A stretch of DNA of 64,000 nucleotides from Actinomycetota bacterium (GTDB lineage Bacteria > Actinomycetota > JBBINU01), in assembly GCA_037443725.1 (NCBI GenBank), contig JBBINU010000006.1:73748-137747 (forward strand). Direction: 5' to 3'. Shown here piece by piece: positions 1 to 64,000 of this stretch. The notes beneath the pieces are model-generated. The model worked only from the letters and a program-made list of their open reading frames with translations, did no database searches and was not told the DNA's origin. Position numbers and translations under genes: made by a program. Each line of letters starts with the position of its first letter. Within the stretch, counting starts at the first letter, position 1.

Positions 1-1239
<1,239 letters not shown>

Positions 1240-1243
1240 CCCC

Positions 1244-1555
1244 TCACCACCTGAAAAGATCGGCCTCCTCGAAACTGGCCGTCTCCCTGGTCCTGAACAG
1301 GAGGATGACTATGGCCAGACCCACACCGACCTCGGCGGCGGCCACGGCCACCACGAAGAGGGCGAACACCTGTCCAGCCAGGAGGCTGTCTCGCAGATAC
1401 GCCCAGAAGCTCACCAGGTTCAGGTTCACCGCGTTCAGCATGAGTTCCACTCCCATGAGGACCAGGACCCCGTTTCTCCTCGCCACTACGGCATAGGCCC
1501 CCAGGGCGAACAGGGCAGCCGCGAGCACCAGGGGAAAGTGGAGGGGGAGACTCAC
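1244..1555 (-). CDS. nuoK: NADH-quinone oxidoreductase subunit K
   Basis: GVELMLNAVNLN and AAEVGVGLAI motifs. The GTG start overlaps the nuoJ stop (GTGA). Confidence 0.93.
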   Translation of the reverse strand: MSLPLHFPLVLAAALFALGAYAVVARRNGVLVLMGVELMLNAVNLNLVSFWAYLRDSLLAGQVFALFVVAVAAAEVGVGLAIVILLFRTRETASFEEADLFRW

Positions 1556-2043
1556 TGCTCCCTCCTGGCCAGAAGAATCGCACCGACCAGGGCCGCAAGA
1601 AGGAGAAGGGAGACAAGCTCGAAGGGAAGGACGTACCGGGGGTTGAAGATCCCGAGCCCCGTGCCGGTCAGGGCGGAACCCTCCAGGGATATCCGGGCCC
1701 CGGGGAAGGCCCTGGCAGCGATGAAGGAGAGGAGGAGAAGTAGGACGAGGGAGACGCCTGCCCCGAGCCACCACTCCCCCGTCTCGAGCCTCTGCCTCCC
1801 GATGGGAGCCCGGGTCACCATGAGGCCGAAGAGGATGAGAACGACGATGGCGCCCACGTACACGAGCACCTGAACCCACCCGAGGAAGCCGGCGCCGAGC
1901 AGAAGGTAGAGGGCGGCCACGCCGAGGAGCGCTCCGACCAGCCAGAGGGCGGCCCTGACAACGTTGGTAGCCGTCACCACGAAAAAGGCGGAGACAAGGA
2001 CAGCGGCCCCGAAGAGGAAGAAGAACACCTCGCCGGGGTTCAT
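1552..2043 (-). CDS. nuoJ: NADH-quinone oxidoreductase subunit J
   Basis: [15 protein letters not shown] and [13 protein letters not shown] motifs. ATG at 2043 overlaps the nuoI stop. Confidence 0.92.
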
Positions 2044-2852
2044 TCTCCCCTCCCCTCCTTCTGCTTCCTCATCCACGCGCTCTTCGCCTTGGCCCTGGCG
2101 ACCCTCTCGGGAGTTCCCTTGGCTATTTCCGCCTGGTAGACCTCCTCGTCCATACCGACCTCCCGGTGCTCCCGCGCCCCCTCGGCGGCCTTAGGCTCGC
2201 CGGGCGCTTCCTCCGGTACGGTCCTGACGGGAGGGACGGCCTCCGGCGCTCTTCCCGCTCCCGAGGCGGCCTCCCGAACCCCCGCCTCGTCGGTTGGCCC
2301 AGAAGGTCCCCGACGGGCCGGCTCCTCCGTCCGCGCCGGGCTCCGGGCAGGCCTCGCCCCGGCCTCAAGCTCTTTGGGCTGCTCAGCCCCGTCCTCCAGG
2401 GGGTCGGGAGGAGGGACATAGGCCATCCAACGCCCGAGGGTCTCCTTCTCATGAAGGAGCTGCTTCACCTCGTAGGTGGAGTACTCGAAGTAAGGCGCCC
2501 AGAAGAGGGCGTCAAAGGGGCAGGCCTCCACACACAAACCGCAGTACATGCAGAGGGCAAAGTCGATAGCGAACCTATCCAGGACGTTTCTCGTCCTCGG
2601 CCTCGCCCCGGGTTCCTTTGGCGGGACCACCTCCTTGTGGCTCTCGATGTAGATGCACCAGTCCGGGCAGGCGCGGGCGCAGGCCATGCAGACCGTGCAG
2701 TTCTCCTCCTTAAGAGCGATGACCCCTCGAGAGCGGGCGGGCAGGGACGGCTTCTCGTCGGGATACTCCTGGGTCACCGAGGGACGAAGGAACGTCCTTA
2801 GAGTCACACCCAGCCCTTTGAGCAGCCCCGAACCCGGCACCCGCAGACCCAT
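2040..2852 (-). CDS. nuoI: NADH-quinone oxidoreductase subunit I with long C-terminal extension
   Basis: Two 4Fe-4S motifs ([24 protein letters not shown]), then a Pro/Ala/Glu-rich linker and a terminal charged module. Confidence 0.93.
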
Positions 2853-2860
2853 CCCGCCTC

Positions 2861-3841
2861 CTAGAACAGAAGCTTGAAGGCGGCCGTTCCCATCAGGTTC
2901 GCAAGGGAGAGGGGAACCAGCCAGGCCCAGGCCATCTTCTGGAGCTGGTCCTCACGGATCCTAGGGTAGGTGGCCCGGAACCAGATCATGATGAAGGTGA
3001 GGGCCCCCGCCTTGACGAGAGTCCAGAGGACCCCGGGGAACCCCGGCCCCCGCCACCCACCAAGGAAGAGCACGGCCCCAAGGGCCGCAAGCCCGAACAT
3101 CCCGGCATACTCAGCAAGGAGGAAAAGGACATAGCGCATACCCGTGTACTCGGTGTAGGCGCCGGCGATTATCTCCGAGTCCGCTATGGGCATGTCCAGG
3201 GGAGTTCGCGAGAGCTCAGCCATGGAGGCCATGAGGAAGATGAAGAAGCCGAGCTCCTGGCCGGCAAGGATGAAGGGGAGGCGCTGCGCCTCAACGATTC
3301 CCTCAAGAGAGGCGCTCCCTGCCTGGAGCGCCACGGCCGCCGCCGCCAGGACCAGGGGGAGCTCGTAGGCTATGAGCTGGGCGGCGGACCTCAGGGCACC
3401 TATCAGCGAGAACTTGTTCGCACTCGCCCACCCCGCCATTAGGACCCCCACCACGGAGATGGCAGAGATGGCGAGGGCGTAGAAAAGGGAGACGTCGCTA
3501 GAGAACCCGGCCAGCCCCTTGCCCCAGGGGATCACAGCGTAGAGCATGATGCCGGGGACCACTACCATCACCGGGGCCAGGGAAAAGACCCACTTGTCAG
3601 CGGCCCTTGGAATCACATCCTCCTTCTGGAGGAACTTGAGGCCGTCGGCTATGAGCTGAGCCCAGCCATGGAACCGTCCCGCGTACATGGGGCCGAGCCT
3701 GGCCTGCATGTGAGCGAGGACCTTGTGTTCGGCATATCCGACCACGAGGGTTGCGACCAAGTAGAGGCCGAGGATGGCAATGAGCTTGAGGAGGAGGATC
3801 CCCCAGGCAGACCTGGCCAGGACTACTACCCCCTCCATCAC
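2861..3841 (-). CDS. nuoH: NADH-quinone oxidoreductase subunit H
   Basis: [25 protein letters not shown] and AGAYTEYTG motifs; polytopic membrane protein. Confidence 0.93.
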
Positions 3842-5019
3842 CGGTCCACGTCCCCCACGACGAAGAAGATGCTTCCCATGATGGCCACGAGGTCAGGGAT
3901 GAGGGCCCCTTTAAGAATGGCGGGAAGGATGCTCACGTTGGAGAAGCTCGCCGTGCGCATCTTCAGCCTCCAGGGTTGCTGCCCTCCCCTGGAGACCAGG
4001 TAGTACCCCAGCTGGCCCAGAGGGTTCTCGGTCCGCACGTAAATCTCACCCTCGGGCGCCTTGATGGTCTTGGGCACCCTGGCCCGCACCGGTCCCGACG
4101 GCAGTCCCTCATGAACCTGTTCGATGATGCGGAGGGACTGCCTCACCCTCTCCAGCAGAACCCAGAACCGCTCCCACGCATCGCCCGTCTTACCCACAGG
4201 GACATCGAACTCGAGCTTCTCGTAAACGAGGTAGGGCGAGGTCTTCCTGGCGTCCTCGGGGACCCCCGAGGCCTGGAGGATGGGGCCCGTCACGCCGTAT
4301 TCCTTGGCGAGCTCGGGAGGAATCACCCCTATCCCCCTCGTTCTCGCCTGGAAGATCTCGCTGCCAAGGAGGAGGTCCTCGTAGTCGGCGAGGCGGGAGC
4401 GGACGAGCCGAAGGGCCTGCTCGCTCTTTTTCATGAACCCTTTGGGCAGGTCCTCCTTGAGCCCGCCCACCCGATTGAAGTGGACGTGAAGCCTTCCGCC
4501 CGTGGCCATCTCAAAGAACTCCTGGATTACCTCGCGCTCGCGGAAGGCGTAGAAGATGGGGGTCATGGCTCCCAGCTCCAGCCCGAAGGAGCCGATGAAA
4601 ACAAGGTGATTGAGGACCCGGTTCCACTCGGCCAGGAGGACCCGGAGCCACTGGGCCCTCTCCGGCACCTCCAGCCCCATGAGGCGCTCCACGGCCATGG
4701 CCACGCCGATCTCGTTGCAGAAGGCGGAGAGCCAGTCGTGCCGGTTCACCAGGACGATGATCTGGTGGTAGTCACGGACCTCAGCCAGCTTCTCGAAACC
4801 CCGGTGCATGTACCCGATGACGGGCTCGGCCTCGACTATCCTCTCCCCATCCAGGGTTATCACCACCCGGAGCACCCCGTGGGTGGAGGGGTGCTGGGGC
4901 CCGATGTTCAGCACCATCTCCTCGGTGGCGAGGTCGCCCCGGAGGACCACCTCAACGCCCTCTCCGGGGCCACCCGGCAGCCTCTGGATGGTCCCCTCTG
5001 TCACCTCCCTGCCCCTCAC
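3838..5019 (-). CDS. nuoD: NADH-quinone oxidoreductase subunit D
   Basis: [24 protein letters not shown] and C-terminal GDVDR. Confidence 0.95.
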
Positions 5020-5519
5020 TCGTGGCCTCCAGGCTCCTTCGCACCGGGCCAGGGCTTGGCCTCCCTGGCCATAAGCACGAAGTCCTTCCTCAGGGGATGC
5101 CCCTCGAACTCCTCAGGGAGGAGGAGCTTGGCGAGGTTCGGGTGTCCCTCGAAGGTTATCCCGAACATTTCCGCCGTCTCCCTCTCGTGCCAGTTGGCCC
5201 CCGCCCACACGGGGGTGAGGGATGGAGCCCTCGGATCCTCCCTAGGCAGCAGGGCCTTCAGGCGCAACCTGTGGCCGAGGCTCAAGGAGGCGATCTCCAC
5301 CACCAGCTCGAAACCCGCCTCCTCCCTGTCAACGGCGGTGGCGAAGTCAAAGAAGTCGAAAGCGAGGTCGGGGGTCTCCTTGAGAAAAGTGGCGACCTCC
5401 CGGAGGGCACCGGGGAGGACCCTCACCACCGCCTCCCCGAAGTTCTCCTCCCATCCCAGGACAGCCTCGCCGAAGCGGTCCTGGAGCCTCGCGGCCAGCT
5501 CGTCAGGCGCGAGTCCCAC
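5016..5519 (-). CDS. nuoC: NADH-quinone oxidoreductase subunit C
   Basis: [20 protein letters not shown] and GHPLRKDF motifs. Confidence 0.94.
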
Positions 5520-5991
5520 TGTACCTCTTGGCTAGAGATTCCGTCTCGATCTTCTTCTGAAGCTTGAGGATGCCCTCGAGGAGCGCCTCGGGTCTCGGAG
5601 GGCATCCGGGGACATAGACATCCACGGGAATGATCTGGTCCACTCCCTTGGTCACCGAGTACGAGTCCCAGTACGGGCCACCGCAGTTGGCGCAGGAGCC
5701 GAAGGATATGACGTACTTGGGCTCGGGTATCTGGTCATACACACGCTTAAGAGCCGGGGCCATCTTGTCCGTAAGGGTTCCGGCCACGATGAGGAAGTCC
5801 GCCTGGCGGGGGCCGTGGGCAAAGGGAATCACCCCCAGCCTTATGAAGTCGTGCCTGGAGGTGGAGGTGGCTATGAGCTCGATGGCGCAGCAGGCGAGCC
5901 CGAAGTTCATGACCCAGAGGGAGTACTTCCGGCCCCAGTTCAGGAGGAACCTGATGGGCTGTGGAAAGTCCAACCTTTCCACTAGACCCAC
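5503..5991 (-). CDS. nuoB: NADH-quinone oxidoreductase subunit B
   Basis: [12 protein letters not shown] and [10 protein letters not shown] (cluster N2 ligands). GTG start at 5991 overlaps the nuoA end. Confidence 0.94.
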
Positions 5992-6347
5992 CTGAGCACC
6001 CCCTTCCGCCAGGCGTAGAGGATGCCGAGGGCGAGGACCAGAACAAAGATGCCCATTGACACCAACCCGTACACGCCAAGCCTGTCGTACACCACGGCCC
6101 AGGGGAAGATGAATATGCTCTCCACATCGAAGGCGACGAAGAGGAAGGCATAGAGATAGTAGCGGACGTGGGTTTGGCTCCACCCAGTCCCCACGGGGTC
6201 CATGCCGCACTCGTAGGTGGTGAGCTTCATTGCATAAGGGCGGGAGGGCCGGAGAAGGCGGTTCAGCAGGAGAGCGGCGGCCACGAAACCCACGGCCGCT
6301 ACAGAGAAGGCGAGGATAGTTCCGTTGGTCTCAAAATACCCGGGCAC
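5982..6347 (-). CDS. nuoA: NADH-quinone oxidoreductase subunit A
   Basis: YECG, FDVES and [10 protein letters not shown] motifs. Confidence 0.93.
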
Positions 6348-6474
6348 GCTTCCTCTCCGAACAGGTCTTCTCTAGCCGGACCCGGATTCTAACAGAAGCT
6401 GGGAAGGGGATTAGAAGCCGTTCCATTGTGAACGAGGCGCCTCCCCCCTGAGCCCGGGATCTCAGCCCCGGCGT

Positions 6475-7458
6475 CTAGGCCCCCGCCATCCTCTCCAGCA
6501 CAAACCTGGCCAGACGCGCCAAGACCTCCCGGGCGGGGGAAGCAGGGAGGGAGGCAAGACTCGCCACTGCCCGCTCCGCATATTCCTCGGCCACCCTCAC
6601 CACCTCCCCCATCACCCCCGAGGCCACCACCAATTCCACCACCCTCCGGGCCCCCTCCGGCCCCGGGGGTCCCTCGGCCAGGATCTCCCGGAGCTCGCGG
6701 CCTTGGGGAGTCTGGAGGGCGAGAATGAGGGGGAGCGTGTAGACGCCCTCTCTCACGTCCGAGCCGGGGGGCTTCTTCAGCTCCTCCTCGCTGCCCACCA
6801 TGTCGAGGGCGTCATCGGAGATCTGGAAGGCCATACCGAAGAGCTCCCCGTAGGCCCCCAGGACCCTCCTAACCTCCTCCTCCGCCCGCGCCAGGGAAGC
6901 CCCCAGGAGGCAGGAGGCGGACATGAGGGAGGCCGTCTTCTTCCTTATGGTCTCCAGATACTCCTGGAGGGTACGGGCGGTACTCCCCTTGCTCGCCAGC
7001 TCCCTCACCTGGCCCTCGCAGAGGGTGCTCATGGTCGTGGCAAGAAGGTGCACAGCCTCGGGGCCGAGCTCTGCCGCGAGGGCGGCGGCGCGGGCGAAGA
7101 GAAAATCCCCCGCCATGACGGCCACCGAGTTCCCCCAGAGGGCATTCACGCTCGGCCTGCCTCTCCTGGTGACCCCCTCGTCGATGACGTCGTCGTGACA
7201 GAGGGTGGCCATATGGGTGAGCTCGATGGCGGCCGCCCCCTTGACCAGCGCCTCGCGGTCGGCCTGCCCGAACTGGCCCGCCAGGATGACCAGGGCGGGG
7301 CGGAGCCTCTTCCCTCCCGCCTGGAGCAGATGGTGAGTGACCTGCGATACGAACCCCTCCTCGGATCCGGCTGCCCGCTCAAGGACCTCCTCCACCCTGG
7401 CCAGGAGGCTCACGACCCCCTCGCCGAGACTCTCCCGGACGGTGTCCCAGACGCCCAT
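6475..7458 (-). CDS. Polyprenyl diphosphate synthase (menaquinone side chain)
   Basis: GGKRLRP, first Asp-rich HDDVID, KTA and second Asp-rich FQISDDALD. TAGCAT lies 6 nt upstream of the ATG (leaderless). Confidence 0.92.
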   Translation of the reverse strand: MGVWDTVRESLGEGVVSLLARVEEVLERAAGSEEGFVSQVTHHLLQAGGKRLRPALVILAGQFGQADREALVKGAAAIELTHMATLCHDDVIDEGVTRRGRPSVNALWGNSVAVMAGDFLFARAAALAAELGPEAVHLLATTMSTLCEGQVRELASKGSTARTLQEYLETIRKKTASLMSASCLLGASLARAEEEVRRVLGAYGELFGMAFQISDDALDMVGSEEELKKPPGSDVREGVYTLPLILALQTPQGRELREILAEGPPGPEGARRVVELVVASGVMGEVVRVAEEYAERAVASLASLPASPAREVLARLARFVLERMAGA

Positions 7459-7487
7459 GGCCCCATGCTAACGGCGCCGGCGTCGCC

Positions 7488-8948
7488 TCACATGCCCCCC
7501 GCCGCAAAAAGCGAGGAGGCGGCCGCGATATCCATGAGGCCCCCGGGCATAACCCCCAAGGCCAGGACAAAGAAGGCTGCGAGCCCCAGGGCGACGGCGA
7601 AAAGGCCCGGAACCCCGGGCACCTCAGCCTCCCCCTCTTCGAGGAACAGGGCGACCACCACCCGTATGTAAGCGAAAGCCGCCACAGCACTGGCCAGAAC
7701 GGCCCCGAGCACCAGGGGGGTCTGCCCAGCCGAGAGGGCAGCGCCGAAGACGTAGAACTTGGCCATGAACCCTGACGTTGGAGGTATCCCCGCCAGGGAG
7801 AGGAGGAAGACTGCGAAGGCCCCCCCGAGGACCGGGTTCCTCCTCCCCAGCCCCGCCAGGGAGCGCAGGTCCCACCGCTCCTCCGGGCGGAGGCCAGCCA
7901 AGGCCAGAACACCGAAGGCGCCCACCACGGCCAGGATGTAGACGGAGAGGTAGAAGAGGACCCCCGAGACCCCGAGCCTGGTCCCACCCGACACGCCCAC
8001 AAGAAGGAAACCCGCATGGGCCACGGAGGAGTAGGCCAGCATCCTCTTCACATCGGTCTGGGTGAGGGCGAGGAAGGCGCCCCCGAACATGCTGGCCCAG
8101 GCGGCGACCTCGGCCGCGAGCCTCCAATCCCAGCGGGCAGAGGGAAAGGCCACGTAAAGCAGGCGGAGGAGAGCCGCGAAGGCAGCGACCTTGGTGCCGG
8201 AGGCCATGAACGCGGTGACCGGCGTGGGTGCCCCCTGGTAGACGTCGGGGAGCCAGAACTGGAAGGGTACGGCCCCCACCTTAAAGGCCAGCCCACCCGC
8301 GAGAAGGGCGAGCCCCGCCAGGAGAACCCGCGGGTCCAGCGCTCCCCAGGCTGCCTCGCCCAGCCGGTGCAGGGCGGTGGCGCCGGTCGCCCCGTAGGCC
8401 AAAGCCGCCCCGTACAGGAAGATGGCCGAGCTGAAGGCCCCGAGCACTAGGTACTTAAGCCCCGCCTCCAGGGAGCTGGCCCGGCCCGTCGCGAAGGCAG
8501 CCAGTGCATACAGGCAAAGGGAAAGAACCTCCAGGGAGAGGAAGATGCTGACGAGATCGCTGGCACCGGCAAGGAGAACCATCCCGGCGGTCGCAAAGAG
8601 AACCAGGGCGAAGTACTCGGGCCTGACCAACCCCCTGGCCCTCAAGTAGGCGGGGGCGAAAAGAAGCGAGAGGCCTGCTGCGACCACCACCACCATCCCG
8701 GCAAATCGCCCCAGGGGGTCGAGGGCGAGGGCCCCCGAAAGGACGAGCCCGGTCACTCCCGCCCGCCTCCCGAGGAAGAAACCGGCAGCTCCCAAACCGA
8801 GGAGGGAGAGGAGGAGTTGACTCTCCGGCCTTCTCGACCCGGACCCCGCCAGCAGAACCACCACGCCCGCGGCAACCAGGCTGAGGGCGGGAGCCAGGGC
8901 CATCCAGGCCTCGGGCGTCATGAGGGTTCCGGCAAGCCCCGGCATCAC
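7488..8948 (-). CDS. nuoN: NADH-quinone oxidoreductase subunit N
   Basis: EAGLKYLVLG, FKVGAVPFQFWLPDVYQGAPTP and KRMLAYSSVAH. Confidence 0.94.
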   Translation of the reverse strand: MMPGLAGTLMTPEAWMALAPALSLVAAGVVVLLAGSGSRRPESQLLLSLLGLGAAGFFLGRRAGVTGLVLSGALALDPLGRFAGMVVVVAAGLSLLFAPAYLRARGLVRPEYFALVLFATAGMVLLAGASDLVSIFLSLEVLSLCLYALAAFATGRASSLEAGLKYLVLGAFSSAIFLYGAALAYGATGATALHRLGEAAWGALDPRVLLAGLALLAGGLAFKVGAVPFQFWLPDVYQGAPTPVTAFMASGTKVAAFAALLRLLYVAFPSARWDWRLAAEVAAWASMFGGAFLALTQTDVKRMLAYSSVAHAGFLLVGVSGGTRLGVSGVLFYLSVYILAVVGAFGVLALAGLRPEERWDLRSLAGLGRRNPVLGGAFAVFLLSLAGIPPTSGFMAKFYVFGAALSAGQTPLVLGAVLASAVAAFAYIRVVVALFLEEGEAEVPGVPGLFAVALGLAAFFVLALGVMPGGLMDIAAASSLFAAGGM

Positions 8949-10492
8949 TCACCCGCCTCCAGGCCAAGCCCGATCCCTCCCGCCGGCCCCGCCTCCACCC
9001 GAGCGAGACCGACCCGCTCCCGCACTGTCTCCAGGGAGGGACCGGCTCTGTCCAGCACGAGCCTGGGGAAGAACCCGAGGATCAAGAGGAGAATAAGGAG
9101 AGGGACAACCACCACCCTCTCCCTCAGGCTCGCGTCAGCCAGACCCGCGTCCTCGGGGTGCCTCAGGGGGCCGTGGAACACCCTCTCGTACGCCCAGAGC
9201 ATGTAGACAGCAGCGAGGAGGACCCCGAAGGCAGCCCCCACCGCGAGGGCGGGTTCCACCCGGTAGGTCCCGAGGATCACCAGGACCTCCCCCACAAAGT
9301 TGGCAAGGCCCGGAAGACCGAGAGAGGCGAGGGCGGCCATGAGGAAGAAGCCGGAGAGGACAGGGAGGGCTCCCGCCACACCACCGTAATCGGCGATGAG
9401 CCGGGTGTGCTTTCTCTCGTAAAGCATCCCCACCAGGAAGAAGAGGGTTCCCGTGGCCAGCCCGTGAGCGATGAGGACGAAGTAGGCGCCCTCCAGGGAG
9501 AGAGCAGTGGCGAGGGCCACCCCCAGCACCGAGTAACCCATGTGGGCCACGGAGGAGTAGGCCACCAGGCGCTTGAGGTCCTGCTGCATGGCCGAGACGG
9601 CCCCCCCGTAAAGGATTCCCACGAGCCCCAGAAGGGCCAGGATGGGCCTGAAGGTTCGGGCGGCCTCGGGGAAGAGGGTGAGGTTGAACCGGAGGAGGCC
9701 GTAGACCCCCATCTTCAGCAGGATTCCGGCGAGGAGCACGCTCCCGGCCGTGGGTGCCTCCGTGTGGGCGTCGGGCAGCCAGGTGTGGAGCGGGAAGATG
9801 GGCACCTTTATGGCGAAGGCGGCGAGGAAGGCGGCGAAGAGCCAGAGTTGGGCCGCGCGGGCGGGAGTGAAGGAGAGAAGCTCTCGCAGGTCGAAGGTCC
9901 CGACTCCGGTGGCCTTTAGATGCAGGAAGTACAGGGCGATGATGCCCACCAGCATGATGACTCCTCCGAGCAGCGTGTACAGAAAGAACTTGACCGCGGC
10001 GTAGATCCTCCTTTCGTACCCCCAGGCCCCTATCAGGAAGTACATGGGGAAAAGCATCCCCTCCCAGAAGACGTAAAAGAGGAGGAGGTCGAGGGCGAGA
10101 AAGACCCCGAGCATCCCGGCCTCAAGCACCAGCATCACGAGGCAGAAGCCCTTGGCGTTCTTGATCCCCCATGACCCGAGGATGCCGAGGGGGACGAGGA
10201 TAGCGGTGAGGACCACCAGGGGCAAGGAGATGCCGTCAACCCCAACCACGTACCGGGCACCCCAGAGCCCCACCCAGCGGGCCTCCTCCACCATCTGAAA
10301 ACCCTGCCCGGGCCGGAACCGGGCCCAGAGAGTCAGGGCCAGAACCAGCTCCACCAGGGAGATGAAAAGGCTCGCCGCCTTCGCTTTCCGGCCCCCTCTC
10401 TCCTCCTCCGCGGGGAGAACCGCGACTATGAGGGCCCCCAGGAGGGGGAGGAAGATGAGGAGGGATAGGAGCCCAAGCCTCAAAGGGACCAC
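8945..10492 (-). CDS. nuoM: NADH-quinone oxidoreductase subunit M
   Basis: FYVFWE, KVPIFPLHTWLPDAHTEAPTAGS and KRLVAYSSVAH. Confidence 0.94.
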   Translation of the reverse strand: MVPLRLGLLSLLIFLPLLGALIVAVLPAEEERGGRKAKAASLFISLVELVLALTLWARFRPGQGFQMVEEARWVGLWGARYVVGVDGISLPLVVLTAILVPLGILGSWGIKNAKGFCLVMLVLEAGMLGVFLALDLLLFYVFWEGMLFPMYFLIGAWGYERRIYAAVKFFLYTLLGGVIMLVGIIALYFLHLKATGVGTFDLRELLSFTPARAAQLWLFAAFLAAFAIKVPIFPLHTWLPDAHTEAPTAGSVLLAGILLKMGVYGLLRFNLTLFPEAARTFRPILALLGLVGILYGGAVSAMQQDLKRLVAYSSVAHMGYSVLGVALATALSLEGAYFVLIAHGLATGTLFFLVGMLYERKHTRLIADYGGVAGALPVLSGFFLMAALASLGLPGLANFVGEVLVILGTYRVEPALAVGAAFGVLLAAVYMLWAYERVFHGPLRHPEDAGLADASLRERVVVVPLLILLLILGFFPRLVLDRAGPSLETVRERVGLARVEAGPAGGIGLGLEAGE

Positions 10493-12342
10493 CCCCGGGA
10501 GAGGAAGAGGGCGAGAAGGCCAAGGAACCCCGCGGCGAGACCTAGAGCGTAGTTCCGCAGGGAGCCGGTCTGGACCCTCCTCACCAACCTGGATACGCTC
10601 ACGGCGGCGGATCCAACCCCATTCACCGCACCGTCCACCACCCTCAGGTCGAAGCCGAAGGCAAGGACGGCCGCGGCCAGCTTGGAGGGAAGCACGACCA
10701 GGTTACCGTAGAGCTCGTCGAAGTAGAAGCGGGAAGCCGGAGCCCGGTAAAGGAGTCCGAGCCTCTCCCGCAGGCCGACCCAGTCGACACGGCCCGAGGC
10801 GTAGACCACCCAGGCTAGGAAGATCCCCACCACCGCCGCCACCACCGGCAGGATGGCCGGCAAGCCGATCTCCTCGGCGCGGGCCTCCCCGAGGAGAGGG
10901 GCGAGAAAGCCCTGAAGCAGGCCCCTCCCGCCCCAGCCGAGGGCTCCCCCCACCACCGCTCCGGCGCCGAGCAGAGAGAGGGGAACAACCATTACGGGAG
11001 GGGACTCATGGGGATGACCGCTTCCCCTCGGCCTCCCGAGGAAGGTGAGGAAGAAGAGCCGGGAGGAGTAGTACGCGGTGACGAGCGCCGTGGCCACTCC
11101 TACGGCCCAGAGGAACCCCCTACCCTCGGCCAGGGCCGAGGCAAGGATCGCGTCCTTGCTCACGAAGCCCGAGAAAGGAGGCACGCCTGCCAGGGCCAGC
11201 CATCCCGCTCCGAAGGCGAGGGCGGTCAGCCTCATCCGCGGGAGCACCCCCCCCAGCCGGTCCAGGTCGGTCTCCCCGCCGGTGCCGTGCATAACGCTCC
11301 CCACCCCGAGAAAGAGGGTGGCCTTGAAGAGAGCGTGGGTCACCAGGTGAAAGATGGCCTGGGAGTAGGCCCCCACCCCCGCCCCTAGGAACATGTACCC
11401 GAGCTGGCTCACGGTGGAATAGGCCAGGACCCTCTTCATGTCCCTCTGAGCACACGCCTGGACCGCAGCGAAGATGGCGGTCCAGGCTCCCACCGCCGCC
11501 ACCACCGGCAGGGCCGCCAGGGCTCGCTCGAAGATCGGATGGGCCCTCACCACCAGATACACTCCCGCCGTCACCATGGTGGCCGCGTGGATCAGGGCGG
11601 AGACCGGCGTCGGACCCTCCATGGCGTCGGGAAGCCAGACGTGTAGCGGGAACTGAGCGGACTTCCCAACCGCCCCCGCAAAAAGGAGAAAGGCGATGAG
11701 GCTCGCCTGGAAGGGACTGAGCTCCCGCGCCCCCTCCAGCACCTCGCCGTAGGACAGGCTCCCGAGGAAAGCGAAGATGGCTGCGACTCCGAGGGCGAAC
11801 CCAACGTCCCCAAGGCGCGTCACGACGAAGGCTTTCTTGGCTGCGGCTGCGGCCGCCGGCCGCTCGAACCAGAACCCGATAAGGAGGTAGGAGCAGAGTC
11901 CCACGCCCTCCCAGCCGAGGTAGAGGAGGAGGAAGTTGTCCGCGAGGACCAAAGTGAGCATGGCCGCCACGAAGAGGTTGAGGAAGGCGAAGTAGCGAGG
12001 GTAGCGAGGATCGCCGTGCATGTACCCGATGGAGTAGACGTGGATGAGGAACCCCACCACGGAGACCGTGGCCGCCATTACGGCCGAGAGCTGGTCCAGA
12101 CGGAGGGCGAGATCCACCCGGAAGTCCCCGGCCACCACCCATGAGGCGAGCCTCTCCAGGGCGGTGCCGCGGGATGGGAACCAGATCAGCAGGAGAAGAG
12201 AGACGGCGGCCGAGAGGCCCACCGCAAGGGAGGCGAGATGCCCCGCGTATCTCCTCGGCCTACCCCCGCTCGCCAGCAGCCAGAGGGCGACAGCCAGAGG
12301 AAAGCCAGGCACGAGCCAGAGGGGAAGGGTTCCGCCTCTCAC
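10480..12342 (-). CDS. nuoL: NADH-quinone oxidoreductase subunit L
   Basis: WEGVGLCSYLLIGFW and KSAQFPLHVWLPDAMEGPTPVSALIHAATMV. Start placed at the GTG just after the nuoK stop. Confidence 0.94.
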   Translation of the reverse strand: MRGGTLPLWLVPGFPLAVALWLLASGGRPRRYAGHLASLAVGLSAAVSLLLLIWFPSRGTALERLASWVVAGDFRVDLALRLDQLSAVMAATVSVVGFLIHVYSIGYMHGDPRYPRYFAFLNLFVAAMLTLVLADNFLLLYLGWEGVGLCSYLLIGFWFERPAAAAAAKKAFVVTRLGDVGFALGVAAIFAFLGSLSYGEVLEGARELSPFQASLIAFLLFAGAVGKSAQFPLHVWLPDAMEGPTPVSALIHAATMVTAGVYLVVRAHPIFERALAALPVVAAVGAWTAIFAAVQACAQRDMKRVLAYSTVSQLGYMFLGAGVGAYSQAIFHLVTHALFKATLFLGVGSVMHGTGGETDLDRLGGVLPRMRLTALAFGAGWLALAGVPPFSGFVSKDAILASALAEGRGFLWAVGVATALVTAYYSSRLFFLTFLGRPRGSGHPHESPPVMVVPLSLLGAGAVVGGALGWGGRGLLQGFLAPLLGEARAEEIGLPAILPVVAAVVGIFLAWVVYASGRVDWVGLRERLGLLYRAPASRFYFDELYGNLVVLPSKLAAAVLAFGFDLRVVDGAVNGVGSAAVSVSRLVRRVQTGSLRNYALGLAAGFLGLLALFLSRGWSL

Positions 12343-12343
12343 C

Positions 12344-12649
12344 TCACCTCCTGAGAAGCCTGAGCTCGTCGGCGCTGGCTGTGCCGAGGTGGCGGACGAC
12401 GGCCACAATAAGAGCCAGCCCGACTACCACTTCGGCGGCGGCCACAACCATGGAGAAAAGGGCAACAGCCTGGCCCTCAAGGCTCCCCAGGTACCTGGAG
12501 AAGGCAACGAAGGCCAGGTTGGCCGAGTTCAGCATCACCTCCACCCCCATGAACATGAGGATGGCGTTCCTCCTGAGGAGCACAGTCGCCGCACCCAGGG
12601 CCATGAGGAGGCCGGAGAGGAGAAGGTAGTGGAAGGGGCCGGGCGTCAC
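12344..12649 (-). CDS. nuoK: NADH-quinone oxidoreductase subunit K
   Basis: [11 protein letters not shown] and AAEVVVGLA. Confidence 0.94.
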
Positions 12650-13131
12650 CCTCCCCTCCTCTTCCCTGACAAGGACAGGGCAGCCACAGCGGCGGCAAGG
12701 AATACCACGGAGGTCGCCTCGAAGGGTAGCAGGTAGGTGGAGAAGATGAGGGAACCTAGCTCCCTCACGGAGCCAGCGGCTCCCTCCGGGAAGACCTGCC
12801 CGCCAAGCCCGAGGACCGCAAGACCCAGACCAACCGCGAGCAGCAACAGGACCCCCGCGGCCAGCGGTCTTTGAGCTTTCAAGGTCTCCAGGAAGGGCTC
12901 GGGCCTGTCGGTCCCGATCGCCATGATGACGAAGAGGAAAAGGACCACCACGGCCCCCGCGTACACGATGATCTGGACCAGAGCGAGCAGCTCCGCACCG
13001 AGGACGAGGTACAGGAGGGCGAGAACCCCAAGGTTCGCGGCGAAAGCCATGGCGGCCCTCACGGGGTGCCTCGAGACCAGGAGGGCCAGAGCCGAACCCA
13101 GAGCCAGGGGGGCGAGGAACCAGAAGATCAC
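12646..13131 (-). CDS. nuoJ: NADH-quinone oxidoreductase subunit J
   Basis: [18 protein letters not shown] and YLLPFE. Confidence 0.93.
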
Positions 13132-13132
13132 C

Positions 13133-13756
13133 CTAGCTCACCTCCTGCCCCGACCCCTCATGAGCCTCGGCACCCTCCGAGGTGCTTCCCCCCGCCTGAA
13201 GAACCTCCACCCCGCCGGCAGCGGCCACAGGCAACCCCACAGGGACTGCCTGGAACCCCCTAACGTAGGAGCGGTAGTACTCGTAGTAATCACCGGCAGG
13301 ACCCTCATCCCTCCGTGGCACGGGCGGCAGCCCGTCGGGGAGCGGCACCAGGAGCATCTCCTTGGTGTAGATGGCGTCCTCTCGGGTGGCCACAGATAGC
13401 CTGGTCTCGGCCGTCATGGTGAGGGCCCTGGTGGGGCAGGCCTCCACACAGAGGCCGCAGAAAATGCACCGGAGGTAGTTAATCTCGTATCTCGTCGCAT
13501 ACCTCTCCCCCGGCGAGTACCTCGCCTCGGGCGTGTTCTCCCCCGCCTCCACGAATATGGCGTCCGCCGGGCACACCCAGGCGCAGAGCTCGCAGCCGAC
13601 GCACTTCTCAAGCCCGTCCGGCCAGCGGTTCAGGACGTGTCTGCCATGAACCCTGGCGGGCAGGGGCCTCCTCTTCTCGGGATACTCCACCGTAACCCTG
13701 GGCCTGAAGATGTGCCTCAGGGTGACCCCAAGCCCCCGAACCAACTCCCCCAGCAC
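13133..13756 (-). CDS. nuoI: NADH-quinone oxidoreductase subunit I
   Basis: [12 protein letters not shown] and [12 protein letters not shown]. Lacks the C-terminal module of the other nuoI. Confidence 0.94.
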
Positions 13757-13757
13757 C

Positions 13758-14864
13758 CTAGCCTCCCTCCCCCGTCCTCCTCGCCCTCGTGAAGAGAGGG
13801 GAGAGAAGCCAGATCAGGGCCAGAACCACGAGCCCAACCAATCCCGCCCTGAAGAGCAGGACCCTCGGGATGGGAAGGGCGACCAGAGCCGAGCTCAGGA
13901 GGAGCCACCCCATGGAGAAGGGGAGGAGAATCTTCCACCCGATGCGCATGAGCTGGTCATAGCGGAACCGCGGAAGACTCGCCCTCAGCCATATGAAGAC
14001 GAAGACGAAGAGAACCACCTTGGCCAGGAACCAGAAGGGACCCCAGACGGGTCTCGCCACCGGCAGCATCGGCCCCCTCCAGCCGCCGAAGAAAAGAGTC
14101 ACCCCTACCGCGGAGGCCGAGAGGGCGTGTAGATATTCGGCTAGGTAAAAGAGCATGAAGGGAGCCCCCGAGTACTCCGTGTGGTACCCGGCTACCAGCT
14201 CGCTCTCGGCCTCCGGCAGATCGAAGGGGGGACGGCTCGCCTCGGCCAGGGAAGCCACGAGGAAGATGAGGAAGGCGGGGAGCTGGGGAAGGAAGAACCA
14301 GATCCCCGCCTGGGCCTCCACTATCTCCGAGACCCGGAGGGAACCGGCATACACGAGGACCGAGGCGAGGGCCAGGGTCATGGCCAGCTCGTAGGAGATG
14401 AGCTGAGCCCCGGCCCGGAGGGAGCCGAGGAGGGGGTAGTTGCTGCCCGAGGCCCACCCCGCGAGGATGACACCGTAAATGGCCACAGACCCGACAGCTA
14501 CCACGAGGAGGACCCCGACGGGGGGGTCGGCAAGCTGCAGGCTCACCTCCCTTCCGACGACCCTCACGGGGGGTCCAAAGGGAATGACGGAAAAGGAAAG
14601 AAACGCCGGGACGGCAGCGAGGAGGGGGGCGAGATAGTAAAGGAGCCGGTCCGTTTCCTTCGGGACCACCACCTCCTTGGTCATGAGCTTAAGCCCATCG
14701 GCAAGGGTCTGAAGTATTCCCCAGGGCCCGGCCCGGTTCGGGCCTACCCTGGACTGCATGTCCGCCAGGATCTTCCTCTCCGCCCAGACGGCCAGAACCA
14801 GCGCGACCAGAAGGAAGGCGAGGAGGACGACGGCTTTCACCAGAGCCAGAAGCCACTCAAGCAC
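13758..14864 (-). CDS. nuoH: NADH-quinone oxidoreductase subunit H
   Basis: [15 protein letters not shown] and [23 protein letters not shown] start at 14864. Confidence 0.94.
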
Positions 14865-17118
14865 GTCCGGCCTCCCCCCTCCCGACCTCCACCTCCCACC
14901 CCGACTCCGCCACGGCAGGCAGACCCGGGACGCCCGCCGGCAGGTAGATGACCCCCGGGGCAACGGCGGCGGAAGCGCGCCAGGGTAGAAGGGCTTCCCC
15001 CGCCTCCGTTCTCACCCTCGCCGGCATCCCCTCCTCTAGCCCGAGGGCAGCCGCGGTGTCGGGGGAGACCTCCACGACAGCGCGGGCCGCAAGAGCCTCC
15101 AGAGGGCCCGATCCTGTGAGCGCCCTTCCGGCGAGAAGGGGCCTCGCCACAAAGGCCTCCAACCCCCGCCTCCCGCCCCCCGCACCGCCTGCCCCCGCCA
15201 GGGAAACCCGAGGGGCCTGAGCCGAGACGCCCTGTAGCTCCTCCTCCCACGCCTCCAGCCCCGTGGGTAGGCTCATCCCGGCCAGCTCAGCGAGGTAGGA
15301 GAGGATCTCATAGTCGGGAAGGCAAAGGCCGGGGGGCTCGCGGAGCGCGGGCAGGGGCCTTCTCACGCCGTCCCATCCGGTGATGGTGCCCTTCCGCTCG
15401 GCGTACCCGGCGGCGGGGAGAACCACGTCGGCCAGGCTCAGAACCTCGGGAGGGACGAGTATGTCCTGGACCACCACGAACCCGGCTCCCTCCAGGGCCT
15501 CCCTCCATCCGGGCCAGCGCCTTGGGTCCTCCCCTACTATCCAGAGCAGCCCGAGGTCACCCCGGGAGGCGGCGTCCAGCACCTCCCTCCTGGCAAGCCC
15601 CACCTCCCCGGACCCCCTCGGGCCTGGAAGGAGCCCGGGGTGGAGGCCAGCCCTTATGGCCCCCCTGAGATTCCCTCTCCTCGGGGCGAGAGCAATCTTC
15701 GCCCCCACCCCGCCGGCCAACTCCAGAGCAGCCTCGGCCGCGCCCCTCCAGGAAAGGGCCTCCTCCCCCACAAGAACCACGTCTCCCGGACCGAGCTCAC
15801 CGCGAAGGCGCCCGAGCTCCTCCCCAACCCCAGAGGGGGGCGCACCCAGGAACCGGGAGGGGAGATAGGCCCCGGAGGTGAACCGCGGACCTACCGCCAT
15901 CACCACAAGCCCCCTCTTCCGCCAGGCCTGCCTCAGTCGGAGAAAGAGAATGGGTAGCTCTTCCCTGGGGTCGAGCCCGACCAAGAGCACCCTCTCGGCC
16001 CCGTCCAGATCGGCGTAGCCAACCTCCCCGAAGTAGAGGGGGAGGAGGCAGGAGGGGTCCGACATTCCCACCCCGGCGTCCAGGTTCCCCACCCCGACCA
16101 GCTCACGGAAGACCCGCGAGAGAGCGAGGGCGTCCTGATCGGCCAGGTGCGCACCGCCAAGGGCGGCGGCCGGGACCGGATACTTACCTCCCTTCACCTC
16201 AAGAGCCCTCTCGGCCACGGCCTCCAGGGCCTCCTCCCAGCCCACGGCCACCAGCTCCCCCTCCTTCCTCACCATGGGCTCGACGACCCGGGAGGGATGG
16301 TCGAGGAAGAAGTGGGCATACCGGCCCCTGTCGCAGATCCAGGCCAAGTTGGTGCTGGGGTCCTCCTCCGCCAGATGCCTCACGATCCTTCCCGCCCGCG
16401 CATCCACCCTCACCCTGCACCCCGAAGCGCAGAGAGGGCAGACCCCCGTGGCGGAACTCAGATCGAAGGGGCGAGCCCGGAACCGGTAGGTGGTGGAGGT
16501 GAGGGCACCCACCGGGCAGATCTGCACCACGTTCCCGGAGAAGGGTGGGCCGATCTCGACCCCGGGAGCGATGCTCACCTGCTGTCTCGCCCCCCGTTCT
16601 GTGAAGACTAGGTCTGGCTCCCCAGCCACCTCAGCGGTGAACCTCACGCAGCGGGCACACTGCACGCACCTCTCCCTGTCGAGCAGAATGAGGGGGGAGA
16701 TCCGGAGCGGCTTCGGTAGAAACCGCCTCCTCGGCTCCGCGTACCTGCTCCCGCCGGGTCCGTAGGCGAGGGTCTGGTCCTGGAGGGGGCACTCGCCTCC
16801 CCTATCGCAGTAGGGGCAGTCCAGCGGGTGGTTGGTGAGGAGGAACTCTATGGCTGCTTCCTGAGCGGCCCTCGCCATCGGGCTCGAGGTGTGGACCACC
16901 ATTCCTTCAGCCACGGGGGTTGTGCAGGAGGTGACCGGTCTCCTCTGGCCCTCTATCTCCACCATGCATGTCCTGCAGGCCCCCATGGGCTCCAAGTAGG
17001 GATGGTCGCAGAACCGAGGGATGTAGATGCCAAGCCGCTCGGCGGCCCTAATCACCAGGGTCCCCGCAGGGACCACCACTTCGCGGCCGTCTATGGTGAG
17101 CCGGACCTCCTGGCTCAA
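14857..17118 (-). CDS. nuoG: NADH-quinone oxidoreductase subunit G
   Basis: IPRFCDH...GACRTC...C, HPLDCPYCDRGGEC, CVQCARC...C and CPLCASGC...C (N7-type). TTG start overlaps the nuoF stop. Confidence 0.94.
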   Translation of the reverse strand: MSQEVRLTIDGREVVVPAGTLVIRAAERLGIYIPRFCDHPYLEPMGACRTCMVEIEGQRRPVTSCTTPVAEGMVVHTSSPMARAAQEAAIEFLLTNHPLDCPYCDRGGECPLQDQTLAYGPGGSRYAEPRRRFLPKPLRISPLILLDRERCVQCARCVRFTAEVAGEPDLVFTERGARQQVSIAPGVEIGPPFSGNVVQICPVGALTSTTYRFRARPFDLSSATGVCPLCASGCRVRVDARAGRIVRHLAEEDPSTNLAWICDRGRYAHFFLDHPSRVVEPMVRKEGELVAVGWEEALEAVAERALEVKGGKYPVPAAALGGAHLADQDALALSRVFRELVGVGNLDAGVGMSDPSCLLPLYFGEVGYADLDGAERVLLVGLDPREELPILFLRLRQAWRKRGLVVMAVGPRFTSGAYLPSRFLGAPPSGVGEELGRLRGELGPGDVVLVGEEALSWRGAAEAALELAGGVGAKIALAPRRGNLRGAIRAGLHPGLLPGPRGSGEVGLARREVLDAASRGDLGLLWIVGEDPRRWPGWREALEGAGFVVVQDILVPPEVLSLADVVLPAAGYAERKGTITGWDGVRRPLPALREPPGLCLPDYEILSYLAELAGMSLPTGLEAWEEELQGVSAQAPRVSLAGAGGAGGGRRGLEAFVARPLLAGRALTGSGPLEALAARAVVEVSPDTAAALGLEEGMPARVRTEAGEALLPWRASAAVAPGVIYLPAGVPGLPAVAESGWEVEVGRGEAGRA

Positions 17119-18395
17119 GCCCTCCTCCCCGTCCCAACCCTCAAGGGGCAACCGCCCAGGGCCACATGCTCCTCGAACTCCTCCCTGAAATGGCGGAGGC
17201 TGGAGACCACGGGGGAGACCGCCCCATCCCCAAAGGCGCAGAAGCAGCGCCCGAACATGCCCGCCGTGATGGACTCGAGAAGCGGCAGGTCCTCCTTCCT
17301 GCCCTCCCCCTCTTCCAGCCGCCTGAAGATCTGGGCCATCCAGGGGTTTCCCTCCCTGCACGGAGTGCACTTTCCGCAGCTCTCGTGGACGTAGAACTCG
17401 ACCCACCTCCTAACCGCCCCCACCACGCAGGTGGCATCGGAGAGGACGATCATGGCCCCCGTGCCCAGCATGGAGCCGGCAGCAGCCACTGACTCGAAGT
17501 CCATGGGCGTGTCGACCAGGGAGGCGGGCAGCAGGGGCGTGGAGCTCCCCCCGGGAGTGAAGGCCTTTAGCCTCCTTCCACCCAGAACCCCGCCGGCGCA
17601 CTCCTCGATGAGGGTTCGGGCGGGGGTTCCCATGGGGGCCTCGTAATTCCCGGGTCTCTCCACCTCACCCGAGACGCAAAAGATCTTGGGACCCGGACTC
17701 TTGGGCGGACCGATGGACGCGTACCAGTCCGGTCCGCGTACCGCGATGAAGTGGAGATTGGCCAGGGTCTCCACGTTCTGGACCACCGTGGGCTGGTTGT
17801 ACAGGCCGTGGGTGGCAGGGAAGGGAGGACGCATCCTCGGTTGGCCACGCCTCCCCTCCAGGGACTCGAGGAGAGCCGTCTCCTCCCCGCAGACGTAGGC
17901 CCCGGCCCCCCGGTGGACCACCACCTCGAGGGAGAAATCGGTACCCATCACCCGCGGCCCTAGATACCCTGCCTCCCTAGCCTCCTCCAGCGCCCGCTGG
18001 AGAACCCAGCCCGGCTCGAGGAACTCGCCCCTCACGTAGACAAAGGCCTGCCTTGCCTCTATGGCGTACGCAGCGATGGCTATCCCCTCCACCACCAGAT
18101 GAGGATCCCTCTCGACCAGCTCCCTGTCCTTGAAGGTTCCAGGCTCCCCTTCATCGAAATTGACGACGAGATAGTGGGGGTAGCGGTCCCTCGGAACGAA
18201 GCCCCACTTGACCCCGGCCGGAAAGCCTGCCCCGCCCCGGCCGCGGAGCCCCGAGGCCTTCACCATCTCCACCACCTGGGAAGGGGTCATTTCCCGAACC
18301 ACCTTCTCCAGGCCCCGGTAACCGCCGGTCTCGACGTACCGGTCGAGACCGACGGGGGAAGGCTCTCCCCAGCGCGCCGTGAGAATCCTCTCCAA
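17115..18395 (-). CDS. nuoF: NADH-quinone oxidoreductase subunit F
   Basis: GRGGAGFP, DEGEPGTFKD, GAGAYVCGEETAL and ESCGKCTPCREG. Confidence 0.95.
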   Translation of the reverse strand: MERILTARWGEPSPVGLDRYVETGGYRGLEKVVREMTPSQVVEMVKASGLRGRGGAGFPAGVKWGFVPRDRYPHYLVVNFDEGEPGTFKDRELVERDPHLVVEGIAIAAYAIEARQAFVYVRGEFLEPGWVLQRALEEAREAGYLGPRVMGTDFSLEVVVHRGAGAYVCGEETALLESLEGRRGQPRMRPPFPATHGLYNQPTVVQNVETLANLHFIAVRGPDWYASIGPPKSPGPKIFCVSGEVERPGNYEAPMGTPARTLIEECAGGVLGGRRLKAFTPGGSSTPLLPASLVDTPMDFESVAAAGSMLGTGAMIVLSDATCVVGAVRRWVEFYVHESCGKCTPCREGNPWMAQIFRRLEEGEGRKEDLPLLESITAGMFGRCFCAFGDGAVSPVVSSLRHFREEFEEHVALGGCPLRVGTGRRA

Positions 18396-18396
18396 C

Positions 18397-19002
18397 CTAC
18401 CTCCCCACAACCCCCCCAGAGGGACCCCGGGAAGAGGTGAGCGCGCCATCCCGGAAACCGGCCAGGGCTAGATAGGTCTCCTTCAAGGGCATGGGGCGCC
18501 TCCCGTCGGCCCTGGGCGGGGGGTCCCCTCGGAGAAGATCCCTTGCCAGAGCCCTGGCTTGCTGCGGAGTGAGTCTAGGATAGGTGAAGTAGTTCACCTG
18601 GACGAGGGGTGCCTGGTCGCAGGCGCCGAGGCACTCCACGGTCTCCAGGGTGACCTCTCCCCCCGCCGTCGTCCCCTCCTCGACCCCCAGCTCGTCCCTG
18701 ATGGCCGCGAGGACCTCTCCCGCCCCCCTGAGAAGACAGCCAACATTGGTGCAGAGGGAGAGAATGAACCTGCCCGTCGGCCTCCTCTTCACCATGGTGT
18801 AAAAGCTGGCAGCCGCCAGGACCTCAGCCGGGCTCACTCCAAGCAGGCCCGCCACCTCCTTAAGGCCCCTCTCCGAGACGTACCCCTCCTCGGCCATGGC
18901 GAGGAAGAGGAGGGGGAGGAGAGCCGAGCGGGGCTCGGGGTAGCGGGCCACCACTCCTCTGGCTCTCTCCCGGAACTCCTCTCCGAAAGGCCCAGCGCTC
19001 AC
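18397..19002 (-). CDS. nuoE: NADH-quinone oxidoreductase subunit E
   Basis: CTNVGC and ECLGAC 2Fe-2S ligands. Confidence 0.93.
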
Positions 19003-20279
19003 CGGTCCACCCCTCCCATCACGGGATCCAGACTGGCAGCAGCCGCCACCAGGTCGGCCACAAGCCCTCCCCTGGCAACCACAGGCAGAGCCTGGAGATT
19101 GACGAAGCTCGGTTCCCTCACCCTAACCCTGTAGGGTCTCGTCCCGCCGTCCGAGACCACCCGGTACCCGAGGAGGCCCCTGGGGGACTCTACGGCCACA
19201 AACACCTCTCCGGCCGGGACATGGAAACCCTCCGTCACGAGCTTGAAGTGGTGAATGAGGGCTTCCATGCTCTCCGCCATGATCTTCCTAAGGTACAGGG
19301 GGTCATTTCCGAGGCCGTCGGGTCCCACGGCCAGCCGCGCCGGCCAGGCTATTTTCGGGTCCTCCACCATGATGGGCCCCGGCTCGAGCCTCTCAAGAGC
19401 CTGAGCAACGATGCGCAGGGACTCCCGCATCTCTCGCATCCTCACCCAGTACCTGTCATAGACGTCGCCCACTTCCCCCACTGGGATCTCGAACTGGTAG
19501 GACTCAAGCCCCGAGTAGGGCCGCACCTTCCGCACGTCGAACGGGACCCCTGAAGCCCTCAGGTTCGGCCCGGTAACCCCGAGGGAGAGAGCCTCCTCGG
19601 CAGGGAGGATCCCCACCCCCTTCGTCCTCTCGAGCCATATGGGGTTCTCCGAGAGCATCGCCTCGTACTCGTCGAAGCGGGTGGGGAAGGTCTTGAGGAT
19701 GGCCCGTACCTTCTCCTCCGCTTCGGGGGGGAGGTCCGCAGCAAGTCCCCCGGGTCGGAAGTAGGCGTGGTTCATCCTCAGCCCCGAGGCCATCTCAAAG
19801 ACGTCAAGGATGTCCTCCCTCTCCCTGAACCCGTAGAGCATCAGGGACATCCCCATGGACCCCAGCTCACCGGCGGTGGTCGCAAGCCAGACCAGATGGC
19901 TCGAGATGCGGTTCAGTTCGGTGAGGAGGACCCGGAGAACCTGGGCCCTGGGCGGGGGCTCGATGCCGAGGAGCCTCTCCACGGCCAGGCAGTAGGCGAG
20001 CTCGTTGAAGAGGGGAGCAAGGTAGTCCATCCTGGTGACGAAGGTGACCGCCTGGACCCAGTTCCTGTACTCGCAGTTCTTCTCGATCCCCGTATGCAGG
20101 TACCCGATGACAGGCTCCGCGGAGACCACCCTCTCCCCGTCCAGCTCGAGGACGATCCTGAGCACCCCATGGGTGGAAGGGTGCTGAGGACCCATGTTCA
20201 CCACAAGGTGCCCTTCCTTGAATTCCCCGAGAACCTCGGCGTCACCGCCGTGGAGGTAGACCTCCCTCCCTTCCTCCAC
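18999..20279 (-). CDS. nuoD: NADH-quinone oxidoreductase subunit D
   Basis: [18 protein letters not shown] and GGVDR. Confidence 0.95.
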
Positions 20280-20800
20280 TAGGCCTCCCTCCTCCGGGCA
20301 TCGGGGGGAGGGACGAGGCCGCTCCTGAACTCCACCCTCACCCCGCCCAACGGGTAGTCCTTGCGCTGGGGGTGGCCCTCCCAGTCCTCCGGCATGATGA
20401 TCCTTCTAAGATCTGGGTGTCCCTCGAAGACCACGCCGAAGAAGTCGTACTGCTCCCGCTCGAGCCAGTTGGCTCCGGGCCAGAGCTGGGTGAGGCTCGG
20501 AACCCGGGGGTCCTCCGACGGCACCCTCACCACCACCCTAACGGAGCTGCCGCTCGAGAGAGAGGACACCTGGTAGGAAACCTGGAACCGGGGCTCCCGA
20601 GGGAACCAGTCAACCACGGCGATGTCCTCGAGGAAGTCTAGTGGGTTCTCCTCCCTCGTCTTCAGGTAGAGCATGACCGGGAGGAGCCCCTCCCTGGTGG
20701 TCTCCACCACATCCTCCCCCTTCTCCTCCCTCACCTCGAGCGGGACTCCGGGCAGGGCATGGAGAAGCTCCTCTCGGAGCCCAGTCCCTACCGACGCCAA
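20279..20800 (-). CDS. nuoC: NADH-quinone oxidoreductase subunit C
   Basis: [13 protein letters not shown] and [15 protein letters not shown] start inferred. Confidence 0.92.
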
Positions 20801-21297
20801 GCCAGCTTCCCCCCTTCCCTGGCAATCTTCTCCCTGAGCATGAGGACCCCATCGAGGAGCTGCTCCGGCCTGGGTGGGCAACCGGGGACGTAGACGTCGA
20901 CGGGGATCACCTCGTCCACCCCCTGGACTATGGCGTAGTTGTTGAACATGCCCCCTGAGGAGGCGCAGGCCCCCATGGAAATGACCCACTTGGGCTCAGG
21001 CATCTGGTCATAGAGGCGGCGAACGATGGGTGCCATCTTCTGCGAGACCCGCCCCGCCACGATCATGAGGTCCGCCTGACGGGGGGAGGCCCGGAAAACC
21101 TCCATCCCGAAGCGGGCCAGGTCATACCGGGGGCTACCAGTGGACATCATCTCGATGGCGCAGCAGGCCAGGCCAAAGGTGACGGGCCAGACGGAGCGGG
21201 ACCTAGCCCAAGCCACCGCCTTCTCCACCGTGGTGAGGAGGATTCCCCAAGGCGGCGGGGTGATGCCCTCCCTCGGGCGCTGCCTCACCTCTCCCAC
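20788..21297 (-). CDS. nuoB: NADH-quinone oxidoreductase subunit B
   Basis: [19 protein letters not shown] and PGCPPRPE. Start is GTG at 21297 or 21288. Confidence 0.93.
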
Positions 21298-21644
21298 TCG
21301 AGCCCTCCCTCTCGCCAGACGTAAGCGTAGGCGGCGGCCAGGAAGGCCACGAAGACGGCCATCTCCGCCCAGGCAAGGGTTCCCAGCTGCCTCAGGACCA
21401 CCGCCCAGGGATAGAGGAAAACGGCCTCCACGTCGAAGATGACGAAGAGGAGGGCGGTGCGGTAGAACTTCACGGCCAGCCTGTCCTGGGGCAGGGAGAG
21501 GGGTTCCATGCCGCACTCGTAGGGCCCCTCCTTTATCGGGTTTCGCTTCATGGGGGAGATGAGGCGGGCCATAACCACGCTGCCCGTGGCAAACACAGCG
21601 GCCAGGGCGAACATCACCCCAACGGGCGCCCAGTCAGCGAGCAA
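21285..21644 (-). CDS. nuoA: NADH-quinone oxidoreductase subunit A
   Basis: [17 protein letters not shown] and GGLEW. TTG start follows an AGGAGG ribosome-binding site. Confidence 0.93.
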
Positions 21645-21739
21645 GCTCCCTCCTGCCGAGTTCCAGAGCCAAGGGCTCCGACATCCAAGCCGGACCGCCC
21701 GCAAACCGCCACGGTAGCCGGCCCGGGCATGCGGGGCAA

Positions 21740-21770
21740 ATCCTATCGCGCCTTGTGCAGGATTGCACGC
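21740..21770 (-). promoter_or_regulatory. Putative nuo promoter (-10 TAGGAT) with Rex-like palindrome
   Basis: Plus-strand TTGTGCAGGATTGCACGC (21753-21770) resembles the Rex operator TTGTGAA-N4-TTCACAA. It sits just upstream of the minus-strand TAGGAT at 21740-21745. Confidence 0.5.
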
Positions 21771-21814
21771 AGCCGCTCCCCCAGGCAGTCAGGAAACCCG
21801 AGGCTTTATAGACC

Positions 21815-23065
21815 CTACCCGGAGAAGGCCGGAGGGGGAGGCAGGTGCTCCTTGAAGTAAGCGGAGACCCTCTCGAGGATGCCTTCCTCCCTCCCGAACT
21901 CGGGACCGAAGAGGTTCGCCATGACCTTAAAGAGGGAGTACATCAGCCGCCGCCTGGGAAGGCCGTAGCGGGTGGCCAGGTCCATCACACGGGGTGCCGC
22001 CAGGACCTTGAGAAAAATCCGGCCCATGGTGAAGTACCCTCCGTATCTGTCCTTGAGGAGCCGGCGGTAGAGCCGCGCCAGGCCGGGCTGCCCGCTTCTC
22101 ACCGCCTCCCTCGCCACCATGGCGGCCAGAGCTCCCGACTCCAGCGCGTAAGCGATCCCCTCACCGGTGAAGGGATTCACCATGCCCGCCGCGTCCCCCA
22201 CCAGCAGAAGCCCCGGGGCAGCGGGGGGCCTGGTTCCCCCCATCGGGAGGGGCCCGCTCCTGGGAGGCTCGAGCGGACGGGGCTCCACCCCAAACTCGGA
22301 GGGGAGCGTCGCCACCCAGGAGGCGAGAAGTCCCTTCAGGGACGAGGGCCGGGGGCGGGCAAGGAGCCCAACCCCGACGTTCACCCTCCCCCCCGGCAGG
22401 GGAAAGATCCACCCGTACCCTGGGAGAGCTCGGCCCGAAGCCCGGAGGTCGAGAAAGCTCTCCAACCAGCGAGGGGGGGAGCCGGAGGGATAGTAGGCCC
22501 TGGCTGCAACCCCCACCGGCGCAGCGGGGTCCCTTTCCGGGAGGGGATCTCGGACCAGGGCCGAGCCTGCACCGCAAGCCGCGACAACCACCCCCGCCCT
22601 TGCCTCGACCGGCTCTCCATCCACTGCTACCCTCGCCCCCGCCACTGGCCCTTCCTCTCCATCCCTCAGCAGGCAGAGGGCCCTCGCTCCTTCCCAGACC
22701 TCGGCCCCTGCCTGCCTCGCCCTGGCCAGCAGGAGGGAGTCGAGCCGCGCCCTCTCCGCCACCAGGCCGTAGGGGGGGATCCCCGGCAGCGAGGGCCACG
22801 GGAACTCGAGGACCACATCTCCCCCCCTTATCCGGAGCCCCTCAACTCGAAAGAAGTCCTTGGCCTCGGAGCGTATGCCCATCGCCTCGAGAGCGCGGAC
22901 CGCTCTAGGGGTGAGACCGTCGCCGCAAACCTTCTCCCTCGGAAACCTCTCTTTCTCGATTAGAAGCACCCTGACCCCGGCCCTGGCGAGGTGGTAAGCG
23001 GCGGAGGAACCACCCGGTCCGCCCCCAATCACCAGGGCCTCCACCTCAACGCGGGGCAACCCCAT
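21815..23065 (-). CDS. Geranylgeranyl reductase family FAD oxidoreductase (MenJ-like menaquinone side-chain reductase)
   Basis: GGGPGG, FPREKVCGDGLTPR, YGWIFP and GDAAGMVNPFTGEGI; lies between menG and nuoA. Confidence 0.88.
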   Translation of the reverse strand: MGLPRVEVEALVIGGGPGGSSAAYHLARAGVRVLLIEKERFPREKVCGDGLTPRAVRALEAMGIRSEAKDFFRVEGLRIRGGDVVLEFPWPSLPGIPPYGLVAERARLDSLLLARARQAGAEVWEGARALCLLRDGEEGPVAGARVAVDGEPVEARAGVVVAACGAGSALVRDPLPERDPAAPVGVAARAYYPSGSPPRWLESFLDLRASGRALPGYGWIFPLPGGRVNVGVGLLARPRPSSLKGLLASWVATLPSEFGVEPRPLEPPRSGPLPMGGTRPPAAPGLLLVGDAAGMVNPFTGEGIAYALESGALAAMVAREAVRSGQPGLARLYRRLLKDRYGGYFTMGRIFLKVLAAPRVMDLATRYGLPRRRLMYSLFKVMANLFGPEFGREEGILERVSAYFKEHLPPPPAFSG

Positions 23066-23792
23066 CCTCCCTTAGTCCTGGAATCCTGGTGGCCACATAA
23101 ACTACGACGGAGCCCGCGGCGAGCCTCCCCGCCACCCTCGCCCTCCACCCCAGGTTCCCCATGAGCTCCAGGAGTTTCCGGGGTGGGAAGAAGGTGAGGA
23201 CGGTCTCGGAAAGGTACCGGTAGGCCCCGGGCACGGGGCTGAAGAGCCTCCCGAGAAGAGGCACTCCCAGTCTTATCCACGCTCTGGCCAGAAGAGCCAG
23301 AGGGCCTGAGGGAGGGGCGAACTCCAGCACCACCAGGCTCCCCCAGGGCCTTAGCACCCTCCCGATCTCGGCCAGAACCCTCCCGGGGTCCTCCAGGTTC
23401 CTGAAAACGAAGCTCATGGCGACCGAGTCGAAGCTGGCGGGGAGGAAGGGGAGGTGGCTGGCATCGGCCACCGCGAGCCCCACACCACTGCCCAGCTTCC
23501 TCCTGGCCGAGAGGAGCATGGAGGGGGAGAAGTCCACCCCCACCACCCGACAACCCCTCTCGCGGAGGGCCCGCGCCATCTCCCCCGTGCCCGTCCCTAT
23601 GTCCAGGACTCTGGAGCCCGGGGGTACCTCCCGGGCAGCCCTCCTCCGCCATCTGCAGTCCATGCCGAGGGAGGTGAGGCGGTTCAGCCGGTCATAGGCG
23701 GGAGTGGCAGCCTCAAACATGCCCCTAACCGAAGCTGCCACCCTCCGCGGCCCTCCCCAGACTAGGCTTTTCCTCCTCTCCTCTCCGGGCAC
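23046..23792 (-). CDS. menG: Demethylmenaquinone methyltransferase (MenG/UbiE)
   Basis: YDRLNRLTSLG, VLDIGTGTG SAM motif and AYRYL. TATCCT lies 6 nt before the GTG. Confidence 0.87.
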   Translation of the reverse strand: MPGEERRKSLVWGGPRRVAASVRGMFEAATPAYDRLNRLTSLGMDCRWRRRAAREVPPGSRVLDIGTGTGEMARALRERGCRVVGVDFSPSMLLSARRKLGSGVGLAVADASHLPFLPASFDSVAMSFVFRNLEDPGRVLAEIGRVLRPWGSLVVLEFAPPSGPLALLARAWIRLGVPLLGRLFSPVPGAYRYLSETVLTFFPPRKLLELMGNLGWRARVAGRLAAGSVVVYVATRIPGLREDGVAPR

Positions 23793-23850
23793 GCCGAGAG
23801 GATACGCCAGAGCCCGGGCATGGTCCCTGAAAGCCAGGCCGCGAGGCCAT

Positions 23851-23967
23851 GACCACGCCGAGCTGGTCCGGAGCCTGGAGCACCTCCCCGGCTTCGGCAA
23901 TGTCCTGGTGCGTGGGTACGCCAGCCTCGACCTCGCGCGGCTCGTGGAGGCTTTGGAGGAGCTCGGG
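23851..23967 (+). pseudogene. Remnant of a HEPN/DUF86 (HepT-like) gene
   Basis: Reads ELVRSLEHLPGFGNVLVRGYASLDLARLVEAL, resembling the DUF86 pattern GFRNxLVHxYxxxD. It has no start or stop of its own. Confidence 0.5.
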
Positions 23968-23987
23968 CCGGGGAGCGGCGCCAGGGC

Positions 23988-25253
23988 CTACCGGAGCCCT
24001 GGGGCCTCCCAGACCAGCCGCCCGCCAAGGGCCACAGCCAGCACCACCTCGGGGCTCCCCTCCCGCACAGCCGCCCTCACAGGGTCGAGGGGGTCCACGT
24101 CGAGGAGGAAGAAGTCGGCGAGGAACCCCTCCTCCAGACGGCCAACGGTCTCGCCGAGGCCGAGGGCGCGGGCGCCCTCCTCCGTCATGAGGGCAAAGAG
24201 CCTCTGCTCCGAGAGGGAAGGCGCCAGGGAACCGAGGAGCCGGGCCTCCCGAAAAAGATCCAACCCCTCGTTAGAGAGAAGGCTGTCCGTTCCCACCGCG
24301 AGGGCCGCACCGGAGCTCACGAACTCCACCACCCGCGGAACCCCCACCCCGATGGCGAGGTTGCTGCCCGGGCAGAAGCAGACGGCAGACCCGCCAGCCC
24401 CGAGCCTCCGCACCTCCTCGGGAGCGAGGTGGACGCAGTGGGCGGCAAGGCAACCGGGGCCGAGAACACCCGTGCTCTCCAGATAATCCACCACCCCGCC
24501 CGTCACCTCACCCCGGGAGAACTCGGTCGGGAGGAGGGCCCCGGCAAAGCAGCCGAGGGGGTTCTCCTCTCCCCGGCAACCCGCGGCCTCCTCCCGGCTT
24601 TCCGCTACGTGAACACAGAGGGGGAGGCCCTCCCTCCTGGCCAGCTCCGCCGCTCCTTCCAGAGCTCGTCTGCTCAGGGAGTAGCAGGAGTGGGGGGAGA
24701 GGCCGAGGAGGAATCCCTCCCTGCCGCTCGCGAACTCGCGCGCCCGCGCAACCCGCCTCTCCAGCTCAGCCAGGGCCGCTCCTTCCCCGCCCCTTGCCAC
24801 ACCCACCAGCTCGAGGAAGAAGACTCCCCTCATGCCGATCTCGGCTGCCGCCTGGAGAGAGGCGCCCCGCGTCACCACCTCCCCCACACAGGTCACTCCG
24901 GACTTGAGCAGCCTCCCCAGCCCAACCCTGGCGGAGGCGAGCCAGAACTCCCCGCTCCTCTCCTCCCTGTTGGCCCGAACCACCCTCTCCAGCCAGGCCG
25001 GGAAGCCGTCTCCCCGAGCCTTGTTCCCAAGGAGGGTGTACTCGGCGTGGGAGTGCGCGTTCACCAGCCCCGGCAGGAGGACACCCCTTGGAAACCGGAC
25101 CACTTCCACCCCGGGATGGGCCCGCTCCAGAAGGCCACCCTCTCCCACCGCGCAGACCCTCCCGGTGGTGGTCTCCACGAGGAGCCCGCCCCGCCTCCAC
25201 CAGCGCTCGGCGGAGGCGACCACGGCCTCTGCCTGGAAGAGGACCTTGCCCAC
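23988..25253 (-). CDS. Amidohydrolase, probable aminofutalosine deaminase
   Basis: PGLVNAHSH, HVAES, AHCVH and GTDS metal-binding motifs (MtaD-like); lies downstream of mqnEAC. Confidence 0.8.
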   Translation of the reverse strand: MGKVLFQAEAVVASAERWWRRGGLLVETTTGRVCAVGEGGLLERAHPGVEVVRFPRGVLLPGLVNAHSHAEYTLLGNKARGDGFPAWLERVVRANREERSGEFWLASARVGLGRLLKSGVTCVGEVVTRGASLQAAAEIGMRGVFFLELVGVARGGEGAALAELERRVARAREFASGREGFLLGLSPHSCYSLSRRALEGAAELARREGLPLCVHVAESREEAAGCRGEENPLGCFAGALLPTEFSRGEVTGGVVDYLESTGVLGPGCLAAHCVHLAPEEVRRLGAGGSAVCFCPGSNLAIGVGVPRVVEFVSSGAALAVGTDSLLSNEGLDLFREARLLGSLAPSLSEQRLFALMTEEGARALGLGETVGRLEEGFLADFFLLDVDPLDPVRAAVREGSPEVVLAVALGGRLVWEAPGLR

Positions 25254-25267
25254 GGCACCGCCGCGGG

Positions 25268-26092
25268 CTAACCCCCGCCCATCTCCTCCCGGAGGAGGCC
25301 TACGAGAGCCTCCCTGGCCTGCTCGGGGATCTCCGGGTCCTCGGCCACGGCAGTGAGCATGGCCTCGGTGCGCCGGTCGGGAATCCGGGCCGCCAGGACC
25401 AGGTAAGGCAGGAAGTCCGCTCCCTCCACCGCCGCCAGCCGGAAACCGGCCACAGCACCCTCCCTAAGCACGGGGACGTAGTCTAGGGGGTCTCCTCTGA
25501 CCAGGGAAGGAGCCTCTTCCATCGCCCCGCTCCAGCCCCTAAGGAGCTCGAGAACCTCCTCCCCCCTGGGCAGAGAGAGGAGGCGCTCCTCCCCGACGCC
25601 GGCCGCGATCCCCTCCGCCAGCACCGCGAGGACGCCCGCCCGGTCCAGCCCGGCCACGAAGGAGCTCACCTCCCGCAAGAACCTAAGGGCGTCAGCTCCA
25701 ACCTGAACAAGCTGCCCCAGCTCTTCCCCGCCAAGCGCCAGGCCCCTCTCCAGGGACTCCGCAGCCTCCCTGTACTCCCCCCAGGCCAGGGCGATGAAGC
25801 CCCGGTTCATCCACGCCCTGGCCGACCCGGGCTCCACCACACATGCCCTGGCCGCAACCTTGAGGGCCTCCTCGAACCTGCCCCTGCCCGCCTCTATCTG
25901 GGATATCCCGACCAGGGGAGCGGCCGACTCGGGAAGGAGAACACTCGCCTGTCTGAGGAGGCTCTCGGCTCTGCCCTCGTCGCCCTCTTCCGTTGCCCTC
26001 CAGGCCTCCCGGAGGAGCTCGGCAGCGAGCTCCTCCCTCCAGCCCTCTTCCTGCCCTTCCATGGGCCGAGCATACACCCGCGGAGCCCGCAA
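25268..26092 (-). CDS. TPR-like repeat protein
   Basis: Helical repeats such as GRFEEALKVAARACVVEP and AWMNRGFIALAWGEYREAAESLERGL; start uncertain. Confidence 0.6.
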   Translation of the reverse strand: MRAPRVYARPMEGQEEGWREELAAELLREAWRATEEGDEGRAESLLRQASVLLPESAAPLVGISQIEAGRGRFEEALKVAARACVVEPGSARAWMNRGFIALAWGEYREAAESLERGLALGGEELGQLVQVGADALRFLREVSSFVAGLDRAGVLAVLAEGIAAGVGEERLLSLPRGEEVLELLRGWSGAMEEAPSLVRGDPLDYVPVLREGAVAGFRLAAVEGADFLPYLVLAARIPDRRTEAMLTAVAEDPEIPEQAREALVGLLREEMGGG

Positions 26093-26137
26093 GGGCCCGC
26101 CGGGGCCCGGCAGGACCGAGCCGCTACCCCTGAGGCC

Positions 26138-27214
26138 CTAGAAGACCCTGATCTTCCTGTACTCCGTGTCCCTCTGGGCGGGCCTGAACCCCGCCTCTCT
26201 GATAAGCCTCACCAGCTCCTCCACGCTGGATCGTTCCCCCGCCCCAGCCGCCCTCACCACGTTCTCCTCCAGCATCACGCTACCGAGGTCGTCGGCACCA
26301 AAGTGCAGACTGGCCTGTCCCACGTCCTTTCCGGTAGTCAGCCAGGAACCCTGGATGTGCTCAAAGTTGTCGAGAAAGAGCCGGGCCGTAGCCACCAGGC
26401 GGAGGTAGGAGAGCCCCGAGGCCTTCCTCCCCCCGAGGACCCTGACTGGCTGGTAGGTCCAGGGTATGAAGGCCCTGAAGCCCCCGGTCCTGTCCTGCAC
26501 CTCCCTCACCCGGGCAAGATGCTCCACCCTCTCCCCGGGGGTCTCCAGGTGTCCCATCATCATGGTGGCCGTGGTCCGGATCCCGAGGGAGTGGGCTCGC
26601 TCCATCACCTCGAGCCATTTCCCCGCGCTCTCCTTGAGGGGCGAGACCAGCTTCCTCACCCTGTCCACCAGGATCTCCGCCCCCGAGCCGGGCAGGGAAT
26701 CGAGCCCTGCCTGCTTGAGCCGCCTCAGGGTCTCCTCGACCTCGAGCCCCGAGATCCGGGAGATGTGGACCACCTCGGAGGGACCGAGGGAGTGGATGGT
26801 CACCTGGGGATACGCCGCCTTCACCCTGGAGAAAAGCTCCTCGTACCACTCGATCCTCAGTTCAGGATGGTGGCCACCCTGAATCATGACCTGGGTGGCA
26901 CCCATGGAAACTGCCTCCCCTACTCTCCTCACCACCTCATCGTGGGAGAGGGTCCAGGCCTCGGGCGAGGAGGGCGGGCGATAGAAGGCGCAGAAGCGGC
27001 AGGCCGTGACGCAGACGTTCGTGTAGTTGATGTTCCTGTCCACCATGAAGGTGGCGAACCACCCGTGACGCCTCCGCCTCACCTCCCCGGCCGCCTCGCC
27101 TAGCTCCATGAAGTCGGCCCGTTCCAGGAGGAGAAGCGCCTCCTCGGCACCGATCCTCTCTCCCGAGACGGCCTCCGCAAGCACCCGGGAGGCCGCCGGG
27201 TCAGCCCGCGCCAT
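26138..27214 (-). CDS. mqnC: Cyclic dehypoxanthine futalosine synthase (radical SAM)
   Basis: DRNINYTNVCVTACRFCAF, FIPWTYQP, MLEENVV and QRDT. Confidence 0.92.
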   Translation of the reverse strand: MARADPAASRVLAEAVSGERIGAEEALLLLERADFMELGEAAGEVRRRRHGWFATFMVDRNINYTNVCVTACRFCAFYRPPSSPEAWTLSHDEVVRRVGEAVSMGATQVMIQGGHHPELRIEWYEELFSRVKAAYPQVTIHSLGPSEVVHISRISGLEVEETLRRLKQAGLDSLPGSGAEILVDRVRKLVSPLKESAGKWLEVMERAHSLGIRTTATMMMGHLETPGERVEHLARVREVQDRTGGFRAFIPWTYQPVRVLGGRKASGLSYLRLVATARLFLDNFEHIQGSWLTTGKDVGQASLHFGADDLGSVMLEENVVRAAGAGERSSVEELVRLIREAGFRPAQRDTEYRKIRVF

Positions 27215-28043
27215 CCTCCACCTCCACCAGCTCCAGCTCGGGCACTCTCCTCAGGTACCCCCTAGCTGCCGCCTTCTCCGCGAAGAGGAGGAGCCCCTTC
27301 CTCTCCGCCTCCCCGAAGGAGTAGCCGAGACCCCTGAAGTAGGCCTCGACAAAGCCGGGGCTGAAAGGTTCCCACCTGGAGGCCTTGAGGGCCGCCTCCT
27401 CAAGATGCTTCAGGCCGAAGGAGAGGGAGACCCTGAGGGCCTCGGCCACCTCTTTCAGGAGCCCGGGCTCGGCCCTGGCGAACTCCCTCCTCACGGCCCA
27501 GACCGCGAACACCATGGGTAGACCGGTGAACTCCTGCCAGATCTCACCCAGGTCGTAAACGTGCAGACCGGGGGGGAGGGAGGCCTGGAGCCTCAGGGCT
27601 TCATCGCCGATGAGAAGGGCGGCCTCGGCCTCCTCGAGCATCCTGGGAAGGTTCGGAGGGGAGCGGAAGCTTGCTGGCCTCACCCCCCAGACCTCATCCA
27701 GCAAGATCCTGACCAGGACCGCCGAGGTTAGAGAGGTGTTGGAGAGGGCCACGGGCCCCGCTATCCGCTCCGCCCTCACCTTGCTCACGAGAAGGATGCT
27801 CTTGGCGGCGCCGTGGGAGGAAACGCAGAGGTCGGGCAGGAGAAAGTACTTCTCGGGCCGGACCAGGTACTCCATGGATGGAACGGGGGCCAGGTCGAGA
27901 GAACCCTTCCTCAGCCTACGGGCAAGCTCTGCAGGAGTCCCCTTCACTAGCTCCACGTCGAGGAGGACTTTCTTCTCCACCAGGCCGAAGTAAAGGGGAT
28001 AGCAGTTCAGGTACTGGATGTGCCCGAGGCGCGGTGGACGCAC
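27201..28043 (-). CDS. mqnA: Chorismate dehydratase
   Basis: RLGHIQYLNCYPL, AALLIGDEAL and YDLGEIWQEFTGLPMVFAVW. Confidence 0.92.
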   Translation of the reverse strand: MRPPRLGHIQYLNCYPLYFGLVEKKVLLDVELVKGTPAELARRLRKGSLDLAPVPSMEYLVRPEKYFLLPDLCVSSHGAAKSILLVSKVRAERIAGPVALSNTSLTSAVLVRILLDEVWGVRPASFRSPPNLPRMLEEAEAALLIGDEALRLQASLPPGLHVYDLGEIWQEFTGLPMVFAVWAVRREFARAEPGLLKEVAEALRVSLSFGLKHLEEAALKASRWEPFSPGFVEAYFRGLGYSFGEAERKGLLLFAEKAAARGYLRRVPELELVEVEDGAG

Positions 28044-29269
28044 TACGCCCCCTCCCCCACCAGGGCAGCGCCAGGGGCGTGGAGCTGCTCAGAGCCACCA
28101 CCAGGCCCCGCGCGGGGCCTCGCCGCATCCCCCTCGCTCCCCTCCCAGAGGACCCGGTAGTGGGTGTCCCTCTCCGCCGGCTGCCAACCCGCTTCCCTTA
28201 TGAGCTCCACCAGCTCCTCTCGGGAGAGCTGGGAAGGGGTCTGGCCGCTCGGGTCCTTGGTGATCCTGTACTCCACCACCGTTCCGTCCAGATCATCCGC
28301 ACCGAACCCGAGGGCGAGCTGGGCGAGGGAGACCCCGTGCATAACCCAGAAGACCTTAAGGTGCGGAACGTTGTCCAGGAGGAGGCGGGAGACGGCGAAG
28401 ACGCGCAGGGCCTCCGCGGCCGAGGCCATGGGAATGTGGGAGAGGCGCGCCGCGGGCTGGAACCTCAAGGGAATGAAGACCTCGAGGCCCCCAGTCTCGT
28501 CCTGGAGGGCGCGGAGCCTGAGGACATGGTCCACCCTGTCCGCAACCCCCTCGATATGCCCGTAGAGCATGGTCGCCGGGGTCTTCATTCCCATCCTGTG
28601 GGCGGCCCGGTGAACGCAGGACCACCTCTCCCAGTCCACCTCATGGTCGACGACGAGCCTCCTCACCCTGGGGTGAAAGATCTCCGCCCCTCCGCCTGCC
28701 AGGGAAATCACCCCCTCCTCCCGCAGCCTCTCAAGGACGGCCTCCACGGACATCCCCTCCCGGGAGGCGAGATAGTCCACCTCCACGGCGGTGAAGGCCT
28801 TTAACCCCACCCCGGGCAGGGCCTCGCGGAGGGCACGGAAGACCTCGAGGTAGTAGCGGAGGCGGAGGCCAGGGTGGAGGCCGCCGGTGATGTGGAGCTC
28901 GGTGAGCCCGGGAGGGGCGGTGGCGCAGGCGTGAGCCACGGCCTCTTCCGGGGTCATGGCATAGGCATCGGGGTCCCGCCGGCGCCTGGCAAACCCGCAG
29001 TAGGCGCAGGAAGCCCGGCAGATGTTGGTGAGGTTGAGGTGGCGGTTCACATTGAAGAAAACCCTCTCTCCGCTCAAGGCCATCTTTTTCTTCCTGGCCA
29101 GCATCCCGAGGGGAAGCAGGGGGTAAGCGAGGTAGAGGAGAAGCCCATCCAGGAAACCCAGCCTCTCTCCCCTCTCCAGCTTCCCCTCCAGGCTCTTGAG
29201 CTCGCGGCCGGCGAGCCCAGTCTGGGGAACCCCCAGAGGAGCGCGTTCCGCGGAGTTCCCAGGGCGCAC
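28043..29269 (-). CDS. mqnE: Aminofutalosine synthase (radical SAM)
   Basis: NRHLNLTNICRASCAYC, GGGAEIF, ATMLYGHIE and FGADDLDGTVVE. Start is GTG 29269 (TAGCAT 8 nt upstream) or ATG 29350. Confidence 0.9.
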   Translation of the reverse strand: MRPGNSAERAPLGVPQTGLAGRELKSLEGKLERGERLGFLDGLLLYLAYPLLPLGMLARKKKMALSGERVFFNVNRHLNLTNICRASCAYCGFARRRRDPDAYAMTPEEAVAHACATAPPGLTELHITGGLHPGLRLRYYLEVFRALREALPGVGLKAFTAVEVDYLASREGMSVEAVLERLREEGVISLAGGGAEIFHPRVRRLVVDHEVDWERWSCVHRAAHRMGMKTPATMLYGHIEGVADRVDHVLRLRALQDETGGLEVFIPLRFQPAARLSHIPMASAAEALRVFAVSRLLLDNVPHLKVFWVMHGVSLAQLALGFGADDLDGTVVEYRITKDPSGQTPSQLSREELVELIREAGWQPAERDTHYRVLWEGSEGDAARPRAGPGGGSEQLHAPGAALVGEGA

Positions 29270-29348
29270 GGGTTCAAATGCTACACCCGCTCCGCCCGGG
29301 ACCCAATTGCCGCCGCGGCTGGGTGTACCCTTGGTGCCGGAGCCAGGC

Positions 29349-30554
29349 ATGACAGGGGAAGCCGGCTGGGTCCTCCTCGCCCACTATCATGAGGTGGCCC
29401 TTAAGGGCAGGAACAGGGCGGTCTTTGAAGGAGCCCTGCTTTCCAACCTATCCAGGGCCCTGCAGGGTACCCGGGCGGGCCGTCCCCAGCTCCTCGCCAG
29501 GAGGATCCTGGTTCCCCTCGGCCCTCCGGAGACCGGGCTTGCCAACCCTCCCGCCGGGACCGATCTCGTGCTCCAGCGGGCCTCCAGGGTGTTTGGACTT
29601 GCGTGGTTCGCGCCGGCCCTCCGGGTCCCCGCGGACCCCGAGGCCATCTCCGAGGCGGCCGTGGCCCTGGCCCGAGCCTCCCCTGCTGCCTCCTTCGCGG
29701 TGAGGGCCAAGCGAGCCGAACCCCAGTTCCCCCTCGGAGGCCAGGCCCTGAACGAGAGGGTGGGGAAGGATGTGAAGGAGGCCACCGGGAAGCGAGTGAA
29801 CCTCTCCTCCCCGGAGCTAACCATCTGGGTGGAGGCCCTCGCCAGGACCGCCCTGGTCCACTCGGCCAGGCTCCCCGGCCCAGGCGGGCTGCCCGTCGGG
29901 GTCTCGGGGAAGGTGCTGGCCCTCCTTTCCGGCGGGATCGACTCCCCTGTGGCGGCCTGGAGGATGATGCGGAGAGGAGCCCGGGTGGTCCTGGTTCATT
30001 TCCACGGTGAGCCCTACACCGACCGCTCCTCCCGGCAGCAGGCCCTGGACTGCGCGCGGGTCCTCGCCTCCTGGGGGCTTGGCGGTCGCCTCTGGCTCGT
30101 GCCCATTGGCGACCTCCAGAGGGAGGTGGTTCTCGCAGGCCCCGAGGGGCTCAGGGTCGTCCTTTACAGGCGCTTCATGCTCCGGATCGCGGCTCGGCTG
30201 GCCCGGACCGAGGGGGCCCTCGCCCTGGTCACGGGGGACTCCCTTGGCCAGGTGGCATCCCAGACCCTGGAGAACCTCGCCGTCGTGGAGGAGGCTTCGG
30301 ACCTCCCTGTCTTCAGGCCCAACATCGGCCGGGACAAGCTCGAGATCGTCGAGGAGGCGAGGGTCCTGGGGACCCTCGAGATATCCACCCGCCCAGTCCA
30401 GGACTGCTGCACGCTCTTTGTCCCGAGGAGGCCGGCAACTAGAGCCAGCCTCGAGGAGGTAAAGCGGGTAGAGGCCAGGCTCGAGGTGGACGCCCTGGTG
30501 GACAAGGCCCTGGCCGGAGCCGAACTGGTGGAGCTCGCCTCGCCCGAGCCTTGA
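29349..30554 (+). CDS. thiI: tRNA 4-thiouridine synthase
   Basis: HYHEVALKGRNR, a THUMP domain, PP-loop LLSGGIDSPVA, GDSLGQVASQTLEN and DCC. Confidence 0.93.
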   Translation: MTGEAGWVLLAHYHEVALKGRNRAVFEGALLSNLSRALQGTRAGRPQLLARRILVPLGPPETGLANPPAGTDLVLQRASRVFGLAWFAPALRVPADPEAISEAAVALARASPAASFAVRAKRAEPQFPLGGQALNERVGKDVKEATGKRVNLSSPELTIWVEALARTALVHSARLPGPGGLPVGVSGKVLALLSGGIDSPVAAWRMMRRGARVVLVHFHGEPYTDRSSRQQALDCARVLASWGLGGRLWLVPIGDLQREVVLAGPEGLRVVLYRRFMLRIAARLARTEGALALVTGDSLGQVASQTLENLAVVEEASDLPVFRPNIGRDKLEIVEEARVLGTLEISTRPVQDCCTLFVPRRPATRASLEEVKRVEARLEVDALVDKALAGAELVELASPEP

Positions 30555-30604
30555 CCCCGGGGTCTCACCTTTATGATCCAGCGGGAGCCAGGGGAGAGTG
30601 GAGA

Positions 30605-30883
30605 GTGAGCACCTGGGGGTGCCGGTTCGAGGTAGCTGGAGACTGCGCCCTCCTAGGGGGGGAATGTGAACCCGGGAAGAAGGGGTGCGTCCTCAGGGGC
30701 AAGGTAGTTTTTGCCAAGGAGGAAAGGAACCCCCGGGCCTCTCCGGTCCCCCTCCCAGGGCCTGGAGCTCCAGGGCCTGAAGGAGGAGCTTCTTCTCGAG
30801 CCCACCCGGGCTGTACCCGCCAGGTCCCTCCCTACCGACCACACGGTGGCAGGGGACGAGAGGGGCGAGACGATTGGCGCTGA
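30605..30883 (+). CDS. Small Cys-rich hypothetical protein
   Basis: GTG after GGAGAG. The core STWGCRFEVAGDCALLGGECEPGKKGCVLRGKVVF has 4 Cys; the tail overlaps the convergent ogt. Confidence 0.55.
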   Translation: MSTWGCRFEVAGDCALLGGECEPGKKGCVLRGKVVFAKEERNPRASPVPLPGPGAPGPEGGASSRAHPGCTRQVPPYRPHGGRGREGRDDWR

Positions 30884-31298
30884 GGGCACGCCCCACCGCC
30901 CTAGCTGCCCGCGGCCTCCCGAGCCTCCTTGCGAGCTCCCCGTAGGTCGTCGTGGACCCCGGTGGGACCTCTAAAAGAGCGCGGTAGACCCTCCGGGTGA
31001 AGGCCGGAAGACCCCGCATGTCCAGCTCCACCTCGCCCGGCATCGCCCACCCCCGCTCCAGGGCCCGGGCAAGACCCGGCGGGGCCGCCTCACGCTCCCC
31101 GGGGGAGCTCGCCAGTCCGAGTCTGCTGGCATGGGACACTGCCTCCTCAAGACTCTCTGCCAAAGCCAGAACACCCTTAGAGGTCCAGGCCACCCACCTC
31201 TCCCCCAGGGGCGAGGGAAACGCTGCCACCCAGGCCCGCTCCCTCCCCTCCGTCCCGCCGCCCCCCTCGCGCGGAGCCCTCACCCCTCTCCCTCCCAC
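30693..31298 (-). CDS. ogt: Methylated-DNA--protein-cysteine methyltransferase
   Basis: TYGELA...AARAVGRAL...VPCHRVV active-site motif. Confidence 0.9.
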   Translation of the reverse strand: MGGRGVRAPREGGGGTEGRERAWVAAFPSPLGERWVAWTSKGVLALAESLEEAVSHASRLGLASSPGEREAAPPGLARALERGWAMPGEVELDMRGLPAFTRRVYRALLEVPPGSTTTYGELARRLGRPRAARAVGRALSANRLAPLVPCHRVVGREGPGGYSPGGLEKKLLLQALELQALGGGPERPGGSFPPWQKLPCP

Positions 31299-31939
31299 TC
31301 CGCCTTCCAGCCGGGAAGAAGCCGCTGCTCCAGGCCGAGCCGGGAAAGCACCCTCGCCACGACGAACTCAACCAGATCCTCCACGCTTCTTGGGTGGTGG
31401 TAGAAGCCCGGGCTCGCAGGCAGCACGCAGGCCCCCGCATCGTGGGCCCGGAGCATGTTCTCGATGTGGACCCGGGAGAGGGGAGTCTCCCTCACCACCA
31501 AGACCAGGGGCCTTCTCTCCTTGAGGGTTACGTCGGCGGCCCTGCCTATAAGGTCCCTAGAGACACCCTGAGCGACAGAGGCGAGGGTCCCGGTGGAGCA
31601 GGGACAGATCACCATACCCCGGGTAGGGTAAGTCCCGCTCGAAGGCCCCGCCGTCAGGTCCGAGTTCGGGTGAACGCGGAGGCCCCCCTCCGGAGCCGTC
31701 CTGCCCACCCAGGAGAAGATCCCCTCGGTCGTCGGCTCCAAGGTGAGGTCCACCCCCTCCTCCTCCCTGATGACAGCGAGGGCAGCTTCGGAGAGAATGA
31801 GATCAACAGCCACCCCCATCTCGAAGAGGGCCGCCAGGAGCCGCCTGGTGTAAGGAGCTCCGCTTGCACCCGTAGCCGCGACCACCAGCGGAGGGGCTCC
31901 CGGCCTCCCGGCTCGAACCTCACCGGCCACCTTCCCCAC
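31280..31939 (-). CDS. ubiX: Flavin prenyltransferase UbiX
   Basis: TGASG, PCSTGTL, RAADVTLKERRPLVLVVRETP and PASPGFY. Confidence 0.94.
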   Translation of the reverse strand: MGKVAGEVRAGRPGAPPLVVAATGASGAPYTRRLLAALFEMGVAVDLILSEAALAVIREEEGVDLTLEPTTEGIFSWVGRTAPEGGLRVHPNSDLTAGPSSGTYPTRGMVICPCSTGTLASVAQGVSRDLIGRAADVTLKERRPLVLVVRETPLSRVHIENMLRAHDAGACVLPASPGFYHHPRSVEDLVEFVVARVLSRLGLEQRLLPGWKAEWEGEG

Positions 31940-31951
31940 CCACCCCAGGAC

Positions 31952-32881
31952 CTATCCCGGACCGGCACCGAGGAAGACGTCGGCGGCTCCGAAGACAAGC
32001 ATGGCAACGGCGATGAAGCCGTTGGCCGTGAAGAAAGCGGCGCCCACCCGGGAGAGATCCCCCGGCCTCACCAGGGAGTGTTCCACCGCGAGGGCCGCCG
32101 CCACCACCGCCGTCCCCACCCACCAGATCCAACCCCTGCCCGTGGCCCAGGCGAAGGCGGAGAGAAGCCCCAGGGAAACAGCATGCCAGCCTCGGGCCAC
32201 GGCGAGGGCAGGGCCCACTCCGAACCGGGCCGGGATGGAATGCACCCCCGTGGCCCTGTCCACCTCGAGATCCTGCAGGGAGTAAATGATGTCGAACCCC
32301 CCAACCCAGATCCCGACCGCAGCCCCGAGAAGGACGGGCGTCCACGACCAGGACCCCGTCACAGCCAGCCAGGCTCCCACCGGCCCCACGGCCTGGGCCA
32401 CCGCGAGGCCGAGGTGGGTGAGCCAGGTGAACCGCTTCAGGTAGGGGTAGACCGCGAGGGGAACCAGAGCAAAGGGCCAAAGGTAGTGGGTGATGCGGGG
32501 AAGCCTATAGACGGCGACGAGGAACACTCCAAGGCTCACCAGGGTGAAGGCGAGGAACTCCCCTACCCCGAGCTCCCCGGTCACCAAGGCCCTTCCCCGA
32601 GTCCGGGGGTTCCGGGCATCGAGGTCTCGATCGGCCAGGCGGTTTACGGCCATGGCAAAGGACCGGGCCCCCACCATGGCCACGGTTATCCAGAACATGG
32701 TCGCGAGCCCCGGCCAGCCCCCGGCCGCCACCAGGGCGGAGAGGTAGGCGAAGGGGAGGGCGAAAACCGAGTGCTCCAGAGCGATGGCCCTGGAGAAGCT
32801 CCCCGCCTTCCTCGCCAACCTTTGGGCGGGCTTCGAAACAAAACCCCCTCTGGCCAGTCGAGCCCCCTTCCTAAACCTCAA
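31952..32881 (-). CDS. mqnP: UbiA-family prenyltransferase of the futalosine pathway
   Basis: EHSVFALPFAY, NRLADRDLDARNPRT and GFDIIYSLQD. Confidence 0.9.
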   Translation of the reverse strand: MRFRKGARLARGGFVSKPAQRLARKAGSFSRAIALEHSVFALPFAYLSALVAAGGWPGLATMFWITVAMVGARSFAMAVNRLADRDLDARNPRTRGRALVTGELGVGEFLAFTLVSLGVFLVAVYRLPRITHYLWPFALVPLAVYPYLKRFTWLTHLGLAVAQAVGPVGAWLAVTGSWSWTPVLLGAAVGIWVGGFDIIYSLQDLEVDRATGVHSIPARFGVGPALAVARGWHAVSLGLLSAFAWATGRGWIWWVGTAVVAAALAVEHSLVRPGDLSRVGAAFFTANGFIAVAMLVFGAADVFLGAGPG

Positions 32882-34358
32882 GGCCCCGCCCCTGGAGGAC
32901 GGGGGGCGGCAGGAGGGAAGCGAGGCCCAGCTCCTCCCACCTCTCCGTCACCCTCCTTTTCACCTCGGGGTCCATCACGACATCCGGTGGCCACTCCCGG
33001 GGGTGCCCCTCCTCCCTCCACTTCCGCGTGGCGTCCACACCGAGTTTCGAGCCCCAGAGGGGTTGGGGGGCAGAGTGGTCGAGAGCATCCACAGGTCCCT
33101 CGGCGATGATGAGATCCCGGGCGGGATCCACGTTGTTGAAGGCCCTCCAGGCGGCCTCGGAGTGATTGTGGACATCTACATCGGCGTCGAAGACCACAAT
33201 GAGCCGGGCGAGGCTCAAAAGCCCGAGACCCCAGAGGGCGTACATCACCTTTCTAGCGTGCATGGGGTATCTCTTCTCAATGGAGACGAGGACGCAGTTG
33301 TGGAAGACGCCCTCGGCGGGCATGTCGATGTCCACCACCTCCGGGAGGAGGAAGCGAATCAGGGGCAGGAAGATCCTCTCCGTGGCCTTGCCCAGCCAGT
33401 AGTCCTCCATGGGGGGTCGGCCCACTACCGTGGTGTGGTAGATGGGGTCCCTTCTGTGCGTGATCCGCGTGACGTGCATCACGGGGTAGGGCTCGGCCAG
33501 GGAGTAGTACCCAGTGTGGTCGCCGAAGGGCCCCTCGAGACGCCTCTCTCCCGGCTCCACGTACCCCTCGATGACAATTTCGGCGGCGGCGGGAACCTCA
33601 AGCTCCACCGTGTCTGCCTTCACCAGCTCCACAGGCTCTCCTCTGAGGAAGCCGGCGAAGGCGAACTCGTCCACTCCGGGCAGGGGAGCCGAGGCTGCAT
33701 AGGTGAGAACCGGGTCGCACCCGACGGCCACGGCAACCTCGAGGCGGGAGGCCCTGGACTCGGCGCGGGCGTGGTGGGAGGTAGCGTCCTTATGGGCCTG
33801 CCAGTGCATCCCAAGGGTTCTCCCGTCGAAAGCCTGGAGCCTGTACATGCCCACATTCCTCCTGCCCGTGACTGGGTCCCTCGTGATGACGAGGGGAAGG
33901 GTGATGTACCTGCCGCCGTCCCGCGGCCAGCACTTGAGGAGCGGAAAGGCGAGGACGTCGGGGTGCTCCTGCCTCACCTCCTTGCAGGGCCCGCCCCTCA
34001 CCACCCTCGGGGCCATGGCGGCCAGGGGCCGGAGTCTAGCCAGGGCCCTCACCTTATCCAGTATGCCCCGGGGGGGCTCCATTTCCAGAAGCTCCCTTAC
34101 CTTCTCCCCGGCCTTGTCCAGGGTGGAAACGCCAAGGGCCAGGGACATCCTCCCCTCACTCGCGAAGGCCCCGGTGAGCACGGGAATCCCCGGGTACCCC
34201 TGCACGTTGGTGAAGAACAAGGCCGGCCCCCCGGCCTTCACAACCCTCTCGGTTATCTCGGTTATCTCCAGCTCGGGACTGACCGGCGCTTTCACCTCGT
34301 GAAGCTCCCCACGGCGCCGGAGGGCGTCCAGGAACTCCCGGAGGTCCCTAAAGGCCAC
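32871..34358 (-). CDS. ubiD: UbiD-family menaquinone biosynthesis decarboxylase (MqnL-like)
   Basis: RNVGMYR, EGPFGDHTGYY and GPVDALDH. Extended -10 TGcTAGACT lies 6 nt before the GTG. Confidence 0.93.
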   Translation of the reverse strand: MAFRDLREFLDALRRRGELHEVKAPVSPELEITEITERVVKAGGPALFFTNVQGYPGIPVLTGAFASEGRMSLALGVSTLDKAGEKVRELLEMEPPRGILDKVRALARLRPLAAMAPRVVRGGPCKEVRQEHPDVLAFPLLKCWPRDGGRYITLPLVITRDPVTGRRNVGMYRLQAFDGRTLGMHWQAHKDATSHHARAESRASRLEVAVAVGCDPVLTYAASAPLPGVDEFAFAGFLRGEPVELVKADTVELEVPAAAEIVIEGYVEPGERRLEGPFGDHTGYYSLAEPYPVMHVTRITHRRDPIYHTTVVGRPPMEDYWLGKATERIFLPLIRFLLPEVVDIDMPAEGVFHNCVLVSIEKRYPMHARKVMYALWGLGLLSLARLIVVFDADVDVHNHSEAAWRAFNNVDPARDLIIAEGPVDALDHSAPQPLWGSKLGVDATRKWREEGHPREWPPDVVMDPEVKRRVTERWEELGLASLLPPPVLQGRGLEV

Positions 34359-34586
34359 GGGCGGAGTCTAGCACCGACCCCGACGGCCCCCGGCCAGAAC
34401 CGGAGCACCCCTTTAGGCCCCGCGACCCGGTGGCGCTATGCTCCCCCACCCTGACGGGTGGGGAGTCCGGGCAGCGAAATGACACCATCGGGCCAGAAGA
34501 AAACACCCGCCCTTGCCCTGATCGTGAACGGGGCTCCCGCCGTAACTCCCAGCAGGAGCCGGCGTTCAAAAGGGTGGAGGTGGGAG

Positions 34587-34802
34587 ATGACGACAAACGG
34601 CACCCGCGAGCGGCAGTCCCGGGTGGCCTTCCCAGCCCGCTGCTGGCTCTGCGGGGGGAACCTCAAGAGGGAGCCGGATATAAGGTGCGAGGGGCGCGTG
34701 TACCACCGCGTCATCTGCCTCACCTGCCGGACTTCCTTCGTAGCCGAGGACGAGAGGGAGCTCCTACGGCTAGCCAGCGGCTCGAAGCGGGTCCGCCTCT
34801 AG
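34587..34802 (+). CDS. Small zinc-ribbon-like protein
   Basis: GGAGG ribosome-binding site; CWLC...CLTC in 71 aa. Confidence 0.6.
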   Translation: MTTNGTRERQSRVAFPARCWLCGGNLKREPDIRCEGRVYHRVICLTCRTSFVAEDERELLRLASGSKRVRL

Positions 34803-34839
34803 AGAGCTAGGCGGCCAAGGCCTTATAAGAGGTTCCTCC

Positions 34840-35367
34840 TCAGAGGTTCCTGGTATAGGCCACCACGGCTCTAAGCTCCTCCTCAGAGAGGACCCCTCCC
34901 CAGGAGGGCATATCGCCCAGCCTCGCCACGCAGGAGTCGGCAGCTCCATACCGAGCGCCCTTCCTCTGCTGGGTACCCACCTTGACGAAGGCAAGCTGCT
35001 CCTCAGCGGTGGGGAAGCAGACCTTCACCTTTCCGCCAACGAAGGCAGGACCGACCCCGCCGGTTCCCCCCGGGCCGTGACAGGAGGCACAGTTGGCGTC
35101 GAAGACCTCCTTCCCCCTGCTAAGGAGGGCCCCTTCCCCACCCGGGGGAGCCGCCGTGGGAGAAGCCCCCGGGGCCGCAGCTAGAGCGGCGGGGCTGGCC
35201 GCCCCCTTACCGAAGGTTCCTGGGATGCCGGAAGAGTGGTAGACAAGGAACCAGACGCCCCAGATGGAGACGGCAAGGTAAAAGGCGGTGAGCCACGGGC
35301 TCACCCTCCCCTTCACCTCCTTCACACCCGGAGCCACTTCCCTTTCATCGCCGCTCTCCTTTCTCAT
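34840..35367 (-). CDS. Membrane-anchored monoheme cytochrome c with CcoP-like N-terminus
   Basis: SPWLTAFYLAVSIWGVWFLVY transmembrane segment, CASCH heme motif and axial Met in MPSW. Confidence 0.82.
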   Translation of the reverse strand: MRKESGDEREVAPGVKEVKGRVSPWLTAFYLAVSIWGVWFLVYHSSGIPGTFGKGAASPAALAAAPGASPTAAPPGGEGALLSRGKEVFDANCASCHGPGGTGGVGPAFVGGKVKVCFPTAEEQLAFVKVGTQQRKGARYGAADSCVARLGDMPSWGGVLSEEELRAVVAYTRNL

Positions 35368-35409
35368 CTCCTGCTCCCCAGTACCAAGCCAACCGCGGGC
35401 ATCCGGTGC

Positions 35410-35922
35410 CTACTTCCGGCAAGAGAGGGACTTGAGGTAAGAGGCGAGGGCCTGGAGCTCGGTGCCGGGCAGCCAGGAGTAGGAGGGCATGATGGAGGCG
35501 GCGCGGCGGAAGGCGGGATCCCTTGGGTTCTTAAGGAAGGCGAGAATGTCATCCTCCTTCTCGAAGCGATCGCCGACGCAGGAGAGGTCCGGCCCTACCC
35601 TCTCAGCTCCCGCGAGAACCGGCACCGCTCCCAGGTACTCGCCAGGCTGGGATGGGGTGGGCCCGAGATAGGAGTCGGCCAGGGTATCCCTCACCAGTTG
35701 GGTGTGGCAGTAGGCACAGCCCTCCCTGAAGTAAACCTGCCTCCCCTCAAGGGCCACCGGCGAGTAGTTCCGGGGCTCACCCCTCGCCCGCGCCGAGTTG
35801 GCAGGGTCCGACACGGGAAGGAGTAAGGTGGCCGAGGCCCCCAAAGCGAGGAGAGCGAGGACACCGAAGACAAGGAGGCCCACGCTCACCTCCCCCGCCG
35901 AGCTTCGAGCATCCCTAGCCAC
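35410..35922 (-). CDS. ccoO: cbb3-type oxidase subunit II-like cytochrome c
   Basis: GRQVYFREGCAYCHTQLVR, RVGPDL and SIMPSYSWL. Confidence 0.85.
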   Translation of the reverse strand: MARDARSSAGEVSVGLLVFGVLALLALGASATLLLPVSDPANSARARGEPRNYSPVALEGRQVYFREGCAYCHTQLVRDTLADSYLGPTPSQPGEYLGAVPVLAGAERVGPDLSCVGDRFEKEDDILAFLKNPRDPAFRRAASIMPSYSWLPGTELQALASYLKSLSCRK

Positions 35923-36021
35923 CCAGTCGCTCCTTCACCCTAGAGGCCCCGGAGGCCGGCCGCGTTTCTTACCCCCTCCGAACAAGCAGTGTCAAACCGG
36001 ACCCCTCCGGTGGGAAATGGC

Positions 36022-36900
36022 CTACACCCCGGCGTAGGAATGCAGGCCTGAGATCCAAAGGTTCACCGCATAGTAGGTGAAAAGCAGGGAGGCAAAGGCC
36101 ACCATGTTAAGGGCTGCGGCCCGAGTCCCCCTCCACCCCCTGGACGAACGGGCATGCAGGTAGGCAGCGTAAAGCAGCCAGGTCACCAGAGACCAGGTCT
36201 CCTTGGGATCCCAACCCCAGTACCTCCCCCAGGCCTCCTCCGCCCAGAGGGCTCCGGCCAGGATGGAGAAGGTCCAGATGGGAAAGCCGATCTTCACCAG
36301 AGCGAGGGCGGCCCTGTCCAGGAGCTCCGAGGAAGGGAGCGCTCCGAGCAGACCCCCCTCGTCTCCCGCCTCGATCCCCGCGCCCCCCGCACCCACGAGG
36401 ACCCCGTGCCTCGCCCTCCTCCTCACCCACTCCAGCACCAGAAACAGGGCCGACGGAAAGAAAGAGAGGCCGAGGACGGCGGATCCACCCACAGCCGCAA
36501 GAACATGCACTTTCAGCCAGTAGCTCGCGAGGGCCGGAACGAGGGGTCCGGGCGGTACGTAGAGGATCCTCCCCGCCGCCAGGGTGAGCACAGCTCCCCC
36601 CATGACGAAAGCGCCCACGCTCTTCAGGCTGCCCCTGCCTAAAACGAGGAAGGACACGACGAGAAGAAGGCCGAGGAGGGAGGAGTACTCGTACATATTT
36701 CCCCACGGAACCCTCCCCGCCGCGAGACCCCTAAACACCACGGAGCCGAGATGGGCAAGGGCGCCAACCAGAGCAAGCCCCCTCCCCGCACCCCAGGCCG
36801 CTCCCTTTCTCAGCCCCAGAGCGAGGGAGTAGGCAAGCATGGAGAGAAGATAGGCGCCCAGGGCGGCAAAAAAGAGCAGACTCGAAAGACCTTCAGCCAC
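36022..36900 (-). CDS. ccsB: System II cytochrome c synthase, ResC/CcsA-type
   Basis: PWGNMYE, WLKVHV, WAEEAWGRYWGWDPKETW and GLHSYA; GGAGG before GTG 36900. Confidence 0.93.
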   Translation of the reverse strand: MAEGLSSLLFFAALGAYLLSMLAYSLALGLRKGAAWGAGRGLALVGALAHLGSVVFRGLAAGRVPWGNMYEYSSLLGLLLVVSFLVLGRGSLKSVGAFVMGGAVLTLAAGRILYVPPGPLVPALASYWLKVHVLAAVGGSAVLGLSFFPSALFLVLEWVRRRARHGVLVGAGGAGIEAGDEGGLLGALPSSELLDRAALALVKIGFPIWTFSILAGALWAEEAWGRYWGWDPKETWSLVTWLLYAAYLHARSSRGWRGTRAAALNMVAFASLLFTYYAVNLWISGLHSYAGV

Positions 36901-36952
36901 TTCCACCTCCCGGTGACGAAAGATCCGCCCGGCCTTGCAGCCCTGGGAAAGT

Positions 36953-38446
36953 CTAACCCCTCCCCGAAACCGCAACCTTCTCGGCACCGAGGAGCCCGGC
37001 TGCCACGCGCCTGTACTCCTCCTCGGCCCTCTCCCCTCCAGGACTCGCCGCCACCTCCACAAGCCAGGCCCCGTCCCGCTCGGACACCCTCACCCAGACC
37101 CGTCTCCTCGCCACATACAAGCCGGGCAGGAGGCCAGCCAGACCGAGGAGGGCGAAGAGGAGGGCCCACTTCCGTCCGGGGTCCCGAGTGAGGGCGAGAA
37201 CCGTGTACTCCTTGAGCTCCGGGAAGGCCACCCTCACCCCCGCAACCTCCTTCTCTCCTCCCAAGGGGACGAAGCCGTCTCCGGCGGGCCGAAGCCCCCT
37301 CTTGTCCAGGGAGAAGACACTCTGGGGCACGTTCAGGCCGAGATCCCCGGCATACAGGCGGAACAGGAGGATCGGGTGCTCGGGTAGGGGCGATGCGTTC
37401 ACCAAACCGACCCCCTCGACCACCTGCGGGTCAGGGAGGAGAAAGAGCTCCAGACCCACCTGTTCCGGCCGGGCCCCCGGGACCTTCACCACCCCCCTGG
37501 CCACCCCCGTGCGGGGGTCGGTGATGAAGACCACGGGTCCCCCCGCAAGCACCCTCTCCCCCTGACTCACCCTGATGACCGGAGCCCACCCGTAGGAAGC
37601 CTGGTACACCTTGACCCCAGCAACCTCGAGGGGGTGGTTTACCCTAACCACCACCTCCCGCCTCCTCCCTCCTTCCACCACCTCAAGGCGGGTCCGGAAG
37701 TCCTCGGGCAACCCGCTGGGGTGGTAGGTAACGGTGAAATCCTCCACCTTGAGGAGGAAGTCGGGGAAACGGCCGGAGAAGAAGCGCCCCTCCCTTATGA
37801 AGTCGTAGTTAACCCGCGCGTCCTGCCACTCATCCCCCTCCACGATGGCGGCCTGACCCTGGAACCCCCAGGCCCTGCCCAGCACGAAGCTGCCGACGAG
37901 TGCCAGGAGGCTGGCGTGGAAAAGGAGGCTCCCCGCCTCTCTCAGGAAGCCCTTCTCCGCAGCGACCCACCCATCACCCCTTGCCACTCTGTACCCCCGT
38001 CTCGTGAGGATGCGGCCTGCCCTGTCCAGAACCTCCCCGGGAGCCGCCCCTGAGGGGCCCGTCACGAGAAAGGCGGGGAGAGGCCCGGCCTCCCGAGGTC
38101 CCGGACGGTGCTTTAGCGCTCTCAGGTATGCCCGGAGGCGGGGCAGCAGACAGCCCATGAGGGAGATCCCCAGGAGAAGAGCGATGGTCCAGAACCACCA
38201 GGCGCCGAAAACGTCGAAGAGGCCCAGGGCGTCGAGGTAAGGGGCGAGGGCCGGGTGGCGGAGGAAGTAGGCGTCCACGGCGGCCGGGTTCAGGGAGCGC
38301 TGCGGGAAGAAGCTCCCCAGAGAGGCCCCCGATCCGAGAAGCAAGAGAAGCACCACAGCCGTGGACATCCTTCTCAGCCGCGACCACGCCCTCCTCAGAA
38401 GATGGGATCCGCCTCGCCTCGGCCCGGAGAGCATCTCGCTCGTCAC
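36953..38446 (-). CDS. resB: Cytochrome c biogenesis protein ResB
   Basis: SLLFHASL, VNHPL, VYQASYG, DPG and RRVWVR. Confidence 0.9.
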   Translation of the reverse strand: MTSEMLSGPRRGGSHLLRRAWSRLRRMSTAVVLLLLLGSGASLGSFFPQRSLNPAAVDAYFLRHPALAPYLDALGLFDVFGAWWFWTIALLLGISLMGCLLPRLRAYLRALKHRPGPREAGPLPAFLVTGPSGAAPGEVLDRAGRILTRRGYRVARGDGWVAAEKGFLREAGSLLFHASLLALVGSFVLGRAWGFQGQAAIVEGDEWQDARVNYDFIREGRFFSGRFPDFLLKVEDFTVTYHPSGLPEDFRTRLEVVEGGRRREVVVRVNHPLEVAGVKVYQASYGWAPVIRVSQGERVLAGGPVVFITDPRTGVARGVVKVPGARPEQVGLELFLLPDPQVVEGVGLVNASPLPEHPILLFRLYAGDLGLNVPQSVFSLDKRGLRPAGDGFVPLGGEKEVAGVRVAFPELKEYTVLALTRDPGRKWALLFALLGLAGLLPGLYVARRRVWVRVSERDGAWLVEVAASPGGERAEEEYRRVAAGLLGAEKVAVSGRG

Positions 38447-39181
38447 CTAGATGGGCGGGGTGAAACCCGAGATCAGCTTTCTCAAGGGGGCAAGAACCTG
38501 GTCCCAGATGCCGGCGGCCATAAGCAGCCCGATGAGGAAGAGGAGGGCCCCGCCAACCCTCTCCACCCAGGGGGCCAGCGGCTGAAGCCGTCTCAACCTG
38601 GGAAGGAAACGGTCGAGAGCGAGGGAGGTCAGGACGAAGGGAAGCCCCAGCCCGAGGCCGTAGACGGTGAGAAGGAGAGAGCCCCTCGCAGCGGAGCCCT
38701 CCCTAGCCGCTAGGGCGAAGATAGCTGCCAGGGTCGGCCCGACGCAGGGCGTCCAGCCGAGCCCGAAGGCGAGCCCCAAGGGGTAAGCCCCGAAGACCCC
38801 TAGGGAGGTGAGGCCTGCCCTCAGGCCCGCCGGGCCAACCTCCCTGAAGAGCAGACTTGGGCCGAGACCCATAAAAACGAGGCCCATGAGGGCCACAAGC
38901 GCCCCGCTGCCGACCCTGAGCGCCGCGGGGCTGACCGAAAGGAGCCAGCCCCCCAAGGCACCCGCCCCCACACCGAGCAAGGCAAAGACCGTGACAAACC
39001 CCGCGACGAAGAGGAGGGTTCCAAAAACTGCCCGGTTCCTGAGCTTCCCACCGGATGTCAGCTCCGCCGCGGCAATACCCGAGGCGTAGGAGATGTAGCC
39101 GGGGATGAGGGGAAGGACGCAGGGTGAAACGAAGGAGACGGCCCCAGCTGCAAAGGCGAGAAACGGGCTCACACCGTCCAC
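38447..39181 (-). CDS. ccdA: Cytochrome c biogenesis protein CcdA
   Basis: [14 protein letters not shown] and [10 protein letters not shown]. Confidence 0.93.
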
Positions 39182-39231
39182 GGCCTCTCCTCGCCCGCCT
39201 GAAGCAGGCCAATCAGAGGCCCCCGCCCCAC

Positions 39232-39822
39232 CTAACCCCCCTCCGCGAGAAGGGAGTCGAGGAGGGGAGCAAGCTCCTCCTCAGTGCTCGCCCCCACTAT
39301 CCTCGCCGCTATCCGCCCTTTGGCGTCCACCAGGTAGGTGGTGGGGATGGCGGGGACCGCAAAGGCCGCAGCGGAGCGGGCGGCGGGGTCGAAGAGACTG
39401 GGATAGGGGACGGAGAACTCGTCCAGGTAGGCGCGGGCGTTCTCGCGGGAATCCCGAACGTTCACACCGAGGAAGAATACCCTCTCCCCGTACCTGGCGA
39501 AAAGCCTCACCAGCTCCGGCTGCTCCCTCCGGCAGGGACCGCACCAGGAAGCCCAGAAGTTCACCAGCGCCACCCTCCCCGCCCGGAGCTCCACCCTGCC
39601 TCCCCTCACCTCCTCTCCGGCGAGGCTCGGCGCGGGCCGCCTCTGCCCCGGGGGGATGAGCTCCACCCGGGCCTTTCCCTCTGCGGCGGGAATCGCCCTG
39701 CCCTCGGGAAGGAAGCCCCGCCCTCCACAGCCTGCGGTGAGGAGGAGAAGAAGGAGACTCCCCAAGGCCTGTAGGGGGATCCCCCTTCCTCTCGAGCTGC
39801 CCCTCGCGACCTTCTTCACCAT
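39232..39822 (-). CDS. ResA/TlpA-like thioredoxin lipoprotein
   Basis: Lipobox [15 protein letters not shown] and IPTT; TAGAGT lies 6 nt upstream of the ATG. Confidence 0.9.
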
Positions 39823-39898
39823 GCCCGCACTCTACCAGCCACCAGCTTCAGGCTCGGTTCCGGCGGCGCGAAGGATAGCTGAGGAAATTACTCTCCAT

Positions 39899-39927
39899 TT
39901 GCCCCCGCCTGGGTTCACCAATAGAAT
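39899..39927 (+). promoter_or_regulatory. Housekeeping-sigma promoter of the Rieske/cytb operon
   Basis: TTGCCC-17 nt-TAGAAT, ending 9 nt before the ATG at 39937. Confidence 0.65.
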
Positions 39928-39936
39928 CCGCCTGGC

Positions 39937-40224
39937 ATGAGGGTCTTCGCGTCGGGCTGGCTGAGAGCGGGCCTCGCGGCTCTAGCCCTCGCTGCTCCGG
40001 GCCTCTTTATCTTCGCCGTTCTTCCCAGCTGGTGGCTTTACCTGGCAGCAGCTCGGCTCCAGTGGACCGGCGGCATAAGGGCGGCCATGGCCGACGCCGT
40101 CGCCACCGGGATCCAGGGGATGGGCTTCGTGGCGGCGGTGGTGGCGGCCCTCGCTTGGCAGAGGCGGCACCCCGTCGAACTCGCCCCCGGCGAGGAGAGG
40201 CCCCGGGGAGGAGGGTACAGGTGA
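39937..40224 (+). CDS. Small membrane protein, first gene of the Rieske/cytb operon
   Basis: Two hydrophobic segments; stop overlaps the ferredoxin GTG (GTGA). Confidence 0.7.
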   Translation: MRVFASGWLRAGLAALALAAPGLFIFAVLPSWWLYLAAARLQWTGGIRAAMADAVATGIQGMGFVAAVVAALAWQRRHPVELAPGEERPRGGGYR

Positions 40225-40568
40225 GCTCCGGGCCGAGGGTGCCGGTCTGGAGCGACTACTCCCTCGTCCCCGTGGACCCCGACTGGCTTGTCAAGAAGGT
40301 CAAGGCTAAAAGGCACATAGCCCTCGAGCCTGACCTCTGCATCCTCTGCCGGGCCTGTGAGGACGTCTGTCCCTGGAACGCCATATGGATGGTCTCACCC
40401 GCAGCGGTCAACCAGGACCAGGGGGAGCTCGTGAGGCATGGCGAGGCCGAAGCCCTGTTCCTCATCGACGACGAGGCCTGCACCCGCTGCGGCATCTGCG
40501 TGGAACGCTGCCCCAGCGACGCCCTTTACTTCGCCAGGTTCGGCGAGGCCTCGGCCAGGGGGAGGTAG
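40221..40568 (+). CDS. 2x[4Fe-4S] ferredoxin
   Basis: CILCRACEDVCP and CTRCGICVERCP; no signal peptide or transmembrane segment. Confidence 0.9.
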   Translation: MSSGPRVPVWSDYSLVPVDPDWLVKKVKAKRHIALEPDLCILCRACEDVCPWNAIWMVSPAAVNQDQGELVRHGEAEALFLIDDEACTRCGICVERCPSDALYFARFGEASARGR

Positions 40569-40571
40569 CCG

Positions 40572-41360
40572 GTGGCCACAAGGGGAGGTGTCCTCACCAG
40601 GGTGGGGAAGGCCATCGAAGCCCTGGACCGGGTGAGGGACACCCAGGTCTGGAAGTCCATCTTCCGACCGGGCTCCGTCTACCGGAAGGGGTACCGGGAC
40701 ACCAGCCGCGACCGCGCTTTGGCGACCATGAACAACGTCCTCTACCACCTCCACCCGGTGAAGGTGAAGAGGCACGGTCTCAAGTTCACCTACACCTTCT
40801 GTCTAGGAGGCCTCTCCTTTTTCCTTTTCATTCTCCTCACCATCACCGGGATTTACCTCATGTTCTTCTACCGCCCCTACGCCCAGGCAGGCTCGGCGAT
40901 CGCCTACAGCGACATGCAGGCCCTCTCCACCTCCATCGTCTTCGGCCAGCTTGTGAGGAACCTCCACCGCTGGGGTGCTCACCTCATGGTGTTCACCGTC
41001 TTTCTGCACATGGCGAGGGTCTTCTACCACGGCGCCTACAAGCCGCCGCGCGAGTTCAACTGGGTGGTCGGGGTGGTCCTTCTCGTTCTCACCCTCCTCC
41101 TCTCCTTCACGGGCTACCTCCTCCCCTGGGACCAGCTGGCCCTCTGGGCCGTCACGGTGGGGACTTCCATGATGGGGTACACCCCCATCCTGGGTAAGCA
41201 GGTTAAGTTTCTTCTCCTCGGTAGCGTGGAGGTAGGCCCCGAGACCCTCATCCGCTGGTACGTCCTGCACGTCCTCGCCCTGCCCTTCCTCGCCGTCATC
41301 TTCATGGCCGTCCACTTCTGGAGGATCAGGAAGGACGGGGGCATCTCCGGACCCCTCTAG
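40572..41360 (+). CDS. petB: Cytochrome b6-type (split cytochrome b, N-terminal part)
   Basis: FCLGG (heme ci Cys position), HRWGAHLMVFTVFLH, TGYLLPWDQ, H-x14-H in the last helix and GISGPL C-terminus. Confidence 0.92.
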   Translation: MATRGGVLTRVGKAIEALDRVRDTQVWKSIFRPGSVYRKGYRDTSRDRALATMNNVLYHLHPVKVKRHGLKFTYTFCLGGLSFFLFILLTITGIYLMFFYRPYAQAGSAIAYSDMQALSTSIVFGQLVRNLHRWGAHLMVFTVFLHMARVFYHGAYKPPREFNWVVGVVLLVLTLLLSFTGYLLPWDQLALWAVTVGTSMMGYTPILGKQVKFLLLGSVEVGPETLIRWYVLHVLALPFLAVIFMAVHFWRIRKDGGISGPL

Positions 41361-41380
41361 TACCGGGCCGGGAGGCGAGC

Positions 41381-42205
41381 ATGGCAGAAGAGAAGGGCCG
41401 CAGGGTCCACGTGGAGATGGATGAGGAGGTCTACCGGCGCGAGATCGCCAGGGGGACCCCGGAGCGCGTGGCCAGGGCCCTGGCCAAGAGCGCGGCGGTG
41501 CGGAAGAGGAAGGCATCGGAGGCAGGAGTGGCCCCCACACCGCCGCCACCCCCCGAGGTCCCCTCCGGGGAGGTCCCCTCCGGCCTCCCCAGGGCCGCTC
41601 CCGCCGGAGCCGGGCAACCCCGAGAAACCGCCCCCGCCGGCCCCGTGGCAGAGAGACCTTCCAGGGTGGCGACGTTGCCGGCCACGGAGGCCGAAGTCGC
41701 GGCCCCCGGAGCCCGAACCCAGCGTTTCCTCGGAGTAGTTCGGCCCGAGGCCATCCAGAAGGTGGAGCCAAAGGCTGAAGACAAGGCCAACACCTGGCCC
41801 CATCTGTTCATGGAGGAGTTCCTAGCCGCCCTCATCGTCCTTGCCGGACTCCTTATCTTCTCGACCTTCGTGAACGCCCCCCTGAGGGAGCTGGCCAACC
41901 CTAACCTCACCCCGAACCCCTCCAAAGCCCCCTGGTACTTCCTGGGGCTCCAGGAGCTCCTCCACTACTTCCACCCCCAGGTGGCCGGGGTAACCATACC
42001 CGGCCTCGGAATCCTCTTCCTCATGGCCATCCCTTACATGGACAAGAACCCCAGTGCGAGGCCGGAAAGGAGGAAGCTCGCCATCATCCTCTTCACCATG
42101 TTCCTCATGTTCTGGGCGACCCTGGTCATCATCGGGTCTTTCTTCAGGGGGCCCGGGTTCAACTGGGTCTGGCCCTGGTCCCAGGGCCTCTTCTTCGAGC
42201 TCTGA
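41381..42205 (+). CDS. petD: Rieske/cytb subunit IV with N-terminal extension
   Basis: WPHL, ANPNLTPNPSKAPWYFLGLQE and PYMD; about 120 extra N-terminal residues. Confidence 0.88.
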   Translation: MAEEKGRRVHVEMDEEVYRREIARGTPERVARALAKSAAVRKRKASEAGVAPTPPPPPEVPSGEVPSGLPRAAPAGAGQPRETAPAGPVAERPSRVATLPATEAEVAAPGARTQRFLGVVRPEAIQKVEPKAEDKANTWPHLFMEEFLAALIVLAGLLIFSTFVNAPLRELANPNLTPNPSKAPWYFLGLQELLHYFHPQVAGVTIPGLGILFLMAIPYMDKNPSARPERRKLAIILFTMFLMFWATLVIIGSFFRGPGFNWVWPWSQGLFFEL

Positions 42206-42227
42206 GAGGGACTGGAGGGAGGAGACC

Positions 42228-42938
42228 GTGCTAGCAGCCTGGGTGGTCCTGGCGGCGAGCCTCGTGGCGGTGGGAGTCTGGGTCTACCTCGTGGTCCGGG
42301 CGGGGCAGAAAAGGAGCGAGGCCAGGGTGGAACCGGCAGGGGGTGTACCCGAGTTCTCTCGCCCCCTCGACCTAGGGGTCACGGTGGAGAGGAGGGCCTT
42401 CATCCGAGCGGGGTTCCTCGGAGCCTTCCTTCTCTCCCTCTTCGATTTCGCCGTGGCCAGCGCCGCCTATCTCTGGCCCAACCTCAGGGGCGGTTTTGGC
42501 GGGAAGATCGAGGCGGGCAGCCTCAAGGACATCCTCGAACAGATCAAATCCTCAAACCAGCCCTTCTATCACCCCGAGGGCCGCTTCTACCTCGTCCCCT
42601 ACCCGGGGGGCCAAGACCCAAAAGACCGGTACGCGAGAGAAGGGGTGGCTGCCGGAGGCGTCATGGCCCTTTACCAGCGCTGCCCTCACCTGGGCTGCCG
42701 TGTTCCGTTCTGTGTCTCGAGCCAGTGGTTCGAGTGCCCCTGCCACGGGTCCAAGTACAACCTGGCGGGAGAGTGGCAGGCGGGGCCGGCCCCCAGGGGG
42801 ATGGACCGCTTCCCGGTGACACTCCAGGGAGACCGGGTCATAGTGGACACGGGGACCGTGGTTATCGGCCCACCTAGGGGCACGGACACGATACAGCAGC
42901 CGCCCCAGGGGCCTCACTGCGTCACCATCGCCACCTGA
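42228..42938 (+). CDS. petC: Rieske iron-sulfur protein
   Basis: CPHLGC and CPCHGSKY boxes, GPAPR and internal RRAFI; GGAGG before the GTG. Confidence 0.92.
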   Translation: MLAAWVVLAASLVAVGVWVYLVVRAGQKRSEARVEPAGGVPEFSRPLDLGVTVERRAFIRAGFLGAFLLSLFDFAVASAAYLWPNLRGGFGGKIEAGSLKDILEQIKSSNQPFYHPEGRFYLVPYPGGQDPKDRYAREGVAAGGVMALYQRCPHLGCRVPFCVSSQWFECPCHGSKYNLAGEWQAGPAPRGMDRFPVTLQGDRVIVDTGTVVIGPPRGTDTIQQPPQGPHCVTIAT

Positions 42939-43008
42939 CAGCTTGAAGGGGTAACCGCCGGAGAGCGGAGAGGAAGGCCCAGAGGAGTTTGTCCATGCAG
43001 GAGGAGGG

Positions 43009-43857
43009 ATGAGCCGAGCTGCTCTCGCCCTCGCCCTAGGCGCGGCCGTCCTCGCAGCCATAGTGGCCGTGGCCTGGAGGGCCGCTCGGTGGAGGCCGAG
43101 GCGCCTGCCCGAGGTCCCGCCAGCCTCGAGACCCGGCCCCTCCGATGAAGAGCTGGACAGCCGGATCATCCTCCGCTGGAGGGCCCTGGGCTTTCTCACC
43201 ACCCTCTTCATGGCCCTCTTTCTCCCCGCTTACTTCCTGCTGGAGCCGGTGAGGATGCGCTCGGAGGAGAGGAGGCTCGAGGCCCAGGCCGTGGAGAGGG
43301 GTAAGCTCCTTTACGGGCCCACGGGCTTCAACTGCGCCCAGTGCCACGGCCCGAACGCTGAGGGAGGGCTCGTCCCCGGCGGCTTCCAGGGAAAGCAGTG
43401 GGCCGCCCCCGACCTCACCACGGTCTACCAGAGGTACAGCAAGAACAGGCTCGTTCCCGACGTCTGGGAGTTTGTCAGGCTCACCATCGAGATGGGGAGG
43501 CCGAGAACGCCCATGCCCGCTCTCGGGGTGCGCTTCGGCGGGCCCCTGAACGACCAGCAGATAGCCGACATAATCGCCTGGCTCAAGACAATCCAGCGGC
43601 AGGTTCCCCTGGTCACCTCCACCGACGCCCGCGCCGTCTTCTCCGCCAACTGCGCCGTCTGCCATGGGCCCGACGCGCGGGGTGGCCAGATCGGCCCCGA
43701 CCTCACCCGGGTGAGCTCGAGGCTCAGCCGGGACCAGCTGAGGGAGACCATCACCCTCGGGAGGCCAGGGACGGACATGCCCCCATGGGGAACCAGGCTC
43801 TCGCCAGAGACTATAGAGGCCCTCGTCGCCTACATCGAGTCCATCCAGAGAGAGTGA
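43009..43857 (+). CDS. Membrane-anchored diheme cytochrome c of the Rieske/cytb complex
   Basis: Two transmembrane segments, CAQCH and CAVCH, each followed by an MP axial Met. Confidence 0.9.
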   Translation: MSRAALALALGAAVLAAIVAVAWRAARWRPRRLPEVPPASRPGPSDEELDSRIILRWRALGFLTTLFMALFLPAYFLLEPVRMRSEERRLEAQAVERGKLLYGPTGFNCAQCHGPNAEGGLVPGGFQGKQWAAPDLTTVYQRYSKNRLVPDVWEFVRLTIEMGRPRTPMPALGVRFGGPLNDQQIADIIAWLKTIQRQVPLVTSTDARAVFSANCAVCHGPDARGGQIGPDLTRVSSRLSRDQLRETITLGRPGTDMPPWGTRLSPETIEALVAYIESIQRE

Positions 43858-43869
43858 GGGGGTGAACAG

Positions 43870-44580
43870 GTGGGCGGAACCCTGCTGGCAGCGGAGGCCG
43901 GGAGGCCGCCCGGAGCCGGCCTCACCGGCGTCATCGCCGTCCTCACGGGGGTGTTGCTCTTCATAGGGAGTATCTACATGCTCCTCTGGGCGGTCCTCGG
44001 CAGGAGGAGGGCATACCTGGTTCTAATGGTCTCCCTCTCCGGCTGGATGATCCTGCTCTCGGCCATCTGGGTCTTCGGCGCCCCCGGCACGAGGCCCGGC
44101 GAGGGGGCTACCGGGACCCCTCCCCACTGGGAAGTGTTCCTAACAGGTGATCCCCGGGCGTCCCGCTTCTCCGGGCTCTTATCCGCCTTTCCCTCCTCCC
44201 CCTGGGTGGAGGCGGGCCCGAAGATGGGACCGGTGGAGACCTCCCGCGAGGTCGAGGCCTTCCTCGCGGTGGCCAAGGAGAAGGCCGCGGAAGCCCTTTC
44301 GGAGAGGGGGAAGAGGGTCTCCCCCGATGCTCTAAGGGCGGGACCGGTGAGATTCGCTGAGGCGGGTAGGGACATCCTCGCCGCAGCCGAGGTGGCCCCA
44401 CCGGGGGGCGGCACCCCCCTCAGGGTTTACGGCCTCTGGAACCCGGGAAGCCTTCTCCTACCCTCCTGGATAGCCCTGGGCGCGAGCGTCCTCATCTTCC
44501 TCAGCCACCTCTGGCTCCTCGCCAGGGATGAGGTGAGGGAAGAAGAGCAAGCCAGAAGAGTAGCCGCGGGAGCCGCCTAG
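43870..44580 (+). CDS. Hypothetical membrane protein (3 predicted TM)
   Basis: Starts 12 nt after the cytochrome c gene; two N-terminal and one C-terminal hydrophobic helix. Confidence 0.7.
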   Translation: MGGTLLAAEAGRPPGAGLTGVIAVLTGVLLFIGSIYMLLWAVLGRRRAYLVLMVSLSGWMILLSAIWVFGAPGTRPGEGATGTPPHWEVFLTGDPRASRFSGLLSAFPSSPWVEAGPKMGPVETSREVEAFLAVAKEKAAEALSERGKRVSPDALRAGPVRFAEAGRDILAAAEVAPPGGGTPLRVYGLWNPGSLLLPSWIALGASVLIFLSHLWLLARDEVREEEQARRVAAGAA

Positions 44581-44620
44581 ACCCGCGCGGCCCCTGCTCG
44601 ATCGCGCCCGTGCTCGACCT

Positions 44621-45589
44621 CTAAAGCCGGCGGGGCGCCCTCGAGAGCTTACCCAGGGGCCCTAGCCGCCCGGCCAGGCGGAGCCAGCCCCCCAGGGGAA
44701 GGGCGAGGGCCAGGGCCGCCAGGAGCGCCAGCCACGGAACCACGAGCTCCAGGGCCGAAGTGGCCGCCACCCTCGCTTCTCCGGAGACCAGATCCACCTC
44801 GGCTCTTACCAGGCCAGCCAGCCCCGGCCGCCACGGGAGGCTCACCTCCCTCACCTCCGCCGGCCCGAGCTCGAGCTCCTGGCGGGGGAGCTCCCTCTGC
44901 CCACCCACCATGAACCCCAGAACCCGCCCACCGAGATCGGTGCGGACGCGGGAGTCGGTGTTGTTTCCAACCCTGGCCACAACCACCGCCCTTCGGGGAA
45001 GAGCCCCTCCCTCGATCTGGAGCCTCACCTCGCCTAGACTGACGGGGGTCTCCCTGGCGGAAGAGTCCACCACCTTTACGAGGAGGGCGAGGCGCGCCAC
45101 CACCTGGACCCCAGCGCCCTCGGGGGGCTCAGCCCAGGCCACCACCGCGCCGAGCCACGGCCCTGGCCCCCGGGATGAGCCCGGCCTCACCACGGTGAGA
45201 CCAACCACCCTGCTCCCGCCGGGCGGGAGGGAGAGCGTGCTCTCCCCCAGGCGGACCCAGCGCCCAGCCCCTCCGAAGGCCCCCGGCGGTCCATGCTCGA
45301 GGCCACCGCCGGAGACCCTCGCATCCTGGACCTCGAGTCTCACCCTGATAGGAGCGGAAGAGCGGTTCCCCACCACAAGGGAGTCCCTCCCCACAGATCC
45401 CGGAGCCAGGGCAAAGAAGAACCCCGTCCTCCTCCTCCCCTGGACCGCCGGGGGCCAGGGTTCGAGGGAGAGCTCCTCCGTCTGGACGGCGCGGGCGGGG
45501 AGAGGGAGGCCGGCCGCGACCAGGAGGCCGAAGGCCAGGCCCGCATGGAGAAGGGGTGGGCGGCGCCTCCTCGCTCTCACGCCGCCCAC
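44621..45589 (-). CDS. Exported, C-terminally anchored protein (DUF916-like)
   Basis: Signal peptide ending ARA, FFFALAPGSVGRDSLVVGN and C-terminal VVPWLALLAAL helix; start uncertain. Confidence 0.6.
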   Translation of the reverse strand: MGGVRARRRRPPLLHAGLAFGLLVAAGLPLPARAVQTEELSLEPWPPAVQGRRRTGFFFALAPGSVGRDSLVVGNRSSAPIRVRLEVQDARVSGGGLEHGPPGAFGGAGRWVRLGESTLSLPPGGSRVVGLTVVRPGSSRGPGPWLGAVVAWAEPPEGAGVQVVARLALLVKVVDSSARETPVSLGEVRLQIEGGALPRRAVVVARVGNNTDSRVRTDLGGRVLGFMVGGQRELPRQELELGPAEVREVSLPWRPGLAGLVRAEVDLVSGEARVAATSALELVVPWLALLAALALALPLGGWLRLAGRLGPLGKLSRAPRRL

Positions 45590-45634
45590 CCCCCTTCCCT
45601 AACTGCCTTTCCCATCCTAGAGATGGGGATAGCC

Positions 45635-46540
45635 ATGCGTCGGTCCTGCGTCGTGCTGATCTCGGCTCTGTTGATGGCGGGTGCGGCCGGACCTGTCTCG
45701 CGCGCCGAGGCCCACTTGCAAGCGAACATCGATGACCACCAGGGCTTCGACCGCTGCGGCACGATGAGCACCGGCGAGCTCGAGGCGTTTTGGGCGGGCA
45801 CCTCGCTCTACACGGTCGGGATCTACATCGGAGGCGAGACGGCACAGCGGGTCGGGTGCTTCCTACCCGATCGGAGCTGGGTGGACGCCGTCCGGAACCA
45901 GGGATGGGGCATCGTCTTCATCTGGGATGGGCTCCAGGCTCCGTGCTCCCGGAATACCTACCGGATGAGCTACGACACGAACATCGCCTACAATCAAGGC
46001 GTCGACGCCGCTACGAGGGCGTTTATCCGCCTCACCGACCTTGGAGTCGACGAGGTGGGGTCGGTGGAGTATGTCGACATCGAGTACTACGACTCAAGCA
46101 ACACGCCGTGCAGGAATGCCGTGAACGCCTTCCTTCTGGGATGGGCCGACCGGCTCGCTGCGTTGGGCGACCGGTCCGGAGTGTACTCGAGCTCGTCGGC
46201 AGCGATCCGCGGTCTCATCCTCGGCGCGTGCTGGAACGCGCGCTGCCCGGACAACGTGCGGATGGCGCGATGGTGCTCGTCCACCCAGATCACTGCCGGG
46301 ACGTGCGTGGACACGGTTTGGGGCGACCCGTACGTCGCGGACGGCTACTGGTACTGGCACCAGCGCTTGCGGCAGTACCGGGGGCAGCACGCCCACAGCT
46401 TCAACGGACAGAGCTTGTACGTCGACGACGACTGCAACCTGGGGCAGGTGGCCCGGGCCTGGGGGCATGATCCATCTGGCCACGACCCGAAGACGGCGCA
46501 CCCTGAGTGTCTCGGCGACGCGATCTCCCACCGTTTTTAG
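45635..46540 (+). CDS. Secreted DUF1906/Rv2525c-like glycoside hydrolase (putative peptidoglycan hydrolase)
   Basis: Signal peptide, GFDRC, VGIYIGG, IWDGLQAPC, YVDIEYY, GVYSS and RLRQY. Confidence 0.8.
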   Translation: MRRSCVVLISALLMAGAAGPVSRAEAHLQANIDDHQGFDRCGTMSTGELEAFWAGTSLYTVGIYIGGETAQRVGCFLPDRSWVDAVRNQGWGIVFIWDGLQAPCSRNTYRMSYDTNIAYNQGVDAATRAFIRLTDLGVDEVGSVEYVDIEYYDSSNTPCRNAVNAFLLGWADRLAALGDRSGVYSSSSAAIRGLILGACWNARCPDNVRMARWCSSTQITAGTCVDTVWGDPYVADGYWYWHQRLRQYRGQHAHSFNGQSLYVDDDCNLGQVARAWGHDPSGHDPKTAHPECLGDAISHRF

Positions 46541-46556
46541 GGAGGAGGTAAGGTTT

Positions 46557-47726
46557 GTGAGCGTGCGTGCGAAGAGCCATCGGGTCGCCCCATTGGTGGC
46601 TGCGCTTGCGCTTTTGGCAGGGGCGTGCGGGCAGGGCTCCAAGATCTCCCAGTCCCTTCGGGCTCCGCAGGCCAGCGGTCCCCGCATTCTGCAGATGCGG
46701 TTCTTCAGAGACGGATCGGGATGGCTCGTGGCGGACCGCGGCGTCCTGCGGACGACCGACCGCGGGCGATCGTGGACGAACGTGACGCCGCCACGTCTGC
46801 GGGGGCGGGCCCTGGACGAGGTCAGCCCCATCATGTTCTTCCGGACACGGACCGAGGGCTGGCTGGCTGCATTCCTCGATCCCTCCACGCCCACGACGCT
46901 CAGCGTGCTGAGGACGACCGACGGGGGTCGGACGTGGAGAGAGCGGCCGCTGGCCGTCGACCTCCGCGGTGAGGATCCGGGCGGCGGCGTTCTGTTCTCC
47001 CTGGACGACCGCAACGCCTGGCTCGTGATCAAGGCGGTGAGCGGGTCCGCCCACAGCCGCGGTGTGCTCTACCGCACGACCGACGGGGGCGAGAGCTGGC
47101 GGCGGCTGGAGATTCCGATGGCTGATGCCATCCGGTTCACCACCCCGCAGGACGGCTGGATGGCGGGGGGGCCGGCCGGAGGGGCGTTGTTCGTCACGCG
47201 AGACGGTGGGCTGACCTGGCAGGAGCAGGTCGTGCCCGGAAGGCACCCCGTGAAGCCGTGGCGCACCACCGTGGCGCTTCCCGTCTTCTTCGACGCAGAT
47301 CGGGGGGTACTGCCGGTGCAGACTCGACTCTCTGAGACCTCGGAGACGAGCCTGCTGCAGTTCTACGTGACGGGGGATCGAGGGAACCTCTGGCTTCCCG
47401 CAGGGGCGCCGGTGAAGACCGATCGCGGAGGCGACATCTTCTTCGGCGGCCACTCGATGGCGTCATTCGTGGACGCCGACAACTGGTTCTTGCTGGGGGA
47501 GGGCCTCCAGGCTTCCAGGGACGGCGGCAGGACGTGGTCAGTCGTGAACGACAGCCGGGACCTCCGTGACGCGGTACAGATCGAGTTCGCCAGCCCCAGC
47601 CAGGGTTTCGTGTACGTGGTACGGCGGGAGTGCCCGCAGCCGAAGCAGTGCACGGAGACGTCGGAGCTGCTCCGAAGCGACGACGGCGGGCGCACCTGGC
47701 GCGCGGTGCAGGTACCGACGGCGTAG
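46557..47726 (+). CDS. BNR/Asp-box repeat beta-propeller lipoprotein
   Basis: GGAGG ribosome-binding site, lipobox LAGAC and seven (S/T)xDxGxxW repeats. Confidence 0.8.
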   Translation: MSVRAKSHRVAPLVAALALLAGACGQGSKISQSLRAPQASGPRILQMRFFRDGSGWLVADRGVLRTTDRGRSWTNVTPPRLRGRALDEVSPIMFFRTRTEGWLAAFLDPSTPTTLSVLRTTDGGRTWRERPLAVDLRGEDPGGGVLFSLDDRNAWLVIKAVSGSAHSRGVLYRTTDGGESWRRLEIPMADAIRFTTPQDGWMAGGPAGGALFVTRDGGLTWQEQVVPGRHPVKPWRTTVALPVFFDADRGVLPVQTRLSETSETSLLQFYVTGDRGNLWLPAGAPVKTDRGGDIFFGGHSMASFVDADNWFLLGEGLQASRDGGRTWSVVNDSRDLRDAVQIEFASPSQGFVYVVRRECPQPKQCTETSELLRSDDGGRTWRAVQVPTA

Positions 47727-47788
47727 AAAAAGCTCGGCGCCCGGCGAGGGCGGCCACCTGCGCCAGCCGGGGCCCGCGGCAGCGGACG

Positions 47789-48302
47789 ATCAGCGACACC
47801 CCCGAGCGGGCCGCCTTCGGGGCCCAGTTCCGCGACTGGCTGCGCCAGAACCTCCCGGAGGGGGGGATGGAGGCCATCGAGGGGTGCGACGACGAGGCCT
47901 TCGCGGCGGCCCGCCGCCACTTCGACCTCTGGGAATGGAACCGCCGCATGGGGGCCTCCGGCTACGCCGCTCCCCTCTGGCCCCGGGAGTACGGGGGGGC
48001 CCCGGCATCGAGGTCCGCCCCCTGCGGGAGATGACGGGGTCGGCGGAGCTCAACGAGGTGTACTTCACGGACGTCTGCATCCCCGACGACAACCGGGTGG
48101 GCGCGGAGGGGGAGGGCTAGCGCGTGGCCCGCTGGTCCGCCAGGGCATCGCGGGGCTGTACGTGGAGGAGGTCGCGGGCGAACACCATCGAGGGGGGGAC
48201 CTCGGAGGTGCCGCGCACGAGGTCGGAGAGCGGATCCTGAGCCTGCCGCGAGAGCCGGAGGCCGACCGCAGCGACCCCTGGAAGGACACCCGCCGAAGCT
48301 GA
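47789..48302 (+). pseudogene. Acyl-CoA dehydrogenase pseudogene with internal deletions
   Basis: Fragments in different frames: FRDWLRQNLP...WPREYGG; PGIEVRPLREMTGSAELNEVYFTDV...VGAEGEG then stop; SRANTIEGGTSEV; GERILSLPREP. Confidence 0.8.
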
Positions 48303-48401
48303 CCCCCAGGGCGCGAGGGGGATCAGCCATGAGCGGGCGCCCGCACACGCCGGGCGCTCAGAAAGAGGCCTCCGCGTCCCTTGTGGGCTAGTTCGGGCCT
48401 C

Positions 48402-49190
48402 TCAATTGGACGAGGCCAGCCAGCGAACCCTGGACCAGCGCTCCACCAGAGCCCGGTAGTGGAAGAAAGCCCTTTCCTCCTCCCCCCTGGCCAGGGCCTC
48501 CACCGCCTCCCAGGCGTCTCGGGAGGAGTTTTCCCTGCCAGCCTCTTCCTCCCCCATGAGGTTCACTAGGGTTGCGTAGTCCAGCTCCACCAGGGCCTCC
48601 GGGTGGAAACCCCGGAGCCAGCCCTGAAGCTCTCGGACCCGGGCCGCTGGCTCGGGATCGGGGAGCCGGGCCTTGAGCACCCCGCCGGCCTTCTCCAGCC
48701 GCTCTAGAGCGGACGCCAGGGCCGTCGTGTACCTTGGGGCCGGCCTCCCGCCGCGCAGCACCGTTGGCTCCATCCTCCTCTCCCAGGGGTCGAAGCAGAG
48801 GAACCAGTGGAAGGGGATCTGGAAGGGGGCCTGGAGGACATGACCCCTCACCTCCTTCCTCCCCATGAGCTCCTCTTCGGCCACGGCTGCCTCCTCGGGC
48901 TTGAAGATGGCGGAGAGGGCCGGCGGAGGGAGCAGCCGCCTCAGGGCGACCACGGCATAGAGAGCGCGGAGCCTCGGCCGCCAGGGGCAGATGTAGGTCC
49001 TCCCCCCCACCTCCCTCACCTCCCCCAGGTGTTCAGCGGTGGCGAGGCGGGCGAGGGCCCGGGAGAGGCTCACACCCCCGCCCGCGTACACCACAGGCGG
49101 CTCCCGGGTAGCCGGCCGGAAGGCCGCCCTGTCCTCGGGGTCCAGGGCTTCTGCCGGCTCAAAGACCTTTAGGAAAGCCGAGGGAGTCAC
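48402..49190 (-). CDS. Conserved actinobacterial hypothetical protein
   Basis: ICPW, IPFHWF and FHPEALVELDY; divergent from the Leu/Val dehydrogenase, an arrangement recalled from Streptomyces. TATAAT lies 6 nt before the GTG. Confidence 0.75.
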   Translation of the reverse strand: MTPSAFLKVFEPAEALDPEDRAAFRPATREPPVVYAGGGVSLSRALARLATAEHLGEVREVGGRTYICPWRPRLRALYAVVALRRLLPPPALSAIFKPEEAAVAEEELMGRKEVRGHVLQAPFQIPFHWFLCFDPWERRMEPTVLRGGRPAPRYTTALASALERLEKAGGVLKARLPDPEPAARVRELQGWLRGFHPEALVELDYATLVNLMGEEEAGRENSSRDAWEAVEALARGEEERAFFHYRALVERWSRVRWLASSN

Positions 49191-49294
49191 GCCAGGATTA
49201 TAAGAAAGCCCTCATGAGAGGTCGGGCGGCTTGGACCCTTGGCGAGCCTCCCTCCCGGCGATATGCTCCGAGCGGGACGGAAGGAGGTGACGCC

Positions 49295-50371
49295 GTGGGG
49301 GTATTCGACGCCATGGAGGAGGGGTACCAGGAGGTAGCCTTCTTCCATCACCCGTCCTCCGGTCTCAAGGCCATAGTCGCCGTTTACTCCACCGCCCTCG
49401 GACCTGCCCTCGGGGGCGTCCGCATGTATCCCTACTCCAGCGAGGAGGAGGCCCTCACCGACGTCCTCAGGCTGGCCAAGGCCATGGCCTACAAGGCCGC
49501 CGCGGCCGGCCTGGATCTGGGCGGGGGTAAGGCCGTCATTCTGGGCGATCCCGCCAGGGATAAGAGCGAGGAACTCTTAAGGGCCTTTGGAGCCTTCGTG
49601 GACGGCCTGGCGGGCAGGTACATAACCGCCACCGACGTAGGGATGACCGTGGCCGACATGGATCAGATAGCCCGGGAGACTTCTTACGTCGTCGGGACTT
49701 CCTGGGGGGCAGGGGATCCGTCCCCGGCAACGGCCCTCGGAGTCCTAGAGGGGATGAAGGTCTGCCTGGAGGAGGCCACAGGAGACGCATCCCTTGCAGG
49801 AAGGAGGGTAGCCGTTCAGGGAGTGGGGAAGGTGGGGGGAAACCTGGTAAGGCTCCTCGCCGCCGAGGGGGCGAGGATCGTGGTGGCGGATGTGAACCCG
49901 GTCCTCGCCGCCCGCGCCGCCCAGGAGTGGGGGGCGGAGGTGGTGGAGCCCTCCAGGATCCACGCCGTCCAGGCAGATGTCTTCAGCCCCTGCGCCATGG
50001 GAGGGATCCTTAACCCCGAGACCATACCCGAGATAAAGGCCCCGGTCGTGGCCGGGGCCGCCAACAACCAGCTCCTCAGCGCCGAGGACGCTCTTCTCCT
50101 CGACAAGCGCGGAATCCTCTACGCGCCTGACTACGTCATAAACGCGGGCGGGCTCATCCACGTCGCGGCAGAGCTCGGCGGTTTCGACCCGGAGAGAGCC
50201 GCCCAGGCAGTGAGGAGGGTCTCCTCCAGGCTGAGGGAGGTGATCCGCGCGGCGAGGGAGATGGGGCTCACCACAGCCGAGGCGGCGGACCGCCTGGCTG
50301 AGGAGAGGATGAGGAGGATAGGGGGGCTACGGGCCATAGGCAGGGGGATCCGAAGGCGCCAGGGCGGCTAG
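49295..50371 (+). CDS. Glu/Leu/Phe/Val dehydrogenase (Leu/Val type)
   Basis: GPALGGVR, GGGKAV, QGVGKVG, GAANNQ and PDYVINAGG; AGGAGG ribosome-binding site. Confidence 0.92.
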   Translation: MGVFDAMEEGYQEVAFFHHPSSGLKAIVAVYSTALGPALGGVRMYPYSSEEEALTDVLRLAKAMAYKAAAAGLDLGGGKAVILGDPARDKSEELLRAFGAFVDGLAGRYITATDVGMTVADMDQIARETSYVVGTSWGAGDPSPATALGVLEGMKVCLEEATGDASLAGRRVAVQGVGKVGGNLVRLLAAEGARIVVADVNPVLAARAAQEWGAEVVEPSRIHAVQADVFSPCAMGGILNPETIPEIKAPVVAGAANNQLLSAEDALLLDKRGILYAPDYVINAGGLIHVAAELGGFDPERAAQAVRRVSSRLREVIRAAREMGLTTAEAADRLAEERMRRIGGLRAIGRGIRRRQGG

Positions 50372-50379
50372 GGGGGCGA

Positions 50380-50961
50380 GTGCTCGAGATCCGGTTTCAC
50401 GGGAGGGGGGGACAGGGGGCGGTAGTGGCCTCGAATCTCCTGGCCGCGGCCCTCTTCTCCGAGGGGTGGGAGGTCCAGTCCTTCCCCACCTTTGGTGTCG
50501 AGAGGAGGGGAGCCCCCGTGGCAGCCTACGTCAGGGCCGATAAGCGCCCCATATATCTCCGGTGCCAGATAAGGAACCCGGACCACCTGGTCGTCCTTGA
50601 TCCCAGCCTCCTCGGCATGCTCCAACTCACTTCGGACCTGAAGCCGGGAGGGTGGGTGGTGGTGAATACTCCCTCCCCGCCATGGGCCCTCGGCCTCCCG
50701 GGTTTCCGGGTAGCCGCCGTGGACGCCGGGAGGATCGCCCTCTCGTGGGGGCTCGGCTCGGCGGGTGCTCCCATCGTGAACACCGCCATCCTCGGGGCCT
50801 TCGCAGCGGCTACAGGCCTCGTGAGACTCTCCAGCGTTCTGGAGGCGGTGGGGGCCGCGTTCGGGGGCCCAGAGCTAAGGAAGAACCTGGGGGCCGTGGA
50901 GGAGGCGGCCCGGGAGGTGGCCACCTGGGAGGGGGATCCCTCCCAGGTGGCGGTGGGATAG
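50380..50961 (+). CDS. porC: 2-oxoacid:acceptor oxidoreductase gamma subunit
   Basis: EIRFHGRGGQG, FGVERRGAPV and NTAILGA. Confidence 0.92.
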   Translation: MLEIRFHGRGGQGAVVASNLLAAALFSEGWEVQSFPTFGVERRGAPVAAYVRADKRPIYLRCQIRNPDHLVVLDPSLLGMLQLTSDLKPGGWVVVNTPSPPWALGLPGFRVAAVDAGRIALSWGLGSAGAPIVNTAILGAFAAATGLVRLSSVLEAVGAAFGGPELRKNLGAVEEAAREVATWEGDPSQVAVG

Positions 50962-50980
50962 GGGCGATGGGGGAGGCGGG

Positions 50981-52615
50981 GTGAGAGAGGTCGCGAGTCT
51001 CCTGCTCACCACGGGGAGTACCCGGGCGGTGCGGACGGGGGTCTGGAAGTACATGCGTCCGGTGTATGTGGAGAGGCAGGCCCCCTGCACCGCCGCCTGT
51101 CCCCTGAGCAACGCCATCCCTCGGGCCATGCAGGCAGCGGTGGAGGGAGACGCTGACTCGGCCCTCGCCATCTTCCTCGAGACGAACCCCATCCCGGGGG
51201 TGACCGGGAGAGTCTGCTACAGGCCCTGTGAGGACCTATGCAACAGGGGCAAGTTCGATGACCCTCTGTCCATAAGGGCCGTAGAGAGGTGGGCGGCGGA
51301 TCTCGGCAGGGCGGACCCCCCCTCCCCGGCCCCGGCTACGGGGAGGAGGGTGGCGGTGGTCGGTAGCGGCCCCGCGGGGCTCGGGGCAACCTACCGCCTT
51401 CTCCTCCTCGGCCACAGGGTAAGCCTGTTCGAGAAGGAACCCTCCCCCGGGGGGCTTCTCCGCTTCGGCATCCCTCCCTACAGGCTACCCAGGGAGGTCC
51501 TGGACAGGGAGCTCGAGAGGATCCTCGTACTCGGGCCCGAGCTCTTTACCTCCGTCGAGGTGGGGAAGGATATCCCCCTCCAGGACCTCGTTCGGGAATT
51601 TGACGCCGTCGTCCTCGCCCCCGGCCTGGGCCGCGCCAGGAGGCTCGGTCTGCCTGGAGAGGAACACCCCTCAGTACGGCACGGACTCCCCTTCCTCAGG
51701 GAGGCTGCCCGGGGCGAGGGGCGGGCTCCCGGGAGGGAGGTGGTTGTGGTGGGTGGGGGAAACGTGGCCCTGGACTGCGCCAGGGCCGCCCTGAGGCTGG
51801 GGGCTGAGGGGGTAAGGGTGGTCTCCCTGGAAGGCCCGGATGAGATGCCGGCCCACCCAGAGGAGCTCGAGGAGGCCGCGAGGGAGGGAGTCCGCTTCCT
51901 GCACCGGAGGGGGCCCGTGAGGTTCGTGGTGGAGGAGGGAGAGCTGGTCGGGGTGGAGGTCCTCCGCTGCGCCCGGGTCTTCGACCCAGAGGGGAGGTTC
52001 GCACCGGAGCTCGTCCCCGGCACCGAGGAACTCCTCGCCGCCGATGGAGTGGTGGTGGCCATCGGGCAGGAGGGAGCCGCGGGCACCCTCCTCGAGGAGC
52101 TCCACCTCTCACCAGTGGGGGAAATCCCCGCCGACAACCACGGGCTGACACCGGTAAGGGGGGTCTTCGCCTGCGGAGACGCCGCCCGGTCGGGGGGAAC
52201 CGTGACAGCCGCCCTGGCAGCGGGGGCGCGAACGGCCCTTGCAGTCCACTCCTATCTCACGGGGGAACCCCTGAAGGAGCCTGCCCGCGAGAAAGTGGGC
52301 TTCTCAAACATAAGGCTCCACCGCTTCTCCCACGCCGCGCGCCTCCCCCAGCCCCACCTGGCCCGCGAGGACGCCCTCGAGGGGTTCGCCGAAGTGAACC
52401 TAGGCCTGCCGCCCGCGCTCCTCAAGGAAGAGGCCTCCCGCTGCTTCTCCTGCGGGCTCTGCAGCCGCTGCGATATCTGCCTCCTTTCCTGCCCGGAGGT
52501 GGCCATCTCCCGAAAGGGCGGCGGGTACGAGATAGACCAGGACCACTGCAAGGGGTGCGGCATCTGCGTTGAGGAGTGTCCGAGATGGGCCATGGCCATG
52601 GTACCCGTGGCTTAG
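50981..52615 (+). CDS. GltD/NfnB-like FAD/NAD(P) oxidoreductase fused with PorD-type 4Fe-4S domain
   Basis: PCTAACP, GRVCYRPCEDLC, GSGPAG, GGGNVALD, then RCFSCGLCSRCDICLLSCP and CKGCGICVEECP. Confidence 0.88.
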   Translation: MREVASLLLTTGSTRAVRTGVWKYMRPVYVERQAPCTAACPLSNAIPRAMQAAVEGDADSALAIFLETNPIPGVTGRVCYRPCEDLCNRGKFDDPLSIRAVERWAADLGRADPPSPAPATGRRVAVVGSGPAGLGATYRLLLLGHRVSLFEKEPSPGGLLRFGIPPYRLPREVLDRELERILVLGPELFTSVEVGKDIPLQDLVREFDAVVLAPGLGRARRLGLPGEEHPSVRHGLPFLREAARGEGRAPGREVVVVGGGNVALDCARAALRLGAEGVRVVSLEGPDEMPAHPEELEEAAREGVRFLHRRGPVRFVVEEGELVGVEVLRCARVFDPEGRFAPELVPGTEELLAADGVVVAIGQEGAAGTLLEELHLSPVGEIPADNHGLTPVRGVFACGDAARSGGTVTAALAAGARTALAVHSYLTGEPLKEPAREKVGFSNIRLHRFSHAARLPQPHLAREDALEGFAEVNLGLPPALLKEEASRCFSCGLCSRCDICLLSCPEVAISRKGGGYEIDQDHCKGCGICVEECPRWAMAMVPVA

Positions 52616-52670
52616 CAGATCCCTCGAGGCCCTAGCGGAGGAGGGCAGGGAAGAGGTTCGGGAGGAGGCG

Positions 52671-53825
52671 GTGGGAGAGAGGAAGGTCCTGACGGGGGCT
52701 TATGCTGCCGCCGAGGCGGTCCGGCTGGTCCAGCCCGATGTGGTGGCCATCTACCCCATCACGCCCTCCACGGGGGTGGCCGAGAGGGTGGCGGACCTCT
52801 GCTCCGAGGGGAAGATGCGGGCAAGGCTCGTCAGGGTGGAATCGGAGCACTCGGCCATCTCGGTCCTGATGGCGGCCTCCGCCTTAGGGGCGAGGACCTT
52901 TTCGGCCACTTCCTCTCAGGGCCTCGCCCTCATGCACGAGGTCCTCCACTGGACCGCTGGCGCGCGCCTCCCGGTGGTCATGGTGAACGCCAACCGGGGC
53001 CTCGCCGCCCCCTGGGTCCTCGGCCCCGACCACCAGGACTCCCTCTCCCAGAGGGACACGGGTTGGATGCAGGTGTACGTCGCGAGCGGTCAGGAGCTCC
53101 TGGATACCGTGGTGCAGGCCTACCGGGTGGCAGAGGAGGTTCTCCTCCCCTGCCTGGTCTGCATGGACGGGTTCTACATCTCCCACACCGCAGAGCCCCT
53201 GGAGGTTCCCTCCGAGGAGGAGGTGGCGGCCTTTCTCCCCCCGCCCCCACCCCGACCCGGGCTCGACCCCAACTCCCCCGCCGCGATGGGGGCGCTGGTC
53301 GACGGGGCTACCTACGGCAGGATCAGGGCCCTCGAGCACCGAGCCATGGCAGAGGCGGAGGAGGCGTGGGCGCGGGCGGAGGAGGAGTTCGCGAGAGCCT
53401 TCGGGAGAAGCTACGCGGCCCTCGAGGGGTACCGTGTGGAAGGCGCCGAGCTCCTTCTCCTGGCCATGGGAACGGCGGCCTCCACCGCCCGCGCCGCCGT
53501 GGACTCCCTAAGGGACCAGGGGGTGGCGGTAGGCCTGGTGAGGCTGAGGCGGTTCCGGCCCTTCCCCTCCGGGGCCCTGGCAGCGATGGTCAAGGGAGCG
53601 GCAAGGGTGGCTGTTCTTGAGAGGAGCATCTCCCCCGGCCACCAGGGCATCGTTGCCTCGGAGGTGAGGGCGGCCCTGTACCCCGCGCCGGAGGGGCCCG
53701 AGGTCTCGGGGTTCGTTCTAGGCATGGGCGGTCAGGACGTCACTCCCGAGATGGTGGAGGAGGCGGCGAAAGCGGCCCTGAAGGGCGAGGGAAGGGAGGA
53801 GGTCACATGGGTGGGACTCGACTAG
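52671..53825 (+). CDS. porA: 2-oxoacid:acceptor oxidoreductase alpha subunit
   Basis: YPITP, VESEHSA, ATSSQGL and DGFYISH. Confidence 0.92.
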   Translation: MGERKVLTGAYAAAEAVRLVQPDVVAIYPITPSTGVAERVADLCSEGKMRARLVRVESEHSAISVLMAASALGARTFSATSSQGLALMHEVLHWTAGARLPVVMVNANRGLAAPWVLGPDHQDSLSQRDTGWMQVYVASGQELLDTVVQAYRVAEEVLLPCLVCMDGFYISHTAEPLEVPSEEEVAAFLPPPPPRPGLDPNSPAAMGALVDGATYGRIRALEHRAMAEAEEAWARAEEEFARAFGRSYAALEGYRVEGAELLLLAMGTAASTARAAVDSLRDQGVAVGLVRLRRFRPFPSGALAAMVKGAARVAVLERSISPGHQGIVASEVRAALYPAPEGPEVSGFVLGMGGQDVTPEMVEEAAKAALKGEGREEVTWVGLD

Positions 53826-54739
53826 GGGCCCTGGGGTCGAGGGGAATCCCCCTCGACGACGAGACCACCGCCCTCGAGCTCCTGGAGCCGGGGCACGCCG
53901 CCTGCCCGGGCTGCGGGGCGGCCCTGGCCATGAGGTACGCGCTCAAGGGCCTGGGACCGAGGACGTTCCTGGTGATCCCTGCGAGCTGCTGGAGCGTGAT
54001 CGCGGGGGCCTGGCCCAACAGCTCCGTGAGGGTGCCTGTCTTGCACGTTCCCTTCGAGACGGCTGCGGCCGCAGCCTCCGGGGTGAGGGCTGCCCTGGAT
54101 GCGAGAGGGGTAGAGGACGTGGTGGTGGCCGCCTGGGCCGGGGATGGAGGCACCTTCGACATCGGCTTCCAGGCGCTCTCCGCTGCGGCCGAGAGGAACG
54201 AGGACATCATCTTCTTCTGTTACGACAACGAGGGTTACATGAACACGGGAATCCAGCGCTCCTCGGCCACCCCCAGGGGGGCCTGGACCACCACCACCCC
54301 AACTCAGGCGCCAAAGGCGGAACCGAAAAAGCCCATCCTCGAGATCATGACCGCCCACGGGATTCCGTACGCCGCTACGGCCACCGTGGCCTACCCCGAG
54401 GACCTCATCGCCAAGGTGAGGAGGGCGAGGAGGGTTAAGGGGTTCCGGTTCATCCACATCCTCGCACCCTGCCCCCCTGGCTGGAAACACGACCCCTCTC
54501 AGACGCTCAGGGTAACCCGCCTGGCCGTGGAGACGGGGGTCTTCCCCCTGGTGGAAGTGGATGGAGGGAGCTGGAGGATGACCAGGGTTCCGGCGGGGCT
54601 TCCGCTCCGGGAATACCTGAAGCTCCAGGGACGCTTCGCCCACCTCATGGAGCACGAGGTCTGGGAGCTCAAGGAGGCCGTGGAGGCCCGCCTCAGGGCC
54701 GTCCAGGCGCGGGCCGGCGTCCAGGATAACAAGACCTAG
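53807..54739 (+). CDS. porB: 2-oxoacid:acceptor oxidoreductase beta subunit (TPP-binding)
   Basis: GHAACPGCG, GDGG...DNEGYMNTG and APCPPGW. Confidence 0.92.
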   Translation: MGGTRLGALGSRGIPLDDETTALELLEPGHAACPGCGAALAMRYALKGLGPRTFLVIPASCWSVIAGAWPNSSVRVPVLHVPFETAAAAASGVRAALDARGVEDVVVAAWAGDGGTFDIGFQALSAAAERNEDIIFFCYDNEGYMNTGIQRSSATPRGAWTTTTPTQAPKAEPKKPILEIMTAHGIPYAATATVAYPEDLIAKVRRARRVKGFRFIHILAPCPPGWKHDPSQTLRVTRLAVETGVFPLVEVDGGSWRMTRVPAGLPLREYLKLQGRFAHLMEHEVWELKEAVEARLRAVQARAGVQDNKT

Positions 54740-55191
54740 CCCGAGAGGGGGCCCCCTCCCTCTTCCGCCAGGCCGGATGTGCCTCCCCTCACAGCTTCAG
54801 GCAGATCCCGAACCATCTCGTCCAGGGACTGCTCTACCTCCTTCATGATCTCCGCCAACACCCTCTGGACCTCCGCCAACTTCTCGAGGAAACCGAGGCC
54901 CCTCTCTCTTATCTCCTCCGCTCCCCTCCTCGCCCTCGCCTTCGTCTCCTCCGCAGCGGCATCCGCAGCTTCCAGCACCCCGGCTACGGCGTCGCCCACC
55001 GCCCTGATAAGCGCCGAGCGGTCAAGCCCCTTTCGGGCAGCCAGCTCCCTCCGCAACCTCTCGATCTCAGCGTCCCTCTCGGCGAGCTCCCGAGCCACAG
55101 CCCGGAGGAAGGCCTGGACCTCCTCCCTCACATAGCCGCGTACCCCCACGACGAACTCTTTCCCCTCGACCTCTTCGGGCTTCACAACCAC
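54736..55191 (-). CDS. DivIVA-domain protein
   Basis: KPEEVEGKEFVVGVRGYVREEVQAFL followed by a coiled coil. Confidence 0.8.
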   Translation of the reverse strand: MVVKPEEVEGKEFVVGVRGYVREEVQAFLRAVARELAERDAEIERLRRELAARKGLDRSALIRAVGDAVAGVLEAADAAAEETKARARRGAEEIRERGLGFLEKLAEVQRVLAEIMKEVEQSLDEMVRDLPEAVRGGTSGLAEEGGGPLSG

Positions 55192-55318
55192 CTCCGAACC
55201 GACCTCGGTCTGCCTTCTTCGGCTTCTTCGACCGCGTTTCTTTTCTTACTTCGGCCAGCCGCCGCCGCCCATGAGGGTTCCCCAGAGCCCGCACCATCCG
55301 AAATGCTAGCCTCGCCCC

Positions 55319-56503
55319 ATGTGCCGGAGGAAGGCCACCGCAGCATTTTTTGCCCTCGTCCTTGCCGGCTGCCAGGGGAGAGGAGCCCTTAGCCGCGGTC
55401 CCAGTCCCGGCATCGGCACCGAGAGCTCACCCCAGCCGCGGGTTTCTCCCACCATCCCCTCCCCACCGGAGTCCTTCCTCGAGCTCGCCCAGGATCTTGC
55501 GGGGTCCATCCTGACAAACCTGGTAACGGCGGAGGGGGGTGTCCTTTCCTACGTAAGACCCGACCACCAGGAGGAACCCTCCCTTTCGGGAACCGGGCAC
55601 GAACTCACCTCGGAGTCGGTGGGGCTCGCCCTCGGAGCCTACCTCGCTCTAGGAGACAAGGGCGCCATGAGCCTCGTCCACTCCTTCTGGAGGAGCCATT
55701 TTCTCTCCCCCGCCGGCCTCTCTAGCTGGAAGCTGACGCCAGACGGAAGACCCGCCGCTTCGGAAGAGGGTTATCTCTCCGCGGCCCCCATTGACGAGCT
55801 GCGGCTCGCCAGGGTGCTCCTCGCCGCAGGTCCCCTCCTTCCACACTCGCGAGAGGACGCCGAGAAGATCTCCCGATCTCTTCTCTCTGCCTTGCGTGGC
55901 GGGCTCATCCCCGATGATGTCTCCTGGCGGGAAGGGCAGGCCCTTGAGCCCGGAGAGAGGATAAGCCTGTCCTACCTGGACATCGGTGCTATGAAGGCCC
56001 TTCTCCGCCTGGACGCACGCTGGGAGCCCGTCCTTGCGGCCTCTCTCCGCATTCTCCTCCGGGCCGCCAGGCCGGGTGGGCCTCCATGGCAGGTTTACGA
56101 CCCCGAAGCGGAGAGGTTTAGCTGCCAGGATCCGTGCGACACCATCCACGGCCTCTGGATAGGCCTCAGGCTGCAAGAGGCCGGTGAGGAGGGTGCCGCC
56201 CTCCGTATCCTCAGCTTCTACCGGACTCTCCTCGACCGCTCCGGTCGCCTTGACGATGCCTACACCCCCGAGGGTTCCGGCTCGGGGGAGGAGGACCTCG
56301 CTTCCTATGCCCTCCTGGCGAGGCTCGCCTGGCGCTTAGGGGAGAAGGCCTTCGCGCGCTCCGTGGTTGAGGAGCGGATACTGCCCTTCCGAAGCTCCTC
56401 GGGCCTCTACACTCAAGAGCCCCCTGACGCCTCCTCGTTCCAGAACCTCGAGGTCCTCCTCACCCTCCTCGAGCTCTCAGGAAGACGCGCCCCCGCCGAC
56501 TAG
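55319..56503 (+). CDS. GH8-like glycoside hydrolase lipoprotein (PssZ-like)
   Basis: Lipobox VLAGC, TSESVGL, SWK, SAAPIDELR and ISLSYLD; extended -10 TGcTAGCCT lies 6 nt before the ATG. Confidence 0.7.
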   Translation: MCRRKATAAFFALVLAGCQGRGALSRGPSPGIGTESSPQPRVSPTIPSPPESFLELAQDLAGSILTNLVTAEGGVLSYVRPDHQEEPSLSGTGHELTSESVGLALGAYLALGDKGAMSLVHSFWRSHFLSPAGLSSWKLTPDGRPAASEEGYLSAAPIDELRLARVLLAAGPLLPHSREDAEKISRSLLSALRGGLIPDDVSWREGQALEPGERISLSYLDIGAMKALLRLDARWEPVLAASLRILLRAARPGGPPWQVYDPEAERFSCQDPCDTIHGLWIGLRLQEAGEEGAALRILSFYRTLLDRSGRLDDAYTPEGSGSGEEDLASYALLARLAWRLGEKAFARSVVEERILPFRSSSGLYTQEPPDASSFQNLEVLLTLLELSGRRAPAD

Positions 56504-58263
56504 TCTTCGCCTCCCGCCCGTCTCACCGCGGGGCCGCGCTTCTTCGACGGCTTCGGACAGGACCCCGCCACCTGGCAGGGGGAGACAAAGGTGTAACCGA
56601 GGGCCCTTATGCCAACCACAGCTTCTTCCAGGTATGAGGGATCCAGGAATGGATGGAAGAAGAAGCTGGCAAAGCCATCCCTCACCACCCGCGCTTTCTC
56701 GGCCCGGCGGATGATGTCCCGGGGCAGGCTTCTCGGATATCCCATCCAGTCCTGGGGCTCCACATTCCCCAGATTCTCAGGGAGAACTTTCTGGCCGTAG
56801 GCATCCCTGTAGATGACGTAAGGATAGAACTGCCCCACGAAACGGCCGCTAATCCGGTCAGGGAAGTAGATGACCCGCCCCCAGTGGACTGGATAGACGT
56901 CCTTGATGGCAACGTAGTCGGTAGCGCTGGCAGCATAGTGGGGAGCCTCGAACGCGAAGGGCAGAATCCCCGACGCTTCGAGCACCTCCCTGCCCCTCGC
57001 AGCCCTCTCCCTCGCCCACTCCCCGGAATCTCCGGGGACGGGCCCCAGGTACTTGAGGGAGTGGTCGGCGTTCTCCGTAACCCTGTAGAACTCGAAGTCA
57101 TCCCCGCTCGCCCCCGTGTAAGGGTTTGGCAGGGAATCCCACTGGTGGGTGGTGCCGTGCTGGACGATGGAGGCGCCACCCGCCCATAGCTGCGGGAGGA
57201 GGTCCGCGACGGGAGAGAGATCCAGGGGAAGGCTTTCTCCAGCCGAGTAATAGCCCAGGGGATCCTGCCAGACGGGGATCACGGCCACCCCAAAGGGCAC
57301 ACCCAACCTCGCCAGAAGGGAGGCGACGGTCTTCAGGTCCGCCGGCTGAGTCATGGGGCTCACGTCCTCCAGCCGCACCATGGCGAGGCGCTTTTCAGAG
57401 TGCGCAACGCCAAGCATGTCGTGGAGGAGGTCGGCGAAAGCAAGGTATCTATCCTCTTCAGAGATGTAGGAGAAGGGGATGTCCCCCACGTACCACAGGT
57501 TCCCGCTCCGGGTGACATAGGGCGCCCTTTTCCCGGACTGGGCGCCAACCGCCTCGGCGAGAACACTGACGCGGGACGCGTCCGTCACCGCGACCACTCC
57601 CAGGGTGGTGGAGCAGTCCTGCTTGCCGTCAGGCTCTGGGCTGCACCCTGTGAGGTCAGCCCCGGGTACCGGGTTCACGACCACCGCCTTGTACAGCTCC
57701 ACACCCTTGTAAAGCACCCGGTTGTAGCCTCCATCCTCCAGGCCCTGGAAGGAAAAGCCGAACCTCCCTGCAAACCCGTCCTGCCCCCACTCGGGGTCCC
57801 AGCCCCAGGCGAGATGCCACAGGTTATGCCCGATCCAGATGAGCGGGCGAGCCGGGCTCGAGGCATCGCGAAGGAAGGCAACCCACGCCGCCCTGCCCGC
57901 TTCGTCCAGAAAGCTGGGCTCGTCATAGGTGGAACCGACGTAGAAAACGGCATCGAAGCTCGAGATCTGGCCGGCTGAGTAAGAGGACACGGGCTGGCTC
58001 ACCACTGCGGCGCGGAAGTGGCCGAGGAGATTCCGGAGCATGAGGGCGTATTCGGCCCCGAGATATCCCCAGGGGCCGGAGGAATCGTGGAGGATTAGCA
58101 CCCGAGGGGAAGCCTGCCCCGCGCTGGCTCCTGCCGTGCCGCCAAGCAAGGCAAGGACAAGGAAGAGCCCTGCGAGGGCTCGCAGGCGGCTCTCCGGGAC
58201 CCCTGCCTTCTTCGGCAGGATATTCCGAGCCTCCTCCCGCCGGGGTCCCCACCGCCCCGCCAT
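56500..58263 (-). CDS. Exported DUF2334-type polysaccharide deacetylase
   Basis: Signal peptide, VRLEDV, QHGTTHQ, FEAPHY and FFFHP; start is coupled to the upstream stop (TGATG). Confidence 0.8.
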   Translation of the reverse strand: MAGRWGPRREEARNILPKKAGVPESRLRALAGLFLVLALLGGTAGASAGQASPRVLILHDSSGPWGYLGAEYALMLRNLLGHFRAAVVSQPVSSYSAGQISSFDAVFYVGSTYDEPSFLDEAGRAAWVAFLRDASSPARPLIWIGHNLWHLAWGWDPEWGQDGFAGRFGFSFQGLEDGGYNRVLYKGVELYKAVVVNPVPGADLTGCSPEPDGKQDCSTTLGVVAVTDASRVSVLAEAVGAQSGKRAPYVTRSGNLWYVGDIPFSYISEEDRYLAFADLLHDMLGVAHSEKRLAMVRLEDVSPMTQPADLKTVASLLARLGVPFGVAVIPVWQDPLGYYSAGESLPLDLSPVADLLPQLWAGGASIVQHGTTHQWDSLPNPYTGASGDDFEFYRVTENADHSLKYLGPVPGDSGEWARERAARGREVLEASGILPFAFEAPHYAASATDYVAIKDVYPVHWGRVIYFPDRISGRFVGQFYPYVIYRDAYGQKVLPENLGNVEPQDWMGYPRSLPRDIIRRAEKARVVRDGFASFFFHPFLDPSYLEEAVVGIRALGYTFVSPCQVAGSCPKPSKKRGPAVRRAGGED

Positions 58264-58469
58264 CAGCCAGACCTCCTGGCGGGGCGCGACGCCTTCCACC
58301 GCGCGACCAGGCCACCGAGGATGAGGCCAAGGGCGATGAGAACCCAGATGCCCGCAGCTATCCCGGTGACGGGAAGGATCTGCGTTGGCCCTAGGCGAGC
58401 AGCGGAGACCACGGGTGCCACCACTGCCGGGAGCACGAGCGGCGCAGGTGCAGGATACACTGGCATCAC
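58263..58469 (-). CDS. Small protein consisting mainly of an LPxTG-type sorting signal
   Basis: GAGGAGG upstream; LPVTG, a hydrophobic helix and a basic tail; overlaps both neighbouring genes. Confidence 0.65.
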   Translation of the reverse strand: MMPVYPAPAPLVLPAVVAPVVSAARLGPTQILPVTGIAAGIWVLIALGLILGGLVARWKASRPARRSG

Positions 58470-59680
58470 CTCCTCTCCCCACTGGCAACAAGCCGCCTGA
58501 ACTGGAGTTCAAGGCCAAGGTCGTCCCCGGGGAAGAACTCCCCCGGCCCCTCGGCGGTGAGACCAAAGAACCTTCTCAAAGCGGCGTGGACCCGACTGGA
58601 GGCAAGCCCATCGCCAAAGACGCTGCTGGCCCTCGCCATCTCCCATCTCGCCTCGGCATCTCCGAGCAAGAGAACGAGTTCGCTGAGGACCCTCTCCTCC
58701 TCTGTTCCGACCAGCCTGGCCGCCCCGACGGCCACGGCCTCAGGCCTCTCGGTCACCTCCCGCAAGACCAAGCACGGCACGCCCAGGCTGGTTGCCTCCT
58801 CCTGCACCCCTCCGGAATCTGTCACCACGACCCAGGCTGAGCCCAGAATCCGAATGAACTCGGGATACCGCAGGGGCTCGGTGAGGGTGAAATTGGCCAC
58901 CCCCTCCAGCGCAGGCACGAGGACCTCCCTCACCACGGGATTGGGGTGAAGGGGAAGGATGAAGTGGACCTGCGGAAACAGGGAGGCTGCCCTCGCGAGC
59001 GCCCGCGCCACCCGCCTCTGAGGTTCACCCCAGTTCTCCCTCCTGTGGGTGGTCACGAGCACCAGCGGGCTCGACCGAGCCGCCTCGAGGGCCCTCCCGA
59101 CCTCCGGGCGGAGCCCGCCGAAGGGACGGGACAGGTACCTCCTCAAGGCGTCTACCACGGTGTTCCCCGTGACCACCATTTCTTTCTGAGGGACCCCCTC
59201 CCTCACCAGGTTGTCCCTGGCCCACCGGGTAGGAGGGAAGTGCAGGGAGGCGATGGCCGCGATCAACTTCCGGTTGGCCTCCTCCGGAAAGGGAGAGGCG
59301 AGGTCGTAAGACCGGAGGCCGGCCTCCACATGGGCCACGGGGATCCTGCGATAGAAGGCAGCCAGGGCCCCCGCGAAAGCCGTCGTCGTGTCCCCTTGGA
59401 CCAAGACCAGCTCGGGCCGGAGCTCCTCTAGAGTCCGGTCCAGGGCCTTAAGGCACCTCGCAGTGAGAGAGCCGAGCCCCTGCCCGGGCTGCCCAACTTC
59501 CAGGTTCCTCGCGGCTTCTAGCCCGAAGACAACGAGGACCTCCTCGAGAATCTCCCTGTGCTGTCCCGTAAGGACAAGAAAGGTTTCGAGATCCGGATCT
59601 GCCTCGAGGAGCTCTACCACCGGCCCGAGCTTGATCGCCTCAGGCCGCGTTCCGGCCACCACGACCACCCTCCTGCTCAT
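58466..59680 (-). CDS. wecB: Non-hydrolysing UDP-GlcNAc 2-epimerase
   Basis: GTRPEAIK, TGQHRE, QGDTTT, HVEAGLRS, HRREN and TDSGGVQEE. Confidence 0.95.
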   Translation of the reverse strand: MSRRVVVVAGTRPEAIKLGPVVELLEADPDLETFLVLTGQHREILEEVLVVFGLEAARNLEVGQPGQGLGSLTARCLKALDRTLEELRPELVLVQGDTTTAFAGALAAFYRRIPVAHVEAGLRSYDLASPFPEEANRKLIAAIASLHFPPTRWARDNLVREGVPQKEMVVTGNTVVDALRRYLSRPFGGLRPEVGRALEAARSSPLVLVTTHRRENWGEPQRRVARALARAASLFPQVHFILPLHPNPVVREVLVPALEGVANFTLTEPLRYPEFIRILGSAWVVVTDSGGVQEEATSLGVPCLVLREVTERPEAVAVGAARLVGTEEERVLSELVLLLGDAEARWEMARASSVFGDGLASSRVHAALRRFFGLTAEGPGEFFPGDDLGLELQFRRLVASGERR

Positions 59681-60945
59681 GCCCTCACCCCCATGGGGGC
59701 CGCATTCGGCTCCGCCACCCTCGGCGTCTTGGCCCAGCCCGACCTGCCGGCGAGCTGTCGGTAGATGGCCCTGAATCCAGCCGGCACCCAGATGTAGCTG
59801 TAGAAGACGAAGAGCTGGCCGAGAAGGATGGCCTGGACAAGGGTGACCTCGGGCTCCTCCAACCAAAAGGTGTAGGAGAGGAAGAAGGCGGGGAGAAAGC
59901 CAAGGCCGTAGCTGAACAGAATGTAGGTAAGGCTCAGCCCCCCGCCCGCGGCCAACCAGAGGCCGAGCCAGATGTACCCGAGAACAAAGAAGGGGGCAGA
60001 GATCACCATTGCAAGGGGGGAAAGCAGGATCCCGGCGAGGTCGAGCCGGGCAAGGAAACCGGGGTGGCTAGAGCCCGCCATGGCAGGGAGGTGACGAAGG
60101 CACTGGAGGGTTCCCTGGAACCAACGGGTCCGCTGCCGGAGGAGCCTGCTCAAGTCGGGCAAGGCCTGCTGAGAAACCCAGGCCGTAGCCGCGTAAGCAT
60201 TTTCCCACCCTGCAAGAAGCAGTCGGATGCCGAGGTCCATGTCCTCGGTGAGGCAGTCGCTCCAGGGGTCCTCCCCTAGGGAGGCCAGAGCCGAAGCCCG
60301 CGTGAACTGCCCGTTGCCTCCCAGCTGAAGGGCCTTGGTTCTCTCCCTTCCCCGCTGGCAGAGGGCGTTGAAGGCCACAAACTCGAAGTGCTGCATGAGG
60401 GTGAGGAAGTTTGTCCCGCGGTTCCTTATCCTCACCGCTATCTGGCAGCTACCAACCCGGGGATCCGAGAAGTACGGTGTCACCTCCCTGAGGGCGCCCG
60501 GAGAGAGCCGACCATCGGCATCCATGACGCAGAGGATGACTTTCTCCAGGTCTAGGCCGCCTATCACCCCTGAGCTCAGAAGCCACCGCCAGGCGTGATT
60601 CAGGGCCCTCCCCTTCCCCTGGCGGGCCGCAGGGGGATCGCGCCTCAGGAGGTGAACTCTGGGATCGCGGATCTCAGCCACCCTCTCGGAGGTGTCGTCA
60701 TCGGATCCGTCATCCACCACAACCACTCCTGCCGGGTTCAGGGATAGAAGGTGCCTCACGGTGGGGCCTATCACCTTACCCTCGTTCAGAGCGGGCACCA
60801 GGAAGAAAAAGTGAAGCTCCGGCCAGGCAGGCGCTGGAACGGGCCTCCGCCTGGAGAGGGCGAAGAGGATGACGAGAGCGCTCATCCCCCAGAGGACCAC
60901 CCCGACAACGCCAACGGATGCCGCCTGCATCGCCTTCCAGAACAC
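59677..60945 (-). CDS. Processive GT2 membrane glycosyltransferase (polysaccharide synthase)
   Basis: DDGS, DADG, TED, QRTRW, C-terminal helices and WAKT; GTG 60945 follows AGGGAGG. Confidence 0.9.
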   Translation of the reverse strand: MFWKAMQAASVGVVGVVLWGMSALVILFALSRRRPVPAPAWPELHFFFLVPALNEGKVIGPTVRHLLSLNPAGVVVVDDGSDDDTSERVAEIRDPRVHLLRRDPPAARQGKGRALNHAWRWLLSSGVIGGLDLEKVILCVMDADGRLSPGALREVTPYFSDPRVGSCQIAVRIRNRGTNFLTLMQHFEFVAFNALCQRGRERTKALQLGGNGQFTRASALASLGEDPWSDCLTEDMDLGIRLLLAGWENAYAATAWVSQQALPDLSRLLRQRTRWFQGTLQCLRHLPAMAGSSHPGFLARLDLAGILLSPLAMVISAPFFVLGYIWLGLWLAAGGGLSLTYILFSYGLGFLPAFFLSYTFWLEEPEVTLVQAILLGQLFVFYSYIWVPAGFRAIYRQLAGRSGWAKTPRVAEPNAAPMGVRA

Positions 60946-60967
60946 GGTCTTCCCCTCCCTCGCTGAC

Positions 60968-60998
60968 AAAAAGGCCGACCCCCAAAAGGGGGCCGGCC
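60968..60998 (-). terminator. Intrinsic terminator in the 5' leader of the GT2 operon
   Basis: Minus strand GGCCGGCCCCC-UUUU-GGGGGUCGGCC followed by UUUUU. Confidence 0.82.
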
Positions 60999-61067
60999 GG
61001 TCTCGCCACTGGCTCCCCGGCAGGGCAAGGCGACCGTCTTGGCCCTGCGGTTCCTCGCCTCCGGCCC
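60995..61067 (-). ncRNA. c-di-GMP-II riboswitch aptamer
   Basis: Minus strand GGGCCGGAGGCGAGGAACCGCAGGGC-CAAGACGGUCGCCUU-GCCCUGCCGGGGAGCCAGUGGCGAGACCGGCC. It has a closing helix, kink-turn-like GA elements, the CAGGGC/GCCCUG stem and a pseudoknot GGUCGCC/GGCGAGACC. Confidence 0.8.
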
Positions 61068-61279
61068 GCGCGCCTCCTCTCCGAGCCGCGCGTACTCCCG
61101 TTATTAATTTTCCTCCGTCGGTCCCCGCCCCCTCCTGGGCGCCCGGTTTCCCTCAGCCCTCTTGACCGCCCGTGAGAGGAGGGCGACCTCGGTGGCCTCC
61201 ATACTTAACGACAACTCCCCCGCCAAGGCAACTCCGGAGCCTAAAGAAAGCCCCCTTTCCTCACGAAAAAGTACTTGAG

Positions 61280-62296
61280 ATGGCTAGCTCCCACAGGTTT
61301 CGGGTGAGGCCGGCGAATCCCATCACCCTGCTTGCCCCGGGTTACGTGGGGCTTAGCAAGGCCGAGAAGACGCGGCTGCTGAACCGCCTCCTCAAGGAAT
61401 TCCCCTTCAACCGCTCCTACGCGGCAAGGCGGCTCAGGGCTGCCTCCCTCGAGATCGTGCCCGCCAGCGGAAGGAAGAGGTACGGGGAAGAGCTGCTCGG
61501 GGTGCTTCGACTGGTCTGGGCTTCCCTGGGCTGGCCTTCGGGGAAGCTCCTCGCCCCCTTTATGACCGAGGCCATTCTGGCACTTGAGAGGTGTGGAGTC
61601 CTGAGGCTCGACGATAAGATGACGAGGACATTGACGGCGCTTTCCCCCGCCACCATCTCAAGGCTGCTTGGGGGCGAGGCACCCAAGGAAGCCTTGCTCA
61701 TCAGGAGGGCGGTGGCCCTCCTTCGGCTCTCTATCTCAGATGCCCCGCACTGCTCACCTGACGGACCGGGATGGGTGAGAATCGGGCTCCTCCAGACTAG
61801 GCCCCCGGCGGGGCTCCTCGTCCTCGAGGATGTTTGGTCGGGATGGGTGCGGCTGGAGGTGGTGGAGGATGGAGCGCCAGAGGCCAGCAGCTGGCTCGGT
61901 CCTGTTTTGAAACGAGGCCTTCTCGCGCTCCCCTTCTCCGTCCGGCAGATCCTCGCGGCGGGAACCCTGGGCGCCGCGGCCGAAGAGGCGCTGCGGGTGG
62001 CGAGGGCTAGAGGGGTGGCCCTTCGGGAGTGGGTCGGAGTGCGGTCCAGGCGCCCCCCCTCCCTGGAGCTCGCGGGCGAACTGGCCTCCTTCGCTCTCGC
62101 CCTGGAGAAGTTTGTGAACTTCTTCCACCCGGTTCTTAAGGGGCCCGGACGGGCGTCTACGCCCTACGCCCGGCTCATCTCCTGGGGCAAGAGCCACCGG
62201 TCCGAGGCCCTTCTCGCCGAATACCTCAGCATCAACCCTAGGGAACTGGTGGAGCTGCTCGTGAGGCTACTCCAGGCCAGGGGGGAGAGCGCCTAG
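61280..62296 (+). CDS. Transposase-derived protein (ISNCY/Rv3128c-like) lacking catalytic DDE residues
   Basis: Family-like motifs SKAEKTRLL, SGKLL, SPATISRLL, EDVWSGW, NFFHP and TPYARL are retained, but the catalytic acidic motifs are not recognisable. ORF uninterrupted. Confidence 0.65.
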   Translation: MASSHRFRVRPANPITLLAPGYVGLSKAEKTRLLNRLLKEFPFNRSYAARRLRAASLEIVPASGRKRYGEELLGVLRLVWASLGWPSGKLLAPFMTEAILALERCGVLRLDDKMTRTLTALSPATISRLLGGEAPKEALLIRRAVALLRLSISDAPHCSPDGPGWVRIGLLQTRPPAGLLVLEDVWSGWVRLEVVEDGAPEASSWLGPVLKRGLLALPFSVRQILAAGTLGAAAEEALRVARARGVALREWVGVRSRRPPSLELAGELASFALALEKFVNFFHPVLKGPGRASTPYARLISWGKSHRSEALLAEYLSINPRELVELLVRLLQARGESA

Positions 62297-64000
62297 CCCG
62301 TCCTCGGTCTACGCGCGCTGCTTTCTTCCGCCCCGACGCCTTCTGAGGAACGCGCCCCCCCCAGGGCAAGAGCCCCGAGTCCCACACCCGCCCCGGTAGC
62401 GGGAAGCTCCCTTCGCGCGGCGCCCGCTGCGGCTCCGGAGAACCCGCCGGAAGGAGCTGCCCTTCTCACGGGGAGCGCCGCGGAAATCCCGTCCAAGACC
62501 GTACTGGAGGCCAGATTGTTCGGACGGAGGTAGGGAAAGTCCACGTTCGAGACCTCGAGGAGCAGAGTGTGGTCGGCGGGAAAGACCCAGGAGTTCCCGA
62601 AGAGCTCGATCTCCACGTCGAAGGGGCCGGGGTTCCCGAGGTACTTGAGGGTCCCCCTGTCCACCAGGCGCGGCGTGCCGTCCGGGAAGAGATCCCAGAG
62701 TCTCACGTCGAACTGGGCATCGGTTCCCGCGAAGCTGCCCCGGAGTCTCACCCTCCCCTGCCCCAGATACCAGAGCCTCTCCTCTCCGGGGCCGAGCAGG
62801 TCCCTAACGGGCCTCTCGACCCTGGCCGAGCCGGGGGTGAGGGAACCCGCCTGGACGAGGCGGGGAGCGAGGGGTTCTAGCAGGGAGAGGCCTGCCTCCG
62901 CCGCGGCCGCCTGCACGATGGGGTCAGCGGCGAGCCCCCCAGGCTGGGCAGCCTGGTTCAGAAGGAGGAAGGGGCCGGAGGCCTCCAGCCTCACCTCCCC
63001 CTGGGCGAGAGCCCGCGGCCCTTCAGCCCTGACCAGGAGGGCCGGGTCGAAGACCTCGCCCGGAAGGGTCGTGGAAGTGACTACATCGAAGGAGGGGTGC
63101 GGCCCCTTCCCCTTGAGCCAGTAGTCGAACCAGGCGAGGAGCATCCCCTCGACCAGATCGAGCTCGGCCTTCTTGTTGGCCGCCCTGGGGTGCCCGATGT
63201 CCCCGAAGTAGAGCTTAATGGGGTAGTTGGGAACGGCCTCCTTCACCAGGCGGTACATCCTGAGGGCCTCGGTCACCGGGAAGAGATCGTCGGTCCAGCC
63301 CTGGACCTGGAAGACGGGAGTCCTCAAGGAGGGGTCATTCCTGATGGCCCGAAGCCACCCAGTTTGCCAGGCGGGAGAGCGGACCTCGGTAAGCTCTCTC
63401 GAGCCCTCCTCGAGAATCGGGTCCCGCACTCCTCCCGCCTCGTAGGGCTCCCCCGCCATAACCCTGGCGTAGAGCTCGGGAAGAAGGGGAATGTAATTAT
63501 CGTACGGGCGGTCGAGGTCGAGCCTCTTCCCGGTCGCGAAGAGACCCGTCACGTAGCTCAGCTTCATGGTCCCCAAGGGTGCCCTTGACTCTGCGGGCCA
63601 CCCGTTCGGAACCAGGGAGTAGAGGAGGTCCGTCCAGGGAACAATCGGCGCCACCGCCGCCACCCTCACCCGCCTGCCCTTCGCCGAGGTCCAGATGGGA
63701 CGGGTGGCTATGAGCCAGGAGTGTCCTCCACCGTAGGATGCACCGAAAACCCCAACTTTCTCAGGGAGGACCCGGAATCTCGGGTCGTCCACAACTGCCG
63801 AGACGAGTGCCTGGAGGTCTCTGATCTCCACCTCCACGCTGGCCAGGTTTGTCTGGCCCCAAGACTTTCCGAAGCCCCGCGCGGAGTAGCGAAGGACAGC
63901 GTAGCCCTTGGAGGTGAGGAAGTCGTCGCCGGGGTATCCGCTGGAGGGGGAGGGCTTCCCGTCGCCCTTGCTCCCTCCCCAGCCATGGACGAAGACGAGA
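62293..64000 (-). CDS. CocE/NonD (peptidase S15-like) alpha/beta hydrolase with C-terminal LPATG; 5' end beyond the window
   Basis: HGWGG, YSARGFG, GASYGGG nucleophile elbow, QGWTDDLF and GH; the frame stays open to the window edge. Confidence 0.82.
   Translation of the reverse strand, partial: LVFVHGWGGSKGDGKPSPSSGYPGDDFLTSKGYAVLRYSARGFGKSWGQTNLASVEVEIRDLQALVSAVVDDPRFRVLPEKVGVFGASYGGGHSWLIATRPIWTSAKGRRVRVAAVAPIVPWTDLLYSLVPNGWPAESRAPLGTMKLSYVTGLFATGKRLDLDRPYDNYIPLLPELYARVMAGEPYEAGGVRDPILEEGSRELTEVRSPAWQTGWLRAIRNDPSLRTPVFQVQGWTDDLFPVTEALRMYRLVKEAVPNYPIKLYFGDIGHPRAANKKAELDLVEGMLLAWFDYWLKGKGPHPSFDVVTSTTLPGEVFDPALLVRAEGPRALAQGEVRLEASGPFLLLNQAAQPGGLAADPIVQAAAAEAGLSLLEPLAPRLVQAGSLTPGSARVERPVRDLLGPGEERLWYLGQGRVRLRGSFAGTDAQFDVRLWDLFPDGTPRLVDRGTLKYLGNPGPFDVEIELFGNSWVFPADHTLLLEVSNVDFPYLRPNNLASSTVLDGISAALPVRRAAPSGGFSGAAAGAARRELPATGAGVGLGALALGGARSSEGVGAEESSARRPRTG

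Follow-up and report, generated by a model that had tools for sequence, protein, structure and literature searches.

A two-helix module common to NuoI of a NuoEFG-less complex I and to cytochrome b subunit IV in Actinomycetota, a candidate respiratory docking tag

We describe a small module carried by the NuoI subunit of a NuoEFG-less complex I and by subunit IV of a Rieske/cytochrome b complex, both encoded in the same 64,000-nucleotide stretch of an Actinomycetota contig (hereafter the window). As judged from sequence comparison, this module is a real, discrete domain of about 35-40 residues without an existing name. We read it, with a probability of roughly 0.4, as a tethered docking tag, such that all copies present in one cell would fit the same binding site. 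The common site could be another copy of the module (homotypic pairing) or one hub protein, the two options receiving about half of the weight each. Long linkers, together with one to three tandem copies, would then permit a multivalent, long-reach association, holding the complexes and carriers near one another at the cytoplasmic membrane face.

Electron donors of another kind are believed to serve partial complex I operons (PMC4453560). Being specific to NuoEFG-less enzymes, amplified on them and common to a ferredoxin-associated Rieske/b6 complex, the module would offer a direct handle on electron input to NuoEFG-less complex I outside phototrophs and archaea. A ferredoxin or dehydrogenase as its partner would be the missing input module; mutual binding of the modules would represent a new way to build respiratory supercomplexes. 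The module also represents a domain family, thousands of members strong, for which there is no Pfam or NCBIfam model.

The features of the window that bear on the module are as follows:

1-6347, minus strand: NuoEFG-less ("headless") complex I operon, nuoA-B-C-D-H-I-J, then ORFs read as nuoK and nuoL
2412-2852, minus strand: NuoI core with two 4Fe-4S cluster motifs (Pfam Fer4, Fer4_7)
2157-2411, minus strand: NuoI linker, low complexity and probably disordered (residues 148-232)
2058-2183, minus strand: module copy 1, NuoI C-terminus, residues 224-265 (BLASTP pair alignment; profile match E 6.6e-30)
13133-13756, minus strand: second NuoI, without module (TIGR01971 139.3 bits, above cut-off; translation)
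40221-40568, plus strand: 2[4Fe-4S] ferredoxin-like protein, here called FdUp (Pfam Fer4 families; NuoI model E 4.2e-11)
40572-41360, plus strand: cytochrome b6-type four-helix cytochrome b (Pfam Cytochrome_B, 148 bits)
41393-41512, plus strand: module copy 2, subunit IV N-terminus, residues 5-44 (BLASTP; profile match E 9.2e-26)
41513-41755, plus strand: subunit IV linker, low complexity (residues 45-125)
41756-42205, plus strand: PetD-like membrane core of subunit IV, the counterpart of C-terminal cytochrome b (Pfam Cytochrom_B_C)
42054-42938, plus strand: Rieske iron-sulfur protein (Pfam Rieske, 38.4 bits)
43009-43857, plus strand: dihaem cytochrome c (Pfam Cytochrom_C in two stretches, Cytochrome_CBB3)

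The first operon has the gene order of the NuoEFG-less, 11-subunit type: NuoH (2861-3841) comes immediately after NuoD (3838-5019), and NuoE, F and G are found within the second operon only. Pfam matches identify NuoA, B, C, D, H and J; NuoK and NuoL were named from position and ORF reading only. The operon continues beyond the window start, which cuts through the putative nuoL ORF. The module-bearing NuoI gene sits between NuoH and NuoJ, an order repeated in related loci; its product scores 99.2 bits over residues 13-139 against TIGR01971 (curated cut-off 113.05) and matches the Fer4 families above their cut-offs. The second NuoI belongs to a 14-subunit operon containing NuoE, F and G, and its translation confirms the earlier claim that it lacks the module. 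On the opposite strand, subunit IV follows directly after cytochrome b6 and matches PF00032 (Cytochrom_B_C) over residues 172-255 with 38.8 bits (cut-off 20.7). Against TIGR01156, the equivalog model of cyanobacterial and plastid PetD, it reaches 13.3 bits for a cut-off of 127 bits. It is a PetD-like subunit belonging to another Rieske/cytochrome b lineage than cyanobacterial and plastid PetD. The Rieske ORF overlaps subunit IV, so that its true start probably lies downstream of 42054.

A sequence-only reading of the window had reported a 30-residue unit at 2064-2153 and 41417-41506 with 24 identical residues, and re-reading both ORFs together with BLASTP bore out these coordinates and this identity. 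The 30-residue core corresponds to residues 234-263 of the 270-residue NuoI ORF (2040-2852, minus strand) and to residues 13-42 of the 274-residue subunit IV ORF (41381-42205, plus strand). BLASTP extends the alignment to 29 identities over 42 positions; the module itself was thus confirmed, its size being revised from 30 to about 35-40 residues. Both extensions look genuinely coding, since NuoI ends and NuoJ begins within a shared stop-start overlap (ATGA) and a GGGAGG lies 6-11 nucleotides upstream of the subunit IV ATG. A profile search of the 1.72-Mb source genome recovered these two copies only (E 6.6e-30 and 9.2e-26), the next matches, at E 0.1 and 1.9, being unrelated. Over a 32-codon comparison the copies share a nucleotide identity of 0.76 and differ in codon at 10 of the 25 identical residues, in line with the roughly ten differences noted earlier. 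In its GC richness and its abundance of Ala, Lys and Arg, the region is what one would expect if the resemblance came from a recent DNA duplication, from gene conversion or from a chance low-complexity match without function. This explanation is hardly credible: the pair aligns with an E-value of 2e-12, and it is ruled out by the differing codons (10/25 in the window, 20/26 in genome G032) and by five further families in which this pair of proteins bears the module.

The AlphaFold2 model of the module is a hairpin (pLDDT 88.6) with helices at residues 9-17 and 22-37. It begins with a short extended stretch, continues through an acidic helix and a Gly-x-(Ser/Pro)-Glu-Arg turn, with Gly19 invariant in the alignment, and ends in a basic, Ala-rich helix. 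Net charge averages -2.8 for the helix-1 half and +5.8 for the helix-2 half, giving about +3 for the whole module; the predicted two-helix unit with an acidic and a basic half was thereby upheld. On helix 2 of the model, A25 and A29 point toward helix 1, and the conserved R23, R26 and K30 (spacing i, i+3, i+7) line up as a single basic ridge that we regard as a putative binding face. When full-length NuoI is modeled, the module is the best-folded part (pLDDT 84-93) and the adjoining linker falls to 32-44. The composition of the two linkers likewise agrees with the long low-complexity tethers described from the sequence: 62-65% of their 81-85 residues are Pro, Ala, Glu or Gly (A 19%, P 18%, E 18% and G 11% over 85 residues in NuoI; A 21%, P 21%, E 10% and G 10% over 81 residues in subunit IV). 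Linker length differs among NuoI orthologues, and across carriers the module is tethered by Ala/Pro/Glu-rich flexible linkers of 40-110 residues.

These properties call for consideration of a membrane-surface anchor, in which the basic hairpin would stick to anionic lipid head groups, holding soluble proteins at the membrane and pinning the flexible tails of membrane proteins. The net positive charge and the frequent exposed Trp, Tyr or Phe late in helix 2 would suit such a role, and the soluble carriers presented below (a ferredoxin and a flavoprotein-like family) would be brought close to the membrane. We nevertheless consider an anchor very unlikely: helix 2 has a low hydrophobic moment (0.20, 0.41) and a negative mean hydrophobicity, the AlphaFold2 hairpin buries its few hydrophobic residues, and most subunit IV copies have Ala, Ser, Gly or Val in place of the aromatic residue. 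Moreover, most carriers are membrane-bound already, and lipid binding leaves the lineage-matched sequence variants unexplained.

The distribution of the module was determined by profile searches, which reveal homologues; a shared-word search with residues 224-270 returned the window's own protein alone. Among 41 Actinomycetota genomes (the source genome, G000, and 40 others), the module is present in 14 including the source genome, that is, in 13 of the 40 others. Sixty-six representative proteins match at E ≤ 1e-3 in a search of 1.84 billion proteins, and at least 3396 proteins match the module profile in a 5.8-billion protein set. The 103 module-bearing frames of loci L001-L100 comprise 55 NuoI, 16 subunit IV, 14 NuoC and one P0055-like protein, plus 17 unassigned fragments. 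NuoI carries one to three tandem copies at its C-terminus and NuoC also carries the module C-terminally, always in NuoEFG-less operons at the loci examined; NuoD is followed directly by NuoH at 55 loci, none of which has a NuoE, F or G match. On subunit IV the module occupies the N-terminus, always within ferredoxin-cytochrome b6-subunit IV-Rieske operons, and the FdUp-cytochrome b6-subunit IV arrangement was found in 13 loci. Conservation in orthologous NuoI and subunit IV, expected from the window, thus holds in other lineages, and both proteins bear the module in five further families. Families f1, f2, f6, f7, f10 and f14 are among those positive for the module. As for the carriers, the NuoI and subunit IV pair named at first stands, and the range is actually wider, with tandem copies on NuoI. 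Cultured carriers named in the records are Nitriliruptor alkaliphilus, Egicoccus and Salsipaludibacter albus.

Other carriers include small membrane proteins, the cytoplasmic tails of membrane-anchored cupredoxins, a soluble ferredoxin with two copies (P0019) and a flavoprotein-like family. Taken together, the carriers are almost all respiratory. The presence of the module on the soluble ferredoxin and on the flavoprotein-like family fits a tag and fits other models equally. In all its carriers the module is cytoplasmic. On the cupredoxins it lies across a membrane helix from the copper domain, either C-terminally (P0058, P0061) or N-terminally (L150), and cannot therefore serve the electron transfer of that domain, which points to localization or assembly.

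At least two carrier genes occur in 13 of the 14 positive genomes; the remaining one, G020 (93% complete), has a single carrier, and the headless nuo operon was not found there. In family f14, whose only complete NuoI lacks the module, subunit IV is joined as a carrier by a small membrane protein. Three families (f8, f17 and f25) possess the FdUp-cytochrome b6-subunit IV-Rieske-cytochrome c operon and a headless-type NuoI, all without the module, which is therefore accessory and not essential to either complex. Some lineages have different tails at positions equivalent to the module sites. Both the operons that run without the module and these unlike tails are compatible with a structural or regulatory appendage having no partner, such as a folded cap protecting a disordered tail or setting its size, a stability or degradation signal or a handle for an assembly chaperone. 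The presence of up to three tandem copies, the spread over at least six unrelated carrier types, the conserved surface residues and the concerted evolution of the copies make this distinctly unlikely.

To follow the history of the copies, a tree of 27 modules was built from 38 columns. Six lineage labels require 5 changes on this tree, which is the minimum (shuffled mean 16.5; 0 of 200 shuffles as low), and the two-state carrier label requires 6. In seven of nine genomes, the identity between NuoI and subunit IV modules of the same genome exceeds the best identity to the same carrier of other families. A variant module with a longer helix 1 exists, and in G032 it is common to NuoI, subunit IV and a cupredoxin. 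The proportion of identical residues with differing codons ranges from 4/22 to 20/26 across genomes, the upper value being that of G032. Since codons differ at identical residues, protein-level selection rather than recent DNA conversion keeps the copies alike; the view that the window pair reflects such selection and no fresh DNA duplication is thus sustained by the codon differences and by the module tree. Module copies within a lineage therefore appear to evolve in concert at the protein level. The same clustering would be expected from independent duplication in the ancestor of each lineage.

A more specific form of the docking tag would be a self-recognizing address tag on complex I, the Rieske/b6 complex, cupredoxins and soluble donors, which would pair into a dynamic, flexibly tethered respirasome. 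Flexible tethers would here replace rigid membrane contacts, and the tag would exist in a separate matched version in every lineage. We consider this specific form unlikely. The net charge of about +3 per module does not favor simple self-association. When the NuoI and subunit IV modules were modeled as a complex, the prediction scored 0.04 (mark 0.32), a value that is neither support nor counter-evidence.

The main rival to the docking tag is the capture of ferredoxin. Under this alternative, the basic helix would bind a small acidic ferredoxin or flavodoxin and fly-cast the carrier to the 4Fe-4S entry points, namely NuoI of the headless complex I and, in the b6 complex, FdUp on its cytoplasmic side. 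The two complexes would thereby function as ferredoxin:menaquinone oxidoreductases fed from one pool. The charge of helix 2 (mean +5.8) and its conserved R-x-x-R-x-x-x-K ridge are suited to such a function. The complex I copies are confined to NuoEFG-less operons (no NuoE, F or G match at the 55 NuoD-NuoH loci), subunit IV always adjoins a NuoI-like 2[4Fe-4S] protein, and one to three copies on NuoI plus one on NuoC are what this alternative predicts. A precedent can be found in cyanobacterial NDH-1, whose NdhS has a flexible Lys-rich tail; on a proposal that PMC13249358 cites from Schuller et al. 2019, this tail fly-casts ferredoxin to NdhI. NdhS similarly provides a flexible basic element close to NdhI/NuoI on an EFG-less complex I, with a proposed role in delivering the donor to the first Fe-S cluster; it differs in being a separate SH3-like subunit with a short tail, without a folded hairpin on NuoI or NuoC, and its tail, unlike the module, is unrepeated and absent from the b6 complex.

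Several observations argue against capture, which we consider possible but rather unlikely. The modules of cupredoxins and small membrane proteins are cytoplasmic, where the carrier's own redox domain cannot use a cytoplasmic electron carrier, and the ferredoxin P0019 itself bears the module. Generic electrostatic capture would also need no lineage-specific matching, including the matched change in helix-1 length. FdUp lies directly upstream of cytochrome b6 in every examined operon reaching far enough. Its gene is constant in the operon with or without the module, so that FdUp does not track the module, and an alignment of 18 FdUp sequences contained no feature tracking module presence, only ordinary phylogenetic signal.

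The docking tag was also compared with named domains and systems. Pfam, NCBIfam and PDB sequences gave no match covering the module (best PDB profile E = 1). With Foldseek, the hairpin model had no PDB match at E ≤ 0.001; the first-ranked rows (E 3.8-10) were generic helix pairs. In the ESM Atlas, residues 224-270 led to a single Actinomycetota cluster, whose value of 0.77 falls short of a meaningful match. In a search of the literature covering openly accessible main texts, we found no mention of the module, of an extended actinobacterial NuoI or of the motif string. The initial statement that the module is no named domain is thus substantiated by the Pfam, NCBIfam and PDB searches and by a profile comparison with SHOCT (PF09851).

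SHOCT is a domain of about 30 residues with two amphipathic helices and a conserved Gly between them, mostly terminal on many unrelated carriers, and its function is unknown; its authors proposed oligomerization, binding or localization (PMC3581485). The module is also a short two-helix unit with a conserved Gly (Gly19 between helices 9-17 and 22-37), but it differs in its other conserved positions, in its charge pattern and in its restriction to respiratory proteins. SHOCT was rejected as an identity for the module: the NuoI and subunit IV of the window have no match at E ≤ 10, and the NuoI-type proteins P0005, P0006 and P0173 of Nitriliruptoria score 14.1-16.4 bits for a cut-off of 27. Comparing the alignment of 23 modules with that of 23 SHOCT domains of the same phylum, hhalign gave a probability of 2.1% over 12 columns, out of register. 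None of the matches listed in a SHOCT search of the 41 genomes falls at a NuoI or subunit IV module site.

The peripheral subunit-binding domain (PSBD, Pfam E3_binding) of 2-oxoacid dehydrogenase E2 is a basic, mainly two-helix domain of about 35 residues that docks other proteins; it is flanked by Ala/Pro-rich flexible linkers and lies beside domains present in one to three tandem copies within a multi-enzyme redox system. The module is likewise very small, basic, two-helix, flexibly linked and found in redox enzymes. It differs in that its carriers are membrane respiratory complexes and that the same module occurs on several proteins per cell; no E3_binding match was obtained at E ≤ 10 for P0001, P0002, P0005, P0006, P0083 and P0173. 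Short, basic, Ala/Lys/Arg-rich helical repeats separated by linkers also occur at the C-terminus of RnfC/RsxC, a cytoplasmic Fe-S subunit of a membrane redox complex. They resemble the module repeats and may or may not be homologous to them; the 66 representative matches of the module include no RnfC-like protein.

Precomputed annotations assign a terminase GpA endonuclease domain (PF20454) to some module-bearing NuoI proteins. A tblastn search with a module against 50,697 phage records returned nothing. It is profile positions 228-275 of 294 that match the module, with 23.8-26.4 bits summed over repeats for a cut-off of 22.5. Membership of this family was rejected: only a piece of 35-45 residues of the profile is involved, P0006 scores 14.4 bits and the window proteins have no match. 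The PF20454 match on NuoI tails is treated as partial or spurious, and the precomputed terminase label is flagged here as misleading.

The NuoI of the complex I operon without NuoE, NuoF and NuoG (headless, or EFG-less) and cytochrome b subunit IV carry the same two-helix module of about 35-40 residues, at the ends of two frames:

2040-2852, minus strand: module-bearing NuoI-like ORF, 270 aa, module at the C-terminal end
41381-42205, plus strand: module-bearing subunit IV ORF, 274 aa, module at the N-terminal start

The sequence-only reading had placed a shared module at these sites, and this held: the cores (2064-2153 versus 41417-41506) are identical at 24 of 30 residues, and BLASTP lengthened the match to 29/42 identities (E 2e-12). 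Over 32 compared codons, the codon differences it had reported affect 10 of 25 identical residues (nucleotide identity 0.76), and the Pro/Ala/Glu/Gly-rich linkers span 81-85 residues in both proteins, of which 62-65% are Pro, Ala, Glu or Gly. As had been noted, the module is absent from the second NuoI (13133-13756), whose operon includes NuoE, F and G; the module-bearing NuoI stands in the order A-B-C-D-H-I-J, followed by ORFs read as NuoK and NuoL. The EFG-less operon (1-6347) and the complete 14-gene operon (7488-21704) lie nearly back to back on the minus strand; the genome measures only 1.7 Mb. A profile search of its contigs (1.72 Mb, 24 contigs, 95.6% complete) found two module copies only, those of NuoI and subunit IV.

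The module is a real, widespread, unnamed mini-domain, strikingly and specifically tied to two respiratory enzymes, with a putative role. It had not been recognised as a named domain, and indeed neither Pfam nor NCBIfam has a model for the stretch; a 23-sequence profile matched no PDB chain (best E 1), and no paper describing the module was found in the literature searched. From the module alignment, AlphaFold2 predicted a helix at positions 9-17, a four-residue turn and a helix at 22-37 (mean pLDDT 88.6); in a model of full-length NuoI, confidence is highest in the module (84-93, versus 32-44 for the linker). This hairpin, with mean charges of -2.8 on the helix-1 side and +5.8 on the helix-2 side, agrees with the acidic and basic halves originally proposed. 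The consensus of 23 modules reads xxxxxxIDQETYDRLIAAGKSERxARAKAKxAxVRKxK, with D8, G19, R23, A25 and A29 invariant and A17, E22, R26 and K30 nearly so; R23, R26 and K30 share one face of helix 2, and A25 and A29 point to helix 1. In families f2 and f14 a variant occurs whose helix 1 is longer. A short hydrophobic/acidic lead-in containing His (for example V-H-V-E or I-H-V-E) stands before many internal copies and may be a short strand belonging to the domain; N-terminal copies of subunit IV begin M-(A/S)-(E/D)-E-(V/I)-Q instead.

Among named families, the peripheral subunit-binding domain has an architecture that works alike; by model searches, the module is not a member. SHOCT is similar in size and topology; the module fails both the SHOCT model and a profile comparison, and we rejected this identity. 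For SHOCT, the authors' own test did not back oligomerisation (PMC3581485). Precomputed Pfam assignments label the NuoI tails of P0005, P0083 and about 20 matches of the 27-sequence profile described below as PF20454 (terminase GpA endonuclease). We rejected this label, a partial match of 35-45 residues (profile positions 228-275) summed over repeats and given no backing by phage searches; it likely misleads automatic annotation.

The module recurs beyond the window: a two-sequence profile retrieved 66 proteins (E<=1e-3) among 1.84 billion representatives. A 27-sequence profile gave at least 3396 module proteins among 8000 candidates scored from a 5.8-billion set; its best 120 matches were all NuoI-type (212-536 aa), and the records named by its matches were Nitriliruptor alkaliphilus, Nitriliruptor sp., Egicoccus sp. 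and Nitriliruptoraceae. Scanning 185,579 species genomes yielded 78 loci with the Nitriliruptoria-type pattern, nearly all titled Nitriliruptoria (Nitriliruptoraceae, Egicoccus, Egibacteraceae, Euzebyaceae, Salsipaludibacter albus AS10), the rest being unclassified Actinomycetota, "uncultured bacterium" records and one Acidimicrobiales MAG. Of 40 genomes related to that of the window at the level of phylum only, 13 carry the module: f2 (3/3, two of them unpublished), f6 (3/3), f7 (2/2), f10 (3/3) and f14 (2/2).

The 103 module-bearing frames counted at loci L001-L100 comprise NuoI with one to three C-terminal copies (55), subunit IV with one N-terminal copy (16), NuoC with the module as a C-terminal extension (14), one protein resembling protein P0055 and 17 fragments without carrier assignment. 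The 66 representatives divide into NuoI-type (11), subunit IV (5), NuoC (3), a family with sub-threshold PNPOx_N or DUF6941 matches (4), membrane-anchored cupredoxins (2), a ferredoxin with two copies (1), membrane proteins without family (3) and 37 without assigned carrier, mostly short fragments, among which P0047 has no module by a better profile. Three further carriers came from G032, G013 and G028: a cupredoxin (N-terminal module, membrane helix, copper domain) and, in the two f14 genomes G013 and G028, a small protein that has a signal peptide, one membrane helix and the module at its end, which matches no Pfam family. The latter directly follows a tRNA-like sequence (L151, L152), so read because the translated string upstream is identical at both loci.

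Electron transport and a cytoplasmic module are the carriers' common traits; in cupredoxins of both gene orientations the module is cytoplasmic and the redox domain lies outside the cell. This topology, together with tandem amplification, long linkers and the fact that 13 of 14 module-positive genomes have at least two carrier genes, leads us to a tentative interpretation (probability about 0.4): the module would be a tethered docking tag, its copies directing their carriers to a shared site, which may be each other or a hub protein. Anchoring to the membrane surface is improbable and disfavoured, given low hydrophobic moments (0.20 and 0.41) and carriers that are mostly membrane-bound already.

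The copies evolve in concert. On a weakly resolved maximum-likelihood tree (27 modules, 38 columns), six lineage labels required 5 changes, the minimum, against a shuffled mean of 16.5 (0 of 200 shuffles as low), and a two-state carrier label required 6; NuoI and subunit IV copies cluster by family and split only inside it. Identity between the two within a genome (0.69-0.88) exceeded the best same-carrier identity in other families in seven of nine genomes, G005 and G039 being the exceptions. Identical residues are often encoded differently (12/23 in G024; 20/26 in G032, at a nucleotide identity of 0.64), which rules out recent DNA conversion as the cause of this likeness. Judging from these comparisons, the copies would either be held alike by selection or have been copied from gene to gene early on in every lineage and conserved since; in both cases the modules of one cell would have to fit the same thing.

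The gene neighbourhood is strictly conserved: by our own count of rows, NuoD is directly followed by NuoH at 55 loci, none with a NuoE, F or G match, and 13 loci read FdUp (the 2[4Fe-4S] ferredoxin-like protein upstream of cytochrome b6), cytb6, subunit IV, then Rieske and cytochrome c where long enough; the remaining subunit IV loci are broken off by a contig end. In this sample, therefore, the module marks the NuoEFG-less complex I and one Rieske/b6 operon, which encodes its own NuoI-like 2[4Fe-4S] protein. Restriction to EFG-less enzymes, like the basic ridge, would be accounted for if the module captured a small acidic electron carrier to feed the Fe-S entry points in the two enzymes, as in the NdhS fly-casting proposal (PMC13249358); this main rival leaves the cupredoxin and ferredoxin carriers and the matched variants unexplained, and we consider it rather unlikely.

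The match of the FdUp protein to the NuoI model (E 4.2e-11) points to an Fe-S subunit on the cytoplasmic side of a Rieske/b6 complex. In the window the conserved FdUp operon (40221-43857, plus strand) also encodes cytochrome b6, subunit IV, Rieske and a dihaem cytochrome c; close to the N-terminus of the b6 protein a Cys lies within F-C-L-G-G, presumably the position where b6-type cytochromes bind haem c_i. Operons of this type also occur at L005-L019, L069-L100 and L114-L119, in at least 10 family-level Actinomycetota groups, with the module present or absent. Families f8, f17 and f25 have the operon without the module: it is absent from their headless-type NuoI, and their subunit IV lacks it or bears a different motif at the N-terminus. 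In f20 the headless-type NuoI has an acidic tail but not the module, and the search for a subunit IV orthologue gave nothing. G013 carries the variant module on subunit IV and none on NuoI (167 aa). At L108 (f25, G031) and L112 (f17, G016), subunit IV has the N-terminal motif E-I-P-E-x-L-x-x-R-x-x-E-A-x-A-K-A without the module, then a long linker that is acidic or Ala-rich; at this N-terminus, a basic Ala-rich helix may be older than the full module. The headless-type NuoI of f8 (L104 in G007; G022, G037) has a different C-terminal extension, in open frames of 309-580 aa, whose tail end looks conserved and bears no relation to the module. Elsewhere in the genome of the window lies a second subunit IV-like frame (G000:C16:30332-32004; 45% identity to residues 49-273, one in-frame TGA) adjoining a NuoI-like Fe-S match within a 642-aa open frame; the pair could represent either a second b-type complex that lacks the module or a broken copy.
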